DNA of 64,000 bases from positions 3,906,001 through 3,970,000 of the forward strand of contig CATNEN010000008.1 in NCBI GenBank assembly GCA_950097015.1, written 5' to 3'. Positions within the stretch are counted from its first letter, which is position 1, and each line of letters begins with the position of its first letter. Origin of the DNA: Macrostomum hystrix (lineage: Eukaryota > Animalia > Platyhelminthes). The position numbers were made by a program, and so were the translations under genes. Under the pieces are notes generated by a model, which did not search any database, had not been told where the DNA came from, and saw only the letters and a program-made list of their open reading frames with translations. Below are positions 1-64,000 of the stretch, one piece after another.

Positions 1-3000
1 CCACCCATGCCCAGCTTGTGTTCCAGGTAGGCAGTGCGTAGGTAACAGGCGGCAAGCTCCGAGTGCAGGGCTGACTCGGCGGCTTCGGGAAGCGGACGGT
101 GCGGTCGTAGCGAAGCTTGAGCTCAGCGTGCTGTCCGGGGCTGACTAGAATCGAGTCGGAGCGGCGCGGGTACTGGCCAGCGGGAACCACAGCTACCTGA
201 TTATTAGTTTCAGATGATCAAAACTATACGAGCTACTCAATTCATCATGTTCTGTTTGTGTTTAATTATGCTATACCGATACAACTAATTAGCTTTCTGA
301 TATTTTCTAGTGCAGCTGAAAACCATTGCGACAATGCAGAGTAATGAGTCGATGTTTTGCTATTTGAGCGACCTTCCAAGCCAAAGTGAAACTCAATCCC
401 GTTAAGTCTCCTTACTCTCAATGCGCTCATGGTGTCGTCTGAATCCAGCAGCCCTGACGTGAGCACAGCTGCCGTCTTGCTCAGGTTGGCGAACTGCCTT
501 CCAAGCGTGTCCGTGTCATCGGTGAAGTAGCTGAAGGTCAGGCGGGATTCCGTCGCCTTGTTAGTTGTAAACAGCTCTGCGAAGCCGGAGGTGTTGAAGC
601 GATGGCAGGGTCCCAGCTGCGGATGCAGCACAGTCTGGAAGTTGAGCAGGGAGCAGGGGTGACCTGCAAAGCTGCAGTCGGTCAATCCGATGCCCAGGCT
701 ACTGCCGAAACGCGTAGCAAGCTGATCGGCACCGACCCTTTCGCGTATCACGCTTGTAACTGCACGAATTTTTGTGTCTGCAAGATGCAAAAGTTTCATC
801 CTTTGAAATTTCGAAACTGAAGGCAGAAATGGACGAAACAATATAAGACGGTTCGAGACGAGGCGAGGCGAGACGAGACGAAATAAGACTGACAAGACGA
901 GACGAAACGAGACGAGACGAAACGAGACGAGATGAGATGAGAGGAGACGAGACGAGATGAGACGAAATAAGATGATACGAAACGAGACGAGATGAGATGA
1001 GATGAGACGAGACGAAACGAGACGAGATGAGATGAGATGAGACGAGACGAGACGAGATGAAACGAAATAAGATGAGACGAGACGAGACGAAATAAGACTG
1101 ACAAGACGAAACGAAACGAGAAGAGACGAACCGAGATGAGAGGAGACGAGACGAGATGAGATGAGAGGAGACGAGACGAGATGAGATGAGAGGAGACGAG
1201 ACGAGATGAGATGAGAGGAGACGAGACGAGATGAGATGAGAGGAGACGAGACGAAATAAGATGAGAGGAGACGAGACGAAACGAGACGAGACGAAACGAG
1301 ACGAGATGAGATGAGACGAGACGAGATGAAATAAGACGAGACGAAACGAGACGAGACGAGATGAGACGAGACGAAACGAAACGAGACGAGATGAGATGAG
1401 ATGAGATGAGACGAGACGATGTAAGATGAGACGAGATGAGCAGAGACATGACAAACGTAAAGATTTTTAGCGCTTTTATACTTAATAGTTTAAGAAATTA
1501 ATAAAAAAATTAATACTTTTATAATCCAGATAAGTCATAGCCCAGGCAAGTCGAATGTGGGTTGAAAAACTTGAACTCACGGCAGGTGTCCATATTGCAG
1601 GTGTTGAAGTCGACAATGTCACCAATACGATAGGCGCACACAGGCCACACAGAGTCGATCATTGTTATGCGCCTAAAATGTTAGAAATCGATTGAGTTTC
1701 GGATGTAACTAGCTGTCAATCGCAGGCATGTATCAGGTAGCACAGCTGGCTGTTGCAGTTACCGGGCCACGAGACTGTTATCAGGCAATAAATACACGTA
1801 GTTGAGCACGACTCTGGCTGGTCTGCAGTAGGAATGGTTCAGCTCCATGTCTGATGTTTCGATGCTGACGTTCATAATTCTGCCTACAATTTAGGTTGCG
1901 GTATACATGGGTGCAATATTGATGCACAATGGCTGGCCTTTTCTATCAGCTACTCACTCATCAGCGCATCCGGATGGACTGGGTATTCCATGCTTCCGGA
2001 CTCCAAGCCGGTTTTGAGTTCAGCCCAGTTCAAGCAGGGCTGCTGGCGCCGGGAGACTCGCTGATAGCCGGTGTACCGCTGCAGCTGCTGGTTGCTGAAC
2101 ACACCGCCGACGTCCGCGTTCAGGCAGTCGTATTTTTGCGACATAGCTGCGAGACATGATGGCAAAGTGCATCGGTGATAACAGCGTGAGGTGTGATAGC
2201 AACGAACACGCGTTGTCTACTACTCACGACAGTAGGGCACGTTGCAGTAGGTGGCCGCAAGCCCGCCTCCTTCAGTTCGATAGAAGCAGTAGGGACCTTG
2301 GCTGAAGCTGCTGACAGACGTCCTATAGGGCAGATACAGCAGCTTTGGGGCTAAAATGCACAGTGAAATTCCATTGAATAGGTCTGGTGCATTTTGAATT
2401 TGCTTCGAGACAAATTTCTAGAGCCCTGGAAGCAAAAGTTTGGGTTGTGATATACGAGGTAAATGTGGCCTCGCCGCGTTATCGACCTCAGGAGACAGGT
2501 GCTAACCGTTCTGCCACTCACCCCCTAAGGATCTGGAAGCAAAGCTGGTCTATATGAATTCCCCGCTTAAATGCCAAAGTACGCAGAAAAAAACACTTCA
2601 AATCTCACCGGAATTCGATATTCGAAAGACATTGATAAGCCCATTGGTTGCCGAGCCGCACACCTGCGAGTAGTTGCCTGGACAGCTAGTCCAGCAGCCT
2701 GTCACCGGGCTGGCCCAGGCGCCTCCACGCGAGCAGTAGCAACGGTTGTCAACGAGGCCCATATGGCTAAAGTCCCGCCCGTAGCAACAGTGGGCGCAAA
2801 CTTCGTAGGTCAAGTCGAACAGCTGGTCCTCCAGGCAGAGCTCGGTGAAGTTGGCACCGCTGGCGTTGATTATTGGTAGGCAACCGACGGGATCGAGGAT
2901 CGGACCTGCGGAGTTTGAATAGACACTAGAGTTTGAGATGCTTCAAAAAACTAATCTCTACAGCTGGAGGCCAAGATGCAACAATGACAATCAAAACTTC

Positions 3001-4364
3001 TTGTTCAGAAACGCAAGTACGTTGCACTCATAAATTAACGACTCCAATCGATCACAATCATTGTTGCGTTACATCGACTACGAATAGTGTTACCTCAAGC
3101 CGACTACAATACAAGGTGCATCAAGCCTGCGAATTAAAACGCTGAGAAAGTACACGTCCGTCAGCAAAAAACTCACGGCTGGCGATATCATAGAAGTCGG
3201 TCAGAGGCAGGCCAGGCGGCTGCCGGCAGCTTCTCTCGCTGTCTGCGTAGCGAGCTTTGAAAATCATTGCTGCCAGATCGTTCAGGCCGGCAGCCTGCAG
3301 CTCAATGGCGGCGTCATTCCAGCCGATGCAGTCGCTGAAGGTCACGTAGGGCTTCAACTCGAAGGCTGACTGGACTTCGCCTGAGTAGAGCGACACAACA
3401 GAGAGGCTGCCGGAGTACTCCTCACCAGACAGGCTCCTGCGGCACTTTGAAGTATCTTGAGGAAAACAGATGTTCGGAATAATTGCAACAGAACAGATTG
3501 CCTAACAGTAGAAAGAACACGAGGGGTGTTTCAAATACCCACCTATTTTTCTGCATCTCCCAAATTACTCAACGAATCGCCATGAAAATGCAGAACACGA
3601 GCTACAATTTTCCGCTGTATCCGATGCAACATTCCCATAATCACAAAACATTGCCATCGTCGAGAAATTCAATGATTATCGTCAGGGTGTCTGGTGGCCA
3701 AAAACAACCAATAAAGCCATAATTTTTCTGCTCAGAAAATTTCCTCATGTAACTATGTGAGCTATTATTGTTGATCATAAAATATTTGAATATATATTTC
3801 TTCTCAGACAACTCAATTAACTCAAGAATGCTCACCTTGGCCCATGTACTGCAGCACGGCACTGATGTTGGCCTCAACAGCTGACATCACATGGCCGAGG
3901 GCGACAGCGGTGTCCGCCAGCTGCTGCGGCATGGCCTCGAACAGGTCGGTGCGCTCAGTCACAATGCTGAACCTGAGCTGGTCCGTCTTACATTTGGTAT
4001 TGCATCTTTTATTGTTAATCACCGAGTTGCTGCTTATTCCAGTAGTCAAGCGGCTCATTGTCACCAGATCCGTGGGACAAAAGTACACGTCGGGAAACTC
4101 GAACGGCAGCGAGGTTGACAGGCTGGTTGAGAGCGGCACACTCACGAACTGCAGGCCCAGAGTGTACATGTGGTAGGTGAAGCCACCGTAGGTGCCGAGC
4201 AGGAAGCACAGCCACAGGGCCCTTCCAAAGGGGGTGGCTTGCGCGCCGAACCTGCCCAGTCCGTGGGCGGTGGTGTATTCGCAGAACTGTGCCAGAAGGA
4301 CCCGACCACCAGCCGCTCTGCGTGGTTCCTTTTCGCCTTGGTCTGTCAGCGATTCTTGATTCAT
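1..4364 (-). CDS. DEG/ENaC (amiloride-sensitive channel family) subunit with a kringle(WSC)-kringle insertion in the finger region; 3' end lies beyond the window start
   Basis: Exons (-): 4364-3836, 3455-3177, 2905-2609, 2350-2228, 2146-1958, 1883-1763, 1672-1581, 816-416, 196-<1. All introns are GT-AG and the phases join in frame. Family motifs: pre-TM1 HG motif (FCEYTTAHGLGR), TM1 (RALWLCFLLGTYGGFTYHMY), FPDVYFC (FPAVTxC-like), DCSFAGHPC...HPQLGPCHRFN, LRVAVVP...ILVSPG...RFPKPPSQPC. Confidence 0.88.
855..1448. repeat. (GAGAC/GAGAT)n pentamer microsatellite in a DEG/ENaC intron
   Basis: Direct reading; it produces the spurious SSRLV/LISSH ORFs. Confidence 0.95.
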
Positions 4365-4859
4365 TTTTTCCTGCTGATTTTTTTTAGCCTCTGTGCGTTT
4401 TCCTTTTTATTTAAATATACGGCTTTGCTGGGGTCAATGCTGGGAGGACAGTAGATGCTGGCACTGGGAAAAACTGGCCAAATAATGATTAAGCTGAGGC
4501 TATGATGCGGGAAGTCAAGAGAGGCGACTCAATTTATCTCATTACTCATACCTGACACAAGCAGCGGCGGCAAAGTCATATGATGAGCAGCGGATAAGGC
4601 ATTTCAGTGACATAAATTTATGTCAGAATCCACATTCATGCGCTCCCAGGTTACTTATCAATTTATATTTTACTCAGGATGAAAAAAGCCGCAATTAGCA
4701 AACAGAGCTGCGTTGTGATAGCGCTCTGTTCTGTCAACCACGGACAGAACACGGACTGTTCTGTTCTTTTCTGTTCTTTCCTGTCATGTTCTGTTCAGTT
4801 TTTTTGTCTGAATTAATAGTTAATTTTATAATTAATAATAATAATAATAATATTTGATT

Positions 4860-5135
4860 ACACCTGCCCAAATTGGGTCAGATTTGCAGCCGACAGCACA
4901 GCCGCAGCTAATGCGCGGCGCATCTGATGGCTGCGTTCAGTCCATGGACTGGGGGGACGCCACACCCACCTTCAATTATCACAGCTAATGCTGGTACCCA
5001 TTTAACAGCGGGGTGAACTGAAGCAATTGAGAGTTGAGTGTCTTGCTAAAGGACACAAATTGTTCCAATGGAGTCGGGAATAGAATCCCCGACCTTAAAG
5101 TTGTGAGTCCGACGCCCTAACCACTAGGCTACAAC
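4860..5135 (-). mobile_element. tRNA-derived SINE, family A
   Basis: Minus-strand head GGTTGTAGCCTAGTGGTTAG (A box) with a B-box-like GATTCTATTCC, then a CORE/Meta-like TGTGTCCTTTAGCAAGACACTCAACTC...AAATGGGTACC segment and an (ATT)n tail. Near-identical copies occur elsewhere in the window. Confidence 0.8.
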
Positions 5136-5641
5136 CTTCTTTGTCTACATTGTCTACGTTGTCTAGGCTACAACCTACAACCTCGTCTTTCTTGTCAAGA
5201 ACGCGGTCCAACATAGTGTAATAACACAAACAAGCACAGTTAGTGCATAAAACAATAGACCTTCTGGCACCAGAAAACATATTATTCTTAGTCCTATTTT
5301 GCTCGTAGTGTCTAGCAGACTAATTTGATCAAAAAAAATTGCCTACCACGTTTCATGACCAGCGCACTACTTTACTAGCAGCCAATGCTGCAATACTTGT
5401 ACTTTACCCTATTCTATACGTCTTCTATATAACACAATCTACCGCCTGCAGGCACTAGAGCTAGTTAAGGCTCTGATTATAAATAACAGTATAAATAATA
5501 TTTTGCTTTACCTTGTAATAAGCGTTTTCTACTTGTTGCTATTGCCCGATGTTCAGTAGTACAGTTAGCGTATTTTGTACATTAAAAAAATAAAAAAACT
5601 GCTTTTATTTAAAATTCTTTCAAATAGCTCAGATTGGTTAA

Positions 5642-5885
5642 CTAAGTCAGTTCCTTCAGTTATGACCATAGACAGTATAGACTAGATCGGTTGAGAAAGT
5701 CAGTTCCTTCAGTTATGACCATAGACAGTATAGCTCAGATCGGTTGATTAAGTCAGTTCCTTCAGTTATGACCATAGACAGTATAGACTAGATCGTTTGA
5801 GAAAGTCAGTTCCTACAGTTGTAGCCATAGACAGTATAGCTGCGATCGGAGAGAGAGTCAGTAGCTCTAGCTTGCCCATAGACAG
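5642..5885. repeat. About 55-bp tandem repeat (about 4.5 copies)
   Basis: Unit agtcagttccttcagttatgaccatagacagtatag(a/c)...gatcggttga. Confidence 0.85.
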
Positions 5886-6835
5886 CGGCTGAAATAGGAA
5901 ATTGGCACACAAGGTGCAAGCATAGAATGCTTGAATTTTTGTTATCCTAGACCTAAATATTAAATGTGGATTTTTTTTTCATATCATTCGCAGAATTTTG
6001 TCTTTTCAACTTTTCACTCAGTATCTGCACCTCGCGGAGCATTCAAACGAACCTGATTTGTTGCACAATCTCTGATTTAGGCTTGCTTTTAAAAAGAATA
6101 ATAATATTCTATTATTCTGAGAAAAAATGGTAGATTGTGATCTAAAATGGAAAGCTTTTTATTTAGACTCGCATCTAACTTGTTTGGTGATAAAATCGGC
6201 AGATATGCTATTGGTCACACTGATTTCAATCCAATATTTTTTTAGTTTCATTTTCATTTGGCGCAGCTACCCCAGTAGAGTTTCAGAATCTTTGATAACG
6301 AATATTGAAATGGTTTCACACCGGCAAGTCTTGTTACAACTGGCTCTGCGGCATGCCATTAGGAAAAGGAAAGCTTGGGGAGTTTTTTGATGCAACAGCA
6401 AAGATAAACTAAATCCCCCTCTGGGAAGCGAACACGGGATTCTCGTATTCATCTTAGCGCTGAGAAAAAATGAGAGAAAATTTAGAAGATTGACGTCTTG
6501 GTGGGCTGCTGCTGCTGCTGCTGCTGCATAGATGACGACTGTTCCAACATTTCCTACCTGGTAGTTGCCCCGCTGTGAGTTACTTCCAACGAGAACCGAA
6601 CTGCCCCCGCTGTGTACGGGCCAGTTGCGAGAGGCGGACAGGACCGAGAGGGGAAAAGCTCTTTAGTTTAGAAATGCGGATGGCACAACTGAAGTCAGAA
6701 TGAAGGCCCAGCTTCAAAGGCTTTCGATTCGACGACATATTTTAGAAGACCGTTTTTTCAATGCCTCCTCCCTCCCTCTCTGGTTATCACAGCCGCCTGT
6801 CAATAAAAATTAGTGTCCATTTCGATTCTGTACAG

Positions 6836-7514
<679 letters not shown>

Positions 7515-8039
7515 TTTTTAGCGTTCTCTTCGGTAGAATTGTCTGCGCAGGTATCTAGAAGGCCATTTAAACAGAGAGTTTTCATAGGCCGAATCACAGC
7601 AGAAGTCATGCCTGTTTTCTGTGCTGTCAATCTGCCGGACCCGGAGAGGTGAAGGGGAGGTCCGCGGTTCGCGCAGTTGTTTGTTAAACACCGAGGCCGG
7701 GGGTGTCCATCATCAGCGGGGGTCGTTCCACCTCCAGATGAAGCTGGGGCGGGGAATGAGGAAATTTATCCCCCTCGGAATCCTAGAAATGCTGCCGAAT
7801 TCCGACCCGTGGCCAGAACAGAACTTATAGCGAAGTTATTATTTTTTCGTCGGCTAGTGATTGACAGGTTTTTTGGGATAACTATTTCTGATGCGGTGGA
7901 TGGATCTCGAATCTTCCCAAAAAAGCATCCCTCCTTACCCAAAATGTGCTTCCCACTGTACAGCAGGCAGTGGGTGTGTTGGGATCTGTGTTTATTTTTT
8001 AACAAAAGCCAGTGCATTCGACCAAACCATCGTACGAGT

Positions 8040-8580
8040 AGATGGTCTCTGCAATGTCTAGATCTGTCTCCATAGTGTCTAGATCTGCCTCCATAGTGTC
8101 TAGATCTGTCTGACAATGTCTATAGATGTGTCTCTACAATGTCTATATCTGTCTCTAGATTGTCTAGATCTCTCCATAAAATGTCTATATCTGTCTCTAC
8201 AATTTCAATATCTGTCTCTACAATGTCTATATCTGTATTTTAATTGTCTAGATCTGTCTCACAATGTCTATAGATGTGACTCTACAGTGTCTAGATGTGA
8301 CTCTACAGTGTCTAGATGTGTCTCTACAGTGTCTAGATGTGTCTCTACAGTGTCTAGATGTGTCTCTACAGTGTCTAGATGTGACTCTACAGTGTCTAGA
8401 TGTGTCTCTACAGTGTCTAGATGTGTCTCTACAGTGTCTAGATGTGTCTCTACAGTGTCTAGATGTGTCTCTACAGTGTCTAGATGTGTCTCTACAATGT
8501 CTAGATGTGTCTCTACAGTGTCTAGATGTGTCTCTACAGTGTCTAGATGTGTCTCTACAATGTCTAGATCTGTCTGCAAT
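8040..8580. repeat. 21-bp minisatellite
   Basis: Unit ctacagtgtctagatgtgtct. Confidence 0.9.
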
Positions 8581-9394
8581 GTCCCGGTCTCTGTGTAGAA
8601 ACTAAATATAGTTTAGTTTAGATCCGGGTTACAACTTTGAGTGTTCAACTTTGAGATAATAAAACATGTGTCTGTAGACTGGAAAATGAATAAAGAATAA
8701 AGCTAGCCAATGTTGTCAAAATTCGCTTACTATAACAAATTACAATTATTCTAATTCTGTAAGTAGAAAAGTTTACATATTAAAAAATGTAATTGAAAAA
8801 GAATTTAGGTTTTTTTCTACACAGTCAATGCCGCTTTATGGGAAATCAAAATATGGAAATCCTGGTTTAAGAAAGTCAGCCAAGCCGCTCATAGAAACTG
8901 GAAAGTATAAGTCAGCATAAATTGATCAAATAGTTTTCAAATTGAATATCATAAATAATATGAACAGAAATTTGTCCTGAACATTTTCAAGAGCTGCGAA
9001 ATTATTCATGTCTAACGCAAATCAAGATTGGGAACAAAGCACAAAGTATGCTAGCTTGAAAATAGTTAAATAATTGCACCGATGTCTATGGCGAAAATCG
9101 AATTTTAGGTTTTCATTTACATTTCCGGATTTTAGTCCATTGTCTAGTCCTGGCAAAAAATCTAACGTTATGGCTAAAGCAGTATTCAGTTATGGCCATA
9201 GACAGTAGCTGAGGACGGAGAAGGAGTCAGTTCCATCAGTTTTGACCATAGACAGTAACTGATAAAGGAAAAGGAGTCAATTTCTTCAGTTATGACCATA
9301 GACAGTAGCCAGGATCGGAGAGGGAGTCTGTCTGTTGTTATTTCTATCATAGACAGTTCACATATTTTGGGGCGATTAAAAGGCTCTGTGACAA

Positions 9395-12300
9395 TTAAAA
9401 TGCGCCGAACAAACTCGCTGGTGGCAGTGCTGGCATCGGAGCTCTTTGCTGCTTGCTGTTGCCACCAGATGATGTCTTCGCTGCTGCAGCAGCCGCCGCC
9501 GCTGCCGCCGCAGCCGCAGCAGCCGCCGCCGCCGCAGCAGCAGCCTTGACATACGGACTGCGCGACCAGTCGCCGACAACGTTGGCAGGCGATATCGTCG
9601 GAGGCGAAACAATGTCCCCTTTCAGCTGCTGCTGCTGCTGCTGCAGCGACTGCTGATCTCGACTGTCGCCGCTGACACTGACATCTTCGACGCCGTCTAC
9701 CTCGTCTGCTTGGCCACCGGCCTCGTGCAATCGCATGTGCTTTCGCAGAGAGCTCGGGTGAGTGTAGGACTTGTCGCAGCCGCCAACTCGACAGTTGTAA
9801 GGCTTCTCGCTCAGGTGTACGTGCGTGTGCTTCTTGCGGTCCGAGCTGTTCGCAAATCGACGATCGCAGCCAGCGAACTCGCATCTGAACGGCTTCTCGC
9901 CTGCCAGTTGGTTTAGAGGTCTGGCTGAGTTGGGATCTCTGCTGCACTGATGACTGTGAGATTAGACTGAGAAAGATTGTGAGATTAGACTGAGAAAGAT
10001 TGTGAGATTAGACTGAGAAAGATTGTGAGATTAGACTGGAATAGACTGTGAGATTAGATTGGAATAGACTATGAGATTAGATTGGAATAGACTGTGAGAT
10101 TAGACTGAGAAAGACTGTGAGATTAGACTGGAATAGACTGTGAGATTAGACTGAGAAAGACTGTGAGATCAGATTGGAATAGACTGTGAGATCAGATTGG
10201 AATAGACTGTGAGATTAGATTGGAGTAGAATGTGAGATTAGATTGGAATAGACTGTGAGATTAGATTGGAATAGACTGTGAGATTAGATTGGAATAGACT
10301 GTGAGATTAGATTGGAATAGACTGTGAGATTAGATTGGAATAGAATATGAGATTAGACTCTGGGAAAGACTTTGAGATTAGACTGGAATAGACTGTGAGA
10401 TTAGATTGGAATAGACTGTGAGATTAGATTGGAATAGACTGTGAGATTAGATTGGAATAGACTGTGAGATTAGACTGGAATAGACTGTGAGATTAGATTG
10501 GAATAGACTGTGAGATTAGACTGAGAAAGATTGTGAGATTAGATTGGAATAGACTGTGAGATTAGATTGGAATAGACTGTGAGATTAGATTGGAGTAGAA
10601 TGTGAGATTAGATTGGAATAGAATATGAGATTAGACTCTGGGAAAGACTTTGAGATTAGACTGGAATAGACTGTGAGATTAGACTGGAATAGACTGTGAG
10701 ATTAGATTGGAATAGACTGTGAGATTAGACTTGGAAAGACTGTGAGATTAGACTCTCCGAAAGACTTTGAGATTAGACTGAATGATCACTGTGCAAGGTA
10801 GCAATGACCCACTGAAGCAATACTATTTAAATAGTATCAAAAAGAGTGATCTAGTATATTTTCGGATGGGGATTGTACCAAAACTAATTCCAATATTTCA
10901 TTAACTAGCAGGCCAAGACTTCCTAGACTCAAGAGAGTTATTGCAACCCTGGCAAAAACAGGGTCGGGTTGCGCAACAACTCAGAAGAGATTTTGAAAAC
11001 TCTATAGAGAAATCTGAGCGGAATGGAGTCTGCGATTGCGGTGTCTGTTGTGCAACTTCGTCAAATCCGGATTCTCGTCCTGATCTCCCCACCCCAACTG
11101 CCACTTTGGAGAGCAATTTTCACATTCTGCCCCTCCAAAGAGGTTCAGTTTACGACCCCAATATTAACTTTTGCTGCCTAACACGAGAAACCTTCAGATT
11201 TCAATATTAACCAAATATTAACTACGTGAACCACTTGTCACTTTTCTTAATTTTGTTAGTCTTATAACATCCTTTGATATTCTGACAAGACATGATCAAC
11301 ACAGTGGGTCATTGCTACCTTCCACAATGATCCTCCTTCAGTGGGTCATTGCTACCTTCCTCAATGATGCTTCAGTGGGTCATTGCTACCTTCCTCAATG
11401 ATCCTTCAGTGGGTCATTGCTACCTTCCTCAATGATGCTTCAGTGGGTCATTGCTACCTTCCTCAATGATCCTCCTTCAGTGGGTCATTGCTACCTTCCA
11501 CAATGATCCTCCTTCAGTGGGTCATTGCTACCTTCCTCAATGATCCTTCAGTGGGTCATTGCTACCTTCCTCAATGATGCTTTAGTGGGTCATTGCTACC
11601 TTCCTCAATGATGCTTCAGTGGGTCATTGCTACCTTCCTCAATGATCCTCCTTCAGTGGGTCATTGCTACCTTCCACAATGATCCTCCTTCAGTGGGTCA
11701 TTGCTACCTTCCTCAATGATCCTTCAGTGGGTCATTGCTACCTTCCTCAATGATGCTTTAGTGGGTCATTGCTACCTTCCTCAATGATGCTTTAGTGGGT
11801 CATTGCTACCTTCCTCAATGATGCTTCAATGGGTCATTGCTACCTTCCTCAATGATGCTTCAGTGGGTCATTGCTACCTTCCTCAATGATCCTTCAGTGG
11901 GTCATTGCTACCTTCCACAATGATCCTCCTTCAGTGGGTCATTGCTACCTTCCTCAATGATGCTTCAGTGGGTCATTGCTACCTTCCTCAATGATCCTTC
12001 AGTGGGTCATTGCTACCTTCCACAATGATCCTCCTTCAGTGGGTCATTGCTACCTTCCTCAATGATCCTTCAGTGGGTCATTGCTACCTTCCTCAATGAT
12101 GCTTTAGTGGGTCATTGCTACCTTCCTCAATGATGCTTCAGTGGGTCATTGCTACCTTCCTCAATGATGCTTCAATGGGTCATTGCTACCTTCCTCAATG
12201 ATGCTTCAGTGGGTCATTGCTACCTTCCTCAATGATCCTTCAGTGGGTCATTGCTACCTTCCACAATGATCCTCCTTCAGTGGGTCATTGCTACCTTCCT

Positions 12301-15300
12301 CAATGATGCTTCAGTGGGTCATTGCTACCTTCCTCAATGATCCTTCAGTGGGTCATTGCTACCTTCCTCAATGATGCTTTAGTGGGTCATTGCTACCTTC
12401 CTCAATGATGCTTTAGTGGGTCATTGCTACCTTCCTCAATGATGCTTCAATGGGTCATTGCTACCTTCCTCAATGATGCTTCAGTGGGTCATTGCTACCT
12501 TCCTCAATGATCCTTCAGTGGGTCATTGCTACCTTCCACAATGATCCTTCAGTGGGTCATTGCTACCTTCCACAATGATCCTTCAGTGGGTCATTGCTAC
12601 CTTGCACAGTGATGCTTCAGTGGGTCATTGCTACAGCGTAACCATAGGTAACTATAATGGTTTTCAGCCCGCCCATTTAGCAGAGCCAGGTCTCATTAAC
12701 TTGCAATCGATTTAAGCTAATCAGTAAGCACCTGCACAATCAACTGCCAGGAACACTATTAAAAGCTTTGTCACATTTTGCTTTTTCTCTACAGTGGACA
12801 AGAATACATATGACTGATTAGGAAATTTGTGAAGAAAACATTCTAACATCCTTCGCCGAAAAAAGCCAGTCAAGCATTTTTCTGTTCATAGAGAGGCAGA
12901 GAATTAAACAGCTGAGGCATCATTTAGACAATAGCGCTTTCATGCAATGCTTCTCCTGCAGCTACCTGTAACTCATTGCTTAATCGATACGCTCACAGCT
13001 ATGAATGCTGGTCTTAAATTCTTAATGACCACCTGCTAAGAAATGCAGCAGCACTGAGAGCCAATTAACGGGAGTCCTTGTTCACTGACAGCTCAAGCAT
13101 TGTGGCTGTTAAAACTGCTTTTTTAAGAAAAAAACACACTTTTCTTTTGAGTCACAGGCTAGGCTCATGTTTTGCTGCTTGTTTAACTGAAGCTACTGGC
13201 AATTGCTTCAGTCCCCAGAAACAGGAGGTCGGGAGTTCGGATCTGCCTGCAGGGAAAACTGTCTGTGTCCATTCAGCAAGACACTTAATTTCGGGCGCAG
13301 CCGCGGAGAGAAGGCTTGGGGGCTTGTCGTGTAATTTACGCCCTTTAGGGCCAACCTCCAAGGCACAGTGAGAGTGTACACTGCCTGACGATGAGAAAGT
13401 CAGGGCAGATGTACACACCTGTGTGAGCGTGTGCCTGCGTACAGTATCTGTGTGCGTGTGTGCTCAGGAATCAGCAAAATGGGCAGAATTGCCTCCTCGC
13501 TGGCTGCGGGTCTAGTGTCACCAAATGATGTGTAACTACCCACTGCCCTCCTGCAAATGTTACGAGTATTGTTATTATTATTATCATCAAGTGTGCACTA
13601 ATTCGCGTACTCAGAAAGATGGACTTTTAAACAATAATATTGGCACTTCTCACCTGTGTGCGTCCTCTTGTGAATCTTGAGATTCTCAGATCTGGCAAAC
13701 ACCTTGCCGCAGCCGGGGAACGGACAGGGGAACGGCTTCTCGCCGGTGTGAACCCGGATGTGATTCACCAGCTTGTACTTGGCCTTGAACGGCTTCAGGC
13801 TGCGCACGCATTCCAGCCAGTAGCAGGTGTGGTCCGTCAGCTCCGGACCTGGCGGTTCGTGGGTCGGTCGACTAACTGGTAATGTCTATGGCACTTCTAG
13901 ATTGTTCCATTATTCACTTTATTATCCTCCGATTCTTCTATGGGTTTCCCGAGATTCTTCTATGGGTTTCCCGAGATTCTTCTATGGGTTTCCCGAGATT
14001 CTTCTATGGATTTCCCGAGATTCTTCTATGGGTTTCCCGAGATTCTTCTATGGGTTTCCCGAGATTCTTCTATGGGTTTCCCGAGATTCTTCTATGGGTT
14101 TCCCGAGATTCTTCTATGGGTTTCCCGAGATTCTTCTATGGGTTTCCCGAGATTCTTCTATGGGTTTTCGTTTACCGTGATTCTTCATTCAGTGGGGTGT
14201 CGCCTCATTATTGAATAGCGCTCCTTTGTCCACTGATAGCGTCAGGGGTACTAGCTCAAATGGTAGAGCGCTCGCTTAGCATGCGAGAGGTACAGGGATC
14301 GATGCCCTGGTACTCCAGAATTATTTTCCTTTTTTTCTAAACGCAAATGTTTGGCGAATGAAATTATCGAGCAAGATCTCGTTATTTGAAATCAAAAAGC
14401 TGTTTTATAAAGTAGAACAATCAATGCTTAAACCTTTATAACTACAATTGAAAGAACTACTTTACTCGTATTATTATTTCAAGAAAAAATCTGATTTTCT
14501 GAACATATCGGTAATGATTAAGAATGCTATGGCCTCAATAACCCCAGGGACTACTAAATACCCACAGTGAATACATAAGCTACAAATAAAACCAAAGTAC
14601 AATTGTTTGTTATTTTACGAACTGAACTAAGCTTTTTCTACACATATCGGCTACCGGAAGAGCCTGACTTACCACCAACATGGTCCACAGTGATGTGAGC
14701 CACAATGTCGTGAATTGTGGCGAATAGGCGACCGCATGTTCTGCCGAATCGCTCCAGCCACAGGCAGCGATAATCACCACTGTGCAGATGAAGAAGCTGC
14801 TGCTGCTGCTGCTGCTGCGGGTAGTGATGCTGGTACTGGTGATGCTGATAATGTCCGTGATTCTGCGCAGGCGATTGCTTAGCAAAGCAGCCGGCCTGTT
14901 GCTGCAGGTAGGCCCGGTAGAGGGCGGGTCCGTATGCGGCTGACAGCTGGTTGAGGTGGCCGAAGCTGGCGGCAAAACTGCCGGGGTAATACTGATGGTG
15001 ATACTGCTGCTGCTGCTGCTGCTGCTGCTGGAGCTCGTGAGAATGCACCGCCTGGCAGGAGTGCAGCTCATGCGGCAGAGGCTGCTGCTGTTGCTGCTGC
15101 AGACGCTCTTCAGCAGTTGAATGATCCAAGACTGTCGTGAGCTGGTCAGAGGCGAGGACTGCCGAGAATTGCTGACTTGGCTGCTGCTGCTGCTGCTGCT
15201 GCTGCTGATTTCGCTGCATGAAGAAGTCTTTCCTTGGCGAATTATTTCCAGCGTTGAATTGCTGATGATGATGATGCTGCTGCTGCTGCTGCTGCTGCTG

Positions 15301-15351
15301 CTTGTAATGCATATCAGCAGTGCCAATGTGGCTGGCATACTGGCTCAACAT
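9395..15351 (-). CDS. zic: Zic/odd-paired family C2H2 zinc-finger transcription factor
   Basis: Exons (-): 15351-14673, 13848-13654, 9900-9395. ZF1 [32 protein letters not shown]; ZF2-3 [47 protein letters not shown]; ZF4-5 [28 protein letters not shown]...[18 protein letters not shown]. The phase-1 intron at HTG/EKP is the typical Zic position. Poly-Q N-terminus, poly-A/poly-Q C-terminus. Confidence 0.96.
9953..10782. repeat. About 23-bp minisatellite, Zic intron 2
   Basis: Unit gagattagattggaatagactgt. Confidence 0.9.
11300..12633. repeat. 33/36-bp minisatellite, Zic intron 2
   Basis: Unit cagtgggtcattgctaccttcctcaatgat(c/g)ctt, about 40 copies. Confidence 0.95.
13190..13585 (+). mobile_element. 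SINE family B body with a family-A-like head and CORE-like segment, in Zic intron 2
   Basis: Shares the body ggcgcagccgcggagagaaggcttgggggcttgtcgtg...gcctgacgatgagaaagtcagggcagatgtacacacctgtgtgagc with 29545-29800; ends in an (ATT)n tail. Confidence 0.75.
13930..14166. repeat. 22-bp minisatellite, Zic intron 1
   Basis: Unit gagattcttctatgggtttccc, about 10 copies, ending about 80 bp before the tRNA-Ala. Confidence 0.95.
14245..14317 (+). tRNA. tRNA-Ala-AGC: tRNA-Ala (anticodon AGC), antisense within Zic intron 1
   Basis: 73 nt, GGGGTACTAGCTCAAATGGTAGAGCGCTCGCTTAGCATGCGAGAGGTACAGGGATCGATGCCCTGGTACTCCA. Acceptor stem GGGGTAC/GTACTCC has the G3:U70 alanine identity pair; D arm, anticodon arm and T arm pair; a T-run Pol III terminator follows about 10 nt downstream. 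Confidence 0.95.
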
Positions 15352-16098
15352 TGCTAATGGTTTACAGCTCTGATTCAGATCAACAGGTTCAAATGTTACT
15401 CAGTTATTCAGTTCTAAAGTAATGACACCTTCTATTTTAGACTCTAAATTTAGCAGCCTGTGCGAGGCGGAGATGAGGGGAAACTGTGTAAGGCGGTCCG
15501 CAATCCCATTGGCCGGTGGGACATTGTGCCAATGGGGATGCGATGCGGTCGGATTCGGGGAAGACCCTGGGGGGGTATTTCAAATACTCATAATTATTTG
15601 TTTCTAACGGGCTAAAATTTTCCGCTCTATTCGATAAAACAATTTCCAGAATGACAAAACATCGGCATCGTCAAGATATTCAACGAGGATTCTCGTCGGG
15701 GTGTCTGGTGGCAAAAACCAAAAAAAAAAACTGCTTTAAAATTTAGTTCATCGTAAAGGACGAATTTTTTTATTCAGATGGTGGACTTTCACGAAAATCG
15801 GTCATTCAGTTTGGGAGCTATTGTTAAGCAGGCAGTGGGTATTAGAAATTTCCACGCGGTCTTTCCCCAGGGGGGAAACTAGAGTGGTCCTTAGAACCAC
15901 TGTTACGGCATCCTGACCTGATGCATAGAAATCAGCAATGCTGGAATATTCTAGATTTCTCTGCCTGATACGCCAGAGACGCTTTATGCAATGAAACACT
16001 CCAAGATCAGAAACTCAGAAACACATGAGAAACTGTTTGACCCACTGTGACGACTGAGAAACTGAGTGACCCTATAATACTCAATGACTTGAGACACC

Positions 16099-17112
16099 AG
16101 GTGTAATGATTGACAGACTGAATGACAAGGTGTAATGATTGACAGACTGAATGACAAGGTGTAATGATTGACAGACTGAATGACAAGGTGTAATGATTGA
16201 CAAGACTAAATAAAAGGTGTAATGATTGACAAGACTAAATAAAAAGTGTAATGACTGACAAGACTAAATAAAAAGTGTAATGACTGACAAGACTAAATAA
16301 AAAGTTGTAATGACTGACAGACTGAATGACAAGGTGTAATGATTGACAGACTGAATCACAAGGTGTAATGATTGACAGACTGAACGAAAAGGTGTAATGA
16401 TTGACAGACTGAATGAACACGTGTAATGACTGACAGACTAAATAAAAAGTGTAATGACTGACAGACTGAATCACAAGGTGTAATGATTGACAGACTGAAT
16501 GACAAGGTGTAATGATTGACAGACTAAATAAAAATGTTTAATGACCGACAGACTGAATGAACAGGTGTAATGATTGACAGACTGAATGACAAGGTGTAAT
16601 GATTGACAGACTGAATGACAAGGTGTAATGATTGACAAGACTAAATAAAAGGTGTAATGATTGACAAGACTAAATAAAAAGTGTAATGACTGACAAGACT
16701 AAATAAAAAGTGTAATGACTGACAAGACTAAATAAAAAGTGTAATGATTGACAAGACTAAATAAAAAGTGTAATGACTGACAAGACTAAATAAAAAGTGT
16801 AATGACTGACAAGACTAAATAAAAAGTGTAATGACTGACAAGACTAAATAAAAAGTGTAATGACTGACAAGACTAAATAAAAAGTGTAATGACTGACAAG
16901 ACTAAATAAAAAGTGTAATGACTGACAAGACTAAATAAAAAGTGTAATGATTGACAAGACTAAATAAAAAGTGTAATGATTGACAGACTAAATAAAAATG
17001 TTTAATGACCGACAGACTGAATGAACAGGTGTAATGATTGACAGACTGAATGAACAGGTGTAATGATTGACAGACTGAATGAACAGGTGTAATGATTGAT
17101 AGACTGAATGAG
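16099..17112. repeat. About 29-30-bp minisatellite between Zic and GCDH
   Basis: Two unit variants, gtgtaatgattgacagactgaatgacaag and gtgtaatgactgacaagactaaataaaaa, arranged in blocks. Confidence 0.9.
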
Positions 17113-18505
17113 GTGTATTTAATGACCTGTCGTCATACTTGCACCGTTAGTTTGCAGGAGTGGCTCTTCTCCTCCAATGCATACAGACTTATACAAGTTA
17201 CTTGAACAACGCTTCTAAATACCTGGTATAGTTTGTGCAAAAACTTTTTACGCTTTTTGCGAAGAAAAACATCCAGATGCTCCGCAGACAGCAGCAGCAC
17301 TCCACTAGGGAATATACAAACCTTAAGTTGTCAACATTTTTGTTAGTCACCCGTCGTGGTGAGTGAAAGTTTTCCGCTATGATCGTCTCGATTTGTTATA
17401 ATACGGACTATACGGAACAGCTGCAATCATTATATTTGGCTCGCAAAAGCACATCACTCAATGTCCACTTATTTCTACGTGCCCTCATTCCCGTGCCTGT
17501 CGCCAGCCATGCTATATACCTGTCAATCATTGTCACTCAAGAGTTGACTCGAAAGAAATAGAGTGTGGGCGTCAGGACAGAATACTATTAATGATGCTAG
17601 ATACCTTTGTGGACAAAATAAGTTAAAAAACATTATGCAACTTCACATAAAGTTTTTGCGTGACCCATTATATACTATTTGACAAGATTTCGTCAAGATT
17701 ATTGTCTATTGTTACACTGACGAGCTCAAATTACGCTCGTAATTAATTTAATTTTTGACAGTGGCTTAACTGTCTTCATTTCATCTGTCCATGACTTCTG
17801 TCTGCCTGTCTTCATTTCATCTGTCCATGACTTTTCTGTCTGTCTGTCTGTCTTCATTTCATCTGTCCATGACTTTTCTGTCTGTCTGTCTGTCTTCATT
17901 TCGTCTGTCCATGACTTTTATCTGTCAAAGACTAGAAAAGCAAAATAGACAAAGAATTTAGTTAGCTTTATGCAACCAACAAATGATAGCGAAACACCAA
18001 TATAAAATCTATAGATAATTAATTGTATTTCAATGTACTTGAGAAGTTGCAGCACAATGAATGGCAACAATGAGACCAGAAACTAGAAATATTATTGAAG
18101 AGGAAAAAGTAGTAACTTGCTGATTAATAGGTACTTAGATACTGATAAAACTGAAGTCTGTAGTACTGTCAGTCTGTAGTACTCAATCTCTATCTTGACT
18201 TTTCTAGTCTTAGCCATAACCAGGGTGCAAAATCAAAGCAAGAAACATGTTCAGTTACTAATAAAATGAATACTGCTTAAATTATCTCGAGCATTTGACT
18301 CTCACTGAACAAATTCACGTGCAAAATAGCGAAAAACTCTATTTATACTACTATTACTGTTTTGACGCATCAGTAGGATATTAAAATTGCCGCGACTAAA
18401 AAATGTAAAATAACTCTTAACAAGTTTTCTGAGCTACTGCCTAGTAGTATATTCTATTGGCCAGCGAATCGGTTTTATTCAATGTTGAGAACGAAAACCG
18501 CAGTT

Positions 18506-25062
<6,557 letters not shown>

Positions 25063-26363
25063 TTAAGAGCTAAAGAAAACCCAAAGTGTCAATCAAAAAC
25101 GTTTACAGATAAATAAGTTCTCAAATCAATTATATAGTAGTAAATAGGGTACTCCACTACAGTGAGTGAGAAGATATAGAGTTTTGTAGATTTCGTGGAA
25201 ATAAATCGCGACATTTAAAGGAACTTATTTATCACAACAAACAATTATTGATTTTACAGAACGAAGTCATTTCAGTTTTTTTCAAATCAGGAAATGAGTT
25301 TAATTAATACTTATCTTGCTTATTTACATGTCTTTTTTAAGGTGTACAATCCGGCCAGAAAGTTGTACGGAGTATTGTACTTGTACTGATTGTATTTTAT
25401 AGCTGACGGAACTGCCTTTCATCCAGAGTTTGCGTTATGTTCTCTTCCTTACTTTTATCATAATTTATAATTTTTCTAATCCAGTTCTAATTGCGATTCG
25501 CTGCACTTCTATTATGTTTGGCTTATATCTTATTTCAGCTCATAGACTCTTTTCATCTGGCACGCCCCTTCGTTATTCACAAATTGCAGTATATGTTTTA
25601 TTTCCTTCTAACAGTCACAATGTTTCATTAGTCCAAATTTAGTTCCACTAAAGTTTCTGCCCACCAATCGATTTAAGGAACAGCTCTAATTATAACATGC
25701 GAGTTAGATCCATCTATGCAGAGCACTAAATTGACTTTAAGCAATTTAAACATGTTGATATAATTTTCTTAGGCTGGTCATGGGTGCACCGTCCTTATAC
25801 TTTCTTTTATGAAAAGGGACACCAAAGTCAAGAGACATCGGTACAGCTTGCATTGTTTGCACTACAGAAAAGTGCTTAATAAAGACCAAAAAATACAGCA
25901 ACCCTCCGTGGCGTGGTCAAATATACTCGTATATTTCAAGTCGGCAAATTTCATTCAGTTTTCATAATTTAGAAATACCTTTTGGAAGCTCGTAACTCGC
26001 GTCGAAAAAATGACGATCTGACTACGGCAAAACAACAAAGGCCGATATAAGTTTAGCACTGCGAGACAGTACAAAAAAGCTATATAGAAGTGCAGTAAAA
26101 CCATTCGCCGGACAAGGAAAGACAAAAGAGGAAAAAGCAAGGCTTTAAAAAGAGCAAGCCAAAAAGTTAGTATTTAAGTACATAAAACATCACTCCATTC
26201 AAAGAAAAAGCAAGAGAAAAAGCACAAAAATATTTAAATAAATAATATATAAACTTTGATCACCAAGAGGACAAAATGACAAGAGGTTAAAATATAAATT
26301 ATTTATAGACAGGAAAAAACGGAATTCGCAAGAATCTAGCGCACGTCTCCAGCAAATCAAGCA

Positions 26364-29300
26364 TTACTTCGCTCCATCGTCAGCGTCTGACAGCGACGGC
26401 GTGGATATCGACATTGACGAGTCGTCATCATCATCACCATTGAAAGCTGACTCCTCAGCCTCCTGAATCTCCAGGCCGACAGCGTGGGCCCGAAATTGCA
26501 CCCGAGACTCGAGGCAGACGCCCCGGGCGGCCGACCGGCAGCTGTCGAGGCATCGCCGAGCGGACCGCTTGTCGCCCTGGCTGGCGCGCAATCGGGCCAA
26601 CTCCAGCCAGGCCCAGGCGGTCACGTGACGATCGCGCACTTTGCCAAGCCGGCCCTCTGTCACCTGCAGCAGGCACTGCTCCGCCTGTGTTTCTCGCTTC
26701 AATTCGGCCATGCAGGCGCCCTTCAACAGCAGCACCAAGGCCAGATCGTCGGCAGTTGTCGAGTCGGCAGCATCGGCGCCCGCAGCATCAACTAAGCGAT
26801 CGATTTCGTCTGAGGCGGCCTGAACGTCGGCCAAATGGCCGGCCAGGGATTCTGGATCTCGGCCAACTGCCGGCAGGCCGTTCCAAGCGTAGACCAACTC
26901 AAGGCCTGGCAGGATTAGCCTGACCCGGGGGTGTCTAGTTTGATTTTCGGCATTATTTCCTGCGCCATCTACTGTTGGATTCTGAGATTCTGTTGCATTT
27001 TCAGCATCGCATGCAGTCGAGGCTGCTGACAGTTTGCGCACGAAGCGTGCAGCCCTCAGCGCGGCCAATCGTTCAACAGGCAAATTGGGCACGCCGCCAC
27101 CGCAGCACAGAGTGTCGGAGACTTCCTTCATTAGCCGTGCCACTTCCGGGTCGTCAACTGCGCCGCTCTGATAAATAAAAGCCGCGCGCTGATAGAGAAC
27201 AGTGGCCCTACTCCAGCGGGTCTGGCCGGACAGCTCCAGGGCGCAGCAGGCAGCCTCGCGCCACCGGCCAGCGTAGGCCATGGCCCACATCAGCTCCCAG
27301 CGACACAGCTGGCGCAGCTGCGGCCACTCAGCCTGAACTGAGAGGCTGCGCTCGAACGACTCGGCGGCCTGGCGGGCGCGACCGCTCAGCAGGTGGTGTC
27401 GGCCCTGCATGCATGGGCGGTGAATAATAATAATATTTGCAGGAGGGCTGCGGGCTACGAGACATCATTTGGGGACAGTTGACCCGCAGACAGCGAGGAG
27501 GCAATTCTGTCTCCTGAGCACACGCTCACACAGGTGTGTGCATCGGCTCAAAGAGTCGATTCAAAGAGACCAGAAGGTGTGATGCAGCTAGTCAATTCAA
27601 AGAGACCAGAAGGTGTGATGCAGCTAGTCGATTCAAAGAGACCAGAAGGTGTGATGCAGCTAGTCGATTCAAAGAGACCAGAAGGTGTGATGCAGCTAGT
27701 CGATTCAAAGAGACCAGAAGGTGTGATGCAGCTAGTCAATTCAAAGAGACCAGAAGGTGTGATGCAGCTAGTCGATTCAAAGAGACCAGAAGGTGTGATG
27801 CAGCTAGTCGATTCAAAGAGACCAGAAGGTGTGATGCAGCTAGTCGATTCAAAGAGACCAGAAGGTGTGATGCAGCTAGTCAATTCAAAGAGACCAGAAG
27901 GTGTGATGCAGCTAGTCGATTCAAAGAGACCAGAAGGTGTGATGCAGCTAGTCGATTCAAAGAGACCAGAAGGTGTGATGCAGCTAGTCGATTCAAAGAG
28001 ACCAGAAGGTGTGATGCAGCTAGTCGATTCAAAGAGACCAGAAGGTGTGATGCAGCTAGTCGATTCAAAGAGACCAGAAGGTGTGATGCAGCTAGTCGAT
28101 TCAAAGAGACCAGAAGGTGTGATGCAGCTAGTCGATTCAAAGAGACCAGAAGGTGTGATGCAGCTAGTCGATTCAAAGAGACCAGAAGGTGTGATGCAGC
28201 TAGTCGATTCAAAGAGACCAGAAGGTGTGATGCAGCTAGTCGATTCAAAGAGACCAGAAGGTGTGATGCAGCTAGTCGATTCAAAGAGACCAGAAGGTGT
28301 GATGCAGCTAGTCGATTCAAAGAGACCAGAAGGTGTGATGCAGCTAGTCGATTCAAAGAGACCAGAAGGTGTGATGCAGCTAGTCGATTAAAAGAGATCG
28401 AAAATCAGAGGTCTGACCAGCTCAAAAGATCACCTCAAAGTAGAGAAACAGAGCTCCGTCAGGATACCGCTGTAGGCAGGGCTGGAGCAGTCTGTCAACA
28501 GCTTGGAGATCCACAGAGCCCAGCACGTGCGTAAACGAGGTGTGATAGGCCAGTAGCAGGACTCGAACCAGCGGGGCGCGCAGGCTGCCATCCATGCTGG
28601 CCGCGGTGCGGAGCTGGCGGAGGCCGCGTCTCCGGTTGCCGCTGAAGCCAACGAACTGCAGCAGACGGAGCAGGGCCGTTGGGAGCAGGCTCAGCAGCAG
28701 ATTGAAAGCGCCGTCGCCCAGTCTGTTACGAAGAGGCAAGCGTAGGTGTAAGGCAGGTAGGCAAGTGGACTTATAGCGGACTCGCGGGTACACACCTGGC
28801 TCCGCTCTCAAAGTGCATGCGCAGCTCCGGGCAGCCCCAGGCCCGCTTGCGCAGGAGGCGCCAGCACAGCCGGTAGGCCCGATAGCAGTCGCGTATTTTC
28901 AGGCCGCCTCGAACGAAGCCCATGAGGCTCTCGTCCTGGGCGAAGGTGAGTACAGCCTTCTCTAATAGCAGCTCGGCGTAGCACAGCTCGGCGTGACACT
29001 GCTCGTCGGTGAAGTCGCCTGGCTTCAGCAGGAGCGACGCCGCCGCAGCCAGGCCGTGACGCGGTCGACGGTGGCGCTGGCAGACACGCAGGGCTCGCTT
29101 GGTTGCGTCAACGGCTCGATGGATGTCGGCCTGCTCCAGGGTCATGGAGGCCTGCATGTAGCAGATTGTGGAGCAGCTCAGGCTGTGGTACATGGATGAC
29201 TCCGCTCTGTTGGATGGGATTATCGTTGTGGCTCAGCGTTAGTTTTGCGTTTTACGGGCTACTCGCAGGAGGCCAAGACAACGGGTCGTACCATAAAGCT

Positions 29301-30110
29301 CTCCCAAGATTGGGGTTGACAAATGACTAAGTATGAGCTTAGTGATACGCAAAATTTATAGAACAGAATTGATAGAACAGGCACATTGTCTATCTATATA
29401 TTGTGAGGCGGTTCTCTCGTTAATGTGCTTACGTAAGCACAAATCCTTAAAAGTCTTCAAGCTGAAGCAGATGGGCCTACATAGTTTGACAAATTCAAGC
29501 ATTTCTGTCGTTATTTTATTTTTATAGATACAATGTTATATAAAAGTTGAGTGGCAGAGCGTTTGCCTCTCGCACCAAGGTCCCCGAGCTCGATTCCACG
29601 GCGCGGCCACATTTATTTGGGGCGCAGCCGCGGAGAGAAGGCTTGGGGGCTTGTCGTGCAATTTACACCACTGAGGGCCAACCTTCAAGGCACAGTGAAG
29701 TGTACACTGCCTGACGATGAGAAAGTCAGGGCAGATGTACACACCTGTGTGAGCGTGTGCCTGCGTACAGTATCTACAGGTGTGTGTGGTCTCAGGAGTC
29801 AGCTCAGGAGTTAGCAATGTACCATTAGCCCTCCTGAAATTATTATTATTAATATTACGATCTATAAACGTATTCTTAAATAAGCCACCTATGCAATTCA
29901 ATAAGCGAGTAGATTAAAGGCTTAAAAAGCATAAATCAGTCTCACTGTGGCTCCATCATTGCGCGCGCAGTCTCAAACTGGTTGCCTAGAAACATGTCCA
30001 GCGCCTTCTGGGCCTCGCCAATTGATTCTAGCAGCTTGGCCTGGGGCAGTAGTTCTCCTTGCGGAGTACCAATTTCCTCTTCTAGATCATCAGACACTAG
30101 ATACTGGTTG
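26364..30110 (-). CDS. TTC39: Tetratricopeptide repeat protein 39 family (TTC39/IML2-like)
   Basis: Exons (-): 30110-29946, 29206-28796, 28722-28434, 27404-26364; a possible first mini-exon at 30940-30924 (MDQQL) is uncertain. Motifs ALDMFLGNQF, SSMYHSL, HAELCYAELLLEKAVLTFAQDESLMGFVRGGLKIR, GAFNLLLSLLP..LLRLLQFVGFSGNR, QLRQLCRWELMW, RWSRATVLYQRAAF. Confidence 0.9.
27553..28389. repeat. 36-bp highly homogeneous minisatellite (about 23 copies), TTC39 intron
   Basis: Unit gtcgattcaaagagaccagaaggtgtgatgcagcta. Confidence 0.97.
29545..29800 (+). mobile_element. SINE family B copy in a TTC39 intron
   Basis: Head GAGTGGCAGAGCG...GAGCTCGATTCC plus the family B body, 3'-truncated. Confidence 0.75.
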
Positions 30111-31389
30111 CTGCGTGGGGAAATTTTTATTTAATTTCTATTTTAGGAACTACTTGGAAATTGTAATTTATATGCACTGCACTTACTTGTCATCTGCATC
30201 CTTCAAAACATATTTTCCGGGTTCTTCAGTGGCCTAAAATTTTATAGAAAGGATCAGAAAATCCATGGAAAATTACATCAACACTAATTATAATTAATTG
30301 TGACATCAGCATCGGCTACTTACATCTTGGTCCATTTTATTTTAGTAAATTTGCACACGATTGCCTGAAATATAGTTAGTAATTTTGTAATAAAGGATGA
30401 GATATTTATAAGTTCCAAGTAAGAGAATTTGTGGAAATTAACAAAGTCGAACTTTTTAAGTTTAGACATTTTAATTAATGAAATCAGATTTTCTAATTTA
30501 AACTTGCATTGCCATTAAAAAACAACTTTATGCTAATTTTTTTAGTTAGATAGCTATTCAAAATATACTACAATCAACTGTTGATAAAAAGGGAAATTAT
30601 TTGATCATATAAACTGTCTTGAAATTGAAATAAAAGGCAAAAAGTAGAGGCTATCGCTATAAGTTAGCAACTTAAAAATAATATATAAAGGCTAACCAAA
30701 TATTGTTAGAAACTAAAACTCAGTATAACTAATACATTATACTGAAGTCAAAAAACAATAATAAACAATTCGTCAATCAATACAAAAAACCTAGGTATAT
30801 TTCTGCACATCAAAATAGTTGTAATTAACATGCTGGTATCATCTGAAAATGTTGTTTTTTGAAAAGACCTTGTCCTAGTTTACTATAGTAACTAGCTACT
30901 AATTTATAGTTAAGTTTATGTACTCTAGCTGCTGATCCATTCTGGACGTTGGACAGTGTATCAAAAAATGTATATAGGCATCCTTAAGCTTGTGGTTGTT
31001 ATTATAGAAAGAAGAATAAGAAACCATTATTGTTAAAAAACCACAAAAAAATCTATTCATCTATTATATTCCTCATTGGTAAGAAACAGCCTGGTAATAG
31101 TAGCTCAGATATACTTAATTAAGTAAACACCATAGATTTAAAAATTCACAATTTAGATTTAAAACACCAAAGCTCTTTCTCGTCAATTGGCGAAAGCCTT
31201 AGACACGACGTAAGCAAGGGCGTTGGTTGCCACGATAAAAAGAAAAAGTTTTGAAAATATACGACGTCACAATTACGAAAACTATAACAAAAAAAATATT
31301 TGAACCTCATGAACGAACGTCTAAATAAACGGTCAACACCAATCTAATTTCAAATGCATTGATTTTTGCGGACATCAATTCAGGCGCAT

Positions 31390-31715
31390 CAATAATAACA
31401 ATAATATTTCCAGGAGGGCTACAGCTGCAGTGGTACATTATTTGGTGACAGGGACCCGCAGCCAGCTAGGCCGAGGAGGCCATTCTGCCTATTCCGCTGA
31501 CTCATGAGCACAAGCGCACACATACTGTACGCAGACACACTCACGCTGGTGTGTTCATTTGCCCTGACTTTTTCCTCGTCAGACAGGTAAAACTTTCACG
31601 GTGCCTAGGTTTCTCTCCGCCGCTAGGCACTAAATTGTACGTGGCCTCGCCGCGGAATAAAGCTCGGAGATTGATACGAGAGGCAAGGCGTTAACCGCTC
31701 TGCCACTCACCTCCC
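31390..31715 (-). mobile_element. Diverged SINE family B copy
   Basis: Contains ccgctctgccactcacc (head, reverse complement), gaggaggccattctgcct and ccctgacttt; AAT tail. Further fragments at about 2460-2525, 27420-27545 and 57870-58080. Confidence 0.65.
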
Positions 31716-32551
31716 AGGCTGCTTAAAACCAAGGACGACTGAAGTAGTGTCGTTTATAAGTTTCGTTTATCTTATTAAGTAATCCTTAATGCTCAAAACA
31801 TGATCAAGGGACAATGTCTTCAGTTGTCCCGTCTGGGGTCCAGGAATATTATCAGCTAGTACATTATTTGCCTTAAATCTAACTGTTTTAGAAAACATCG
31901 CAAGCTCGTAGATGTGATTTGCGATAAAAAGTTTTCCCCAACATTTGGGATAAAATGTATAAAGTCGATATCTACAACTAGTGCTGTGGAGAGATCTGAC
32001 TGACAGCCTAGAGACTCCCTTTTAGGGCTAATGCATGAATAAACATAAACAAACAATTTTGTTATGAACCCACATTTTTAGAACATAAAGCTTGTTATTG
32101 CTCACAACTTTAGTAACCTTTCTACGTAGTAACAAAGTGACGTGCTTTCCATAGTTTTTTTCACAGTCTATATTTATGTTTCTGTTTCGTTTTGAGTCAT
32201 TTAATCGCTTCCGATATTGGTTGACGGCTTTCGTAAACAGTTGCTATGCCAGTTGCCGGCACAGGCGAGGAAATATCGCTCGGAATTCGACAAAAATAAT
32301 TGGCTTGCGCGTCATTCTAAATACTGTCCTAGCAACAATTTTCATCTCACGACACATTGAGCTGCGCGGGACGTCAAAAGATTTTTTGTTTAAATCTTCA
32401 AAAATTATTTCGTCGCATCGATCAACCATATTTTAAGAGAATCCATATTCGGGTCTAAGTGTATATATGAGCCTGCACTGATACAAAAAATTGGCCGATA
32501 ACTGTTTTGATCCCGACCTTGCCAGATTTGCCAAGCCGAAGTAAAATAACA

Positions 32552-33021
32552 ATGATGCAACAAGCTGCTCTGATTGCTACCTGTCTCTGTAGCTTTGCCG
32601 TCCTGCTGCAGGTGAGTGGGCCTTTATTTGTTTAAATTAACCTAAACTTTGGACTTTCAAATAAAACAACTGTGCTCACCTGCAGCAGGCCCAGGGCAGA
32701 CGGCCGGAGCACGTCACAGCCAAGATTGAGTCCCACCTTGAGAACCGGCTCAAGCCCTGCTTCTATTACGGTCGCAATTGTCCGCCTGGCCTTGGCAACT
32801 ATGAGTCTATGGAGCACGACCTGCCAATCATGCAGGCTGGCCTCATAGCTTCTGGCATCCCAATGCCCTCCAGGTGCAACTGCGACCATTCGAGCGAGCG
32901 CTGCGTCCGACAGTGCTACTACTCTGTGACCAAGGCGATGGTGATGAAGTCCGCGGTGCCAGAAGAAGAAGACGACGGTGAGGGCGAGGGAGAAGACGAG
33001 AATGAGGACACTCGGCGATGA
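32552..33021 (+). CDS. Small secreted protein (about 131 aa) with six cysteines in the mature region and an acidic tail
   Basis: Exon 1 32552-32611 (MMQQAALIATCLCSFAVLLQ, donor gtgagt); phase-0 intron; exon 2 starts at 32686 or 32689 (NAGNAG acceptor): QAQG-RRPEHVTAKIESHLENRLKPCFYYGRNC...RCNCDHSSERCVRQCYYSV...PEEEDDGEGEGEDENEDTRR*. TATA-like TATATAT at 32462. Confidence 0.75.
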
Positions 33022-33191
33022 TGATTGCCTGAGAAAATGGCAATGAACTATTCAGCAAGACTGTCCCTGCGTAATGTCCAGTATTAATTAATTTTTAAGA
33101 CAGTGTTTCGCGAAAAACTTAAGAATCCCTCGGAATTGTTCAGCAAACAGTGAAACAGGAATATACGCAATGTTCGATGACAATATTTAAT

Positions 33192-33535
33192 GGGGTTGTA
33201 GCCTAGTATTTCCAAATTCACAACCATGGACTACTTTACTTTATATTAAATTTATATATACGACAACCCCGTGCTAACCATTTGAATGTCGGTCGGAGGT
33301 TCGACTCCCGACTCTACTTGAACGATTTGTGTCTTTTAGCAAGACGCTCAACTCATGATCGCTTCAGTTTAACCAGCTGCTAAATGGTGGTTAAACAGCA
33401 TTAGCTGGGTATTTGAGGGTGGTTGCGGCGTCTTCCAAGTCCATGGACTGGACAGAAGTTCTCAGCCTTCAGATGCGCCGTGCAATTGCTGCGGCTGTGC
33501 TGTCGGCTACACATAATTAGGCCAGGCAGGTGTAA
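33192..33535 (+). mobile_element. SINE family A copy with an interrupted head
   Basis: GGGGTTGTAGCCTAGT head, about 60 nt of inserted sequence, GGTTCGACTCC B box, then the family A body. Confidence 0.7.
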
Positions 33536-34087
33536 AAGTTATTTTTCGACAGACATACGAACTAGAACCAGATAGCATTCAATTGTTAAATTTCTCTGAA
33601 ACCCTGCCTTTCACAGAAAACATCAGCGTACACTGTCTAAGAATCTATGATTGCTTAAGGCAGACATGAATCATGTTTGCCATTTTAAGTTGTAGAACTA
33701 TTCCTAAGTACGAGTAGTATGTAGAGACTTGAGTGACATTTTCGTTGAAACGGAAGCATTTTTGCTTACATTTGACTCCCGTTGCAACTTAAATGGGATG
33801 GCCTCGTGCTGTAAAAAAGCAACGATTAACTCGATCCCAAACTAAAAGTTTCCCAGGCGCTTTAAATGATAATTAGCCATGCCCTTGAAGCCCCAAAGTA
33901 GAGTTCGTCGTTTCGAAAGCTATTTTAAAATAAGTGACCACAAATACTGCAGTTTGCGGAAGCAGTTCTCGAATAATTATAAAAACACAATCAATAATTG
34001 CACCTCAAGAGATAGACTTTGAAGCTAATGGCCCGAGAGCGTGCGGCAGAGTTGTCAGCAATCCGGATTGAACCGGTTCTGGATTGA

Positions 34088-34123
<36 letters not shown>

Positions 34124-34258
34124 GTCGGGAAACGCGTTATATATCTATCGAGCGATCGCCGTAGGTGCATGACGCATTCCTTTATTACGCATCTCATCTG
34201 CTGATTAGTGCGCTAACTTGTGTTTCTATGTGTATTGGTTTATCTAAATGTACCCATG

Positions 34259-34572
34259 AGGTTGTAGCCTAGTGCTTAGAGTGTCGTACTCACGACTTGA
34301 ACGTCGGAGTTTCGATTCGTGACTCCACTATAACAAATTGTGTCCTTTAGTAAGTCACCTTTCTCTGCATTGGTTCAGTTCACCCAGCTGCTGAATGGGT
34401 ACCAGCATTAGGTGGTGTAATTGAGGGTGGTTTTGGCGTCCCCCCAGTCCATGGACTGAACAGAAGTTCTCAGCCTTCAGATGCGCCGCGCAATAGCTGC
34501 GGCTATGCTGTCGGCTGCACATCTGGCCCAATTGGGGCAGGTGTAATAAATTGTTATTAATTATTAATTATT
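34259..34572 (+). mobile_element. SINE family A copy
   Basis: GGTTGTAGCCTAGTGCTTAG head, family A body, CAGGTGTAAT end followed by an AT-rich tail. Confidence 0.8.
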
Positions 34573-35440
34573 GCCCCATAGTATAAGTACAGAACAATGT
34601 TTCGACGGGACAAAAACGCGCAGTGGACAACAGCGTTGAATTATCAGCGCTAGTCAAAGCTTCATTGAGCATCGTTCCGGTGACAAGTATCTCACTTCGA
34701 AGATGACTTTCATACCATTCGATAAAACAAACAAATTCCTCTTCTTATAAGCCAGAAGAGTTTAAGCATTATCTTTCTGGATGTCCAATATTGTTAAAAT
34801 CCAATAATGGTTCGTTTAAATAGTTTTACGGATGATATAACTGAGAAATCAATCACTATTTAAAGAATCACAAAATTGAATGGTATTTTGAGAAGAATCA
34901 ATAAAAACGACAAATAAATTTGTCTTTCGAAAGAACATCCTTTAGCTTAAGCTTAGCTGTTATTTATTGATGAAAGAAAGTTAAATTAATGTATGATGAT
35001 GCACTAAATTTATTAGCAATTAGCTTTGCCAGTTAATAACAGTTCGATTGAGCTAGCTGTTACTGGATCAACATGCCCACACAGTACTAATTGCTCTATT
35101 CAAACAGGAAAAAACTTTTTTTATTCGAAGCAAACCGCCGGATGATGTTCCCTGCAGTTGACGCCGGCGAGTGAAAAATAATTTTCCGACAATCGACGGC
35201 GTCAGTAATTGGCGGCTTCACCACTGGATCCCCAGATCCGACCCTTCGACGATTGTCCTCAGTAACAAAAATAATTGAGGCAGAAAAGTTGAACTACGCG
35301 AGCTTGTTGAGCTGGTCTTAACTGGTCGCGGACTAATCTGTATAAATATATGCTACAGAGAGCAATTTTTTCTTCATCATTTTCAGGAATAGTCTTAGTC
35401 ATTTTTTATTCTAAAACAGACACTAGCAGCCCTCGCAACC

Positions 35441-36568
35441 ATGCGTACCGGAAGCATTGCCGTCGCTCTGCTGGTTCTCCTCTGCTCGTCTGTGCTGTTG
35501 GTGAGTTGACTAGTCGACTATGTGTTATTGCGGACTCGGGTGAGGATAATCGACTCAATAGTTTAACAGTCGGTTTGAGAGTTTGACGCTTTAGTCGTAG
35601 CAATTTTAAGAGTAAATCCGTTCTGTTCTGAAAAAAATATCGACGTCAACTCAAGGAATCCGTAGGAGGTAAATAAGGACGACTTAACTTCATGAATGAA
35701 AAAGATATATTTTTTCTTTTTGGTCACGTAGGTCGACGCAAGGAGCCTGCGCCTAAAGCGCGAGGACGACGAGGACAACAGATACGACGATAACGACAAC
35801 AATGACGAGGGCGACGACGAAGAGGGCAACGAGGATGAGGACGACAACAACGACGATGATGATGAAGAGGGCAACGAGGATGAAGATGACAACAACGACG
35901 ATGATGATGAAGAGGGCAACGAGGATGAGGATGACAACAACGACGATGATGATGAAGAGGGCAATGAGGACGAGGACGACAACAACGACGATGATGACGA
36001 AGAGGGCAACGAGGATGAGGATGACAACAACGACGATGATGATGAAGAGGGCAACGAGGATGAGGACGACAACAACGACGATGATGATGAAGAGGGCAAT
36101 GAGGACGAGGATGACAACAACGACGATGATGACGAAGAGGGCAACGAGGATGAGGATGACAACAACGACGATGATGACGAAGAGGGCAACGAGGATGAGG
36201 ATGACAACAACGACGATGATGACGAAGAGGGCAACGAGGATGAGGACGACAACAACGACGATGATGATGAAGAGGGCAATGAGGACGAGGACGACAACAA
36301 CGACGACGATGACGAAGAGGGCAATGAAGACGAGGATGACAACAACGACGATGATGATGAAGAGGGCAACGAAGATGAGGACGACAACAACGACGATGAT
36401 GACGAAGAGGGCAACGAGGATGAGGACGACAACAACGACGATGATGATGAAGAGGGCAATGAGGACGAGGACGACAACAACGACGATGATGATGAAGAGG
36501 GCAACGAGGGTGAGGATGACAACAACGACGAAGATGACAAGCGCCGTCGCAGGAAGCGTCACTTCTAA
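35441..36568 (+). CDS. Secreted polyanionic repeat protein (298 aa; 16 x EEGNEDEDDNNDDDD)
   Basis: Exon 1 35441-35500 (MRTGSIAVALLVLLCSSVLL, donor gtgagt); exon 2 35732-36568: VDARSLRLKR-EDDEDNRYDD...(45-bp unit x16)...KRRRRKRHF*. This frame is absent from the ORF track because its ATG lies in exon 1. TATAAATA at 35341. Confidence 0.85.
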
Positions 36569-38176
36569 GCTGGGGGAATGTTTAGAATGTCTGCTGATTT
36601 AGAAAAGACACTCCTTCCCATTTATGTGCTGAATTTACTATTGTGCCACTACTCTTAACGCGATACAAACAGTAGTATGAGAACGGCAGAAAATATCGAT
36701 CTCTGTTGATTCGCATCGCTGCTGCCTGTGGTTATTTAACACCGATCAAGAGGCTCGATGATAAAATAAATCAGCATGACGCTGTAGCTAGATCTAACTC
36801 GAGAATGCATCAAAATTTTAGTCTGTCTTCGTTTTTTTGCTTAAAAATTCAGCTGGAACAAATTTATTGAATTCACAAAAACTAGCTCATAGCTATAGCG
36901 TGATCATCATAATCAAGTGATCGCAGGCTGCATGAAAATCAATCAAAATACTACGAGCTATTTTAATGAAGCAAGTATCAGGAGTCGACTGTGTTGAATG
37001 GACGATGTACTATCAATGCGTGATAACGTATTTATTGTACATTTATTCGAACTTCAAGTCACACATGCGGTTAACGAGGGCTCTCAGGTTGATGTCGACA
37101 GTTGCATCGTTAGTTACCCTTGGAGTAGGGAAGAAATATTAATTCGTATTCCAAGAAAGTTAAAATATCCCTGACGCTCAATGGATAGAGAATTAAACAT
37201 TTTACTCTAATATCCGACAATATTTAGAATTTCATACTAAGTAAAAGGAACAGAAAAGTGCAGCGTCAAGTGTTGGGAACGGATCCCTTCGACAAATTTA
37301 TTCAGAGATCAGAAAAACATCATCAATCTCACTCAGTTTCATGACTTTGTGCCTCTGCTTAAGAGTTACAAGTCTGAATAAAACGGCTGTCAGAAAACTG
37401 AATTTAAATGCTAAAGCTCGAAAGAAAAACACTCATGAGGTGATACCGGCCCAACTATGTCTATACTCGTATGCATGCTTCTTACCTTTCGTATAAAGAG
37501 TTTTTGCTTTCACATAAACTTTCCACGCATTGGCTTACGTTTTTATTTATTCTTCTCAAAATACCATTCAATTTTGTGATTCTTTAAATAGTGATTGATT
37601 TCTCAGTTATATCATCCGTAAAACCATTTAAACGAACCGTTATTGGATTTTAACAATATTTGACCCAGGAAATTTCCCCTTTATCACCGCACTAATCGTT
37701 GCACCATGCCCTATTTATCAAATTTCGTTAGCAACGCTTGAACTACAAAACTTTTCTGGCGCCTCTAGCTCAGGAGAGCAGTCCTTATTCCAGTCTCCAG
37801 TTTTTATTGGAGACTGGAGACTGGAGACTGGGATCAGCTTGCTCAGTGCTGATCGGAACGGCGCGGCGAACGAGTGGAATCGTTTAAAAACTCGAGTAGG
37901 ACATTGCAGCCATTTTCAGTGCAGCTTCCGATCATCATCGTTTCACTGCGCCAAATTAATGAGGCTTTGTGAGCCCTCCCCATTCTGTAGATTGCAGCAA
38001 TATCCCATCGCGCCGGATTTCCACCATTCCGATAGAATTTTTAAACGACAAGACGACTATAATTGCTTTTAATGGTAGTGAAAATTTCGTATAAATTCGA
38101 AAACTTTTCAACGACTAGAAATGCGCCTTTTAATTTTCTTCTTTTCACTTGCGAAGCTAACAGGCTGGTATCAAAC

Positions 38177-40034
38177 ATGCGCCTCTTGCTGGTTGCAGTT
38201 GGAATCGTGCTTTGCATCTCGCTGATGCACACACAGGTAAGTCATCGTTTTTCTGTGCTATCTCAATCTGTCCAAAATAAAAAGCTTCATAGGAAAATAT
38301 TTATTAACGTTTCAGTCGGAAGGTAGAGCAATTAAGCGAGGATACGGTAGTATCTCCATGGAATTCGACAAAAAGGATGATGACTCCGGATATGAGGATG
38401 AAGATAACTCAGGCGACAACAACGATGAAGACGACATTTTTGACAGGAGGAAGAAGGAAGATGACGAGGACAATGAGGACGAGGAGAACGAGGATGATGA
38501 CGAGAACTACGACCGCAAGAAGAGGGAGGACGATGAGGAAGATGATGACGAGGAGAACGAGGATGATGACGAGAACTACGACCGCAAGAAGAGGGAGGAC
38601 GATGAGGAGGATGGTGATGACGAGGAGAACGAGGACGACGACGAGAACTACGACCGCAAGAAGAGGGAGGACGATGAGGAAGATGATGACGAGGAGAACG
38701 AGGATGATGACGAGAACTACGACCGCAAGAAGAGGGAGGACGATGAGGAGGATGGTGATGACGAGGAGAACGAGGACGACGACGAGAACTACGACCGCAA
38801 GAAGAGGGAGGACGATGAGGAGGATGGTGATGACGAGGAGAACGAGGACGACGACGAGAACTACGACCGCAAGAAGAGGGAGGACGATGAAGATGATGAG
38901 GACGAGGAGAACGAGGATGACGACGAGAACTACGACCGCAAAAAGAGGAGGGAGGACGATGAGGAAGATGATGATGAAGAGAACGAGGACGACGACGAGA
39001 ACTACGACCGCAAGAAGAGGCAGGATGATGAGGAAGATGATGACGAGGAGAACGAGGACGACGACGAGAACTACGACCGCAAGAAGAGGGAGGACGATGA
39101 AGATGATGATGACGAGGAGAACGAGGATGATGACGAGAACTACGACCGCAAGAAGAGGGAGGATGATGAGGAAGATGATGACGAGGAGAACGAGGACGAC
39201 GACGAGAACTACGACCGCAAGAAGAGGGAGGACGATGAAGATGATGAGGACGAGGAGAACGAGGATGACGACGAGAACTACGACCGCAAAAAGAGGAGGG
39301 AGGACGATGAGGAAGATGATGATGAGGAGAACGAGGACGACGACGAGAACTACGACCGCAAGAAGAGGGAGGACGATGAAGAGGATGATGACGAGGAGAA
39401 CGAGGACGACGACGAGAACTACGACCGCAAGAAGAGGGAGGATGATGAGGAAGATGATGACGAGGAGAACGAGGACGACGACGAGAACTACGACCGCAAG
39501 AAGAGGGAGGACGATGAAGAGGATGAGGACGAGGAGAACGAGGATGACGACGAGAACTACGACCGCAAGAAGAGGGAGGACGATGAAGAGGATGAGGACG
39601 AGGAGAACGAGGATGACGACGAGAACTACGACCGCAAGAAGAGGGAGGACGATGAGGAAGATGATGATGAAGAGAACGAGGACGACGACGAGAACTACGA
39701 CCGCAAGAAGAGGGAGGACGATGAAGATGATGAGGACGAGGAGAACGAGGACGACGACGAGAACTACGACCGCAAGAAGAGGGAGGATGATGAAGATGAT
39801 GATGACGAGGAGAACGAGGATGACGACGAGAACTACGACCGCAAGAAGAGGGAGGATGATGAGGAAGATGATGACGAGGAGAACGAGGACGACGACGAGA
39901 ACTACGACCGCAAGAAGAGGGAGGACGATGAAGAGGATGATGACGAGGAGAACGAGGATGATGACGAGAACTACGACCGCAAGAAGAGGGAGGACGATGA
40001 TGATGATGAGGATGCTGAAGAGAGAAGTCGCTAA
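38177..40034 (+). CDS. Secreted prohormone-like polyprotein (592 aa) with 22 acidic units each ending ENYD-RKKR
   Basis: Exon 1 38177-38236 (MRLLLVAVGIVLCISLMHTQ, donor gtaagt); exon 2 from 38316 (tttcag/TCG): SEG-RAIKR-GYGSISMEFDKK..., in frame with the 558-aa ORF 38358-40034. Codon variation among the repeats is largely synonymous or D/E-conservative. TATAAAT at 38090. Confidence 0.9.
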
Positions 40035-40854
40035 CTTGTCTACTAAAAAGGTAGACATGTTCTCTGCTGAGAGCACTCTAATGAACAAATCTGTTTAGTA
40101 GGTTGCGATTGAGAATGAACCTTTTGGCGGCTGGAAGCATGTTTTGAAAACATTTAATAAATTCATAATGCGGCTTTGCAATTTTTTCACAGTATTGTTT
40201 GCCTCTTAGCAACTTTAAGAAATATACTTAACACCTGAATTTCATCAAGCAGCAGTTTAACAAGTCTTGCAACATTATCTTTGGTTCATGGCTAGTTTCC
40301 ACTTATTTGCAATAGTTCAAGTGATTTTTTAAGACATCCAGTTGGTTTTTGTAGTCGCCACGAGCTTGTGGAGCGTTGGGGGCCAGTTCCAATTTAGTTT
40401 TACGGCCTCTGCACATGGCGTTGGAATGCAGCAAGCTGAGCTTGTTTGCTGCGCGAATGAAATGGGATTAGGCTATAGAATGCGCTACCAACTAAGGGGC
40501 CAGAAGCAGCGATTAAGTGAGTTTTACACTGAGGAGCAACAAACGATATGGTTGAGTAAAATACGGACGCACCCTGAGTTTGCGTATCTCCACTTGCGTC
40601 TGACAGCTATCCCGAATTGGGATGCAGTGCCGAGCGCAGTTTCATGGAAAGTGCCCCTCTGCTGCAATGATGCATCATCAACAGAACAAATTGCAGCGAA
40701 CTAATTCTGACTGTGTGGCAAAACGAAGAAGACAGATATGTTAGGGTTCTGATAACATGTTTGCAAAAATGCCGGCACTAGTTATTGATTTCCTATACGT
40801 ATCCTCAACGTATCCCCTAGTTAGTGATGCTACTCGGTACTAATTCATACAAGT

Positions 40855-41262
40855 AGATGCTGATTATATTGGTAGTCTTTGTTCACAGTCAAATCGCTGT
40901 AGTCCCTTCCTGTGAAGTATCTCCTGTGAGTATATTGGTAGTCTTTGTTCACAGTCAAATCGCTGTAGTCCCTTCCTGTGAAGTATCTCCTGTGAGTATA
41001 TTGGTAGTCTTTGTTCACAGTCAAATCGCAGTAGTCCCTTCCTGTGAAGTATCTCCTGTGAGTATATTGGTAGTCTTTGTTCACAGTCAAATCGCTGTAG
41101 TCCCTTCCTATGAAGTATCTCCTGTGAGTATATTGGTAGTCTCTGTTCACAGTCAAATCGCTGTAGTCCCTTCCTGTGAAGTATCTCCTGTGAGTATATT
41201 GGTAGTCTTTGTTCACAGTCAAATCGCTGTAGTCCCTTCCTATGAAGTATCTCCTGTGAGTT
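40855..41262. repeat. 66-bp minisatellite (about 6 copies)
   Basis: Unit atattggtagtctttgttcacagtcaaatcgctgtagtcccttcctgtgaagtatctcctgtgagt. Confidence 0.92.
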
Positions 41263-42174
41263 AAGTTAAAAGTTAAAAGTCGCAACTTAAGTTCATTGGA
41301 AATATCGAACCAAAACACCACAGTACCATACTAAACAAGTGACTGACTGAGCTAATGATGGCTTCGTGACCGCACTGGAATAGGAAGGTCGCAATCGGAA
41401 GAAGGCGAGCAAGTTGTGTTTCGCTTACTATAGTAAAGTTATTGGCTTCAAGCTCTGTGGAGCTGCTGCGGCTCGACCATGTAAGTCGCTGATCGATGAG
41501 GGGCAGTGTGGGGCGAGGATGATGTTACAAACTGCCTCTGGGGCTATTTTCCGCGCCTTGGTTATAATCGACATGTTGAATCATGATACCTCATTCGCTG
41601 CACGCTGCGGCTCAGCCTCCGTTGCTCCGAAACTCCTAACTCCCCATCCTGTCTTCCTCTCTCTTCGGCTGTCCAAGATCCCACCGGGGTATGCTAAAAG
41701 TACATTCATTACACGGCCACTAAACTACCTTTAGAAATTGTCACTGAACAGTTTAGCAACTGACTGGAAGATGCCAAGAAGGCCAAATGGAAGCAGCTTT
41801 AAGCTGAAGAAATCTGAATATTTTATAATTGAGCTTTTCAACATTATTGGCCAGGCTAAGCGGCAATGCTCTGGTAGGATTCTGAAACACTCCGCGGAGA
41901 GGAGAGACGCAGTGAGGGAATTTGAGGAATATAGAGGAAGGAAGAAGGCAGTGAGGGAATTTGAAAGGGAGGGCCTAATAAACTGGGATTGGTTGAGACA
42001 TTGTGTGCAGGTTGTTGCTTGCCAGTCAAAGTCTCGGCTTTCGGTCGGCCTGTTCCAATAAAAAGGCGAAAGGGAGGGAGGGGAGTGGAAGGGAGTGACG
42101 GGTCGGAGAGACTGCGAGGCGAATCCACTGCCACCTGGTATCTGGGTAAGTCATCGATTGGGCTTCCAGCTGTT

Positions 42175-42243
42175 TAAGTAAGCAAGTAAGCAAGTATGTA
42201 AGCAAGTAAGTAAGTATGTAAGTAAGTAAGTAAGTAAGTAAGC

Positions 42244-42298
<55 letters not shown>

Positions 42299-42355
42299 CA
42301 AGTAAGTAAGCAAGTAAGTAAGCAAGTAAGTAAGTAAGTAAGTAAGCAAGCAAGC

Positions 42356-42410
<55 letters not shown>

Positions 42411-42467
42411 CAAGCAAGTAAGTAAGTAAGTAAGTAAGTAAGCAAGTAAGTAAGTAAGTAAGTAAGC

Positions 42468-42498
<31 letters not shown>

Positions 42499-42507
42499 CA
42501 AGTAAGC

Positions 42508-42574
<67 letters not shown>

Positions 42575-42575
42575 C

Positions 42576-42665
<90 letters not shown>
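42175..42665. repeat. (TAAG)n/(CAAG) microsatellite
   Basis: Direct reading. Confidence 0.97.
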
Positions 42666-42668
<3 letters not shown>

Positions 42669-43184
42669 AGGGTAAATAGCTGTTAGAACTCCGGAAGTGA
42701 CATTACGACACCCTGCATGGCTTTCACCCAGACCCCATCATCCAAAAGGCCGCTGACAGGAATTGAAATTTGACTAAAGCAAGAGTAAAAAAAGTTCATA
42801 GTAAGTTCCAGCCAGTTTGCCATTCTGCATTGAGGATTTTTAGCCATGGGAATTTTCCATCGTCATCGCTGCATGCGAAGCTCTGGGATTAATAGCTCTT
42901 TTCCTGCAGTTAATGATGTGCTCTTCCCTAATCCCACACGATTATCCACTCGCACGGTTGCCTCAGCACGTGTGTCGCCATAATTTCTCCCATTCCACTA
43001 CCAAATCCTCACCAAGCTTTTTGGTCCATTTCATGAGATTTCAATGCTGCACAGACAGCTGGCAAGAATTGCAGAAGTACCTCAACTCCTCAGCGGATGC
43101 CACTTTTTGCACTAAACATTTCAAATCCCACTCCTCAGTCTACCCGTCGCTTTTTCTCCTCTCTCTTTTCTACTCTCCTTCCTC

Positions 43185-43735
43185 TCCTTCCCTTCCTCAT
43201 CTACCTCACTCTCCCTGATCCCCCTCCTTCCTCTCCTTCCCTTCCTCATCTACCTCACTCTCCCTGATCCCCCTCCTTCCTCTCCTTCCCTTCCTCATCT
43301 ACCTCACTCTCCCTGATCCCCCTCCTTCCTCTCCTCCTCTTCCTCATCTACCTCACTCTCCCTGATCCCCCTCCTTCCTCTCCTTCCCTTCCTCATCTAC
43401 CTCACTCTCCCTGATCCCCCCTCCCTCCTCTCCTCCCCTTCCTCATCTACCTCACTCTCCCTGATCCCCCTCCTTCCTCTCCTCGCCTTCCTCATCTACC
43501 TCACTCTCCCTGATCCCCCCTCCCTCCTCTCCTCCCCTTCCTCATCTACCTCACTCTCCCTGATCCCCCTCCTTCCTCTCCTCGCCTTCCTCATCTACCT
43601 CACTCTCCCTGATCCCCCCTCCCTCCTCTCCTCCCCTTCCTCATCTACCTCATTCTCCCTGATCCCCCCTCCTTCCTCTCCTCCCCTTCCTCATCTACCT
43701 CATTCTCCCTGATCCCCTCTCCCCCTCCTTCCCTT
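43185..43735. repeat. About 49-bp pyrimidine-rich minisatellite
   Basis: Unit ctccctgatccccctccttcctctccttcccttcctcatctacctcact. Confidence 0.92.
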
Positions 43736-44404
43736 GCTCTTCTACATCATTCTCCCAGATCCCCTCTCTCGCAGGGATAATTAGGGGAATGAAATTATTT
43801 TGGCCAGACCCTCACAAAAGCTTATTCTCGGCTACTGTCTGGGTGGGCCGCACTGGCAGTGGAAAGCATGAAACTGGGAGACAAGCGTGCGAAATAAATT
43901 TCGCATTCCGCGGACAGCGCTGTGGTCCCTCGCGACTGAATCACCAGCCCCCCCTTAGGAAATAATGAAGATGCTTCTAAGCAGTGTTTATCAGCCACAA
44001 CTGGGGAACAGATTCTCCCTCGGCCTCCACTGTTTATCCCGCATAGGGGAGACAGTGGGATAAGCGCAACAGCGCGACGGGATTTGCCCATCTTCGCTAA
44101 CTTAAGGAGAGACCGCGTCTGTCATTCTCCTCACTCGGAGCCTCTTGTGTTCCCGTTTCAGACTCGTTCCAATCCCCAATTTTCTGTCCCAGAAAAGTCC
44201 CAAATCTGGTTGCCCAGCCCGGGCGCACTTTCATTTCGGAACGAAAGCACAGCTAGCTGGGTGGAAAAGTGATGGCAGCTCTGCCTATTTGGTCTTCTCG
44301 GGAGGGCACGGCTTGCGCATCTCCTAGGAGAAAAGTGATGACAGGGGAGCACTAGAGAGAAGGCTAGAAAAAATGGGGAAACGCTGCTGTGAGATCGAGA
44401 CGCG

Positions 44405-44722
44405 AACTGGGCGAGAAATTCTCCGGTGTGGTCGTTGGGAGATTCTCAGGTGTGGTCGTTGGGAGATTCTCAGGTGTGGTCGTTGGGAGATTCTCAGGTG
44501 TGGTCATTGGGAGATTCTCAGGTGTGATCATTGGGAGATTCTCAGGCGTGGTTGTTGGGAGATTCTCAGGTGTGGTCATTGGGAAATTCTCAGGTGTGGT
44601 GGTTAGGAGATTCTCAGGTGTGGTCATTGGGAGATTCTCAGGTGTGGTCATTGGGAAATTCTCAGGTGTGGTCGTTGGGAGATTCTCAGGTGTGATCGTT
44701 GGGAGATTCGCAGGTGTGGTCA
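44405..44722. repeat. 24-bp minisatellite
   Basis: Unit gggagattctcaggtgtggtc(g/a)tt. Confidence 0.92.
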
Positions 44723-46071
44723 TTTCACAATGCCAATATAGAATGTCATCACAACGTAGAAAAAAGACATTTCGCAGATCTGCTTATCCAGAATGTGTGT
44801 TGAAGATTCCTGCGCATTTTGTATGAATGCCACAGTAAACAGACAGCACAAAAAATGTCTGATCGATTCGTCAGCAATGAATTGAGGTCTGGGTTAGCTC
44901 AGCAGACGACTCGTCCTGGTTGGGAAAATTTGATAAAAGGTTAAAGGGACGCACTCAGGGTCGCGAGGGACTGCATGGGAGCTCGGGCAGTGGGGATTTT
45001 TTGGGAGAAATGAGGTACAGAAAGAGAGGGGGCTTAGGGGGATAGGAACGGCGTCGACGGCGCGGCCAACGACCTCCCAAGGGGAGCTGCTCCGGCCGGC
45101 CCATTCTCCCTCCATTCTCCCCTCATCAACATCCCGGTGGGTGGGGCATTGACATGCATATACATGCCTGCAGAGAGAGAACAGAAGCAGTGACGCAGAT
45201 CGGAAGAGATGAAGGACTGGCGGAGACTGCAGAGACACACTCACACACACACACAAGCTCACACACCGGTCAAGCTTTTGCGCGATTCGAGCCAAATTCG
45301 CCTCGCAAAATTCACTTACCAGGGCGCGGATGCGAACAGGGGAGTAGAGAGAGAGAGAGACAGAGCTGTGGAACTCTGAGCAACTTGGCAACCGCATGCG
45401 GATGCGGGCGGCGGTGGCTCAGTCTTCATTAGTCCAGCGGAGAGGCTTAACTCGCTTTCCCGTCGTCCACCTACAGGCCGTTTGGAGTACCACTCATTTG
45501 GCACTGGCAATAAGCACATAACAGGAATGCAGTTGAGTAGGCGCATAATTCTTCGCTAAAGCATAGCGAAGATCTGCATTGCCTAAACTACATGGTACGG
45601 CTCGTATATACTTGCCGATCGTGTGAAAATAAGCCTCGGCCAAGCATAACTCCAAGCATAAACTTAAGTAATATATGCGATTGAATTTTATAGAAAGGGG
45701 CTTAACTACAGAAACTTTGCGGGGAGGGATTTTAGCTATGGGGAAGGGGAGTGATGGGAGCGAAGCCATTAACAAACACAGGCAGCAATTCAGATGCCTG
45801 ATAACGGATTTCCCACTTCCAGAAACAGCGGCAAGAGCTGAAAAGATTTTCATTCCAGATTATTTCTTCAATTTTTCTGGGATGAGTTTAATCTCGCACA
45901 GTGGAAATGTCCGCCATATACCGGTTAAAACCACATCCAGAGCTTCACATAATCCACAAAGTCTTCGGAGTTGTTAAAGTGCTTCGAAAGTTCAAACTAA
46001 CAGTTTATTATGTCGGTGGAAAATATGATATTACAGACTAAACACAGACTAAACCGAATCAAACCAAGCCA

Positions 46072-46790
46072 AGCTACCAACCTACCAAACAGCATCTCCC
46101 AACCTACCAAACAGCATCTCCCAACCTACCAAACAGAAGCTCCCAACCTACCAAACAGCATCTCCCAACCTACCAAACAGCATCTCCTAACCTACCAAAC
46201 AGCAGCTCCCAACCTACCAAACAGCAGCTCCCAACCTACCAAACAGCAGCTCCCAACCTACCAAACAGAAGCTCCCAACCTACCAAACAGCATCTCCCAA
46301 CCTACCAAACAGCAGCTCCCAACCTACCAAACAGCAGCTCCCAACCTACCAAACAGCAGCTCCTAACCTACCAAACAGCAGCTCCTAACCTAACAAACAG
46401 CAGCTCCCAACCTTCCAAACAGCAGCTCCCAACCTTCCAAACAGCAGCTCCCAACCTACCAAACAGCAGCTCCCAACCTACCAAACAGCACCTCCCAACC
46501 TACCAAACAGCATCTCCTAACCTACCAAACAGCATCTCCTAACCTACCAAACAGAAGCTCCCAACCTACCAAACAGCATCTCCCAACCTACCAAACAGCA
46601 GCTCCCAACCTACCAAACAGCAGCTCCTAACCAACGAGTAGGAGTACCAACAGCTACGAGTACTAACTTAGAAAATAGCAGCTACCAACCATCCTACCAA
46701 CAAACCTACCAACCTACCAACCCACCTAACAGCAGCTACCAACCTATCAAGCAGAGGCTACCAACCTACCAAACAGCAGCTACCAACCAA
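46072..46790. repeat. About 22-bp minisatellite running up to the LRRN-like start codon
   Basis: Unit cagcagctcccaacctaccaaa. Confidence 0.9.
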
Positions 46791-46797
46791 CCCAGTC

Positions 46798-49376
46798 ATG
46801 CTGCTACCCCTGGCCGCAGCCCTTCTGCTGCAGCTGCCGGCCAGCAGTCGGCAGTGCCAATTCCGCAACGGCTACATCTACGAGTGCGGTCACAACGACC
46901 TCAGCCGCACGACCCAACTGCGAGGACCACTCCCCGACCACGTGAAAGTGCTGGACATCTCCTATAACAGATTCGAGGAGTTGAATCCGGCCTATCTGGC
47001 CGAGCAGTTCCCTGGAGTCCAGCAGCTGCTGGCGGTGGATAACAGGATTGCTAGCCTGACCCATACGACTTCGAGCACCTCCTGGCCCCAGTTGAAGCTG
47101 CTCAAACTGAGCCGGAACCGGCTGGAGTCCATTGTTAGAGACGAGCTGGCATTCGGCACGGGGTTAGAAACGCTGCACCTGGATGGAAATCGGCTGCAAA
47201 GTTTGAGCAGGGGCTGCTTTAGCAAGTGCCACAATTTGAGTCTGCTCAATTTGGAAAACAATAATCTGGACTATCTGCACTCGGACTATTTTTGGGGTAA
47301 GGAAAAAACTTGCGTGGATAATTTTAAAAGATTGAAAACACCTGCTCTGCCATAACGATTCAACTTAGAAAGGTATAGGCTCATCAAAACCACTAAAAAT
47401 GACCAAACTGAACTCACGCAGGCCTTTGGAGTCTGCAAACGCTGCGCCTCAGCCACAACCAGCTCACCGGCCTCTCATCGGACGCACTCGGCCATCTGCA
47501 CAGCCTGCAACTCCTGGACCTCAGTCACAACCGAATCAAATCACTGTCCGGATCTGCCCTGAGCGGCCTGCCAAGTCTGTCCGGCCTCAGCCTAGCTGGC
47601 AATCAGCTCGCCGAGCTGCCCAAGGACGCGCTGCGATCGGCGCCATCTTTGACGCATCTGGATGTGTCAGGGAATCATCTGACGGACCTCTACGCTGGTA
47701 CGGTGAGCGGCCTCGCCAACCTTGAGAGTCTACTCCTGAACGGCTCGGCTGAGCTGCGCCTAATCGATGCCGGGGCTTTTGACCAGCTGCCGCGGCTGCG
47801 TCTACTGGACGTCTCTAATAGCCGCCTGTTGGTCTACATCAGCGCGAGCGCCTTTCACGGCTGCCAGTCGCTGACCGAACTTCGCCTGTCCGGCTGTCCA
47901 CTGGCGATCGCTCCTCTGAACGACTGGCGCCAGGCCTCACCAAAGCTTGAAAAGATCGACGTCGGAGATGCTCCGATTGCCGACGCATCGTTTGCTGGCG
48001 TCGCCGTGATGGACTTGTTCCCGGCGGAGATTGTCCTGTCAGAGGGACACCGGCTCAAGCTTCCGTGTCGCTCTTATCCGGAGGGCCGAGCTCGATGGCT
48101 TCTGCCGGAAAGCCTGCGAGGAAGCGATCAAGACGTCGGTGGCGGGGAGCAGCGCCGTCACCTGCGGCATCACGTGACTATAACGTCGAGTCAAGAACTG
48201 CTGCTGCACGACGTGTTTGATCGTCTAAGTGGCGTATATGCCTGCGTAGCAACTGGCGTTGACAACGGAACCGCTCATGCTACCAAGTCCCAAAGACGCG
48301 AGGTCGCTATCACCGTGAAGCGGATGGAGAGTCGGCTGCTGCTGCTGAAGGTTGGAGTAAAGTCGGGACAGTCCGAAGTCTAGTCAACTGCGGATTTCAG
48401 ATATTTAACATTTAACTGTCTTCTTTAGAATTCTTTTAATTCGGTCCCGAAACGGACACTAATTTTAACTCACCAAATTCTTTACCATTCAGCAAAATGA
48501 TGGAAAGTTTTCTACGCATACTGCAGATCACTGAGAACAGCATTGTGGTGACATGGCAGCACTTGACAAACCCGGATGATTTTGTGCTGATGTACCGGCC
48601 GTGGGGCGACGCCGACTCCAGCTATCACCGAGTGCGCCTTCGGGCCTACATGAAGCGCTACTCGATCAGCAGCCTGCGACCAGGGTGCGCCTACCAGCTG
48701 TGCCTGGCCCTCATAACCTACACAGACTATCAGCACCTGCACTGCTTGCTGGTCACAACGCGCACCGGCAGGGAATCCGATCGAGACGCTTTCATGTTTA
48801 ACGGGCGCATTGTGCTGGTGCTGGTCATTGGGATCGCCGTGTCCGTTGGCGTCCTAGTGGCCTGTCTGGTTGCGTGCAGCTTGTCACGCGACAAAGAAAC
48901 GGACGCTTGGAGTCAGGTGATAATTTAACATTTTATGCCAACTAAAAGCGTTTAGTCTCTGCGAGTTGTAAATGTCTCGAATAATTAGGGCTAAGAAGCA
49001 ACCTTCGATGCAGGCTTCTCTAGCTGGTTCTCGTTGGTCGGACAGTCAGCCGATGACGTTTGAAAATCGCGCCGCAGCGGACGACTACTTCGGCGATGCT
49101 GGCGACGCTCTGGACAGCGAGGTCGACGATGATGATGAGGACGATCGAGGTCAAGGAAACAATGCCAGAGTTCACCAAACCGTTGAAACTTCTGTGATAG
49201 ACGGCATAGAACTTCGACTGCAGGCGAATGAAGGCGACGGTCCTCATGGCGAGGACGAATTCGGCGAGCGTCTGGTGACCAGCGTTCTGCAGCACCAGCG
49301 ATTGACGGAGCCGGCTGGACATGGCACTGTCAGCAGCAACAGCGAAGCCCGACAGAGCAGCGACGAAGGATTGTAG
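46798..49376 (+). CDS. LRR-Ig-FN3 single-pass transmembrane protein (LRRN/NLRR-like)
   Basis: Exons (+): 46798-47296, 47422 to about 48350/48356 (donor ambiguous), 48527-48916, 49014-49376. Signal peptide; multiple LxxLxLSxNxL repeats; LRRN-like IDAGAFDQLPRLRLLDVSNSRLLVYISASAF; Ig domain (LPCRS...W...GVYACVA); FN3 (ITENSIVVTW...YSISSLRPGCAYQLCL); TM segment IVLVLVIGIAVSVGVLVACLVA; acidic tail. Confidence 0.85.
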
Positions 49377-50454
49377 ACTGCGGGAAGCGATAAATGTCTG
49401 TCTGGACTAAAACTGAGGATTGTATCTGCTCTTAAATGAACGGCTGTTCAAAGTCTTAGAATCGTCTATTTCCAATCCGAAGAGGGTCATAGCTATGGGG
49501 TGAAATGCTTAGTCGCAAGCCGGACAAAAGAGTGCATTTGCAAGTCTCTGATCTGACGAATTTCATGAATTGTGTACAATTTCCTTAACGGGATTCTTAA
49601 AATGTGTCTGTAAGTTTCATGTTGAAAGCAATTGTGAACACGTCCATGCAATTAAGTATATAGTAGAAAGCTAGACAATTGCACATGAATTTCATGCACA
49701 ATACAGTAGCATTTGACGATTTGGAGTAAAATCATTTGCGTGTTTCGGCATTCAATGCTAGCTTGCAATTTACACACCTATGTTAATAAACACCACACTA
49801 ACAGTTGCATGCACTATAGCTTACTAGAAGTAGTTGCGGCACTTTACTTTCATTGTAAGGAAGTGACTCACCCAGTGTAAAATAAGATCTCTGCAAATGG
49901 ACCGCAATTCTGCAACTTTGTCAATTGATTTGCATAGCATATTATGGACTTAACGAACTAGTATACGCAAGCTAGTGCGCATAGCTGCAGTGAGGTCAAT
50001 TCCCATTAGCAATAATGCACATTCTAAGAAAGTGAGTGGCTAAATCTTGAATAATCCACCAACGACTCAGTTGACGAGTTTAACACAGCAAAAACGCGGA
50101 GATTTTTTATTAATAGGAGCTGAGTCACGCCATGAGTAATTCCGCACGCATTAGAATATAAACAATGTGTTACAACCAACAGAGAGATTGCATTTAAGAC
50201 AAGGACATATGACCTTCAAACTGAGGGCATAAAGTACGAGTACAAACTGAAAGGATAATTTGTAAGCTGTGGGCCTCAGCAATTTCAAATTAAAACTACT
50301 CGTACATACTATGGGATTCTGGGAAACTTGAAGGCATGATTATTGGTATTTTAGAGAATATAACAGCTCGACCCCATACGGGGGTGTTTTGCTAGTCAAT
50401 TATACTAAATATGGAAACTAAATGTACGTTCATATAAGAGTATTAAGGACCACT

Positions 50455-51140
50455 AGAAGGAGAAGGACGGGATACGTCGTTTCTTAGATACCTTACGAGC
50501 TATTAAAGGCAGATTTTAATGACGGAAAAAATTCACTAGCGAGATAGGAAATTTTCACGTTTTCACATTAAAATATTGATAGCTCTTTATTGGAAGCAGA
50601 TGGCCAATGCTGTTCTTTTAATATATCTTGCAAAACTTTTTTGCTTCAAGAAATTTTAGAAAGCTTCATTAAAAAATAAATGATTTTCATTTTATTTTCT
50701 TTTATTTATTATGAAACACAACAGCGACCAATCAGACATAAAAATAGCCTATATCTTGGCCTACTGATTTGTAGTTCTACATCTACATACTTGAAATAGT
50801 TCTCGCGTAATACACGTATATTTGATTAGAAAGTGGCTGTAAAACTGAGTTAAATCACACGATAAGCTATTGACTGGCTATTGTGCTTCATAATAAATAA
50901 ATGAAAATAAAATGAAAATCATTTATTTTTTAATGAAGCTTTCTAAAATTCGTTGAAGCAACATGTTTTGCGAATTATATCAAAATATCAGCATTGGATC
51001 TGCTTCCACTGAAAAGTAATCAAAATTTTTATGTGAAAAACGTGAAAAAATCCTACGAGTATCTCATGCTTGTGCATTTTTCCCGTAAAAATCTGCCTTG
51101 AACTTTTTTCCAAGAAACGAAGCGTCACGTCCTTCTGTAT
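50455..51140. mobile_element. Foldback/MITE-like element with long imperfect terminal inverted repeats
   Basis: 50641-50697 is a near-perfect reverse complement of about 50904-50961; similarity extends outward to about 50461 and 51137 (agaaggacg / cgtccttct); the central spacer is about 200 bp and non-coding. Confidence 0.65.
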
Positions 51141-51854
51141 ATCTATGGACTGAACCGCTGAACCGATTCTTTAAGTGTTCCTCGATTTACTTACTAAAAC
51201 TAATGCTATAGATGGCTGTCTATACTGCCATTACCGTTGTGCTGTAAATCTAACCGTTCTTCAGTAGCGTCTCTCAGAAGCTCTAGCGAAAAGTGAAAAT
51301 TTTGTAGAAGAAATGTTGAGACAAAAAGAAAAAAAGTGGCCAGTACGCTTGTGTAGGAGTGCTTGATTAAAAAGTTTTGCATGCAGCGAAAATGTATTAA
51401 ATTTCGTCTACGTGAGTTTTGAGTTTCATGCAGTGAGCTTACTAATTGCGGTAGTAGCGCTTTGATTAGCATCAACCATAATGTGTATACATTCAGGATA
51501 CTGAGACAGCACAGCTGCTTCAGTAACTCGTAGTTCGCTCGTAGTTCTTGAACGATTAGGTTGTTGAAAGAAAGCAAAAAAAGGATTATCGAAATAGAAA
51601 AATAATCGTTCTCTCATATTCTACGTTAAAAATTAATATATAAAGAGCGTATAGCGATAGCAAAGGAAAATCATATGCACAAAGGAAGACTAAGGTAAGG
51701 TTTTTTCACACTTTTTTTGTTAAAACCCGTTAAAAGGTAGACGTAAAAAGGTACACTGGCTGGACATAGCACAAACTGCTGCATTGAAGTGTACTTGGGT
51801 ACTACGGATACTTGTTTGTCCATCCCGCACAAACAACAAGCACGAATTGTTACA

Positions 51855-54800
51855 CTAGTTGAGCTTCAGGTATTGCGCAGGCACTAAGCCTCTCTTGCCA
51901 TTAACCTCGGCGTTGTACATGCCATCAGGTCTGACTGGCCCGAAGGTTTGCACATTGTCGCCACGGTGGAGCTCCAATTCGAATGGTGGAAAGGCTGACG
52001 GCGAGTGCTCACTGGGCTGATAGTCGTACAGAGCCTTGCGAACAAACGGCTGCGGCGACGTTGGCGGTGGTAGGCCCAGACGAGCGGCCGCGCCGGCTGG
52101 CGAATTGTCACGGGTGCGAAAGCGATCGTCGTTTGGCGCTGTGACAGAAGACAAAGGCTGCTGCTGCTGCTGATGCTGTGGTGACTCTGGCCTTGCGCCA
52201 TTAGTTCCATCCGGATTCTGGACCACCGGTGCTGGACTGTTGCTGCCATTCGCTTGGTGGCGGCTCTCTGCTTGCTGGAGAGGTGGGGGAGGCGGTGGCT
52301 GCTCACTGAAGTTTGGTCGGTGTTCGGCTGGCCGCTCGACTTCAACTGTAAGAGGTGATGTCAGTTCGCGGTGCTGCCCAGTGTTGACAGACAAAGCCGT
52401 GGGTGCCAGGCTCATTTTGGCCTTGTCTGAGGTATCGCCATCGTAGCTGTACGATTGCACACTGATTCTAAGCGCATTGATGTCCACGTCGCCTAGCGAC
52501 GATCTGGGGACGACTGACTTCGTGACGCGCGAGCTTACTACCGGCTGCTGTTCGACCCCGTTGACAAAGATCTTGTATCCGGCCACCACAACTCCATTGC
52601 TTCTGTCCAGCTCGTCTAGGGCTGGTGTGTCCCACTCCACGACAAGATTGTCACTGTCTGGTTGAAAACTGGCTCGCACATTCCCAGGGGGATCCATATG
52701 ATGTGGTATTGGCTGCTGCTGCTGCTGCTGCTGGTCAGGATGATTCTGCTCTCGTGAAAGATACTCCGGTTGATTGTTTTGCTGAGGTTGATAATGCTGG
52801 TCCTGGTCATGGTGAGCTGGCAATCTTGCGGCTGATGATGGCCTTCTATTTTCATCTGGCCCCGGCTGCTGTTCCATCACGGGATACGTGTTTGTCCGGA
52901 CCAACTCTGGTTTGTCGGCAGCTGGCTGCCTAGAGCCATGTTGCGCTGACGGGTCATAGGCACCGGACTGGCTAGGATACTGCCGAACTGGCTCTTCGCG
53001 TGCGTAGTGGTCGTATGGCTCGTGGTTATCTTTGTTGCTGAAACGAGACGGATCGTAACCGCGCTGCTGTCGTCTTGCCTCGTCGTCTTCTCTTTTTGTG
53101 GGCCGAATTGCCTCCTCGTGGACCGCATCTTCTGGTCTCGGTCCAGCGCCTCTTCTCTGCGGTTCGCCTCCCTGCTGCTGGTGAGGAATCTCCCAAGCCG
53201 TTGGTGGCGGAACTCTGGATCCTGGCTGACCCTGAGGCTGCCTTCTATCCTGATGATCATGATTGTCATAATGCCTTTGCGGGCCTATTGACATTGTCGG
53301 CTCATTTTGAACTGGTTGCTGCTGCGCCCTTCTCGCTTCTTGATTTCGAGGCACGTCTTTGCTGGGGTATTGCTGCTCCGGCTGCTGCCGACTGTTGCCG
53401 TATCTGTCCTGCGGTTGGGACTGCGCTCTGTCTTGGCCGTAGCTAGGTGACTGTGAAGACATGCGTGTGCCCTTGACCGGCTCATAAGCTGCCATTGGTG
53501 ATCTCTGAGCGCTGGCGTGCGGACGTCGATCCCTCGATCGTCTTACTCTAGCAGAAAGTGGTTCTCCATCCAGGTAATCATCCAAGTCGATGTAATCATT
53601 CAGCGCGCTGTTTTGATTCCTGTCGGCCTCTTGAAGTAGATCGCGAGGAAGACGATCGCCACCGGCTCTCAGCTCGTTTGCTAGTCGACGAATGAGGTCA
53701 TCCTTCTCCTTGCAGCGATTCTGCAGGCGCTCAACCCTTGGCCTCAACTTGGCCAGCACCAGCTCATTCTTGAACCTTTCTCTTTCCACTTCCTCGTACT
53801 TTTGTTTCACTCTCCTGAAGTCCACTTCCAGGTCTCTATAGAAGTTATTCTCCTTCTCTAACTCATTGAGCACATCTTTCAGTTTATTGAGCTCCTTCTG
53901 TGTGGCCTCTTCGTCCACAGCTTTTTCTCGAAGCAGCTCCTTTAACTGTTGTACTTCAATCATCAGATTACGCCTGTCTTTAGCTAGTTGATTTTTATCC
54001 TTTAAAGCGGATTTCAAATCAAGAACAAGATCATCAAGCACTTCTTTATCGCGTTTTATTGACTCCAGTTGAAGGATTTTGGCTTCCAGAGTTCGAATCG
54101 CCTCAGCCATGTAGGCGTTCTCTTCTTCCAGGTTGTGGCATCGCTCTCTGACATCGACTAGCTTGTCCTTTTGTTCCTTGAGAAGCTTGGCCTCTCTGTT
54201 CGCCGCTTTGCTGTGATTGTCTGCCACGGCCTTCTCGTTCTCAAGGCCGGCAATCTTGGTCTCCGCTTGCGCCAGCTGTTTTGTCAGCTGTTCAATCTGA
54301 TCGTTCTTACTCTTTATCTCCCGATCTTTCCTATTGACAACGCCTTGCATGTTTTTCAGCTCATTTCTAGCCGCTTCTATCTCGAAATTGGCATTGGCCA
54401 GCTCGTCTTTCGTTCGGTCCAAGTCTTCGCTAACCGCTTCCAAACGCTCCGTCTCTCTAAGCGCCTTTTTGGCCACGATAACCCTGTCCAGGTTGTCAAC
54501 CTCGGACTGCAACTGGAAGACGTGTCGGTCTCGTTCAGCTAAGTCTTCAGCTAGTTTAGCGTTCTCAGCCGTGAGCTCTGATATGAGTTTCTCTTGATTG
54601 TTGATAATCCTATCCTTATCTTTTACAGTATGGCGCAACAGGTATGCGTCGTCAGCAGTTTTCAGCTTCCTGTTCATTTCGTTTTCAATGTACTTGTTCG
54701 TCTTCAGCTCGCGCGTTTTAATTCGATTTTCTGCTTTTAGATCGCCGAGCTGCTCCTCCATCTGCCGTCTGCGGTTTTCCTCGTCGTTCAACAGATCCTT

Positions 54801-55277
54801 GGTGTCAGTCGTGGCGTTCATTGGCACCTTGAACGCCTCCTTCGGCTTATCGTCCATCCTGTTCAGCTTCTTGCTCAGCCACGCGGAAGACATCGGATCG
54901 TTGGCTGCCCGGCCACCCAGTTTCTGCGGGTACATCTCCAGCTCCTGGTGATCCAGCACGAGCGAGTTCTCGCTCGGCGTAGGACTTGCGACGTAGAACC
55001 TGTCAGCATCGTTGTAGCCGATAGGTGGTGGTGGCGGAGGCGGGGGAGCCGGTGGCGCTGAGAGTGGCTGATTCGCAGGCTGCTGGTGTTGCTGCTGCTG
55101 CTGTTGTTGTGGTTGCTGGCCTTCCATTGCCTGCTCGTAGCGTCTCTGCTTCTCTTGTATTGCAAGAGAAGGCTTTTTAGGCACTGGTGGTCCGTTCTGC
55201 GGCCACCGCCTGGCGAGTTTAAAGTTACTTATCATGGCCGCGCTTCCCGGCCTTCCGGCCCCTTGATTGGATTGCAT
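51855..55277 (-). CDS. RIM-binding-protein-like scaffold (long coiled coil, one FN3, one C-terminal SH3), uninterrupted 1140-aa CDS
   Basis: FN3 PPGNVRASF...LVVEWDTP...SNGVVVAGYKIFVNG and SH3 ALYDYQPSEHSP...ELELHRGDNVQTFG...DGMYNAEVNGKRGLVPAQYL resemble RIM-BP FN3 and SH3 domains. Heptad-rich region at about aa 160-540. A donor at about 55415 and an acceptor 15 nt before the ATG suggest a 5' UTR intron. Confidence 0.75.
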   Translation of the reverse strand: MQSNQGAGRPGSAAMISNFKLARRWPQNGPPVPKKPSLAIQEKQRRYEQAMEGQQPQQQQQQQHQQPANQPLSAPPAPPPPPPPPIGYNDADRFYVASPTPSENSLVLDHQELEMYPQKLGGRAANDPMSSAWLSKKLNRMDDKPKEAFKVPMNATTDTKDLLNDEENRRRQMEEQLGDLKAENRIKTRELKTNKYIENEMNRKLKTADDAYLLRHTVKDKDRIINNQEKLISELTAENAKLAEDLAERDRHVFQLQSEVDNLDRVIVAKKALRETERLEAVSEDLDRTKDELANANFEIEAARNELKNMQGVVNRKDREIKSKNDQIEQLTKQLAQAETKIAGLENEKAVADNHSKAANREAKLLKEQKDKLVDVRERCHNLEEENAYMAEAIRTLEAKILQLESIKRDKEVLDDLVLDLKSALKDKNQLAKDRRNLMIEVQQLKELLREKAVDEEATQKELNKLKDVLNELEKENNFYRDLEVDFRRVKQKYEEVERERFKNELVLAKLRPRVERLQNRCKEKDDLIRRLANELRAGGDRLPRDLLQEADRNQNSALNDYIDLDDYLDGEPLSARVRRSRDRRPHASAQRSPMAAYEPVKGTRMSSQSPSYGQDRAQSQPQDRYGNSRQQPEQQYPSKDVPRNQEARRAQQQPVQNEPTMSIGPQRHYDNHDHQDRRQPQGQPGSRVPPPTAWEIPHQQQGGEPQRRGAGPRPEDAVHEEAIRPTKREDDEARRQQRGYDPSRFSNKDNHEPYDHYAREEPVRQYPSQSGAYDPSAQHGSRQPAADKPELVRTNTYPVMEQQPGPDENRRPSSAARLPAHHDQDQHYQPQQNNQPEYLSREQNHPDQQQQQQQPIPHHMDPPGNVRASFQPDSDNLVVEWDTPALDELDRSNGVVVAGYKIFVNGVEQQPVVSSRVTKSVVPRSSLGDVDINALRISVQSYSYDGDTSDKAKMSLAPTALSVNTGQHRELTSPLTVEVERPAEHRPNFSEQPPPPPPLQQAESRHQANGSNSPAPVVQNPDGTNGARPESPQHQQQQQPLSSVTAPNDDRFRTRDNSPAGAAARLGLPPPTSPQPFVRKALYDYQPSEHSPSAFPPFELELHRGDNVQTFGPVRPDGMYNAEVNGKRGLVPAQYLKLN

Positions 55278-56034
55278 ACAACCGCCCCTGTCCTGAGCAA
55301 ATTTACTTTAAATGCCAGTCTGCTCAACCGGCGGTTGCCGAGTCAGAATACGGGTGCCGCCTAGTGCGCGCCTCAATCGATTACTACTTATACGTCCCTG
55401 TGGCTCTCTTCCTTACCCCAAACCCGATGTTGGCGATTGATTTTTTCCACTACAACGCCCGGTAGCAGCAGCTGTGCACTGCAGGGTTGGACCAGCTCCA
55501 GAATGCGCTGCTTGGCGCGGGTTGTCAAAGTGAGCGCGGCTCCGGGTGGATTTTTTTCGGCTGTAGCCACCGTTCGTGATCGCTGCCTTGACAAACACTC
55601 AACTCCGCCCAGCTAGCCGCTCTCTGCAAATTTCTTAACAATCGTAAAAAACAAACAGCCACACCTGGTGCTCCCTTCCAATCAACTTGGCCCTATACGT
55701 GTGCGGCGCAAAGCGTCTCTCAGAACCAGACCAATCGAATTTAACAAAAAATTTCATTCCTTTTAAGTTGGATTTGCAAACCAGTTTGAGTGGGCTTTGG
55801 GCCACTTTTTGGCGACAAACACGCGGTCAGCTGTTTGTGCTCGCACAGTGAATGAAATCGATAGCTATAATACTAATGCCCACTTTTATTCAGACTGATC
55901 ACTGAAGTTTCTATTGGTTATACTGCAGGGACTCTGCTATGCTTTGCTTCCACAGATATGAAGCATTTGCGAGAAAAATGACGGTCAAGAAGACTATATT
56001 CAGTAAAAAATTAGTGCAAAGTTCTCTACAGCGG

Positions 56035-56270
56035 TATTGGGCCAGCCCGACACAAAAACCGCAGCTATTTAGCGGCGCTTCTGAAAGCTGTGTACGGCTC
56101 TTTAGTCCATGGACTGGAGCACGCAACACCCAACCGGCCTTAAATTACCTCACCTAATGCTGGCACCAAAAGCTCAGAGTTAAGGTGTCTTGCTTTCATA
56201 AATTAACCTGGTGTAGACAGGAATCGAATCCGATCATTCGGAGCAGAAAGGAAGCGAACTTGCAAGCGTA
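56035..56270 (-). mobile_element. Degenerate family-A-like SINE
   Basis: Contains agtccatggactgg, ctaatgctggcacc and agagttaaggtgtcttgct, with a tRNA-like head (ggattcgattcc) on the minus strand. Confidence 0.55.
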
Positions 56271-57366
56271 TGCCCATTGTGCCCGAAATGTTTTAGACAA
56301 ACATAGAAAAAAATAGTGGGTAGCTAAGCAGTTTAAACCATGAGGACCGCTAGTAGTTGGCTCTACTTTAGTAGTCCTTGGTTTAAACAAATAAAAGTGT
56401 ATGCAATATTTCATTATAGCTGCACAAGTGTATTAATATTTGAATATTCGGATTCCTGCTTCACTCTCGATAAGTTTTTAAGCTGATGCGATTTACTCGC
56501 GGCCTGACAGGCTCTCGCAGGACTTTAAATAGTCAGCGCATTAAAACAATGCTTTAAAATAGTATTCCAGATAAAAAACAAAGACACTATCCAATACTTA
56601 CCAGTTTAGTTAAAGTTTCAATTTTTACTTATTTTCATGAAGGACTTTTTCATAGAACATGCCAAGAAAACAATTTTCAAACTTACACTTTCTAAACCTT
56701 TTCTTTTAGCGTGCAGGCAGGCAGCAGCGTCGTGGGGTTGTTTGTTTGTTGCCGATTCAACTTTTTGTGGATTTTTAGTGTAATAATTAGCGAGATCTTT
56801 CGTTTCGAAAAACCAAAATAGCCTACCTTGTTTCTTCTCATGCAACTTTAAATTGCCAATATAGTTAATTTTGGATTTACCTATTTGCCTTCCATTCTAT
56901 TACCAGTTATTAGTAACGGTTGTAGTGATTTTTTATTAAATAGTTCTGTTTTTTTGGTACTTTGTTAGCCTAACACGAAAGTAAAAAGTAGAATTGATAC
57001 AAATGTTTGAATTATATTTTGAATATAGTTTGAATAATTTAATTTTGAAGAACTTTGAATAAATTTTACTTTTCTTAGTTTTAAGAGCAAAATAGACAGA
57101 ACTAGGCAGACTAAAACTAAAAGTATATTTTCAGTCTATTGACAGTCAGTAGACAAAACTACTACTTTGAAAAAAAGATGAGAACTGTAAGAACATATTA
57201 TTCTAAGACATTTCTTTAATTACAAAAAGTGTATAATGATAAAGTTTAGCAAAAAGACTTACATAATTTTTGTTTAATTGCATATCGTTCTTAGAACTAT
57301 TACCATAATTTGAAATGTTATTTTAAGAAAATTATTTTAGTCGTCATGACTTTAGCTTTAGCTTTC

Positions 57367-57470
57367 ATGGATGATTGTGTTGCTTGCCATAGGGCCCACT
57401 GTTGTTACAGCTAGGCAGCATGCCCTTCGGTGTGACAAATGTGACCACTAGTAATATTTGGAAACAGAAA
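57367..57470 (+). pseudogene. Possible decayed PHD-finger coding relic
   Basis: MDDCVACHR, then after a frameshift VTARQHALRCDKCDH-TAG-TAA-TAT, readable as W-Q-H by single transitions. Confidence 0.3.
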
Positions 57471-58445
57471 TGTTTGGTTCCAGCTTTGTGTATTTATAGG
57501 CTAGGCCTATTTATTAGCTCTATAGCTTTCAGAAAAATCCTTGCATTCTAACAAATTATAAATTATAAAACATTTGCATTATATTTTAATGTGAAGCTAG
57601 ATGATATAATTAGTTATTCCAACTAATACCTATGTTAACAGATGAATGGACTATATCATATATAGGCAAATCAAAGTATTAGTATATTTGCTTGTTCAAA
57701 TTGTTGAAATTGCAATGCTGAGGTATACAATGGTACATGAGTTTTCAAATCAACTAGATTTGCTTTCTATGCAGCATATTTTGTGTGAAATAGTTATTTT
57801 GGCAATGGAGGTGGTATGGGGCTGATGGCAAATAATATCTGATAATTACCTAATGAGAAATAGGTGAATAGCAGTGTAGTGGTTTACTCTTGCACAAAAG
57901 TCTTTCAGTTCAATTCCACAGTGAGGCCACATTTATTTGGTGTGCAGCCACAGAAAGAAGGATAAATAGGTATTATCATGCAATTCACTTGCTCGAGGGC
58001 CAACCTCTAAGGCATACTCATACACTGCCTGACAATAAGCAAGTCAGGGCTGGCTGCAGGTCTAGTGTCACCAAATGAGGCCCAACATTACAACAACAGA
58101 TTTAGCAGTAATGGGGCTTCTTGAACTTTAATCCTATAATGTGCTTTGGGTATTCCAATCAACTTCAAACTTCGACCTATGTCTATGTATTACTAGTGTC
58201 TATGACCCACTAGAAGACAGTGGATAATCAACCCAATGTATTTTGTAGCTTACCTGGTGCTTAAAAATATGACATGTAAAGTAATTAGTGCAAGTTTTAC
58301 TAGATGCAGTTTTACCCTAGCCTTTATTTTATTTATCTGAATATCTAATTTACCTGTCTTTTATCATTTCAGTACATTTTTGGTATCTTTTATGCTGGAT
58401 AATTTCAAATAATTCGTTTTAGTCTTGGTAGATAAAAAACCCAGC

Positions 58446-61400
58446 ATGGCTGATCAGCAGGCTGTCGATGATCCAGACAATCAGGGTGGAGGCGGCGATG
58501 GAAGCGACGATGAGAAACTGGAAACTGAAGAGGATCTCATGAATCTGGCCCCTCTAGTTATACCGCCTAAGCCTGTTGACTTGCCCATGACTGGAGAAGA
58601 ACAGGTTTGTAATGGCCTATGGTTATTTCTTTATTCAGTTTCTATCTGCTATCCTTCAACATCCATTCATTGTCCTTCAGCATCATTTCACTGTCCTTCA
58701 ACATCCCTTCATTGTCCTTCAGCATCATTTCACTGTCCTTCAGCATCATTTCACTGTCCTTCAACATCCATTCATTGTCCTTCAGCATCCATTCATTGTC
58801 CTTCAGCATCATTTCACTGTCCTTCAGCATCCTTTCACTGTCCTTCAACATCCCTTCATTGTCCTTCAGCATCCTTTCACTGTCCTTCAGCATCCCTTCA
58901 TTTTCCTTCAGCATCCCTTCATTGTCCTTCATTATCCATTCACTGTCCTCCAGCATCCCTTCATTGTCCTTGAGCATCCCTTCATTGTCCTTCAGCATCA
59001 TTTCACTGTCCTCCAGCATCCCTTCATTGTCCTTTAACATCCCTTAATTGTCCTTCAGCATCCTTTCACTGTCCTTCAACATCCCTTCATTTTCCTTCAG
59101 CATCCCTTCATTGTCCTTCATTATCCCTTCATTATCCCTTCACTGTCCTCCAGCATCCCTTCATTGTCCTTGAGCATCCCTTCATTGTCCTTCAGCATCC
59201 CTTCATTGTCCTTCAGCACCCCTTCTTTGCTCTTCATCACCCCTTCATGTAAAGTATTATCTGTTTATTCACAAAATCCCTGACAAACCCAACGCCGTCA
59301 GGGTCGCGCACGCCTGATGATCAGCCACATCGTAAATCGCAATTTCAAATCCTACGCCGGCGAGCGCACCCTGGGGCCATTCCACCAGAACTTCACCGCC
59401 ATTGTGGGCCCCAACGGCAGTGGCAAGTCTAACGTCATCGACTCCATGCTGTTCGTGTTCGGCTATCGAGCCTCCAAGATTCGCTCCAAGAAGCTATCCT
59501 CGCTGATTCATTCTAGCGAGAACTTCGCCGCCATCGACAGTTGCACTGTAGAGATTCATTTCCAACGGGTTGTGGACAGAGAAGACGGCGGCTTTGATGT
59601 GATTGAGGGCTCGCATTTCAGCGTTGCTAGGACCGCATTCAAGGATAATTCGTCCTATTACACTGTCAATGGCCGGCGCCTGGTCTACAAGGAAGTGGCC
59701 GAACTGCTCATGCGTGTGGGCATCGATCTCACCCACAATCGGTTCCTCATACTACAGGTGACACTTTAACCTACCTGTTTATCAATTCATCAATCTACCA
59801 CAACAGTCTGCTAATCTACCACAAACAACCTGCTAATCTACTTCAGTCTGCTAATCTACCATAAACAATCTGCTAATTTACCACAAACAGTCTGCTAATC
59901 TACCACAAACAGTCTGCTAATCTACCACAAACAGTCTGCTAATCTACCACAAACAGTATGCTAATCTACCACAAACAGTCTGTTAATCTACCACAAACAG
60001 TATGCTAATCTACCACAAACAGTATGCTAATCTACCACAAACAGTCTGTTAATCTACCACAAACAGTATGCTAATCTACCACAAACAGTATGCTAATCTA
60101 CCACAAACAGTCTGCTAATCTACCACAAACAGTCTGCTAATCTACCACAAACAGTCTGCTAATCTACCACAAACAATCTGCCAATCTACCACAAACAGTC
60201 TGCTAATCTACCACAAACAACCTGCTAATCTACTACAATCTGTTAATCTACTACAGTCTGCTAATCTATCAGAAACAGTCTGTTAATCTGCTAATCTACC
60301 ACAAACAGTCTGCTAATCTACTACAATCTGTTAATCTACTACAGTCTGCTAATCTATCACAAACAGTCTGTTAATCTGCTAATCTACCACAAACAATCTG
60401 CTAATCTACCACAAACAGTGCTAATCTACCACAAACAATCTGCTAATCTACCACAAACAATCTGCTAATCTACCACAAACAGTGCTAATCTACCACAAAC
60501 AATCTACTAATCTACCACAAACAATCTGCTAATCTACTACGAATCTACTCGTACAATCTGTTAATCTACTACAGTCTGCTAATCTACCACAAACAGTCTG
60601 CTAATCTGCTAATCTGCTACAGTCTTCTAATCTACCAGTCAAAATTTTTCAAAATTTTCAAAACTAATTTATCAAAATTTTCGCTTGCCATAATACAGTT
60701 AATGACTAATAAAAGCTTCCAATCGTCAGGGCGAAGTTGAGCAGATCTCCCTAATGAAGCCGATCGCGCCGAACGAGCACGAAGAAGGCCTCCTGGAATA
60801 CCTGGAAGACATCATTGGCAGCTCGCGATTCAAGAATCCTTTAAATCGCATTGTTCGCCGCATTGACGCTTTAAACGACTTGCGCGCGGAGAAAGTCAAC
60901 CAGGTGTGTTACCTAACTGCTTTTTTAAATTAACATTTTGCCTTAGCTCGTATTTGTGGTTCTTGCCACCAGAATCATTGAATATGACGCAGATTTTTGT
61001 GATTATGGAAGTTGTTTAATCCGATAGAACAGAAAATTTAAGCCAGTGTTCTGGATTTTTAACAAATGTGATGCTTCCGCTACTTATCCATTTCCGCTAC
61101 TTATCCACTTCCGCTACTTATTCACTTCCGTTACTTATTCACTTCCGTTACTTATTCACTTCCGCTACTTATTCACTTCCGCTACTTATCCACTTCCGCT
61201 ACTTATCCACTTCCGCTACTTATCCACTTCCGCTACTTATTCACTTCCGCTACTTATCCACTTCCGTTACTTATAATCGTTCGTTATTTTTTGCCTTACT
61301 TTTAGGATTTTTTATGCTTCCGTTACTATATATAGTTTCGTTAACTTTTTTTACTTCTGTTAGTTATCTACTACCTATCTACTAATTTTTCACTTATTAT

Positions 61401-64000
61401 TTAATATGCTTCCGTTAGTTGTTGTTCTTAAGCTGCATGTCCCATTAAATAATGTTAATGAAATCTCTCCCAGGTGAAAGCTGTGGAGAAGCAGAAGGCC
61501 GATCTTCAGGGCGTTCGAGACGAGGCGCTGCGCTATCTGCGCCTGTGCAACCAGATCGTGCGAAAGAAGAACGCCCTGTTCCAGCTGTACAGGCACGAAT
61601 GCGCGGCCACCATTGAGAATATGAAAGGCGAGCTGCAGCAGAGGCAGTCTGAGTTGGACAGCGCCCTGGCCAGGCTGCGGGAGGCCAAGCAGCAGTCGAA
61701 GCGGAAAGTTGAAGAGAACAAAGAAATAGTCAAGGCCTACCAGGAGCAGCAGACTATTTACACTGTCACCAAGGAGAAGTTCACCGCTTTGGAAGTTGAA
61801 GACGCCAGCTTGCGCGAAGAGTACAAGCGGATGAAGGCGCAGGGTAAGAAGATTGTCCGCATGGCCGAGGAGGAGACGGCCAAGATTGAGGAGCTGCGCC
61901 GGGCGCCAGAGGATGCCGAGAAGCGACTGGCCGAGCTGGCTGAGAAACTCACCGAACTGGAGAAGCAGCGAGTGGTGGAGGAGGCTAGCAGGTCTGTCTG
62001 TGTTAATAAATTATGCTAATGACCAAGACTGGGGATGTTTTCACCCAGACAAAGACTGGTCATTACATTATACCTAATATTTGGGATTTGTATTGACCAA
62101 TCTAAATGACCAAAGTTGACAAAGAAAATGGCCAAAAATGACCAAACTCAAATTGATTTTGACCTATTTAAATGACCAAAGCTAGAACTAGTATGACCAG
62201 TCCGAATGACCTTACTCGGATTGGTGTAGTGAACTAAATGACCAAGACTCGGAGTGGTTATGACCAAGACTCGGAGTGGTTATGACCAAGACTCGGAGTG
62301 GTTATGACCAAGACTCGGAGCGGTTATGACCAAGACTCGGAGCGGTTATCACCAAGACTCGGAGTGGTTATGACCAAGTTTATTTATAGTAAACATATTT
62401 AATAATATGAGAGGGATTATGACGGAATCGCACAAAAATCAATGAACAATTTTCCCATTCCAGGCAAACCGCTCTAAACGCAATCGAAGCCGAGACAAAG
62501 GATTTGCGCGCCGAGAAAGTTGTAGCCGAGCGCCGCCTGGCCGGCCTTCAAAAGGACGCCAACGCCAAGCGTTCGGTCCGAGACTTGGCCCGTACAGAGC
62601 TGGACATCCTGCTCAGCGGTCAGACTAGAGCTCTGCAACGCCTGGACGCAGCCAAGCAGGACGCTGACGGTGTTGAACGAGCCCTGGCCGACAAGATCGG
62701 CATGAGGGACCGTGCGGCCAAGGAGGCGCCTGAGATGCAGCGAAGTCTGGAGCGGGCCAAGCGCGACTCTGCCGCCTTGGAGCAACGCGAAGCCGGCCTA
62801 GCCGAGGAGGCGCGCGGACTGCGAGTTCGAGTCGACGAGGCCAGGCGTCAGCTGGAGCAGCGCAGCCAGAGTCGGGTGCTCCAGGCGCTGCTTGAGCAGA
62901 AGAAGAGAGGCAAATTCACCGGCGTGCGAGGCCGGCTGGGCGACCTTGGAGCCATCGATGAGCGGTGAGAAGATTGACTCGGTGGTGGCGACTGACAACA
63001 AAGGTGGTTTGTTGATTGACAGCTGGGGTTGATTGTTGATTGACAGCTGCGGTTGATTGTTGATTGACAGCTGCGGTTGATTGTTGATTGACAGCTGAGT
63101 TTGATTGTTGATTGGCAGCTATTCTTGGAATATTGACAGCTATTCTTGGAATATTGACAGCTAGTATTCTTGGAATATTGACAGCTAGTATTCTTGGAAT
63201 ATTGACAGCTAGTATTCTTGGAATATTGACAGCTAGTATTCTTGGAATATTGACAGCTAAGGTTTAATTCCCAACCAATATCCAACTGTAGATACGATGT
63301 GGCCATGAGCACAGCCTGCGGCCCTCTCGATGACATTGTGGTTGACAACATCGCCACTGGTGAGGCGTGCGTTCGATTCCTCAAGGAGCAGAGGATAGGC
63401 ACCGCCACGTTTATCGCGCTGGACAAGATGGAGCAGTGGTCCACCGAGTCGGCTAAGAAGTGCAACACTCCCATTCCGAGGCTGTTCGACCTGCTGCAGG
63501 TGCCGGATCCCAAGGTGCGGAACGCGTTTTATTACGCAATTCGCGACACCCTAGTTGCTAAGGACCTGGACGAGGCGACCAGGGTGGCCTACGGCACGCC
63601 CAGGTACCGGGTGGTGTCCGAGCAGGGCGGCCTGATTGAACTGTCCGGCACTATGAGCGGCGGTGGTAGGCCCACCAGGTGACATAATTGCTGCAATGCT
63701 GTCTCCCTGATTTAGCATGAAATCCCCGAATGCCATTCGTAACCCACTAATCTACTGTATTTCAGAGGCCGTATTGGCACTAGAGTCAATCTGGACGCCT
63801 CCACAGTCGGTTCCGCGATGGCAGGCGGCGGCGGCGGGGAAGAATCCGCCCAGGAGGCCGAGCGCCGACTAGCCGAGCTCACCTCGCAGCTCAACGCCCT
63901 GCGCGACGAGCGGGCCCGCCTTGGCGAGACCATTGGTGGCCTGGAGCGCGACCTGCGCCAGATGGCTCGCAATTCGGATGCCGTTGAGCGAGAAGTCGCT
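58446..64000 (+). CDS. SMC4: Structural maintenance of chromosomes protein 4 (condensin subunit), 5' part; continues beyond the window
   Basis: Exons (+): 58446-58604, 59302-59757, 60730-60903, 61474-61991, 62464-62964, 63292-63678, 63766->64000. RLMISHIVNRNFKSYAG, Walker A GPNGSGKSNVIDSMLFVFG, HNRFLILQGEVEQISLMKP, hinge GRLGDLGAIDERYDVAMSTACGPLDDIVV and GGLIELSGTMSGGG. Confidence 0.97.
58650..59225. repeat. 21-bp minisatellite, SMC4 intron 1
   Basis: Unit cagcatcccttcattgtcctt. Confidence 0.92.
59800..60635. repeat. 22-bp minisatellite, SMC4 intron 2
   Basis: Unit acaaacagtctgctaatctacc. Confidence 0.92.
61075..61272. repeat. 17-bp minisatellite, SMC4 intron 3
   Basis: Unit ccgctacttat(c/t)cactt. 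Confidence 0.9.
62255..62378. repeat. 22-bp minisatellite, SMC4 intron 4
   Basis: Unit ggttatgaccaagactcggagt. Confidence 0.85.
63010..63258. repeat. Two adjacent short minisatellites, SMC4 intron 5
   Basis: gttgattgttgattgacagctgcg followed by tattcttggaatattgacagctag. Confidence 0.85.

What the first reader, a model, noticed from the sequence alone, without database searches (positions are those of the whole stretch)
1581..3455. DEG/ENaC channel carrying two kringle-like domains and a WSC domain in its extracellular finger region
Seen: between the FPDVYFC strand and the DCSFAGHPC...GPCHRFN segment, six in-frame exons add about 367 aa. Kringle 1 reads KCRRSLSGEEYSGSLS...DCIGW...SCRQP / GPYCFY...TYCNVPYC. 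Kringle 2 reads DCLNAD...RYTGYQRVS...PCLNW...LNHSYCRP...WPVCAY...NTCNMDTC. Each has the six-Cys spacing and the CxxW, CRxP and PxC motifs. The WSC segment reads PVGC...LTYEVCAHCC...MGLVDNRCYC...CWTSCPGNYSQVCG...VFR. Established: the finger domain is the variable ligand- and protease-sensing part of DEG/ENaCs; kringle plus WSC occur together in Kremen; WSC occurs in polycystin-1-like proteins and binds glycans. I know of no characterised DEG/ENaC with this architecture. Inference: a receptor-channel chimera gated by a protein or glycan ligand, or tethered to matrix for mechanosensing.
Basis: partly seen in the sequence, partly recalled or inferred. Interest (0 to 1): 0.85.

Follow-up and report, generated by a model that had tools for sequence, protein, structure and literature searches.

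The report
Sodium channel with built-in kringle–WSC arm
A flatworm sodium-channel gene of the DEG/ENaC family carries a conserved 356-residue, cysteine-rich arm (a sugar-binding-type WSC domain nested inside a kringle-like module, then a second kringle-like module) in the outer part of the channel that normally senses ligands; no paper I could search describes this design, and its role is untested.

Summary
On the minus strand, nine GT-AG exons give an unbroken 718-aa reading frame that runs off the left edge of the window. Exon 1 and exons 8-9 are DEG/ENaC (Pfam ASC).

- **WSC domain (exon 3): confirmed.** The fold of the window's own exon matches only WSC structures in its top seven ranks, and orthologues score above the Pfam cut-off.
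- **Second kringle: a divergent kringle homologue.** Its family profile finds tPA kringle 2 at E 1e-4, and 57 of the 60 PDB matches shown are kringle proteins. It never reaches the Pfam cut-off.
- **First kringle: only kringle-like, and split by the WSC exon.** With the WSC removed it aligns to kringle 2 at P 4e-5.

At least six Macrostomum lignano paralogue groups share the architecture and the intron positions. The GenBank ones among them are transcript-derived models, so in that species the channel and the arm lie in one reading frame on one mRNA. No RNA run was listed for this genome.

Function is inferred: a binding or tethering arm on the gating finger. The proteins sit unnamed in databases, and I found no paper on them. 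This scan had already noted the same family at three other places in this genome.

The parts
3836..4364 (-). Exon 1: start codon, cytoplasmic N-terminus with the HG motif (YTTAHGLGRF), TM1, first palm strand (FPDVYFC) and the first part of the finger (aa 1-177)
   Evidence: Pfam ASC E 2.1e-12, profile positions 1-90. 60% identity over the match to M. lignano P0001, E 3.5e-48. Donor GTGAGC, phase 1.
3177..3455 (-). Exon 2 (phase 1-1, 93 codons): N-half of kringle-like module 1, with C1 (KCRRSLSGEEYSG), C2 (DCIGW) and C3 (SCRQP)
   Evidence: Splice model. Three invariant Cys and conserved C-R / Y-x-G / C-x-x-W / C-R-x-P motifs in six sequences. No Pfam or PDB sequence hit, either alone or as a profile.
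2609..2905 (-). Exon 3 (phase 1-1, 99 codons): WSC domain with 10 conserved Cys, nested inside kringle-like module 1
   Evidence: Pfam WSC E 2.5e-5, 24.8 bits (cut-off 27.8). AF2 model of this exon has pLDDT 73.8. The top seven Foldseek matches are all WSC structures: Wsc1 7pz2 at TM 0.63-0.64, then Kremen1 and glyoxal oxidase. Orthologue WSC scores 39-41 bits and Z about 11.
2228..2350 (-). Exon 4 (phase 1-1, 41 codons): C-half of kringle-like module 1, with C4 (GPYCFY) and C5/C6 (TYCNVPYC)
   Evidence: With the family profile A5, 14 of the 15 PDB matches are kringles, each aligned at the kringle's C-terminal end. The best is the Kremen1 kringle at E 0.055. Joined to exon 2 it aligns to kringle 2 at P 3.8e-5.
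1958..2146 (-). Exon 5 (phase 1-1): first part of kringle-like module 2, with C1 (DCLNAD), RYTGYQ and C2 (PCLNW)
   Evidence: Splice model. The orthologous segments give Pfam Kringle hits at E 2e-4 to 2e-2 on profile positions 4-41. Profile A1 finds tPA kringle 2 at E 1.1e-4.
1796..1883 (-). Exon 6 (phase 1-2): middle of kringle-like module 2, with C3 (NHSYCRP)
   Evidence: Splice model, donor GTATTT. The NFCR block aligns to the NYCRN block of tPA kringle 2.
1581..1672 (-). Exon 7 (phase 2-1): end of kringle-like module 2, with C4 (WPVCAY) and C5/C6 (FNTCNMDTC)
   Evidence: Splice model. The P-x-C...C-x-x-x-x-C block aligns to the end of tPA kringle 2. VIA-align matches to kringles span the whole module in the orthologue model.
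778..1580 (-). Intron 7, holding a 566-nt (CGAGA)n microsatellite at 854-1419
   Evidence: Tandem Repeats Finder: period 5, 113.6 copies. GT...AG boundaries.
416..777 (-). Exon 8: the channel ectodomain resumes with the last finger helix and the conserved DCSFAGHPC...GPCHRFN block (aa 533-653)
   Evidence: Pfam ASC E 2.4e-3, profile positions 153-195. The orthologous block aligns to ENaC beta residues 247-277.
1..196 (-). Exon 9 (partial): palm region. The gene runs off the window edge, so the thumb, knuckle and TM2 are not in the window.
   Evidence: Colinear with P0001 residues 670-735. P0001 continues to an ASC C-terminus with TM2.

Best explanation
The window holds the first two thirds of a gene for a DEG/ENaC sodium-channel subunit from a flatworm related to Macrostomum lignano. 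A 356-aa cassette of six exons interrupts the channel's finger domain. This is the outer, variable part that binds ligands in FaNaC and ASIC channels and is cut by proteases in ENaC.

The cassette has three parts:
- a kringle-like module split into two halves;
- a true WSC domain encoded by one phase 1-1 exon sitting between those halves (a domain within a domain within a domain);
- a second, divergent kringle.

Shown: the architecture is real, it is conserved across at least six M. lignano paralogue groups, it lies in one reading frame on transcript-derived models in that species, and its cysteine framework is maintained.

Inferred: the protein assembles as the usual trimer, so the channel would carry three disulfide-rich arms pointing outward. 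The arm would bind an extracellular glycan or protein, such as matrix, mucus or a secreted partner. Because it is spliced into the finger, it would pass that binding or a mechanical pull on to the gate. At the least, it would anchor the channel at a defined extracellular site.
For: Splice model with canonical junctions and an unbroken frame.

ASC match on exons 1 and 8. HG motif in exon 1. The orthologue P0001 has the full ASC C-terminus with a G-I-S pore motif in TM2. Its channel part is closest to FaNaC, then ASIC5 and ENaC.

Six M. lignano paralogue groups are colinear with the model. The GenBank M. lignano models derive from RNA-seq transcript assemblies with TransDecoder ORFs (PMC5730564). 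Intron positions are shared.

The insert is 39% identical to P0001, against 46% for the following channel ectodomain, and all 22 Cys are kept.

WSC: fold Z about 11 to Wsc1, Kremen1 and glyoxal oxidase. The window's own exon gives TM 0.63-0.64 to Wsc1. The P0001 sequence hits the Wsc1 structure 7pz2 at E 2e-6.

Kringle 2: family profile against PDB gives E 1.1e-4 to tPA K2, and 57 of the 60 matches shown are kringle proteins, with three blocks in the right order. Pfam Kringle is the only notable hit in 5 of 6 paralogues. At least ten kringle structures match at Z 3.1-4.5 across the whole module.

Kringle 1: the C-half profile hits kringles in 14 of 15 matches. With the WSC removed it aligns to kringle 2 at P 3.8e-5, while the controls give 0.39 (WSC), 0.46 (reversed) and at best 0.022 (30 column shuffles).

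Insertion point: the insert falls between Pfam ASC positions of about 129 and 137. The post-insert block aligns to ENaC beta 247-277, just after the finger/GRIP region.
Against: - No RNA evidence for this species: no run was listed.
- The gene's 3' part, with TM2, lies outside the window.
- No kringle segment reaches the Pfam cut-off. The N-half of kringle 1 has no sequence or fold match at all.
- The multi-domain model is of low confidence (pLDDT 59), so how the two kringle 1 halves pack is not shown.
- Nothing tests binding, gating, cell type or trimer geometry.
- The canonical kringle lysine-binding D-x-D after C-R-N-P is absent (CRPARV, CRQPPG), so a plasminogen-type ligand is unlikely.
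- All cassette exons or exon pairs are multiples of three and begin and end in phase 1, so in-frame skipping is possible.
Confidence: 0.5

Rival explanations
1. The arm only positions or stabilises the channel. It would serve for localisation, folding, subunit assembly or protection in a mucus-rich epidermis, and would have no role in opening or closing the pore.
For: WSC and kringle modules are generic binding modules. Kremen1's kringle, WSC and CUB domains form a rigid scaffold (PMC5014086, listed). No gating data exist. The arm is about as conserved as the rest of the ectodomain, not more.
Against: The insertion is in the finger, the part of DEG/ENaCs most tied to gating control (established knowledge for FaNaC, ASIC and ENaC), rather than at a terminus where a pure anchor could sit. 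Another member of the clade (P0005) carries a different lectin-like domain at the same site, which suggests the position matters.
Confidence: 0.25
2. The cassette is an autoinhibitory plug like the ENaC GRIP tract, and proteases remove or loosen it to activate the channel.
For: It occupies roughly the same place as the ENaC finger/GRIP region. Kringles are common in protease-related proteins.
Against: No conserved dibasic or furin-type sites flank the cassette. The KCRR of the window is CRTT, CRFT or CRTS in paralogues, and its Cys is framework C1. Twenty-two conserved cysteines argue for a stable folded module, not a disposable peptide.
Confidence: 0.07
3. Exons 2-7 are optional cassette exons or part of another transcript, and the main product in this species is an ordinary DEG/ENaC without the arm.
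For: Exons 2, 3, 4 and 5, and the pair 6+7, are each a multiple of three and are phase 1 at both outer ends, as is the whole block. Skipping would therefore keep the frame. No RNA run could be listed for this genome. One M. lignano prediction (P0006) lacks the WSC.
Against: The transcript-derived GenBank models for three M. lignano paralogue groups, and older predictions for three more, include the cassette in frame. The cassette shows purifying selection, with every cysteine kept. No long ORF or domain hit lies on the opposite strand here.
Confidence: 0.08
4. The two 'kringles' are not kringles but a lineage-specific cysteine-rich fold that shares a few short motifs with them. Only the WSC call is right.
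For: Pfam Kringle never reaches its cut-off (best 22 bits against 34.3). The modules are 116-137 aa rather than about 80 and are predicted to contain helices. The fold matches are weak, at Z 3.1-4.5, within the range the tool calls common. The N-half of kringle 1 has no match.
Against: With the kringle 2 profile, 57 of the 60 PDB matches shown are kringle proteins, with three blocks in the right order. With the kringle 1 C-half profile it is 14 of 15. The matches cover whole kringle domains, for example 67 of 80 residues of prothrombin kringle 2. UniProt's automatic naming calls the P0123 fragment a kringle-domain protein.
Confidence: 0.12

Closest known systems
FaNaC / ASIC / ENaC channels (DEG/ENaC superfamily, Pfam ASC PF00858)
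   Same: ASC profile match, HG motif, TM1, the conserved C-x-F...C...G-x-C-x-F-N ectodomain block, and in the orthologue a TM2 with a G-x-S pore motif. By sequence the closest solved structure is FaNaC.
   Different: A 356-aa kringle-like / WSC / kringle-like cassette sits in the finger. In the known channels that region holds only short helices (ASIC, FaNaC) or the GRIP tract (ENaC). No ligand or current is known for this clade. The three M. lignano channels tested in PMC9234716 are other genes.
Kremen1/2 (Kringle-WSC-CUB Dickkopf co-receptors)
   Same: It is the one well-known protein that pairs a kringle with a WSC domain. The Kremen1 WSC matches the orthologue's WSC at Z 10.9, and the Kremen1 kringle is the top sequence match to the kringle 1 C-half.
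   Different: Kremen is a single-pass receptor with the domains in series plus a CUB domain. Here there is no CUB, the WSC is nested inside a kringle-like module, a second kringle-like module follows, and the whole lies inside an ion-channel ectodomain.
Yeast Wsc1 cell-wall stress sensor (WSC domain, PDB 7pz2)
   Same: It is the best structural match to the WSC exon (TM 0.63-0.73, Z 11.2). It is a surface module thought to grip glycan and sense mechanical stress (PMC9024836, abstract).
   Different: Wsc1 is a fungal single-pass sensor that signals through a kinase pathway. The flatworm WSC has 10 conserved Cys rather than 8 and is part of a channel.
C. elegans EGAS proteins (EGF plus ASC domain channels)
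   Same: They are a precedent for a DEG/ENaC subunit that carries an extra extracellular adhesion-type module (PMC10424705).
   Different: The added module is EGF-type, not kringle or WSC. EGAS channels gave no currents in oocytes in that study, so they give no functional guide.
MEC-4/MEC-10 touch-channel complex with separate matrix proteins (tether model)
   Same: It offers a conceptual parallel: a DEG/ENaC coupled to extracellular matrix for force sensing (my own knowledge; review PMC4281349 listed).
   Different: In nematodes the matrix-binding parts are separate proteins. Here a candidate matrix-binding arm is part of the channel subunit itself. No mechanosensory role has been shown.

Membership tests
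DEG/ENaC (Pfam ASC, PF00858) | Match to the ASC profile above the curated cut-off (23.6 bits) | tested here: met
   Window exon 1 scores 47.3 bits, E 2.1e-12. Exon 8 scores 17.4 bits on its own. The full orthologues score 131-174 bits.
DEG/ENaC (Pfam ASC, PF00858) | Conserved His-Gly motif before TM1, and TM1 itself | tested here: met
   YTTAHGLGRF followed by the hydrophobic stretch LWLCFLLGTYGGFTYHMYTL in exon 1. It aligns with all paralogues.
DEG/ENaC (Pfam ASC, PF00858) | Second transmembrane helix with the G/S-x-S selectivity motif | not testable with these tools
   The 3' part of the gene lies beyond the window edge. The M. lignano orthologue P0001 has GLWSGISVLTVCELIE.
DEG/ENaC (Pfam ASC, PF00858) | Amiloride-sensitive Na+-selective trimeric channel | not testable with these tools
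   This needs expression and electrophysiology.
WSC domain (PF01822) | Match to the WSC profile above the curated cut-off (27.8 bits) | tested here: inconclusive
   The window exon 3 scores 24.8 bits, E 2.5e-5, below the cut-off. The orthologous segments of P0001, P0002 and P0122 score 39.1, 41.1 and 41.4 bits, above it.
WSC domain (PF01822) | WSC (PAN/apple-like) fold | tested here: met
   The model of the window exon (pLDDT 73.8) has only WSC structures in its top seven Foldseek matches, with Wsc1 at TM 0.63-0.64. The orthologue gives Z 10.4-11.2 to Wsc1, Kremen1 and glyoxal oxidase, and the next match is Z 5.
WSC domain (PF01822) | Conserved cysteine framework (eight Cys in classical WSC) | tested here: met
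   Ten Cys lie in the window's WSC exon. Eight are invariant in five sequences and two have a single exception.
Kringle (PF00051) | Match to the Kringle profile above the curated cut-off (34.3 bits) | tested here: not met
   There is no hit on the window exons. The best hit in any relative is 22.1 bits, E 1.9e-4, covering only profile positions 4-32. I therefore call the modules kringle-like, or divergent kringle homologues, and do not file them as Pfam kringles.
Kringle (PF00051) | Six-cysteine framework with Y-x-G, C-x-x-W, C-R-x-P and P-x-C-[FY] landmarks | tested here: met
   Six invariant Cys are in each module, and the landmark motifs are conserved across paralogues. The 1-6, 2-4, 3-5 disulfide connectivity itself could not be tested.
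Kringle (PF00051) | Significant profile similarity to solved kringles | tested here: inconclusive
   Kringle 2 profile: E 1.1e-4 to tPA K2, and 57 of the 60 matches shown are kringle proteins. Kringle 1 C-half: best E 0.055, but 14 of 15 matches are kringles. Kringle 1 N-half: no match. Kringle 1 aligns to kringle 2 at hhalign P 3.8e-5 with clean controls.
Kringle (PF00051) | Compact kringle fold of about 80 residues | tested here: inconclusive
   Kringle 2 spans 116 aa in the window and up to 137 aa in relatives. At least ten kringle structures match it at Z 3.1-4.5, covering up to 67 of 80 target residues, which is within the tool's 'common' range. The model is of low confidence. The kringle 1 fold is not resolved.
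Kremen | Serial Kringle-WSC-CUB ectodomain on a single-pass receptor | tested here: not met
   No CUB hit was found. The order of parts is half-kringle, WSC, half-kringle, kringle, and the host is an ASC channel.

The most novel reading that the evidence does not exclude
These channels are self-tethered mechanosensors or contact sensors. The WSC/kringle arm grips a glycan or protein of the worm's extracellular matrix, mucus or substrate. Displacement of that anchor pulls directly on the finger domain and opens the pore. The matrix tether, which other animals supply as separate proteins, would then be built into the channel subunit.
Probability: 0.2. Interest if true: 0.85.

Novelty: new variant of a known kind. 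Interest (0 to 1): 0.62.

Why it matters
DEG/ENaC channels are gated by very different stimuli, including protons, peptides, proteases and force, largely through their variable finger domain. How force reaches the gate is a long-standing open question. A natural channel with a folded glycan- or protein-binding arm spliced into the finger would be a ready-made test case. The arm can be deleted, swapped or offered ligands, and M. lignano supports transgenesis (PMC5730564), so expression site and loss-of-function effects can be studied.

The gene is also a clean example of exon shuffling. A phase 1-1 WSC exon sits inside a kringle-like module, which itself sits inside a channel domain. A related M. 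lignano channel fragment carries a fibrinogen-type domain at the same site, which suggests the finger of this clade repeatedly captured lectin-like modules.

Tried and rejected
- **Single exons against PDB sequences.** The kringle and WSC exons gave nothing useful.
- **Kringle 1 N-half as a family profile against PDB.** Nothing.
- **An uninterrupted kringle 1 from paralogue P0006 against Pfam and PDB.** Nothing.
- **The search for homologous proteins.** Searches with the insert of P0001 and with a three-protein full-length alignment returned only the queries' own clusters and missed known paralogues. These blanks say nothing about other taxa.
- **ESM Atlas by features.** It returned only ordinary ASC clusters at 0.85.
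- **Foldseek on the 396-aa insert model.** It resolved only the WSC. The model is of low confidence.
- **Literature.** No hits for the M. lignano gene identifiers, for WSC plus amiloride-sensitive, or for ENaC plus kringle plus WSC.
- **Insert-less relative P0021.** It is a single-exon gene, so it cannot show whether a phase-1 intron predated the insertion.
- **Tandem paralogues next to P0126 and P0001 in M. lignano.** None within the flanks fetched.
- **Not done.** It was analysed only inside scripts, so Pfam and structure tools saw the window only exon by exon.
- **Rejected readings.** A nested gene on the plus strand (only short ORFs), and a pseudogene (no stops or frameshifts, all cysteines kept).


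Full report
**What is there.** The finding lies on the minus strand. From the six-frame translation I built a splice model with nine exons in the window: 4364-3836, 3455-3177, 2905-2609, 2350-2228, 2146-1958, 1883-1796, 1672-1581, 777-416 and 196-1. Every intron is GT...AG, and the reading frame is unbroken for 718 aa until the gene runs off the left edge of the window. These six exons add 356 aa between FPDVYFC (exon 1) and DCSFAGHPC...GPCHRFN (exon 8). Exons 2, 3, 4 and 5 each start and end in phase 1, and so does the pair 6+7. No other copy of the gene lies in the window.

**The host protein.** Exon 1 matches Pfam ASC at E 2.1e-12 (profile positions 1-90) and exon 8 at E 2.4e-3 (positions 153-195). 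Exon 1 carries the HG motif and TM1.

**Relatives.** A search of 1.84 billion representative proteins with exon 1 gave 117 hits. Seven of the eight with E at or below 1e-10 are Macrostomum lignano proteins; the eighth is an Acropora protein annotated as acid-sensing ion channel 4. The best hit, P0001 (PAA82974.1, Mlig007204.g1), is 1052 aa, matches at E 3.5e-48 and is 60% identical over the match. Earlier notes of this scan call the genome a flatworm related to a lab worm, which fits.

P0001 and five other M. lignano groups (P0002/P0122, P0003, P0004/P0126, P0007, P0010) are colinear with my spliced model through the whole cassette. The complete ones continue into an ASC C-terminus with TM2 and a G-I-S pore motif. 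P0007 lacks the C-half of kringle 1. By sequence the channel part is closest to solved FaNaC, then ASIC5 and ENaC.

**Is it one gene?** No RNA run could be listed for this genome, so the splice model has no direct cDNA support here. Three lines of indirect evidence support it.
- The GenBank M. lignano gene models were made from RNA-seq transcript assemblies (StringTie, TACO and a de novo transcriptome) with TransDecoder ORFs (PMC5730564). P0001, P0122 and P0126 therefore count as transcript-level evidence in that species that the channel and the cassette lie in one reading frame.
- The window's eight exon junctions map onto exon boundaries of the M. lignano locus L001.
- All 22 cysteines of the window's cassette are conserved. 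The cassette is 39% identical to P0001, against 46% for the channel ectodomain that follows it. That is the pattern of a maintained, folded part.

**WSC.**
- The window's exon 3 scores 24.8 bits for Pfam WSC, just under the 27.8-bit cut-off.
- The orthologous segments score 39-41 bits, above the cut-off. The P0001 sequence also hits the solved yeast Wsc1 domain at E 2e-6.
- An AlphaFold model of the window exon alone has pLDDT 73.8. Its top seven Foldseek matches are all WSC structures: Wsc1 at TM 0.63-0.64, then Kremen1 and glyoxal oxidase.
- In the orthologue model the WSC part gives Z 10.4-11.2 to the same structures, and the next match is Z 5.

The WSC call is confirmed.

**Kringle 2 (exons 5-7).**
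- Singly, the pieces hit nothing.
- In five of six paralogues, Pfam Kringle is the only notable hit, at E 2e-4 to 2e-2. These hits cover only the first third of the profile and fall well below the 34.3-bit cut-off.
- A profile of six paralogue segments finds tPA kringle 2 at E 1.1e-4. Of the 60 PDB matches shown, 57 are kringle proteins. The three conserved blocks (Y-T-G...C-x-x-W, N-F-C-R, P-x-C...C-x-x-x-x-C) align in order.
- In the low-confidence model of the orthologue's cassette (pLDDT 59), at least ten different kringle structures align across the whole module at Z 3.1-4.5. Those values alone would not be convincing.

Taken together, kringle 2 is a divergent kringle homologue with 40-60 extra residues.

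**Kringle 1 (exons 2 and 4).** The WSC exon lies between the third cysteine (SCRQP) and the fourth (GPYCFY), so the WSC is nested inside this module.
- The N-half has the right landmarks (C-x8-Y-x-G, C-x-x-W, C-R-x-P) but no sequence match to anything solved.
- The 42-residue C-half profile matches 15 PDB chains. Fourteen of them are kringles, each aligned at the kringle's C-terminal end, with the Kremen1 kringle first at E 0.055.
- In a script I removed the WSC columns and joined the halves. Kringle 1 then aligns to kringle 2 from C2 to C6 at hhalign P 3.8e-5. Controls gave 0.39 against the WSC module, 0.46 against reversed kringle 2, and at best 0.022 in 30 column shuffles.
- A paralogue prediction with an uninterrupted kringle 1 (P0006) still gets no Pfam or PDB hit.

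I therefore call kringle 1 kringle-like. It is homologous to kringle 2, but its fold is not shown.

**Where the cassette sits.** In the relatives the ASC profile is matched up to about position 129 before the cassette and resumes at about 137 after it. The block after the cassette aligns to ENaC beta 247-277. From what is known of ENaC structures, that lies just after the finger/GRIP region. 'Finger' is therefore a fair description; the exact helix boundaries are my inference.

**How it likely works.** Established knowledge:
- DEG/ENaCs are trimers.
- The finger is their variable gating-control domain.
- WSC domains are glycan-associated surface modules.
- Kringles are protein-binding modules.

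From this I infer a channel with three outward arms that bind an extracellular glycan or protein. The arms would either transmit that binding or a pull to the gate, or simply anchor the channel. The kringle lysine-binding D-x-D is absent, so a plasminogen-type ligand is unlikely. No conserved furin-type sites flank the cassette, which argues against an ENaC-like removable plug. Nothing here tests binding, current or cell type.

**Comparison and novelty.**
- Kremen is the known protein that pairs a kringle with a WSC. In Kremen the domains are in series, a CUB domain follows, and the host is a single-pass receptor.
- C. elegans EGAS proteins are a precedent for a DEG/ENaC with an extra adhesion-type module, in that case EGF (PMC10424705).
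- The three M. lignano channels expressed in oocytes in PMC9234716 are other genes.
- I found no paper on ENaC with kringle or WSC, and none that names the M. lignano genes.
- The proteins are already in GenBank as 'hypothetical protein'. UniProt names them automatically as WSC-domain proteins, and names one fragment a kringle-domain protein.
- This scan had already noted the same family at three other places in this genome. I did not re-test those notes.

I class the finding as a new variant of a known kind.

**Limits.**
- The 3' third of the gene is outside the window.
- There is no RNA evidence for this species.
- The spliced protein had no reference and was analysed only inside scripts.
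- The two word-index homologue searches were uninformative, so the taxonomic range beyond Macrostomum is unknown.

Noticed in passing
P0006 (M. lignano A0A1I8G9S9, 404 aa), residues about 170-404: A paralogue prediction in the same channel clade has the first kringle-like module contiguous, with no WSC between its halves, followed by kringle 2. It is either a WSC-less relative, possibly the state before the WSC exon arrived, or a mis-modelled gene.
   Followed up: partly
P0005 (M. lignano A0A1I8IY71, 313-aa fragment): It has an ASC N-terminus (profile positions 22-128) followed by a fibrinogen C-terminal domain (E 2e-13) at the same finger position. This is a second kind of lectin-like module captured by this channel clade. 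It comes from an older gene prediction, so the fusion needs checking.
   Followed up: partly
L003 (M. lignano NIVC01000571.1), gene at 2001-3665: The insert-less DEG/ENaC relative P0021 (554 aa) is encoded by a single exon, unlike the multi-exon cassette-bearing genes.
   Followed up: no
window 854-1419: A 566-nt (CGAGA)n microsatellite, about 114 copies at 81% match, fills most of intron 7 of the channel gene.
   Followed up: no
window 5624-5862: A tandem repeat of a 53-nt unit (4.5 copies; also readable as 106 nt x 2) lies upstream of the channel gene. No tRNA gene was found in 4400-6500.
   Followed up: no
window 51855-55277 (-): A long open exon of 1140 aa has RIMBP2-like Ig and SH3 domains, so it is probably a RIM-binding-protein gene.
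   Followed up: no
window 26364-27410 (-): An ORF of 348 aa matches the Iml2/TTC39 family at E 8e-27.
   Followed up: no
If so, this gene would be part of a tandem array. I could not read that DNA.
   Followed up: no

Follow-up and report, generated by a model that had tools for sequence, protein, structure and literature searches.

Three two-exon genes stand in tandem on the forward strand of the Macrostomum hystrix genome, each opening with a predicted signal peptide and carrying acidic sequence behind it, which raises the question of whether they descend from one ancestral gene, as the original prediction proposed, and what role such acidic products would have. The genome examined is an assembly of 220 Mb in 42 contigs, and all positions below are those of the window, the 64-kb stretch of DNA that was analyzed as a whole. 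The cluster occupies 7.5 kb of it (32552-40034, + strand), with first exons starting at 32552 (gene 1), 35441 (gene 2), and 38177 (gene 3), and it lies among conserved genes with housekeeping or neural roles, the neighbors being TTC39, LRR, RIMBP, SMC, and ZIC genes. The explanation that we favor, to which as a whole we assign about an even chance, is that these are Macrostomum-restricted secreted-protein genes, two of which, genes 2 and 3, encode polyanions that have grown in length, are cut by convertases, and act through their charge.

Structure of the three gene models

Each model has a first exon of 60 nt with a hydrophobic core and an exon 2 body that continues in frame across a phase-0 junction. 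In gene 1, a TATA box (GTATATAT, 32461..32468, +) lies 91 nt upstream of the ATG of exon 1 (32552..32611, +), whose 20 signal-peptide-like codons are followed directly by GTGAGT, and a GT-AG intron of 74 nt (32612..32685, +), with an alternative AG 3 nt downstream, leads into exon 2 (32686..33021, +), which encodes 111 aa as a six-cysteine three-helix domain, an acidic tail, and a final TRR before the stop. A second in-frame ATG lies one codon into this gene, and exon 1 would measure 57 nt from there. Gene 2 has the TATA box GTATAAAT (35340..35347, +) 101 nt upstream of its ATG, a signal-peptide-like exon 1 of 20 codons (35441..35500, +), a GT-AG intron of 231 nt (35501..35731, +), and an exon 2 of 278 aa (35732..36568, +) that runs from an RLKR site through a 259-aa polyanion to KRRRRKRHF and the stop, part of the polyanion being an array of 16 units of 15 aa (35819-36537, +). 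In gene 3 the TATA box, again GTATAAAT (38089..38096, +), is 88 nt upstream of the ATG, exon 1 (38177..38236, +) comprises 20 signal-peptide-like, hydrophobic codons and is followed by small residues at -3 and -1, the GT-AG intron is 79 nt long (38237..38315, +), and exon 2 (38316..40034, +) encodes 572 aa, divided into a 47-aa head with KR, KK, and RRKK sites, an array of 22 units of 23-24 aa that each close with ENYD-RKKR (38457-39989, +), and a 14-aa tail. An out-of-frame ATG (38121) is found near the expected transcription start of gene 3, and exon 2 of this gene carries its own in-frame ATG (38358).

All structural statements of the original prediction, from the strand to the 60-nt exon 1 and the intron phase, hold for this interval. 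The donors are CAG/GTGAGT, TTG/GTGAGT, and CAG/GTAAGT in genes 1, 2, and 3, the introns end in CAG, TAG, and CAG, and unspliced read-through would meet a stop at codons 28, 23, and 50. A basic residue or KR site does follow the predicted signal cleavage at the start of exon 2 (A-Q-G/RR, V-D-A/RSLRLKR, and S-E-G/RAIKR), the C-termini are basic (TRR, KRRRRKRHF, and RSR), and the TATA distances, given earlier as 87-100 nt, agree with the values measured above. The motif GTATAWAT occurs eight times on both strands of the window, three of these being the plus-strand TATA boxes of genes 1-3, and the trio's sites are the only ones there with a signal-peptide-like ORF downstream; an AATAAA or ATTAAA lies 122-224 nt beyond each stop. 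The separate signal exon explains why the ORF track misses these genes, as had been noticed, and it is a layout common in M. hystrix. Other features of the locus are a dispersed, SINE-like repeat between genes 1 and 2 (33291..33514, with a second copy at 34243-34571), an inverted repeat around gene 2 with 97% identical arms of 127 nt (left, 34783..34909; right, 37538..37664), and minisatellites, which are abundant throughout the window.

The common build would consist of a TATA promoter and a short leader, an exon 1 that encodes the larger part of the signal peptide, and, beyond a phase-0 intron, a single exon for the body, and from these models we take the trio to be real genes for predicted secreted acidic proteins, with genes 2 and 3 encoding putative extreme polyanions.

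Gene 1 and its relatives

Gene 1 belongs to a family of secreted three-helix proteins with six cysteines that is restricted to Macrostomum. A six-frame search of its own genome gave at least 23 exon matches, and the gene model matches an annotated M. lignano protein (E 6e-48; 75% identity to the orthologue). This orthologue, P0001, has exactly 20 residues ahead of the aligned start of exon 2, in agreement with the exon 1 length predicted for M. hystrix. The family alignment keeps C25, C32, C64, C73, and C77 in every sequence and C66 in at least 90% of them. Profile matches come from M. lignano only, which accounts for 10 of 10 database clusters, and hypothetical proteins of that species such as PAA46481.1 have the six cysteines and the two-exon layout in common with gene 1. 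No Pfam family matched gene 1 at E up to 1, Foldseek gave no match to its fold at E<=0.001, and the best VIA-align Z of 4.6 was to generic helical bundles. Automatic UniProt names label some relatives as WAP or saposin proteins, an identity that we rejected given that neither Pfam nor fold comparison matched it. Within the family the acidic GEGEGE-type tail and the basic end are confined to gene 1 and its M. lignano orthologue, while many paralogues, unlinked to the cluster, are without acidic tails; gene 1 seems to have acquired its tail, which is conserved in the orthologue.

Comparison of the three genes

The proposal that a single ancestral gene for a secreted acidic protein gave rise to the trio by duplication and divergence, its acidic part lengthening progressively from gene 1 to gene 3, draws on their common strand within 7.5 kb, on the equal 60-nt exon 1 and the same intron phase, and on the succession of an acidic region and a basic end in all three. 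Against it, the body of gene 1 belongs to a many-member family without acidic tails, six-frame genome searches with the body exon of each of the three genes gave no cross-matches, and the promoters, first exons, introns, and 3′ flanks of the trio have only chance-level words in common by blastn-short. Alignments of the signal peptides within the trio gave z values of -0.9 to 1.9, and promoter k-mers common to the trio were at the null level. The gene 2 and gene 3 repeat units gave p values of 0.10-0.58 against composition-preserving shuffles; their similarity is unremarkable, as they align no better than composition predicts. The sole stretch above a naive shuffle is the junction RxKx-EDDEDN of genes 2 and 3 (z 3.9), which counts in favor of common descent.

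The shared layout also carries less information than it seemed to. Unlinked gene 1 paralogues have a signal-peptide exon and a phase-0 intron too, with an exon 1 of 42-69 nt, and in 3 of 8 of them a TATA box lies 93-102 nt upstream of the ATG, so the exon layout and the TATA spacing are generic, as M. hystrix normally builds its small genes for secreted proteins in this way. Because exon 1 varies over this range in the true gene 1 family, the common 60 nt amounts to a roughly 1-in-20 coincidence and is no family mark. Polyacidic ORFs are rare, none being present in 130 kb beside other gene 1 family members or in the rest of the window, and this rarity makes it unlikely that genes 2 and 3 came to be neighbors by chance, a further point for common descent. 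What stands of the claimed tandem cluster is this non-random adjacency, and what falls is its architecture as a distinguishing mark. A single paralogous family is not supported, descent of all three genes from one ancestor being improbable in our judgment and not demonstrable from the sequences, and gene 1 is probably unrelated to genes 2 and 3.

Coding constraint and predicted products of genes 2 and 3

Genes 2 and 3 would have grown under purifying selection as coding units, 45 nt long in gene 2 and 69 nt in gene 3, were duplicated in tandem. By codon position, the variable sites number 2/0/10 among gene 3 units and 0/1/7 among gene 2 units, and a comparison of the final 16 codons across all 22 units of gene 3 shows 5 variable sites, 5 synonymous and 0 non-synonymous. 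Since variation is almost all at third positions and synonymous, both arrays are coding and constrained, with the caveat that gene conversion between repeats can look like constraint. In the C-terminal half of the gene 3 unit the Asn and Tyr positions and the identity of D versus E are strictly kept, which suggests a sequence-specific role over bulk charge.

These data bear on whether the modeled first exons are artifacts. In that case the arrays would be either non-coding minisatellites or genes for unspliced nuclear or cytosolic acidic proteins in which RKKR is a nuclear-localization motif, to which it is similar. The in-frame ATG at 38358 inside gene 3 exon 2 and the richness of the window in minisatellites would fit such a reading, which we consider very improbable: third-position variation indicates coding sequence, the annotated M. 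lignano protein matches the gene 1 model, and TATA box, first ATG, hydrophobic 20-mer, consensus donor, and in-frame acceptor come together in the trio, a combination that the window's remaining TATA sites lack.

The predicted gene 2 product is a polyanion of 259 residues with a net charge of -186 between predicted convertase sites, and gene 3 encodes a polyprotein with RKKR at 22 of 22 unit ends, two of them RKKRR. Cutting at RKKR would yield peptides of 19-20 residues, ~2.35 kDa, and a net charge of about -16, which would be ~84% Asp/Glu and without any hydrophobic or amidated element. In the mechanism that we propose, furin-type convertases of the secretory pathway would cleave the gene 2 precursor at two places, RLKR and the poly-basic run of the C-terminus, to release one polyanion of ~30 kDa, and would cut the gene 3 product at every RKKR, after which carboxypeptidase trimming would leave 22 such peptides with one Tyr each. 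The proprotein-convertase P domain (P_proprotein) scores over the cut-off at at least six M. hystrix loci, and contig 9 carries a gene for a homologue of tyrosylprotein sulfotransferase (TPST); the single Tyr per gene 3 unit, in the setting DDDENYD, may be sulfated in its acidic surroundings. RKKR could have a role other than cleavage. We infer cleavage, sulfation, cell type, and function, whereas the gene structures and the coding constraint are seen in the sequence.

Genes 2 and 3 appear to be orphan polyanion genes with no known relatives. Pfam and database searches returned no homologue of either, and none was found for gene 3 among 5.8 billion proteins, though such absence is weak evidence, since HMMER scoring fails on so skewed a composition and the search was length-limited. 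A search for a gene 3 orthologue in M. lignano found none.

Possible roles of the polyanions

Multi-copy precursors processed by furin or other PCs include pro-TRH, the FMRFamide precursors, yeast alpha-factor, and the insect apidaecin and Baramicin polyproteins. Gene 3 is similar in its signal-peptide-like start, in its many near-identical short units bounded by R-X-K-R, and in the purifying selection on its cleavage motif and on a portion of each peptide, but its cleavage is predicted, the released peptides would be ~84% Asp/Glu and lack hydrophobic as well as amidated elements, and it has no homology to these precursors. A neuropeptide precursor was considered and rejected, as Tyr-Asp and not an amidation Gly precedes RKKR and there is no neuropeptide homology.

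Long secreted polyanions are known from the Asp-rich shell-matrix proteins Aspein and Asprich and from phosphophoryn, which gene 2 resembles in having a predicted signal peptide and then a long low-complexity polyanion, though it differs in its Asp/Glu/Asn mix, in the convertase sites that flank the polyanion, and in lacking homology. The signal-peptide-like exons and the extreme Asp/Glu/Asn content are what would suggest acidic matrix proteins for mineral formation, as in molluscan shells. We know of no calcified structure in Macrostomum, however, homology to Asp-rich matrix proteins is absent, and matrix proteins are not normally cut to 19-mers at regular furin sites, so of all the readings this is the one to which we give the least credence.

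Granins and serglycin-type granule polyanions are acidic secretory products by which granules condense their cationic cargo and calcium. The flatworm polyanions would likewise be acidic products of the secretory pathway and have dibasic sites; granins are much less acidic and lack repeats, serglycin owes its charge to glycosaminoglycan chains, and neither is homologous. By sequence, the most likely role for the gene 2 and gene 3 products is that of secreted polyanions working electrostatically in gland secretions. Their targets would be polycationic partners or divalent cations, to be bound, condensed, or displaced either in gland granules or outside the animal.

A sequence-specific bioactive or defensive secretion, either a metal-dependent anionic antimicrobial or a seminal-fluid or pheromone-type peptide, is a possibility that we hold to be unlikely. 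Multi-copy precursors are typical for peptides needed at high molar amounts, and the C-terminal half of the gene 3 unit is protein-invariant despite synonymous change. Surfactant-associated anionic peptides (PMC8267837), which are Asp-only antimicrobials enhanced by Zn(II), are short, secreted, and almost all acidic like the predicted gene 3 peptides, but are heptamers from another kind of precursor, and reproduction-related secreted genes of Macrostomum are fast-evolving and often orphans (PMC10468722). The gene 3 peptide, however, lacks an amidation signal and any element of amphipathic or hydrophobic character, and it is homologous to no known peptide family.

The duo-gland adhesive organ would offer a more specific role. 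Wunderer et al. 2019 (PMC6410801) predicted a small, negatively charged, secreted releasing molecule, and found that attachment is prevented in the presence of heparin or the pentasaccharide Fondaparinux, and release in that of cationic peptides. The gene 3 peptides, or the gene 2 polyanion, might be this factor and bring about detachment by out-competing the bond of the lysine- and arginine-rich cohesive protein ap1, with gene 3, perhaps with gene 2, supplying 22 heparin-like, possibly tyrosine-sulfated peptides for electrostatic competition. By sequence they fit, as 22 copies per transcript of 2.35 kDa and charge -16 are of the predicted size and charge class, and the factor was still without molecular identity in the 2021-2022 literature. 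The releasing vesicles, however, are PAS-positive for polysaccharide and of low protein density (PMC6410801), which speaks against a peptide, and the failure to find a gene 3 orthologue in M. lignano also counts against this role, which we regard as quite improbable.

Implications

The cluster claim is of lesser weight; its exon layout is general among the small secreted-protein genes of M. hystrix. Of more interest is the gene 3 precursor, since a prohormone-type polyprotein predicted to deliver an almost purely acidic 19-mer in 22 copies is unusual, and we found no described counterpart. It offers a simple, testable candidate for how soft-bodied animals might make small polyanions without glycosaminoglycan synthesis, and such polyanions could pack or neutralize highly cationic secreted peptides. 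Less likely, they might serve in the de-adhesion step of flatworm temporary adhesion, which would be of interest for reversible glues.

Three neighboring genes for predicted secreted acidic proteins

Three two-exon gene models on the plus strand were confirmed by sequence reading and by script, in line with the original prediction of three same-strand genes that each combine a 60-nt first exon with a phase-0 intron. Gene 1 has exon 1 at 32552-32611, an intron of 74 nt, and exon 2 at 32686-33021 (111 amino acids); gene 2 has exon 1 at 35441-35500, an intron of 231 nt, and exon 2 at 35732-36568 (278 amino acids); and gene 3 has exon 1 at 38177-38236, an intron of 79 nt, and exon 2 at 38316-40034 (572 amino acids). 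Each 60-nt exon 1 is hydrophobic and closes on a consensus donor (GTGAGT, GTGAGT, and GTAAGT, respectively), the phase-0 introns end in AG and meet stops on read-through, and each exon 2 product starts with small residues at -3/-1 and then Arg, which bears out the proposed basic residue just after the predicted signal cleavage. The TATA-like box claimed for each gene was likewise recovered: the octamer GTATAWAT has only eight sites on the two strands of the window, three of which lie 91, 101, and 88 nt upstream of the ATGs of genes 1, 2, and 3, and no signal-peptide-like ORF follows the remaining five. Polyadenylation signals are found 122-224 nt downstream of all three stops, and the threefold recurrence of TATA box, exon 1, donor, phase-0 intron, and poly(A) signal is far beyond chance.

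Caveats on the starts are a further ATG one codon into exon 1 of gene 1 and an out-of-frame ATG at 38121 in gene 3, near the expected transcription start. The gene 3 start (38177-38187: ATGCGCCT, C or T, TT) is duplicated out of frame at 38121-38131, 56 nt upstream and approximately 32 nt past the TATA box, and this duplicate, if transcribed, would start a hydrophobic ORF of 34 codons.

In assembly coordinates the window spans 3,906,001-3,970,000 of contig 8, and the cluster 3,938,552-3,946,034. The cluster is flanked by ordinary conserved genes, a TTC39-like gene on the minus strand (26367-27410) and a leucine-rich repeat (LRR) protein gene on the plus strand (46798-48380), with RIMBP-like, SMC, ZIC, and acyl-CoA dehydrogenase genes farther away; ORFs of a DEG/ENaC-type channel gene lie at 1581-4364. 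Long micro- and minisatellite arrays, whose periods range from 4 to 253 nt, are unusually abundant in the window (among them 854-1419, 6836-7514, 9952-12634, 16099-17109, 19985-21297, 22138-22986, 27554-28397, 42175-42665, and 43175-43764), and many of these arrays produce spurious long ORFs in several frames. Two copies of a dispersed repeat, about 220-320 nt long, SINE-like by eye, and with 74-83% identity among copies, lie between genes 1 and 2 (33291-33514 and 34243-34571), and three more are at 4828-5137, 19057-19372, and 56047-56167.

Gene 1 belongs to a Macrostomum six-cysteine family

Searches of the organism's own genome ran against the 42 contigs of its assembly (220,453,370 bases), and homology searches used exon-by-exon queries for each spliced model. 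At least 23 exon-level matches to gene 1 occur in this genome, partly as tandem arrays, and the gene 1 body exon shares 75% identity with a hypothetical protein from Macrostomum lignano. When gene 1 is aligned with its M. lignano orthologue and nine paralogues, five cysteines are invariant and the sixth is nearly so. In the orthologue, exactly 20 residues precede the point at which the alignment reaches gene 1 exon 2, which supports the two-exon model. The GEGEGE-type acidic tail and basic end are kept between gene 1 and this orthologue, and are missing from the gene 1 paralogues.

The AlphaFold2 model of gene 1 is a three-helix domain (pLDDT 83), for which Foldseek against the PDB and a wide VIA-align search returned no convincing solved counterpart, only generic helical bundles. 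A gene 1 profile run against 1.84 billion representatives matched only ten clusters, all of them from M. lignano, and the ESM Atlas gave no usable match. The names WAP, saposin, and FZ, automatically attached to gene 1 relatives in UniProt, were rejected as mutually inconsistent and without Pfam support; the body exons of genes 1, 2, and 3 have no Pfam match.

Tight tandem arrays of the family, with a period of ~356 bp, are located on contig 34 (3420535-3422171) and contig 35 (1340398-1341319). On contig 38 two paralogues 3 kb apart (L004:1474-1779 and L006:1474-1776, within extracted stretches of that DNA) end in KR-LFG-KK-G and KR-FIG-RR-N, putative mini-peptides with an amidation-type Gly, and these ends suggest that certain family members may also act as peptide precursors.

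Shared layout and the adjacency of genes 2 and 3

The exon architecture described as identical is indeed equal in all three genes, but the two-exon layout is generic, as a signal-peptide exon followed by a phase-0 intron is likewise seen in eight unlinked gene 1 paralogues. Their first exons measure 42, 69, 42, 42, 48, 66, 45, and 60 nt, and in three of these paralogues a TATA box precedes the ATG by 93-102 nt. Because the layout is generic, finding 60 nt in all three first exons is a coincidence of only modest size, with odds near 1 in 20 on this small empirical distribution. It is the proximity of genes 2 and 3, both polyacidic and 1.6 kb apart, that is non-random, since ORFs with at least 50% D+E over 50 residues were absent both from 130 kb of control DNA (one 10-kb side at each of 13 other gene 1-family sites) and from the other 56 kb of the window. 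This adjacency would be explained either by selection for co-location or by a shared local origin whose traces repeat turnover has since removed.

Gene 2, with its promoter and 3' end, is enclosed as a 2.9-kb unit by a 127-nt inverted repeat (34783-34909 and 37538-37664; arms 97% identical, with sharp ends). These are the only two copies genome-wide, and for that reason a common, multi-copy transposon was rejected as its identity; the repeat could permit inversion of gene 2 or mark a recent rearrangement.

The idea that the trio forms a diverged paralogous family is only partly supported. In its favor stands the non-random adjacency, whereas gene 1 showed no similarity to gene 2 or 3 in any test made, and shuffled units aligned as well as the real repeat units of genes 2 and 3 did (p 0.10-0.58). 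An EE-N-ED-D-N-D alignment of these units, striking by eye, was dropped after shuffled units equaled it. The signal peptides of genes 2 and 3 compare at z 1.9, and the sole stretch above a naive shuffle is the basic-site-plus-EDDEDN junction of the two genes (z 3.9, p about 0.0025), a value that is overstated because such a shuffle breaks up charge blocks. Alignment of the three promoters for common motifs returned nothing except the TATA box. We regard a common origin of genes 2 and 3 as possible, though slightly less probable than separate origins, and one of all three genes as very unlikely.

Repeat arrays and predicted products of genes 2 and 3

Exon 2 of gene 2 encodes 16 units of 15 residues, and that of gene 3 a 47-residue head, 22 units of 23-24 residues ending in ENYD-RKKR, and a 14-residue tail. 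Variable sites by codon position number 0/1/7 in gene 2 and 2/0/10 in the seventeen 23-residue units of gene 3. Over their final 16 codons, the full set of 22 gene 3 units shows five variable sites, every one a synonymous third-position transition, and no non-synonymous site; amino acid changes are confined to the first eight residues (D/E swaps, one N, one Q, and a Gly insertion). Because the variation is almost all third-position and synonymous, neutral minisatellites are ruled out for both arrays, and the frame is maintained along with RKKR and the C-terminal half of the gene 3 unit, although gene conversion between repeats could exaggerate the apparent constraint.

Both polyanion genes, 2 and 3, are orphans. 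Their paralogue searches in the own genome gave only low-complexity noise, and no database homologues were found, including by word-indexed search with gene 3 whole and with its residues 1-70, weak evidence in each case because of biased composition and length limits. The ESM Atlas gave no usable match to gene 3, and the supplements of an M. lignano seminal-fluid screen contained no matching peptide motif.

The gene 2 polyanion is flanked by RLKR and KRRRRKR, and every gene 3 unit closes with R-K-K-R, the minimal furin-type motif; several convertases are encoded in the genome. Cleavage of gene 2 at its two flanking sites would free the polyanion, after trimming of basic residues a single 259-residue chain of computed net charge -186. 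Gene 3, if cut at the unit-end RKKR and trimmed, would yield 22 peptides of 19-20 residues, 2335-2406 Da, and net charge -15 or -16 (computed), 10 of the 22 being identical; gene 3 appears to follow the multi-copy, convertase-processed precursor design in an unusual form. Each predicted peptide has a single Tyr in acidic surroundings that may be sulfated, and a tyrosylprotein sulfotransferase homologue is encoded by three exons on contig 9 (104495-105702; L047-L049), matching human TPST2 at E 4e-20 across 70 residues.

Putative function

The invariant Asn, Tyr, and D-versus-E positions in the second half of the gene 3 unit hint at a sequence-specific role, as a defensive, seminal, or signaling peptide, which we consider unlikely. 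A special case of an electrostatic role would be the releasing factor of the duo-gland adhesive organ, whose identity was still not established in the 2021-2022 literature. Wunderer et al. demonstrated heparin-type inhibition and predicted that the molecule is small and carries negative charge (PMC6410801), and the predicted gene 3 peptides match in size and charge, but the releasing vesicles are polysaccharide-positive and protein-poor (Wunderer et al., PMC6410801), and we judge this assignment highly improbable. Also unlikely are a biomineral matrix protein and a non-secreted product. The most defensible reading of the encoded proteins is that they are secreted polyanions acting electrostatically; within gland secretions they would act on divalent cations or polycationic partners through binding, condensation, or displacement.

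What the first reader, a model, noticed from the sequence alone, without database searches (positions are those of the whole stretch)
38177..40034. Prohormone-like precursor that would release about 22 nearly pure polyanion peptides (EDDEEDDDEENEDDDENYD)
Seen: a 60-nt signal-peptide exon splices in frame to an exon encoding SEG-RAIKR, an acidic leader and 22 units each ending NYD-RKKR. Variation between units is mostly GAT/GAC, GAA/GAG and D/E swaps, while Y and RKKR are invariant, which argues for selection on the protein rather than a neutral satellite. Established: R-X-K-R is the furin/prohormone-convertase consensus, and tyrosines in acidic contexts are typical TPST sulfation targets (the downstream basics may weaken this). 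Inference: cleavage gives 19-20-aa peptides with about 16 acidic residues each and no amidation Gly. The acidic stretch that is only a spacer in neuropeptide precursors would here be the product. If the host is Macrostomum, this is a candidate for the small negatively charged releasing agent proposed in the published duo-gland attachment-release model, where the cohesive protein Mlig-ap1 is Lys/Arg-rich. Alternatives are a granin-like granule matrix, a rhabdite/mucus swelling polyanion, a Ca2+ chelator, or a seminal-fluid or eggshell component.
Basis: partly seen in the sequence, partly recalled or inferred. Interest (0 to 1): 0.88.

Follow-up and report, generated by a model that had tools for sequence, protein, structure and literature searches.

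The report
Flatworm gene for 22 polyanion peptides
A Macrostomum flatworm has a real, spliced gene, also found in the lab species M. lignano, for a secreted protein of 22 almost purely acidic 19-residue units separated by protease-cutting motifs; where it is expressed is unknown, so its proposed role in letting the worm unstick is untested.

Summary
A 60-nt signal-peptide exon (38177-38236) joins through a 79-nt GT..AG intron to 38316-40034. The product is 592 aa with 22 units ending NYD-RKKR.

Contigs from three RNA-type runs cross the 38236/38316 junction without a mismatch and do not cover the intron or upstream DNA. Runs of the same study hold the whole 3' end.

58 of 60 differences between units are at third codon positions, and indels are whole codons, so the acidic frame is under selection.

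M. lignano has two orthologues in the same place relative to the neighbouring gene A. They share the 60-nt signal exon (14/20 residues) and the RA(I/L)KR and RRKK sites. Their units are Glu-rich rather than Asp-rich but keep the [NS]YD tyrosine and an R-X-K/R-R site.

The best reading is a convertase-processed multi-copy precursor of small polyanionic peptides (about 2.35 kDa, 16 acidic residues) that act by charge. Processing, tyrosine sulfation and tissue are not shown.

The adhesion-release idea correctly quotes the published model, and that factor was still unidentified in the 2022 paper read here. Nothing places this gene in releasing glands, and published vesicle chemistry leans against a peptide.

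The scan had already noted this three-gene cluster (s1-306132, s1-306239).

The parts
38086..38102 (+). TATA-box context TTTCGTATAAATTCGA, about 86 nt upstream of the ATG
   Evidence: Read. Nearly the same 17-mer, TTTCGCTATAAATTCGA, lies upstream of both M. lignano orthologues, although the flanks do not align. The RNA contig starts at 38148.
38148..38176 (+). 5' UTR (minimum extent supported by RNA); no ATG upstream of 38177 within it
   Evidence: record 1 of X1 starts at 38148; sequence.
38177..38236 (+). Exon 1 coding part: 20-aa signal peptide MRLLLVAVGIVLCISLMHTQ, phase 0
   Evidence: 14/20 residues are identical in M. lignano (MRLLLVAMGIALCIAQMHRE). It has a basic n-region and a 14-residue hydrophobic core. 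Judged by inspection; SignalP was not available.
38237..38315 (+). 79-nt GT..AG intron
   Evidence: Skipped by contigs of runs X1, X2 and X3 with zero depth inside. The orthologous introns are 92 and 89 nt.
38316..38339 (+). Short pro-piece SEGRAIKR ending in a dibasic KR site
   Evidence: M. lignano has SDARALKR. Gene B has VDARSLRLKR at the same place.
38340..38456 (+). Non-repetitive acidic leader (GYGSISMEFDKK...DDIFD) ending RRKK
   Evidence: It aligns with the M. lignano leader (GY, SxM, FD, [IL]F.RRKK conserved).
38457..39989 (+). Array of 22 units, each 19-20 aa with 15-16 acidic residues, then RKKR (two units are followed by an extra R)
   Evidence: All 22 sites fit R-X-K/R-R.
39990..40034 (+). 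C-terminal tail EDDDDDEDAEERSR and TAA stop
40035..40185 (+). 3' UTR with AATAAA at 40156-40161
   Evidence: All sampled words of 39985-40185 are held by runs X1, X3 and X4 of study P1, the study whose contigs show the splice (X1 and X3), and 0.90 by X9.
35441..36568 (+). Neighbour gene B. Same build: 60-nt signal exon 35441-35500, then exon 35732-36568 encoding VDARSLRLKR, 16 x EEGNEDEDDNNDDDD, KRRRRKR-HF
   Evidence: 30 of 31 unit differences at third positions. Its expression was not tested.
32552..33021 (+). Neighbour gene A. 60-nt signal exon 32552-32611, then exon 32686-33021: a small 6-Cys helical secreted protein with an acidic tail ending TRR
   Evidence: Its closest M. lignano homologues lie 4-8 kb upstream of the gene C orthologues.

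Best explanation
This is an expressed two-exon gene of a Macrostomum flatworm. It is conserved in M. lignano and encodes a secreted, disordered, multi-copy precursor.

Proposed route (inferred):
1. The signal peptide is removed. Cleavage probably falls after CIS/CIA or at the exon end.
2. A furin/prohormone-convertase-type protease cuts after RAIKR, RRKK and each of the 22 RKKR sites.
3. A carboxypeptidase E/D-type enzyme trims the basic residues.
4. This leaves about 22 peptides of 19-20 aa (about 2.35 kDa) with 15-16 acidic and no basic residues. The most common one, with 10 copies, is EDDEEDDDEENEDDDENYD.

The peptides would act through charge density, not through a specific fold or receptor motif. 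They would bind or compete for cations or for Lys/Arg-rich proteins, in a secretory granule or after release. The one conserved tyrosine may be sulfated.

Shown: the gene model, splicing, transcription, selection on the acidic frame, and conservation of the signal peptide, the basic sites and the tyrosine between species.

Inferred: secretion, cleavage, trimming, sulfation and the charge-based mode of action.
For: - Splice junction and both transcript ends are in RNA-type runs. The GT..AG intron fixes the strand, and the first AUG of the transcript opens the signal peptide.
- 58/60 unit differences are at third codon positions and indels are whole codons.
- Two M. lignano orthologues sit in conserved microsynteny with gene A. 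One is annotated as a 466-aa product, which equals exon 1 plus exon 2 as predicted here.
- Between the species the units changed from Asp-rich (D 36%, E 27%) to Glu-rich (D 15%, E 40%). They kept their length (19-24 aa), the [EQ]DDEED start, an N/Y in the middle, [NS]YD at the end and a basic cluster fitting R-X-K/R-R (22/22, 14 and 16 sites). Charge, spacing and cut sites are conserved, not sequence.
- In M. lignano nearly every unit starts with Gln just after the site. From established knowledge, that is the residue that becomes pyroglutamate in processed secreted peptides.
- No Pfam domain. The nearest Atlas feature hits are tandem-unit secretory precursors (polysialoglycoprotein, apidaecin, tachykinin), at weak scores.
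Against: - No peptide or protein data, so cleavage is inferred from motifs only.
- SignalP, ProP and sulfation predictors were not available.
- The tyrosine has Asn, not an acidic residue, at position -1, and four basic residues at +2 to +5. That is not ideal for TPST.
- Neighbour gene B has the same build but no internal sites, so a long uncleaved polyanion is evidently also a usable product in this family.
- The tissue is unknown.
- Protein searches found no relatives outside Macrostomum. Composition filters make these blanks weak evidence.
Confidence: 0.6

Rival explanations
1. The duo-gland releasing factor. This is a special case of the best explanation. The peptides are the cargo of releasing-gland vesicles. 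On discharge they bind the Lys/Arg-rich repeats of the cohesive protein ap1 and displace it from the anchor-cell surface, so the worm detaches.
For: - Wunderer 2019 predicts a small negatively charged releasing molecule. Heparin and the pentasaccharide fondaparinux block attachment, while Lys, Arg, a KR peptide or MgCl2 block detachment.
- The factor was still called unidentified in 2021 and 2022.
- The predicted peptide is small (2.35 kDa), carries 16 negative charges and is conserved in M. lignano.
- Its nitrogen content, 12.5% by mass, is half that of the KR peptide of ap1 at 26.5%. 'Low nitrogen' vesicles therefore do not strictly exclude it.
Against: - Nothing here shows expression in the tail plate or in releasing glands.
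- The same papers report PAS-positive polysaccharide and low protein/nitrogen density in releasing vesicles of Macrostomum and Minona. That points to a carbohydrate.
- A worm has only about 130 releasing gland cells, while the transcript looks abundant in the runs laid. Depth is a poor measure, so this point is weak.
Confidence: 0.12
2. An uncleaved or only partly cleaved polyampholyte matrix protein. The alternating blocks of -16 and +4 charge let it condense in the Golgi and granule, granin-like. It would pack cationic cargo or swell on release, as a component of rhabdites, mucus, cement or prostate granules.
For: - Extreme acidity (pI about 4) with regular basic clusters.
- Neighbour gene B is a 260-aa polyanion with no internal sites.
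- Granins and other acidic granule proteins also carry many dibasic sites (established knowledge).
- An earlier scan note reports a large Macrostomum family of cationic secreted peptides that would need a counter-ion (s1-253527; not tested here).
Against: - Strict retention of R at P1 and P4 in every variant of the unit-ending cluster in both species.
- Gln at P1' in M. lignano.
- No granin domain.
Confidence: 0.18
3. The acidic units are spacers, and the bioactive parts are the non-repetitive leader or tail peptides, as in neuropeptide precursors.
For: M. lignano has two Gly-plus-basic (amidation-type) ends flanking the array: GGLF-G-RRKK and QEFF-G-RRKK.
Against: - Neither Gly is present in the window's gene, which has DDIFD-RRKK and no such tail.
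- The array, not the flanks, is the best conserved and amplified part.
- 22 spacers for one or two peptides would be without parallel.
Confidence: 0.05
4. A neutral minisatellite that happens to be open and lies in a transcribed region, with no function for the acidic protein.
For: - The window is crowded with tandem arrays.
- Four frames of this array are open.
Against: - The codon-position pattern.
- The splice to a signal-peptide exon in phase.
- Orthologues with the same architecture in M. lignano.
Confidence: 0.02

Closest known systems
Multi-copy peptide precursors cut by Kex2/furin/prohormone convertases (yeast alpha-factor, honeybee apidaecin, insect tachykinin and FMRFamide-type precursors)
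   Same: A signal peptide, a short pro-piece, then many tandem copies of one short peptide, each bounded by a basic site. Apidaecin and tachykinin precursors are among the nearest Atlas feature hits (scores 0.62-0.67, leads only).
   Different: There the released peptide is cationic or amidated and the acidic stretches are spacers. Here the unit is almost only Asp/Glu with no amidation Gly. No sequence homology.
Salmonid egg polysialoglycoprotein (PSGP)
   Same: The top Atlas feature hit (0.74). From my own knowledge: a secretory-granule (cortical alveolus) protein made of tandem short units, strongly polyanionic, and cut into its units by a protease around exocytosis.
   Different: Its charge comes from polysialic acid on Ser/Thr, not from the backbone. 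The unit is 13 aa and has no RXKR sites. It is a vertebrate protein and is not homologous.
Granins (chromogranin A/B, secretogranins)
   Same: Acidic, disordered, secreted, with many di/multibasic sites and sulfated tyrosines; they drive granule condensation (established knowledge).
   Different: No granin domain or motif. Granins are not regular tandem arrays and are far less acidic.
Nematode polyprotein allergens/antigens (NPA, e.g. ABA-1)
   Same: Tandem units separated by R-X-K/R-R sites and cut into units in the secretory pathway (own knowledge).
   Different: Their units are folded lipid-binding domains of about 130 aa. They are not polyanions.
Heparin / fondaparinux as used in the Macrostomum adhesion assays
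   Same: A small, dense polyanion of 1.7-2.4 kDa. Such molecules block ap1-mediated cohesion.
   Different: These are sulfated sugars added from outside, not a gene product. Equivalence of the peptide is untested.
Ovine surfactant-associated anionic peptides (Asp homopolymers)
   Same: Naturally occurring small secreted peptides that are almost pure acid (own knowledge).
   Different: They are 5-7 residues long, are thought to be by-products of zymogen activation, and are not encoded as tandem arrays.

Membership tests
Convertase-processed multi-copy secretory precursor (a functional class, not a homology family) | N-terminal signal peptide | tested here: met
   By inspection only: Arg2, a 14-residue hydrophobic core and small residues before the end of exon 1. 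14/20 residues are conserved in M. lignano. No SignalP run.
Convertase-processed multi-copy secretory precursor (a functional class, not a homology family) | Repeated peptide copies each bounded by R-X-K/R-R or dibasic sites | tested here: met
   22/22 units end RKKR. There are 14 and 16 consensus sites in the two M. lignano genes, and all four cluster variants fit.
Convertase-processed multi-copy secretory precursor (a functional class, not a homology family) | Processed peptides detected in tissue or secretion | not testable with these tools
   Needs peptidomics.
Convertase-processed multi-copy secretory precursor (a functional class, not a homology family) | End modifications typical of bioactive peptides (C-terminal Gly for amidation, N-terminal Gln for pyroglutamate) | tested here: inconclusive
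   No Gly before any RKKR in the window. Gln is first in 1 of 22 units here but in nearly all M. lignano units.
Granin family | Granin domain/motifs (Pfam) | tested here: not met
   No Pfam family at E <= 1.
Granin family | Acidic, disordered, multiple basic sites | tested here: met
   pI about 4.05; 376 acidic and 101 basic residues of 572.
Known flatworm or other neuropeptide families | Sequence similarity to a described family | tested here: not met
   No Pfam hit. No protein hit. The unit motifs are found in no paper.
Duo-gland releasing factor (functional role; molecule undescribed) | Small, negatively charged, secreted | tested here: met
   The predicted products are 2.33-2.41 kDa with 15-16 negative charges. 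The criterion is from PMC6410801.
Duo-gland releasing factor (functional role; molecule undescribed) | Made in releasing gland cells of the tail plate | not testable with these tools
   The runs are coded and appear to be whole-animal. No localisation data were found.
Duo-gland releasing factor (functional role; molecule undescribed) | Agrees with vesicle chemistry (PAS-positive, low nitrogen) | tested here: inconclusive
   The literature reports low N and polysaccharide. The peptide has no sugar sites, but its N content is only 12.5% against 26.5% for the KR repeats.
Tyrosylprotein sulfotransferase substrates | Tyr flanked by acidic residues with few basic residues nearby | tested here: inconclusive
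   There are acidic residues at -2 to -6 and at +1, but Asn at -1 and RKKR at +2 to +5. No predictor was run and no TPST search was possible.

The most novel reading that the evidence does not exclude
The 19-22-residue polyanionic peptides are the long-sought releasing agent of the flatworm duo-gland adhesive organ. They are stored in releasing-gland vesicles and secreted to out-compete the anchor-cell surface for the Lys/Arg-rich cohesive protein ap1. This would be the first genetically encoded 'de-adhesive' and the first precursor whose product is a pure peptide polyanion.
Probability: 0.12. Interest if true: 0.9.

Novelty: new variant of a known kind. Interest (0 to 1): 0.6.

Why it matters
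Multi-copy convertase precursors are well known, but I know of none whose amplified product is itself a nearly pure Asp/Glu peptide. In known precursors such stretches are discarded spacers.

The gene is real and transcribed. Its orthologue is in M. lignano, where in situ hybridisation, RNAi, transgenesis and attachment assays are routine. Its function can therefore be settled quickly.

If it is expressed in releasing glands, it would identify the missing component of the published attachment-release model and give a simple, synthesisable peptide for reversible glues. If it is expressed elsewhere, it would still show how a gland handles or uses extreme charge, for example as a counter-ion for cationic cargo, as a swelling agent, or in cation binding.

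Tried and rejected
- Protein homology searches found nothing: whole gene with region 1-95, a 95-aa piece, and M. lignano exon 2 (one search was a frame slip). Composition bias and word overload make these blanks uninformative. The orthologues were reached through neighbour gene A instead.
- Exact look-up of the internal-Met ORF: not on record.
- Pfam on genes A, B and C: nothing.
- The Atlas gave analogies only, with best score 0.74.
- Structure of gene A: a confident three-helix Cys-rich model (pLDDT 80), but no fold match in AFDB Swiss-Prot or PDB. It gave no hint of tissue.
- Six loci holding more distant M. lignano paralogues of gene A have no acidic-repeat neighbour. The A-C adjacency is therefore orthologous synteny, not a recurring functional pair.
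- Promoters of A, B and C do not align beyond a TATA box.
- Literature for a localisation: adhesion papers, the seminal-fluid ISH screen (no primers or sequences held), a single-cell search, 'acid-rich' and the motif strings. None mentions this gene. One paper (Lengerer 2018, by DOI) is not held.
- No tRNA or Rfam family at 28-42 kb.
- tblastx found no gene B counterpart in the two M. lignano loci. Low-complexity masking limits that test.
- Rejected: the antisense hydrophobic ORF and the two other open plus-strand frames. The intron orientation, the first AUG and the codon-position pattern all point to the acidic frame.

Full report
**1. The observation**

- The ATG at 38177 opens a 60-nt exon encoding MRLLLVAVGIVLCISLMHTQ.
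- The donor is CAG|GTAAGT at 38236/38237 and the acceptor TTTCAG| at 38315/38316. Exon 2 runs in phase 0 from 38316 to the TAA at 40032-40034.
- The product has 592 residues: 36% Asp, 27% Glu, 17% Lys+Arg and 24 Tyr.
- After the signal peptide come SEGRAIKR, a non-repetitive acidic leader ending RRKK, and 22 units ending NYDRKKR (38457-39989). Seventeen units have 23 aa. Five have 24 aa, from an extra Gly codon or a leading Arg codon. A short tail follows.
- Tandem Repeats Finder gives period 69, 21.3 copies and 92% matches.

**2. Is it more than chance?**

- An open frame means little here. The window holds dozens of tandem arrays, and three other frames of this same array are also open.
- Three other lines of evidence decide the matter.

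(a) RNA.
- Contigs of three runs of one study (X1-X3) each join 38236 to 38316 exactly, with no mismatch.
- They show no depth in the intron or upstream of 38148, so they derive from RNA.
- The GT..AG orientation sets the strand. The first AUG of the transcript is the signal-peptide start.
- All sampled words of 39985-40185 are held by runs X1, X3 and X4 of that study. This stretch covers the last unit, the stop and the 3' UTR with AATAAA at 40156.

(b) Codon-position pattern.
- Of 13 variable columns among the 22 units, 11 are third positions and none are second positions (binomial p = 2e-4).
- 58 of 60 differences from the consensus are third-position.
- The amino-acid changes at these third positions are all D/E swaps. 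The two first-position changes each affect one unit: E to Q and D to N.
- Indels are whole codons.
- The C-terminal 13 residues of every unit are invariant, and only synonymous changes occur within them.

(c) Orthologues. See section 4.

**3. Surroundings**

- Two upstream genes on the same strand have the same build, as earlier scan notes s1-306132 and s1-306239 said.
- Gene A is 32552-32611 plus 32686-33021. It encodes a small six-Cys protein with an acidic tail.
- Gene B is 35441-35500 plus 35732-36568. It encodes VDARSLRLKR, then 16 x EEGNEDEDDNNDDDD, then KRRRRKR-HF.
- All three genes have a 60-nt, phase-0 signal exon, a TATA box 80-90 nt before the ATG, and a poly(A) signal downstream.
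- Gene B shows the same third-position pattern (30 of 31 differences).
- The promoters do not otherwise align.

**4. Relatives**

- Direct protein searches failed, probably because of composition filters.
- Gene A found homologues in Macrostomum lignano. The best is 74% identical.
- Fetching the loci of the two closest ones (L001, L002, assembly GCA_002269645.1) showed an orthologue of the finding's gene 4-8 kb downstream of each.
- One orthologue is annotated with a 466-aa product. That equals exon 1 plus exon 2 as I would predict.

Features shared with the window's gene:
- A 60-nt exon 1 (MRLLLVAMGIALCIAQMHRE, 14/20 identical).
- An intron of about 90 nt.
- SDARALKR against SEGRAIKR.
- A leader that aligns and ends [IL]F.RRKK.
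- A near-identical TATA context, TTTCG(C)TATAAATTCGA.

The unit arrays differ between the species in an informative way:
- M. lignano units are Glu-rich: QDDEEDEEEE[YN]EEEEEEE[NS]YD followed by RRKKR, KRKKR or RKKR.
- Composition is D 15%, E 40% in M. lignano, against D 36%, E 27% in the window.
- Unit length, the DDEED start, an N/Y in the middle, the [NS]YD end and a basic cluster fitting R-X-K/R-R are all kept (22, 14 and 16 consensus sites).
- Nearly every M. lignano unit begins with Gln.

Other points on the comparison:
- Only coding parts align between the window and M. lignano, at 70-77%.
- The DNA runs that hold the window date from 2023.
- I infer that the window comes from another Macrostomum species. 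This agrees with earlier follow-up notes that call the genome Macrostomum-type.
- More distant paralogues of gene A have no such neighbour.

**5. How it most likely works**

- What is conserved is a signal peptide, regularly spaced convertase-type sites, one tyrosine per unit and charge density. The exact acidic sequence is not conserved.
- This pattern is expected if the protein is cut into units that act by charge.
- Cutting after each basic cluster and trimming the basic residues would give 22 peptides of 19-20 aa.
- These peptides weigh 2.33-2.41 kDa and have 15-16 acidic and no basic residues. Ten are identical.
- In M. lignano the products would be 19-24 aa with 15-21 acidic residues, possibly with a pyroglutamate N-terminus.
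- The steps from secretion onward are inferred from motifs. No protein data exist.
- Tyrosine sulfation is possible, but the context is not ideal: Asn at -1 and four basic residues at +2 to +5.

**6. The adhesion idea**

- Wunderer et al. [quoted passage not shown]
- In that paper heparin and fondaparinux block attachment, while Lys, Arg, a KR peptide or MgCl2 block detachment.
- Later papers still call the factor unidentified.
- The predicted peptide fits in size and charge, and it exists in M. lignano.
- On the other side, the same group reports PAS-positive polysaccharide and low protein/nitrogen density in releasing vesicles of Macrostomum and Minona.
- I found no localisation for this gene anywhere.
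- The low-nitrogen argument is softened a little. The peptide is 12.5% N by mass, against 26.5% for the KR repeat of ap1.
- I put this specific role at about 0.12.

**7. Rivals**

- An uncleaved polyampholyte granule or mucus matrix protein (0.18). Gene B, which has no internal sites, shows the family can use long polyanions.
- Acidic units as spacers, with leader or tail peptides as the product (0.05). The two amidation-type Gly sites in M. lignano are absent from the window's gene.
- A neutral satellite (0.02).

**8. Comparison with known systems**

- It works like the multi-copy precursors of yeast alpha-factor, apidaecin or tachykinins. It also resembles unit-cleaved tandem proteins such as nematode polyprotein antigens and salmonid polysialoglycoprotein.
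- Polysialoglycoprotein, apidaecin and tachykinin precursors are the nearest, weak, Atlas feature hits. Alpha-factor and the nematode antigens are comparisons from my own knowledge.
- It is not a member of any described family. There is no Pfam domain, no granin motif and no sequence relatives outside the genus.
- What differs from all of these is that the amplified unit is itself almost pure Asp/Glu.

**9. Verdict**

- The precursor reading is the best supported, at about 0.6. The adhesion role is open and cheap to test in M. lignano.
- Novelty: a new variant of a known kind.
- Interest: 0.6.

Noticed in passing
window 32552-33021; P0001-P0012, P0027; L001-L008: Gene A belongs to a small secreted six-Cys protein family found here only in Macrostomum (C-x6-C ... 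C-x-C ... C-x3-C), with single- and double-domain members. AlphaFold gives a confident three-helix bundle (pLDDT 80) with no match in PDB or Swiss-Prot AFDB. Several paralogues end in Gly-plus-basic motifs (e.g. QRFPGKRS).
   Followed up: partly
window 35441-36568: Gene B is a secreted polyanion of about 260 aa (16 x EEGNEDEDDNNDDDD) between RLKR and KRRRRKR, with third-position-only variation. No counterpart was seen in the two M. lignano loci. Its expression was not checked.
   Followed up: partly
L002 15686-17026 and L001 18955-20460 (M. lignano): The M. lignano orthologues carry two amidation-type ends flanking the array (GGLF-G-RRKK and QEFF-G-RRKK) and an odd hydrophobic/acidic unit (QDNRVEQEEVEEIIEEIEEEVEEIREEE...). 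Both features are absent from the window's gene.
   Followed up: no
L001 18806-20460: The public annotation gives this M. lignano copy a 163-aa product, but the locus has an intact two-exon frame of 521 aa. This looks like an annotation error caused by the repeat.
   Followed up: no
window 29632-29763; L001 16476-16607 and 17902-18016; L002 13208-13339 and 14629-14746: A short element upstream of gene A in the window matches, on the opposite strand and by translated search, two copies lying between gene A and gene C in both M. lignano loci. It is not a tRNA or an Rfam family and is probably a dispersed repeat.
   Followed up: partly
window 28400-30100, minus strand: Exons of a conserved-looking gene, possibly TTC39-like by eye (not searched), lie just upstream of the cluster.
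   Followed up: no
The 2022 adhesion model (PMC9229212) gives a kringle membrane protein of anchor cells the role of binding the Lys-rich cohesive protein. The two lie about 35 kb apart, so this is probably coincidence, but it could be looked at together in an expression screen.
   Followed up: no
window, whole: There is a very high density of tandem arrays (45 TRF rows with score >= 150), so open frames across arrays are common in this genome and need independent evidence.
   Followed up: yes
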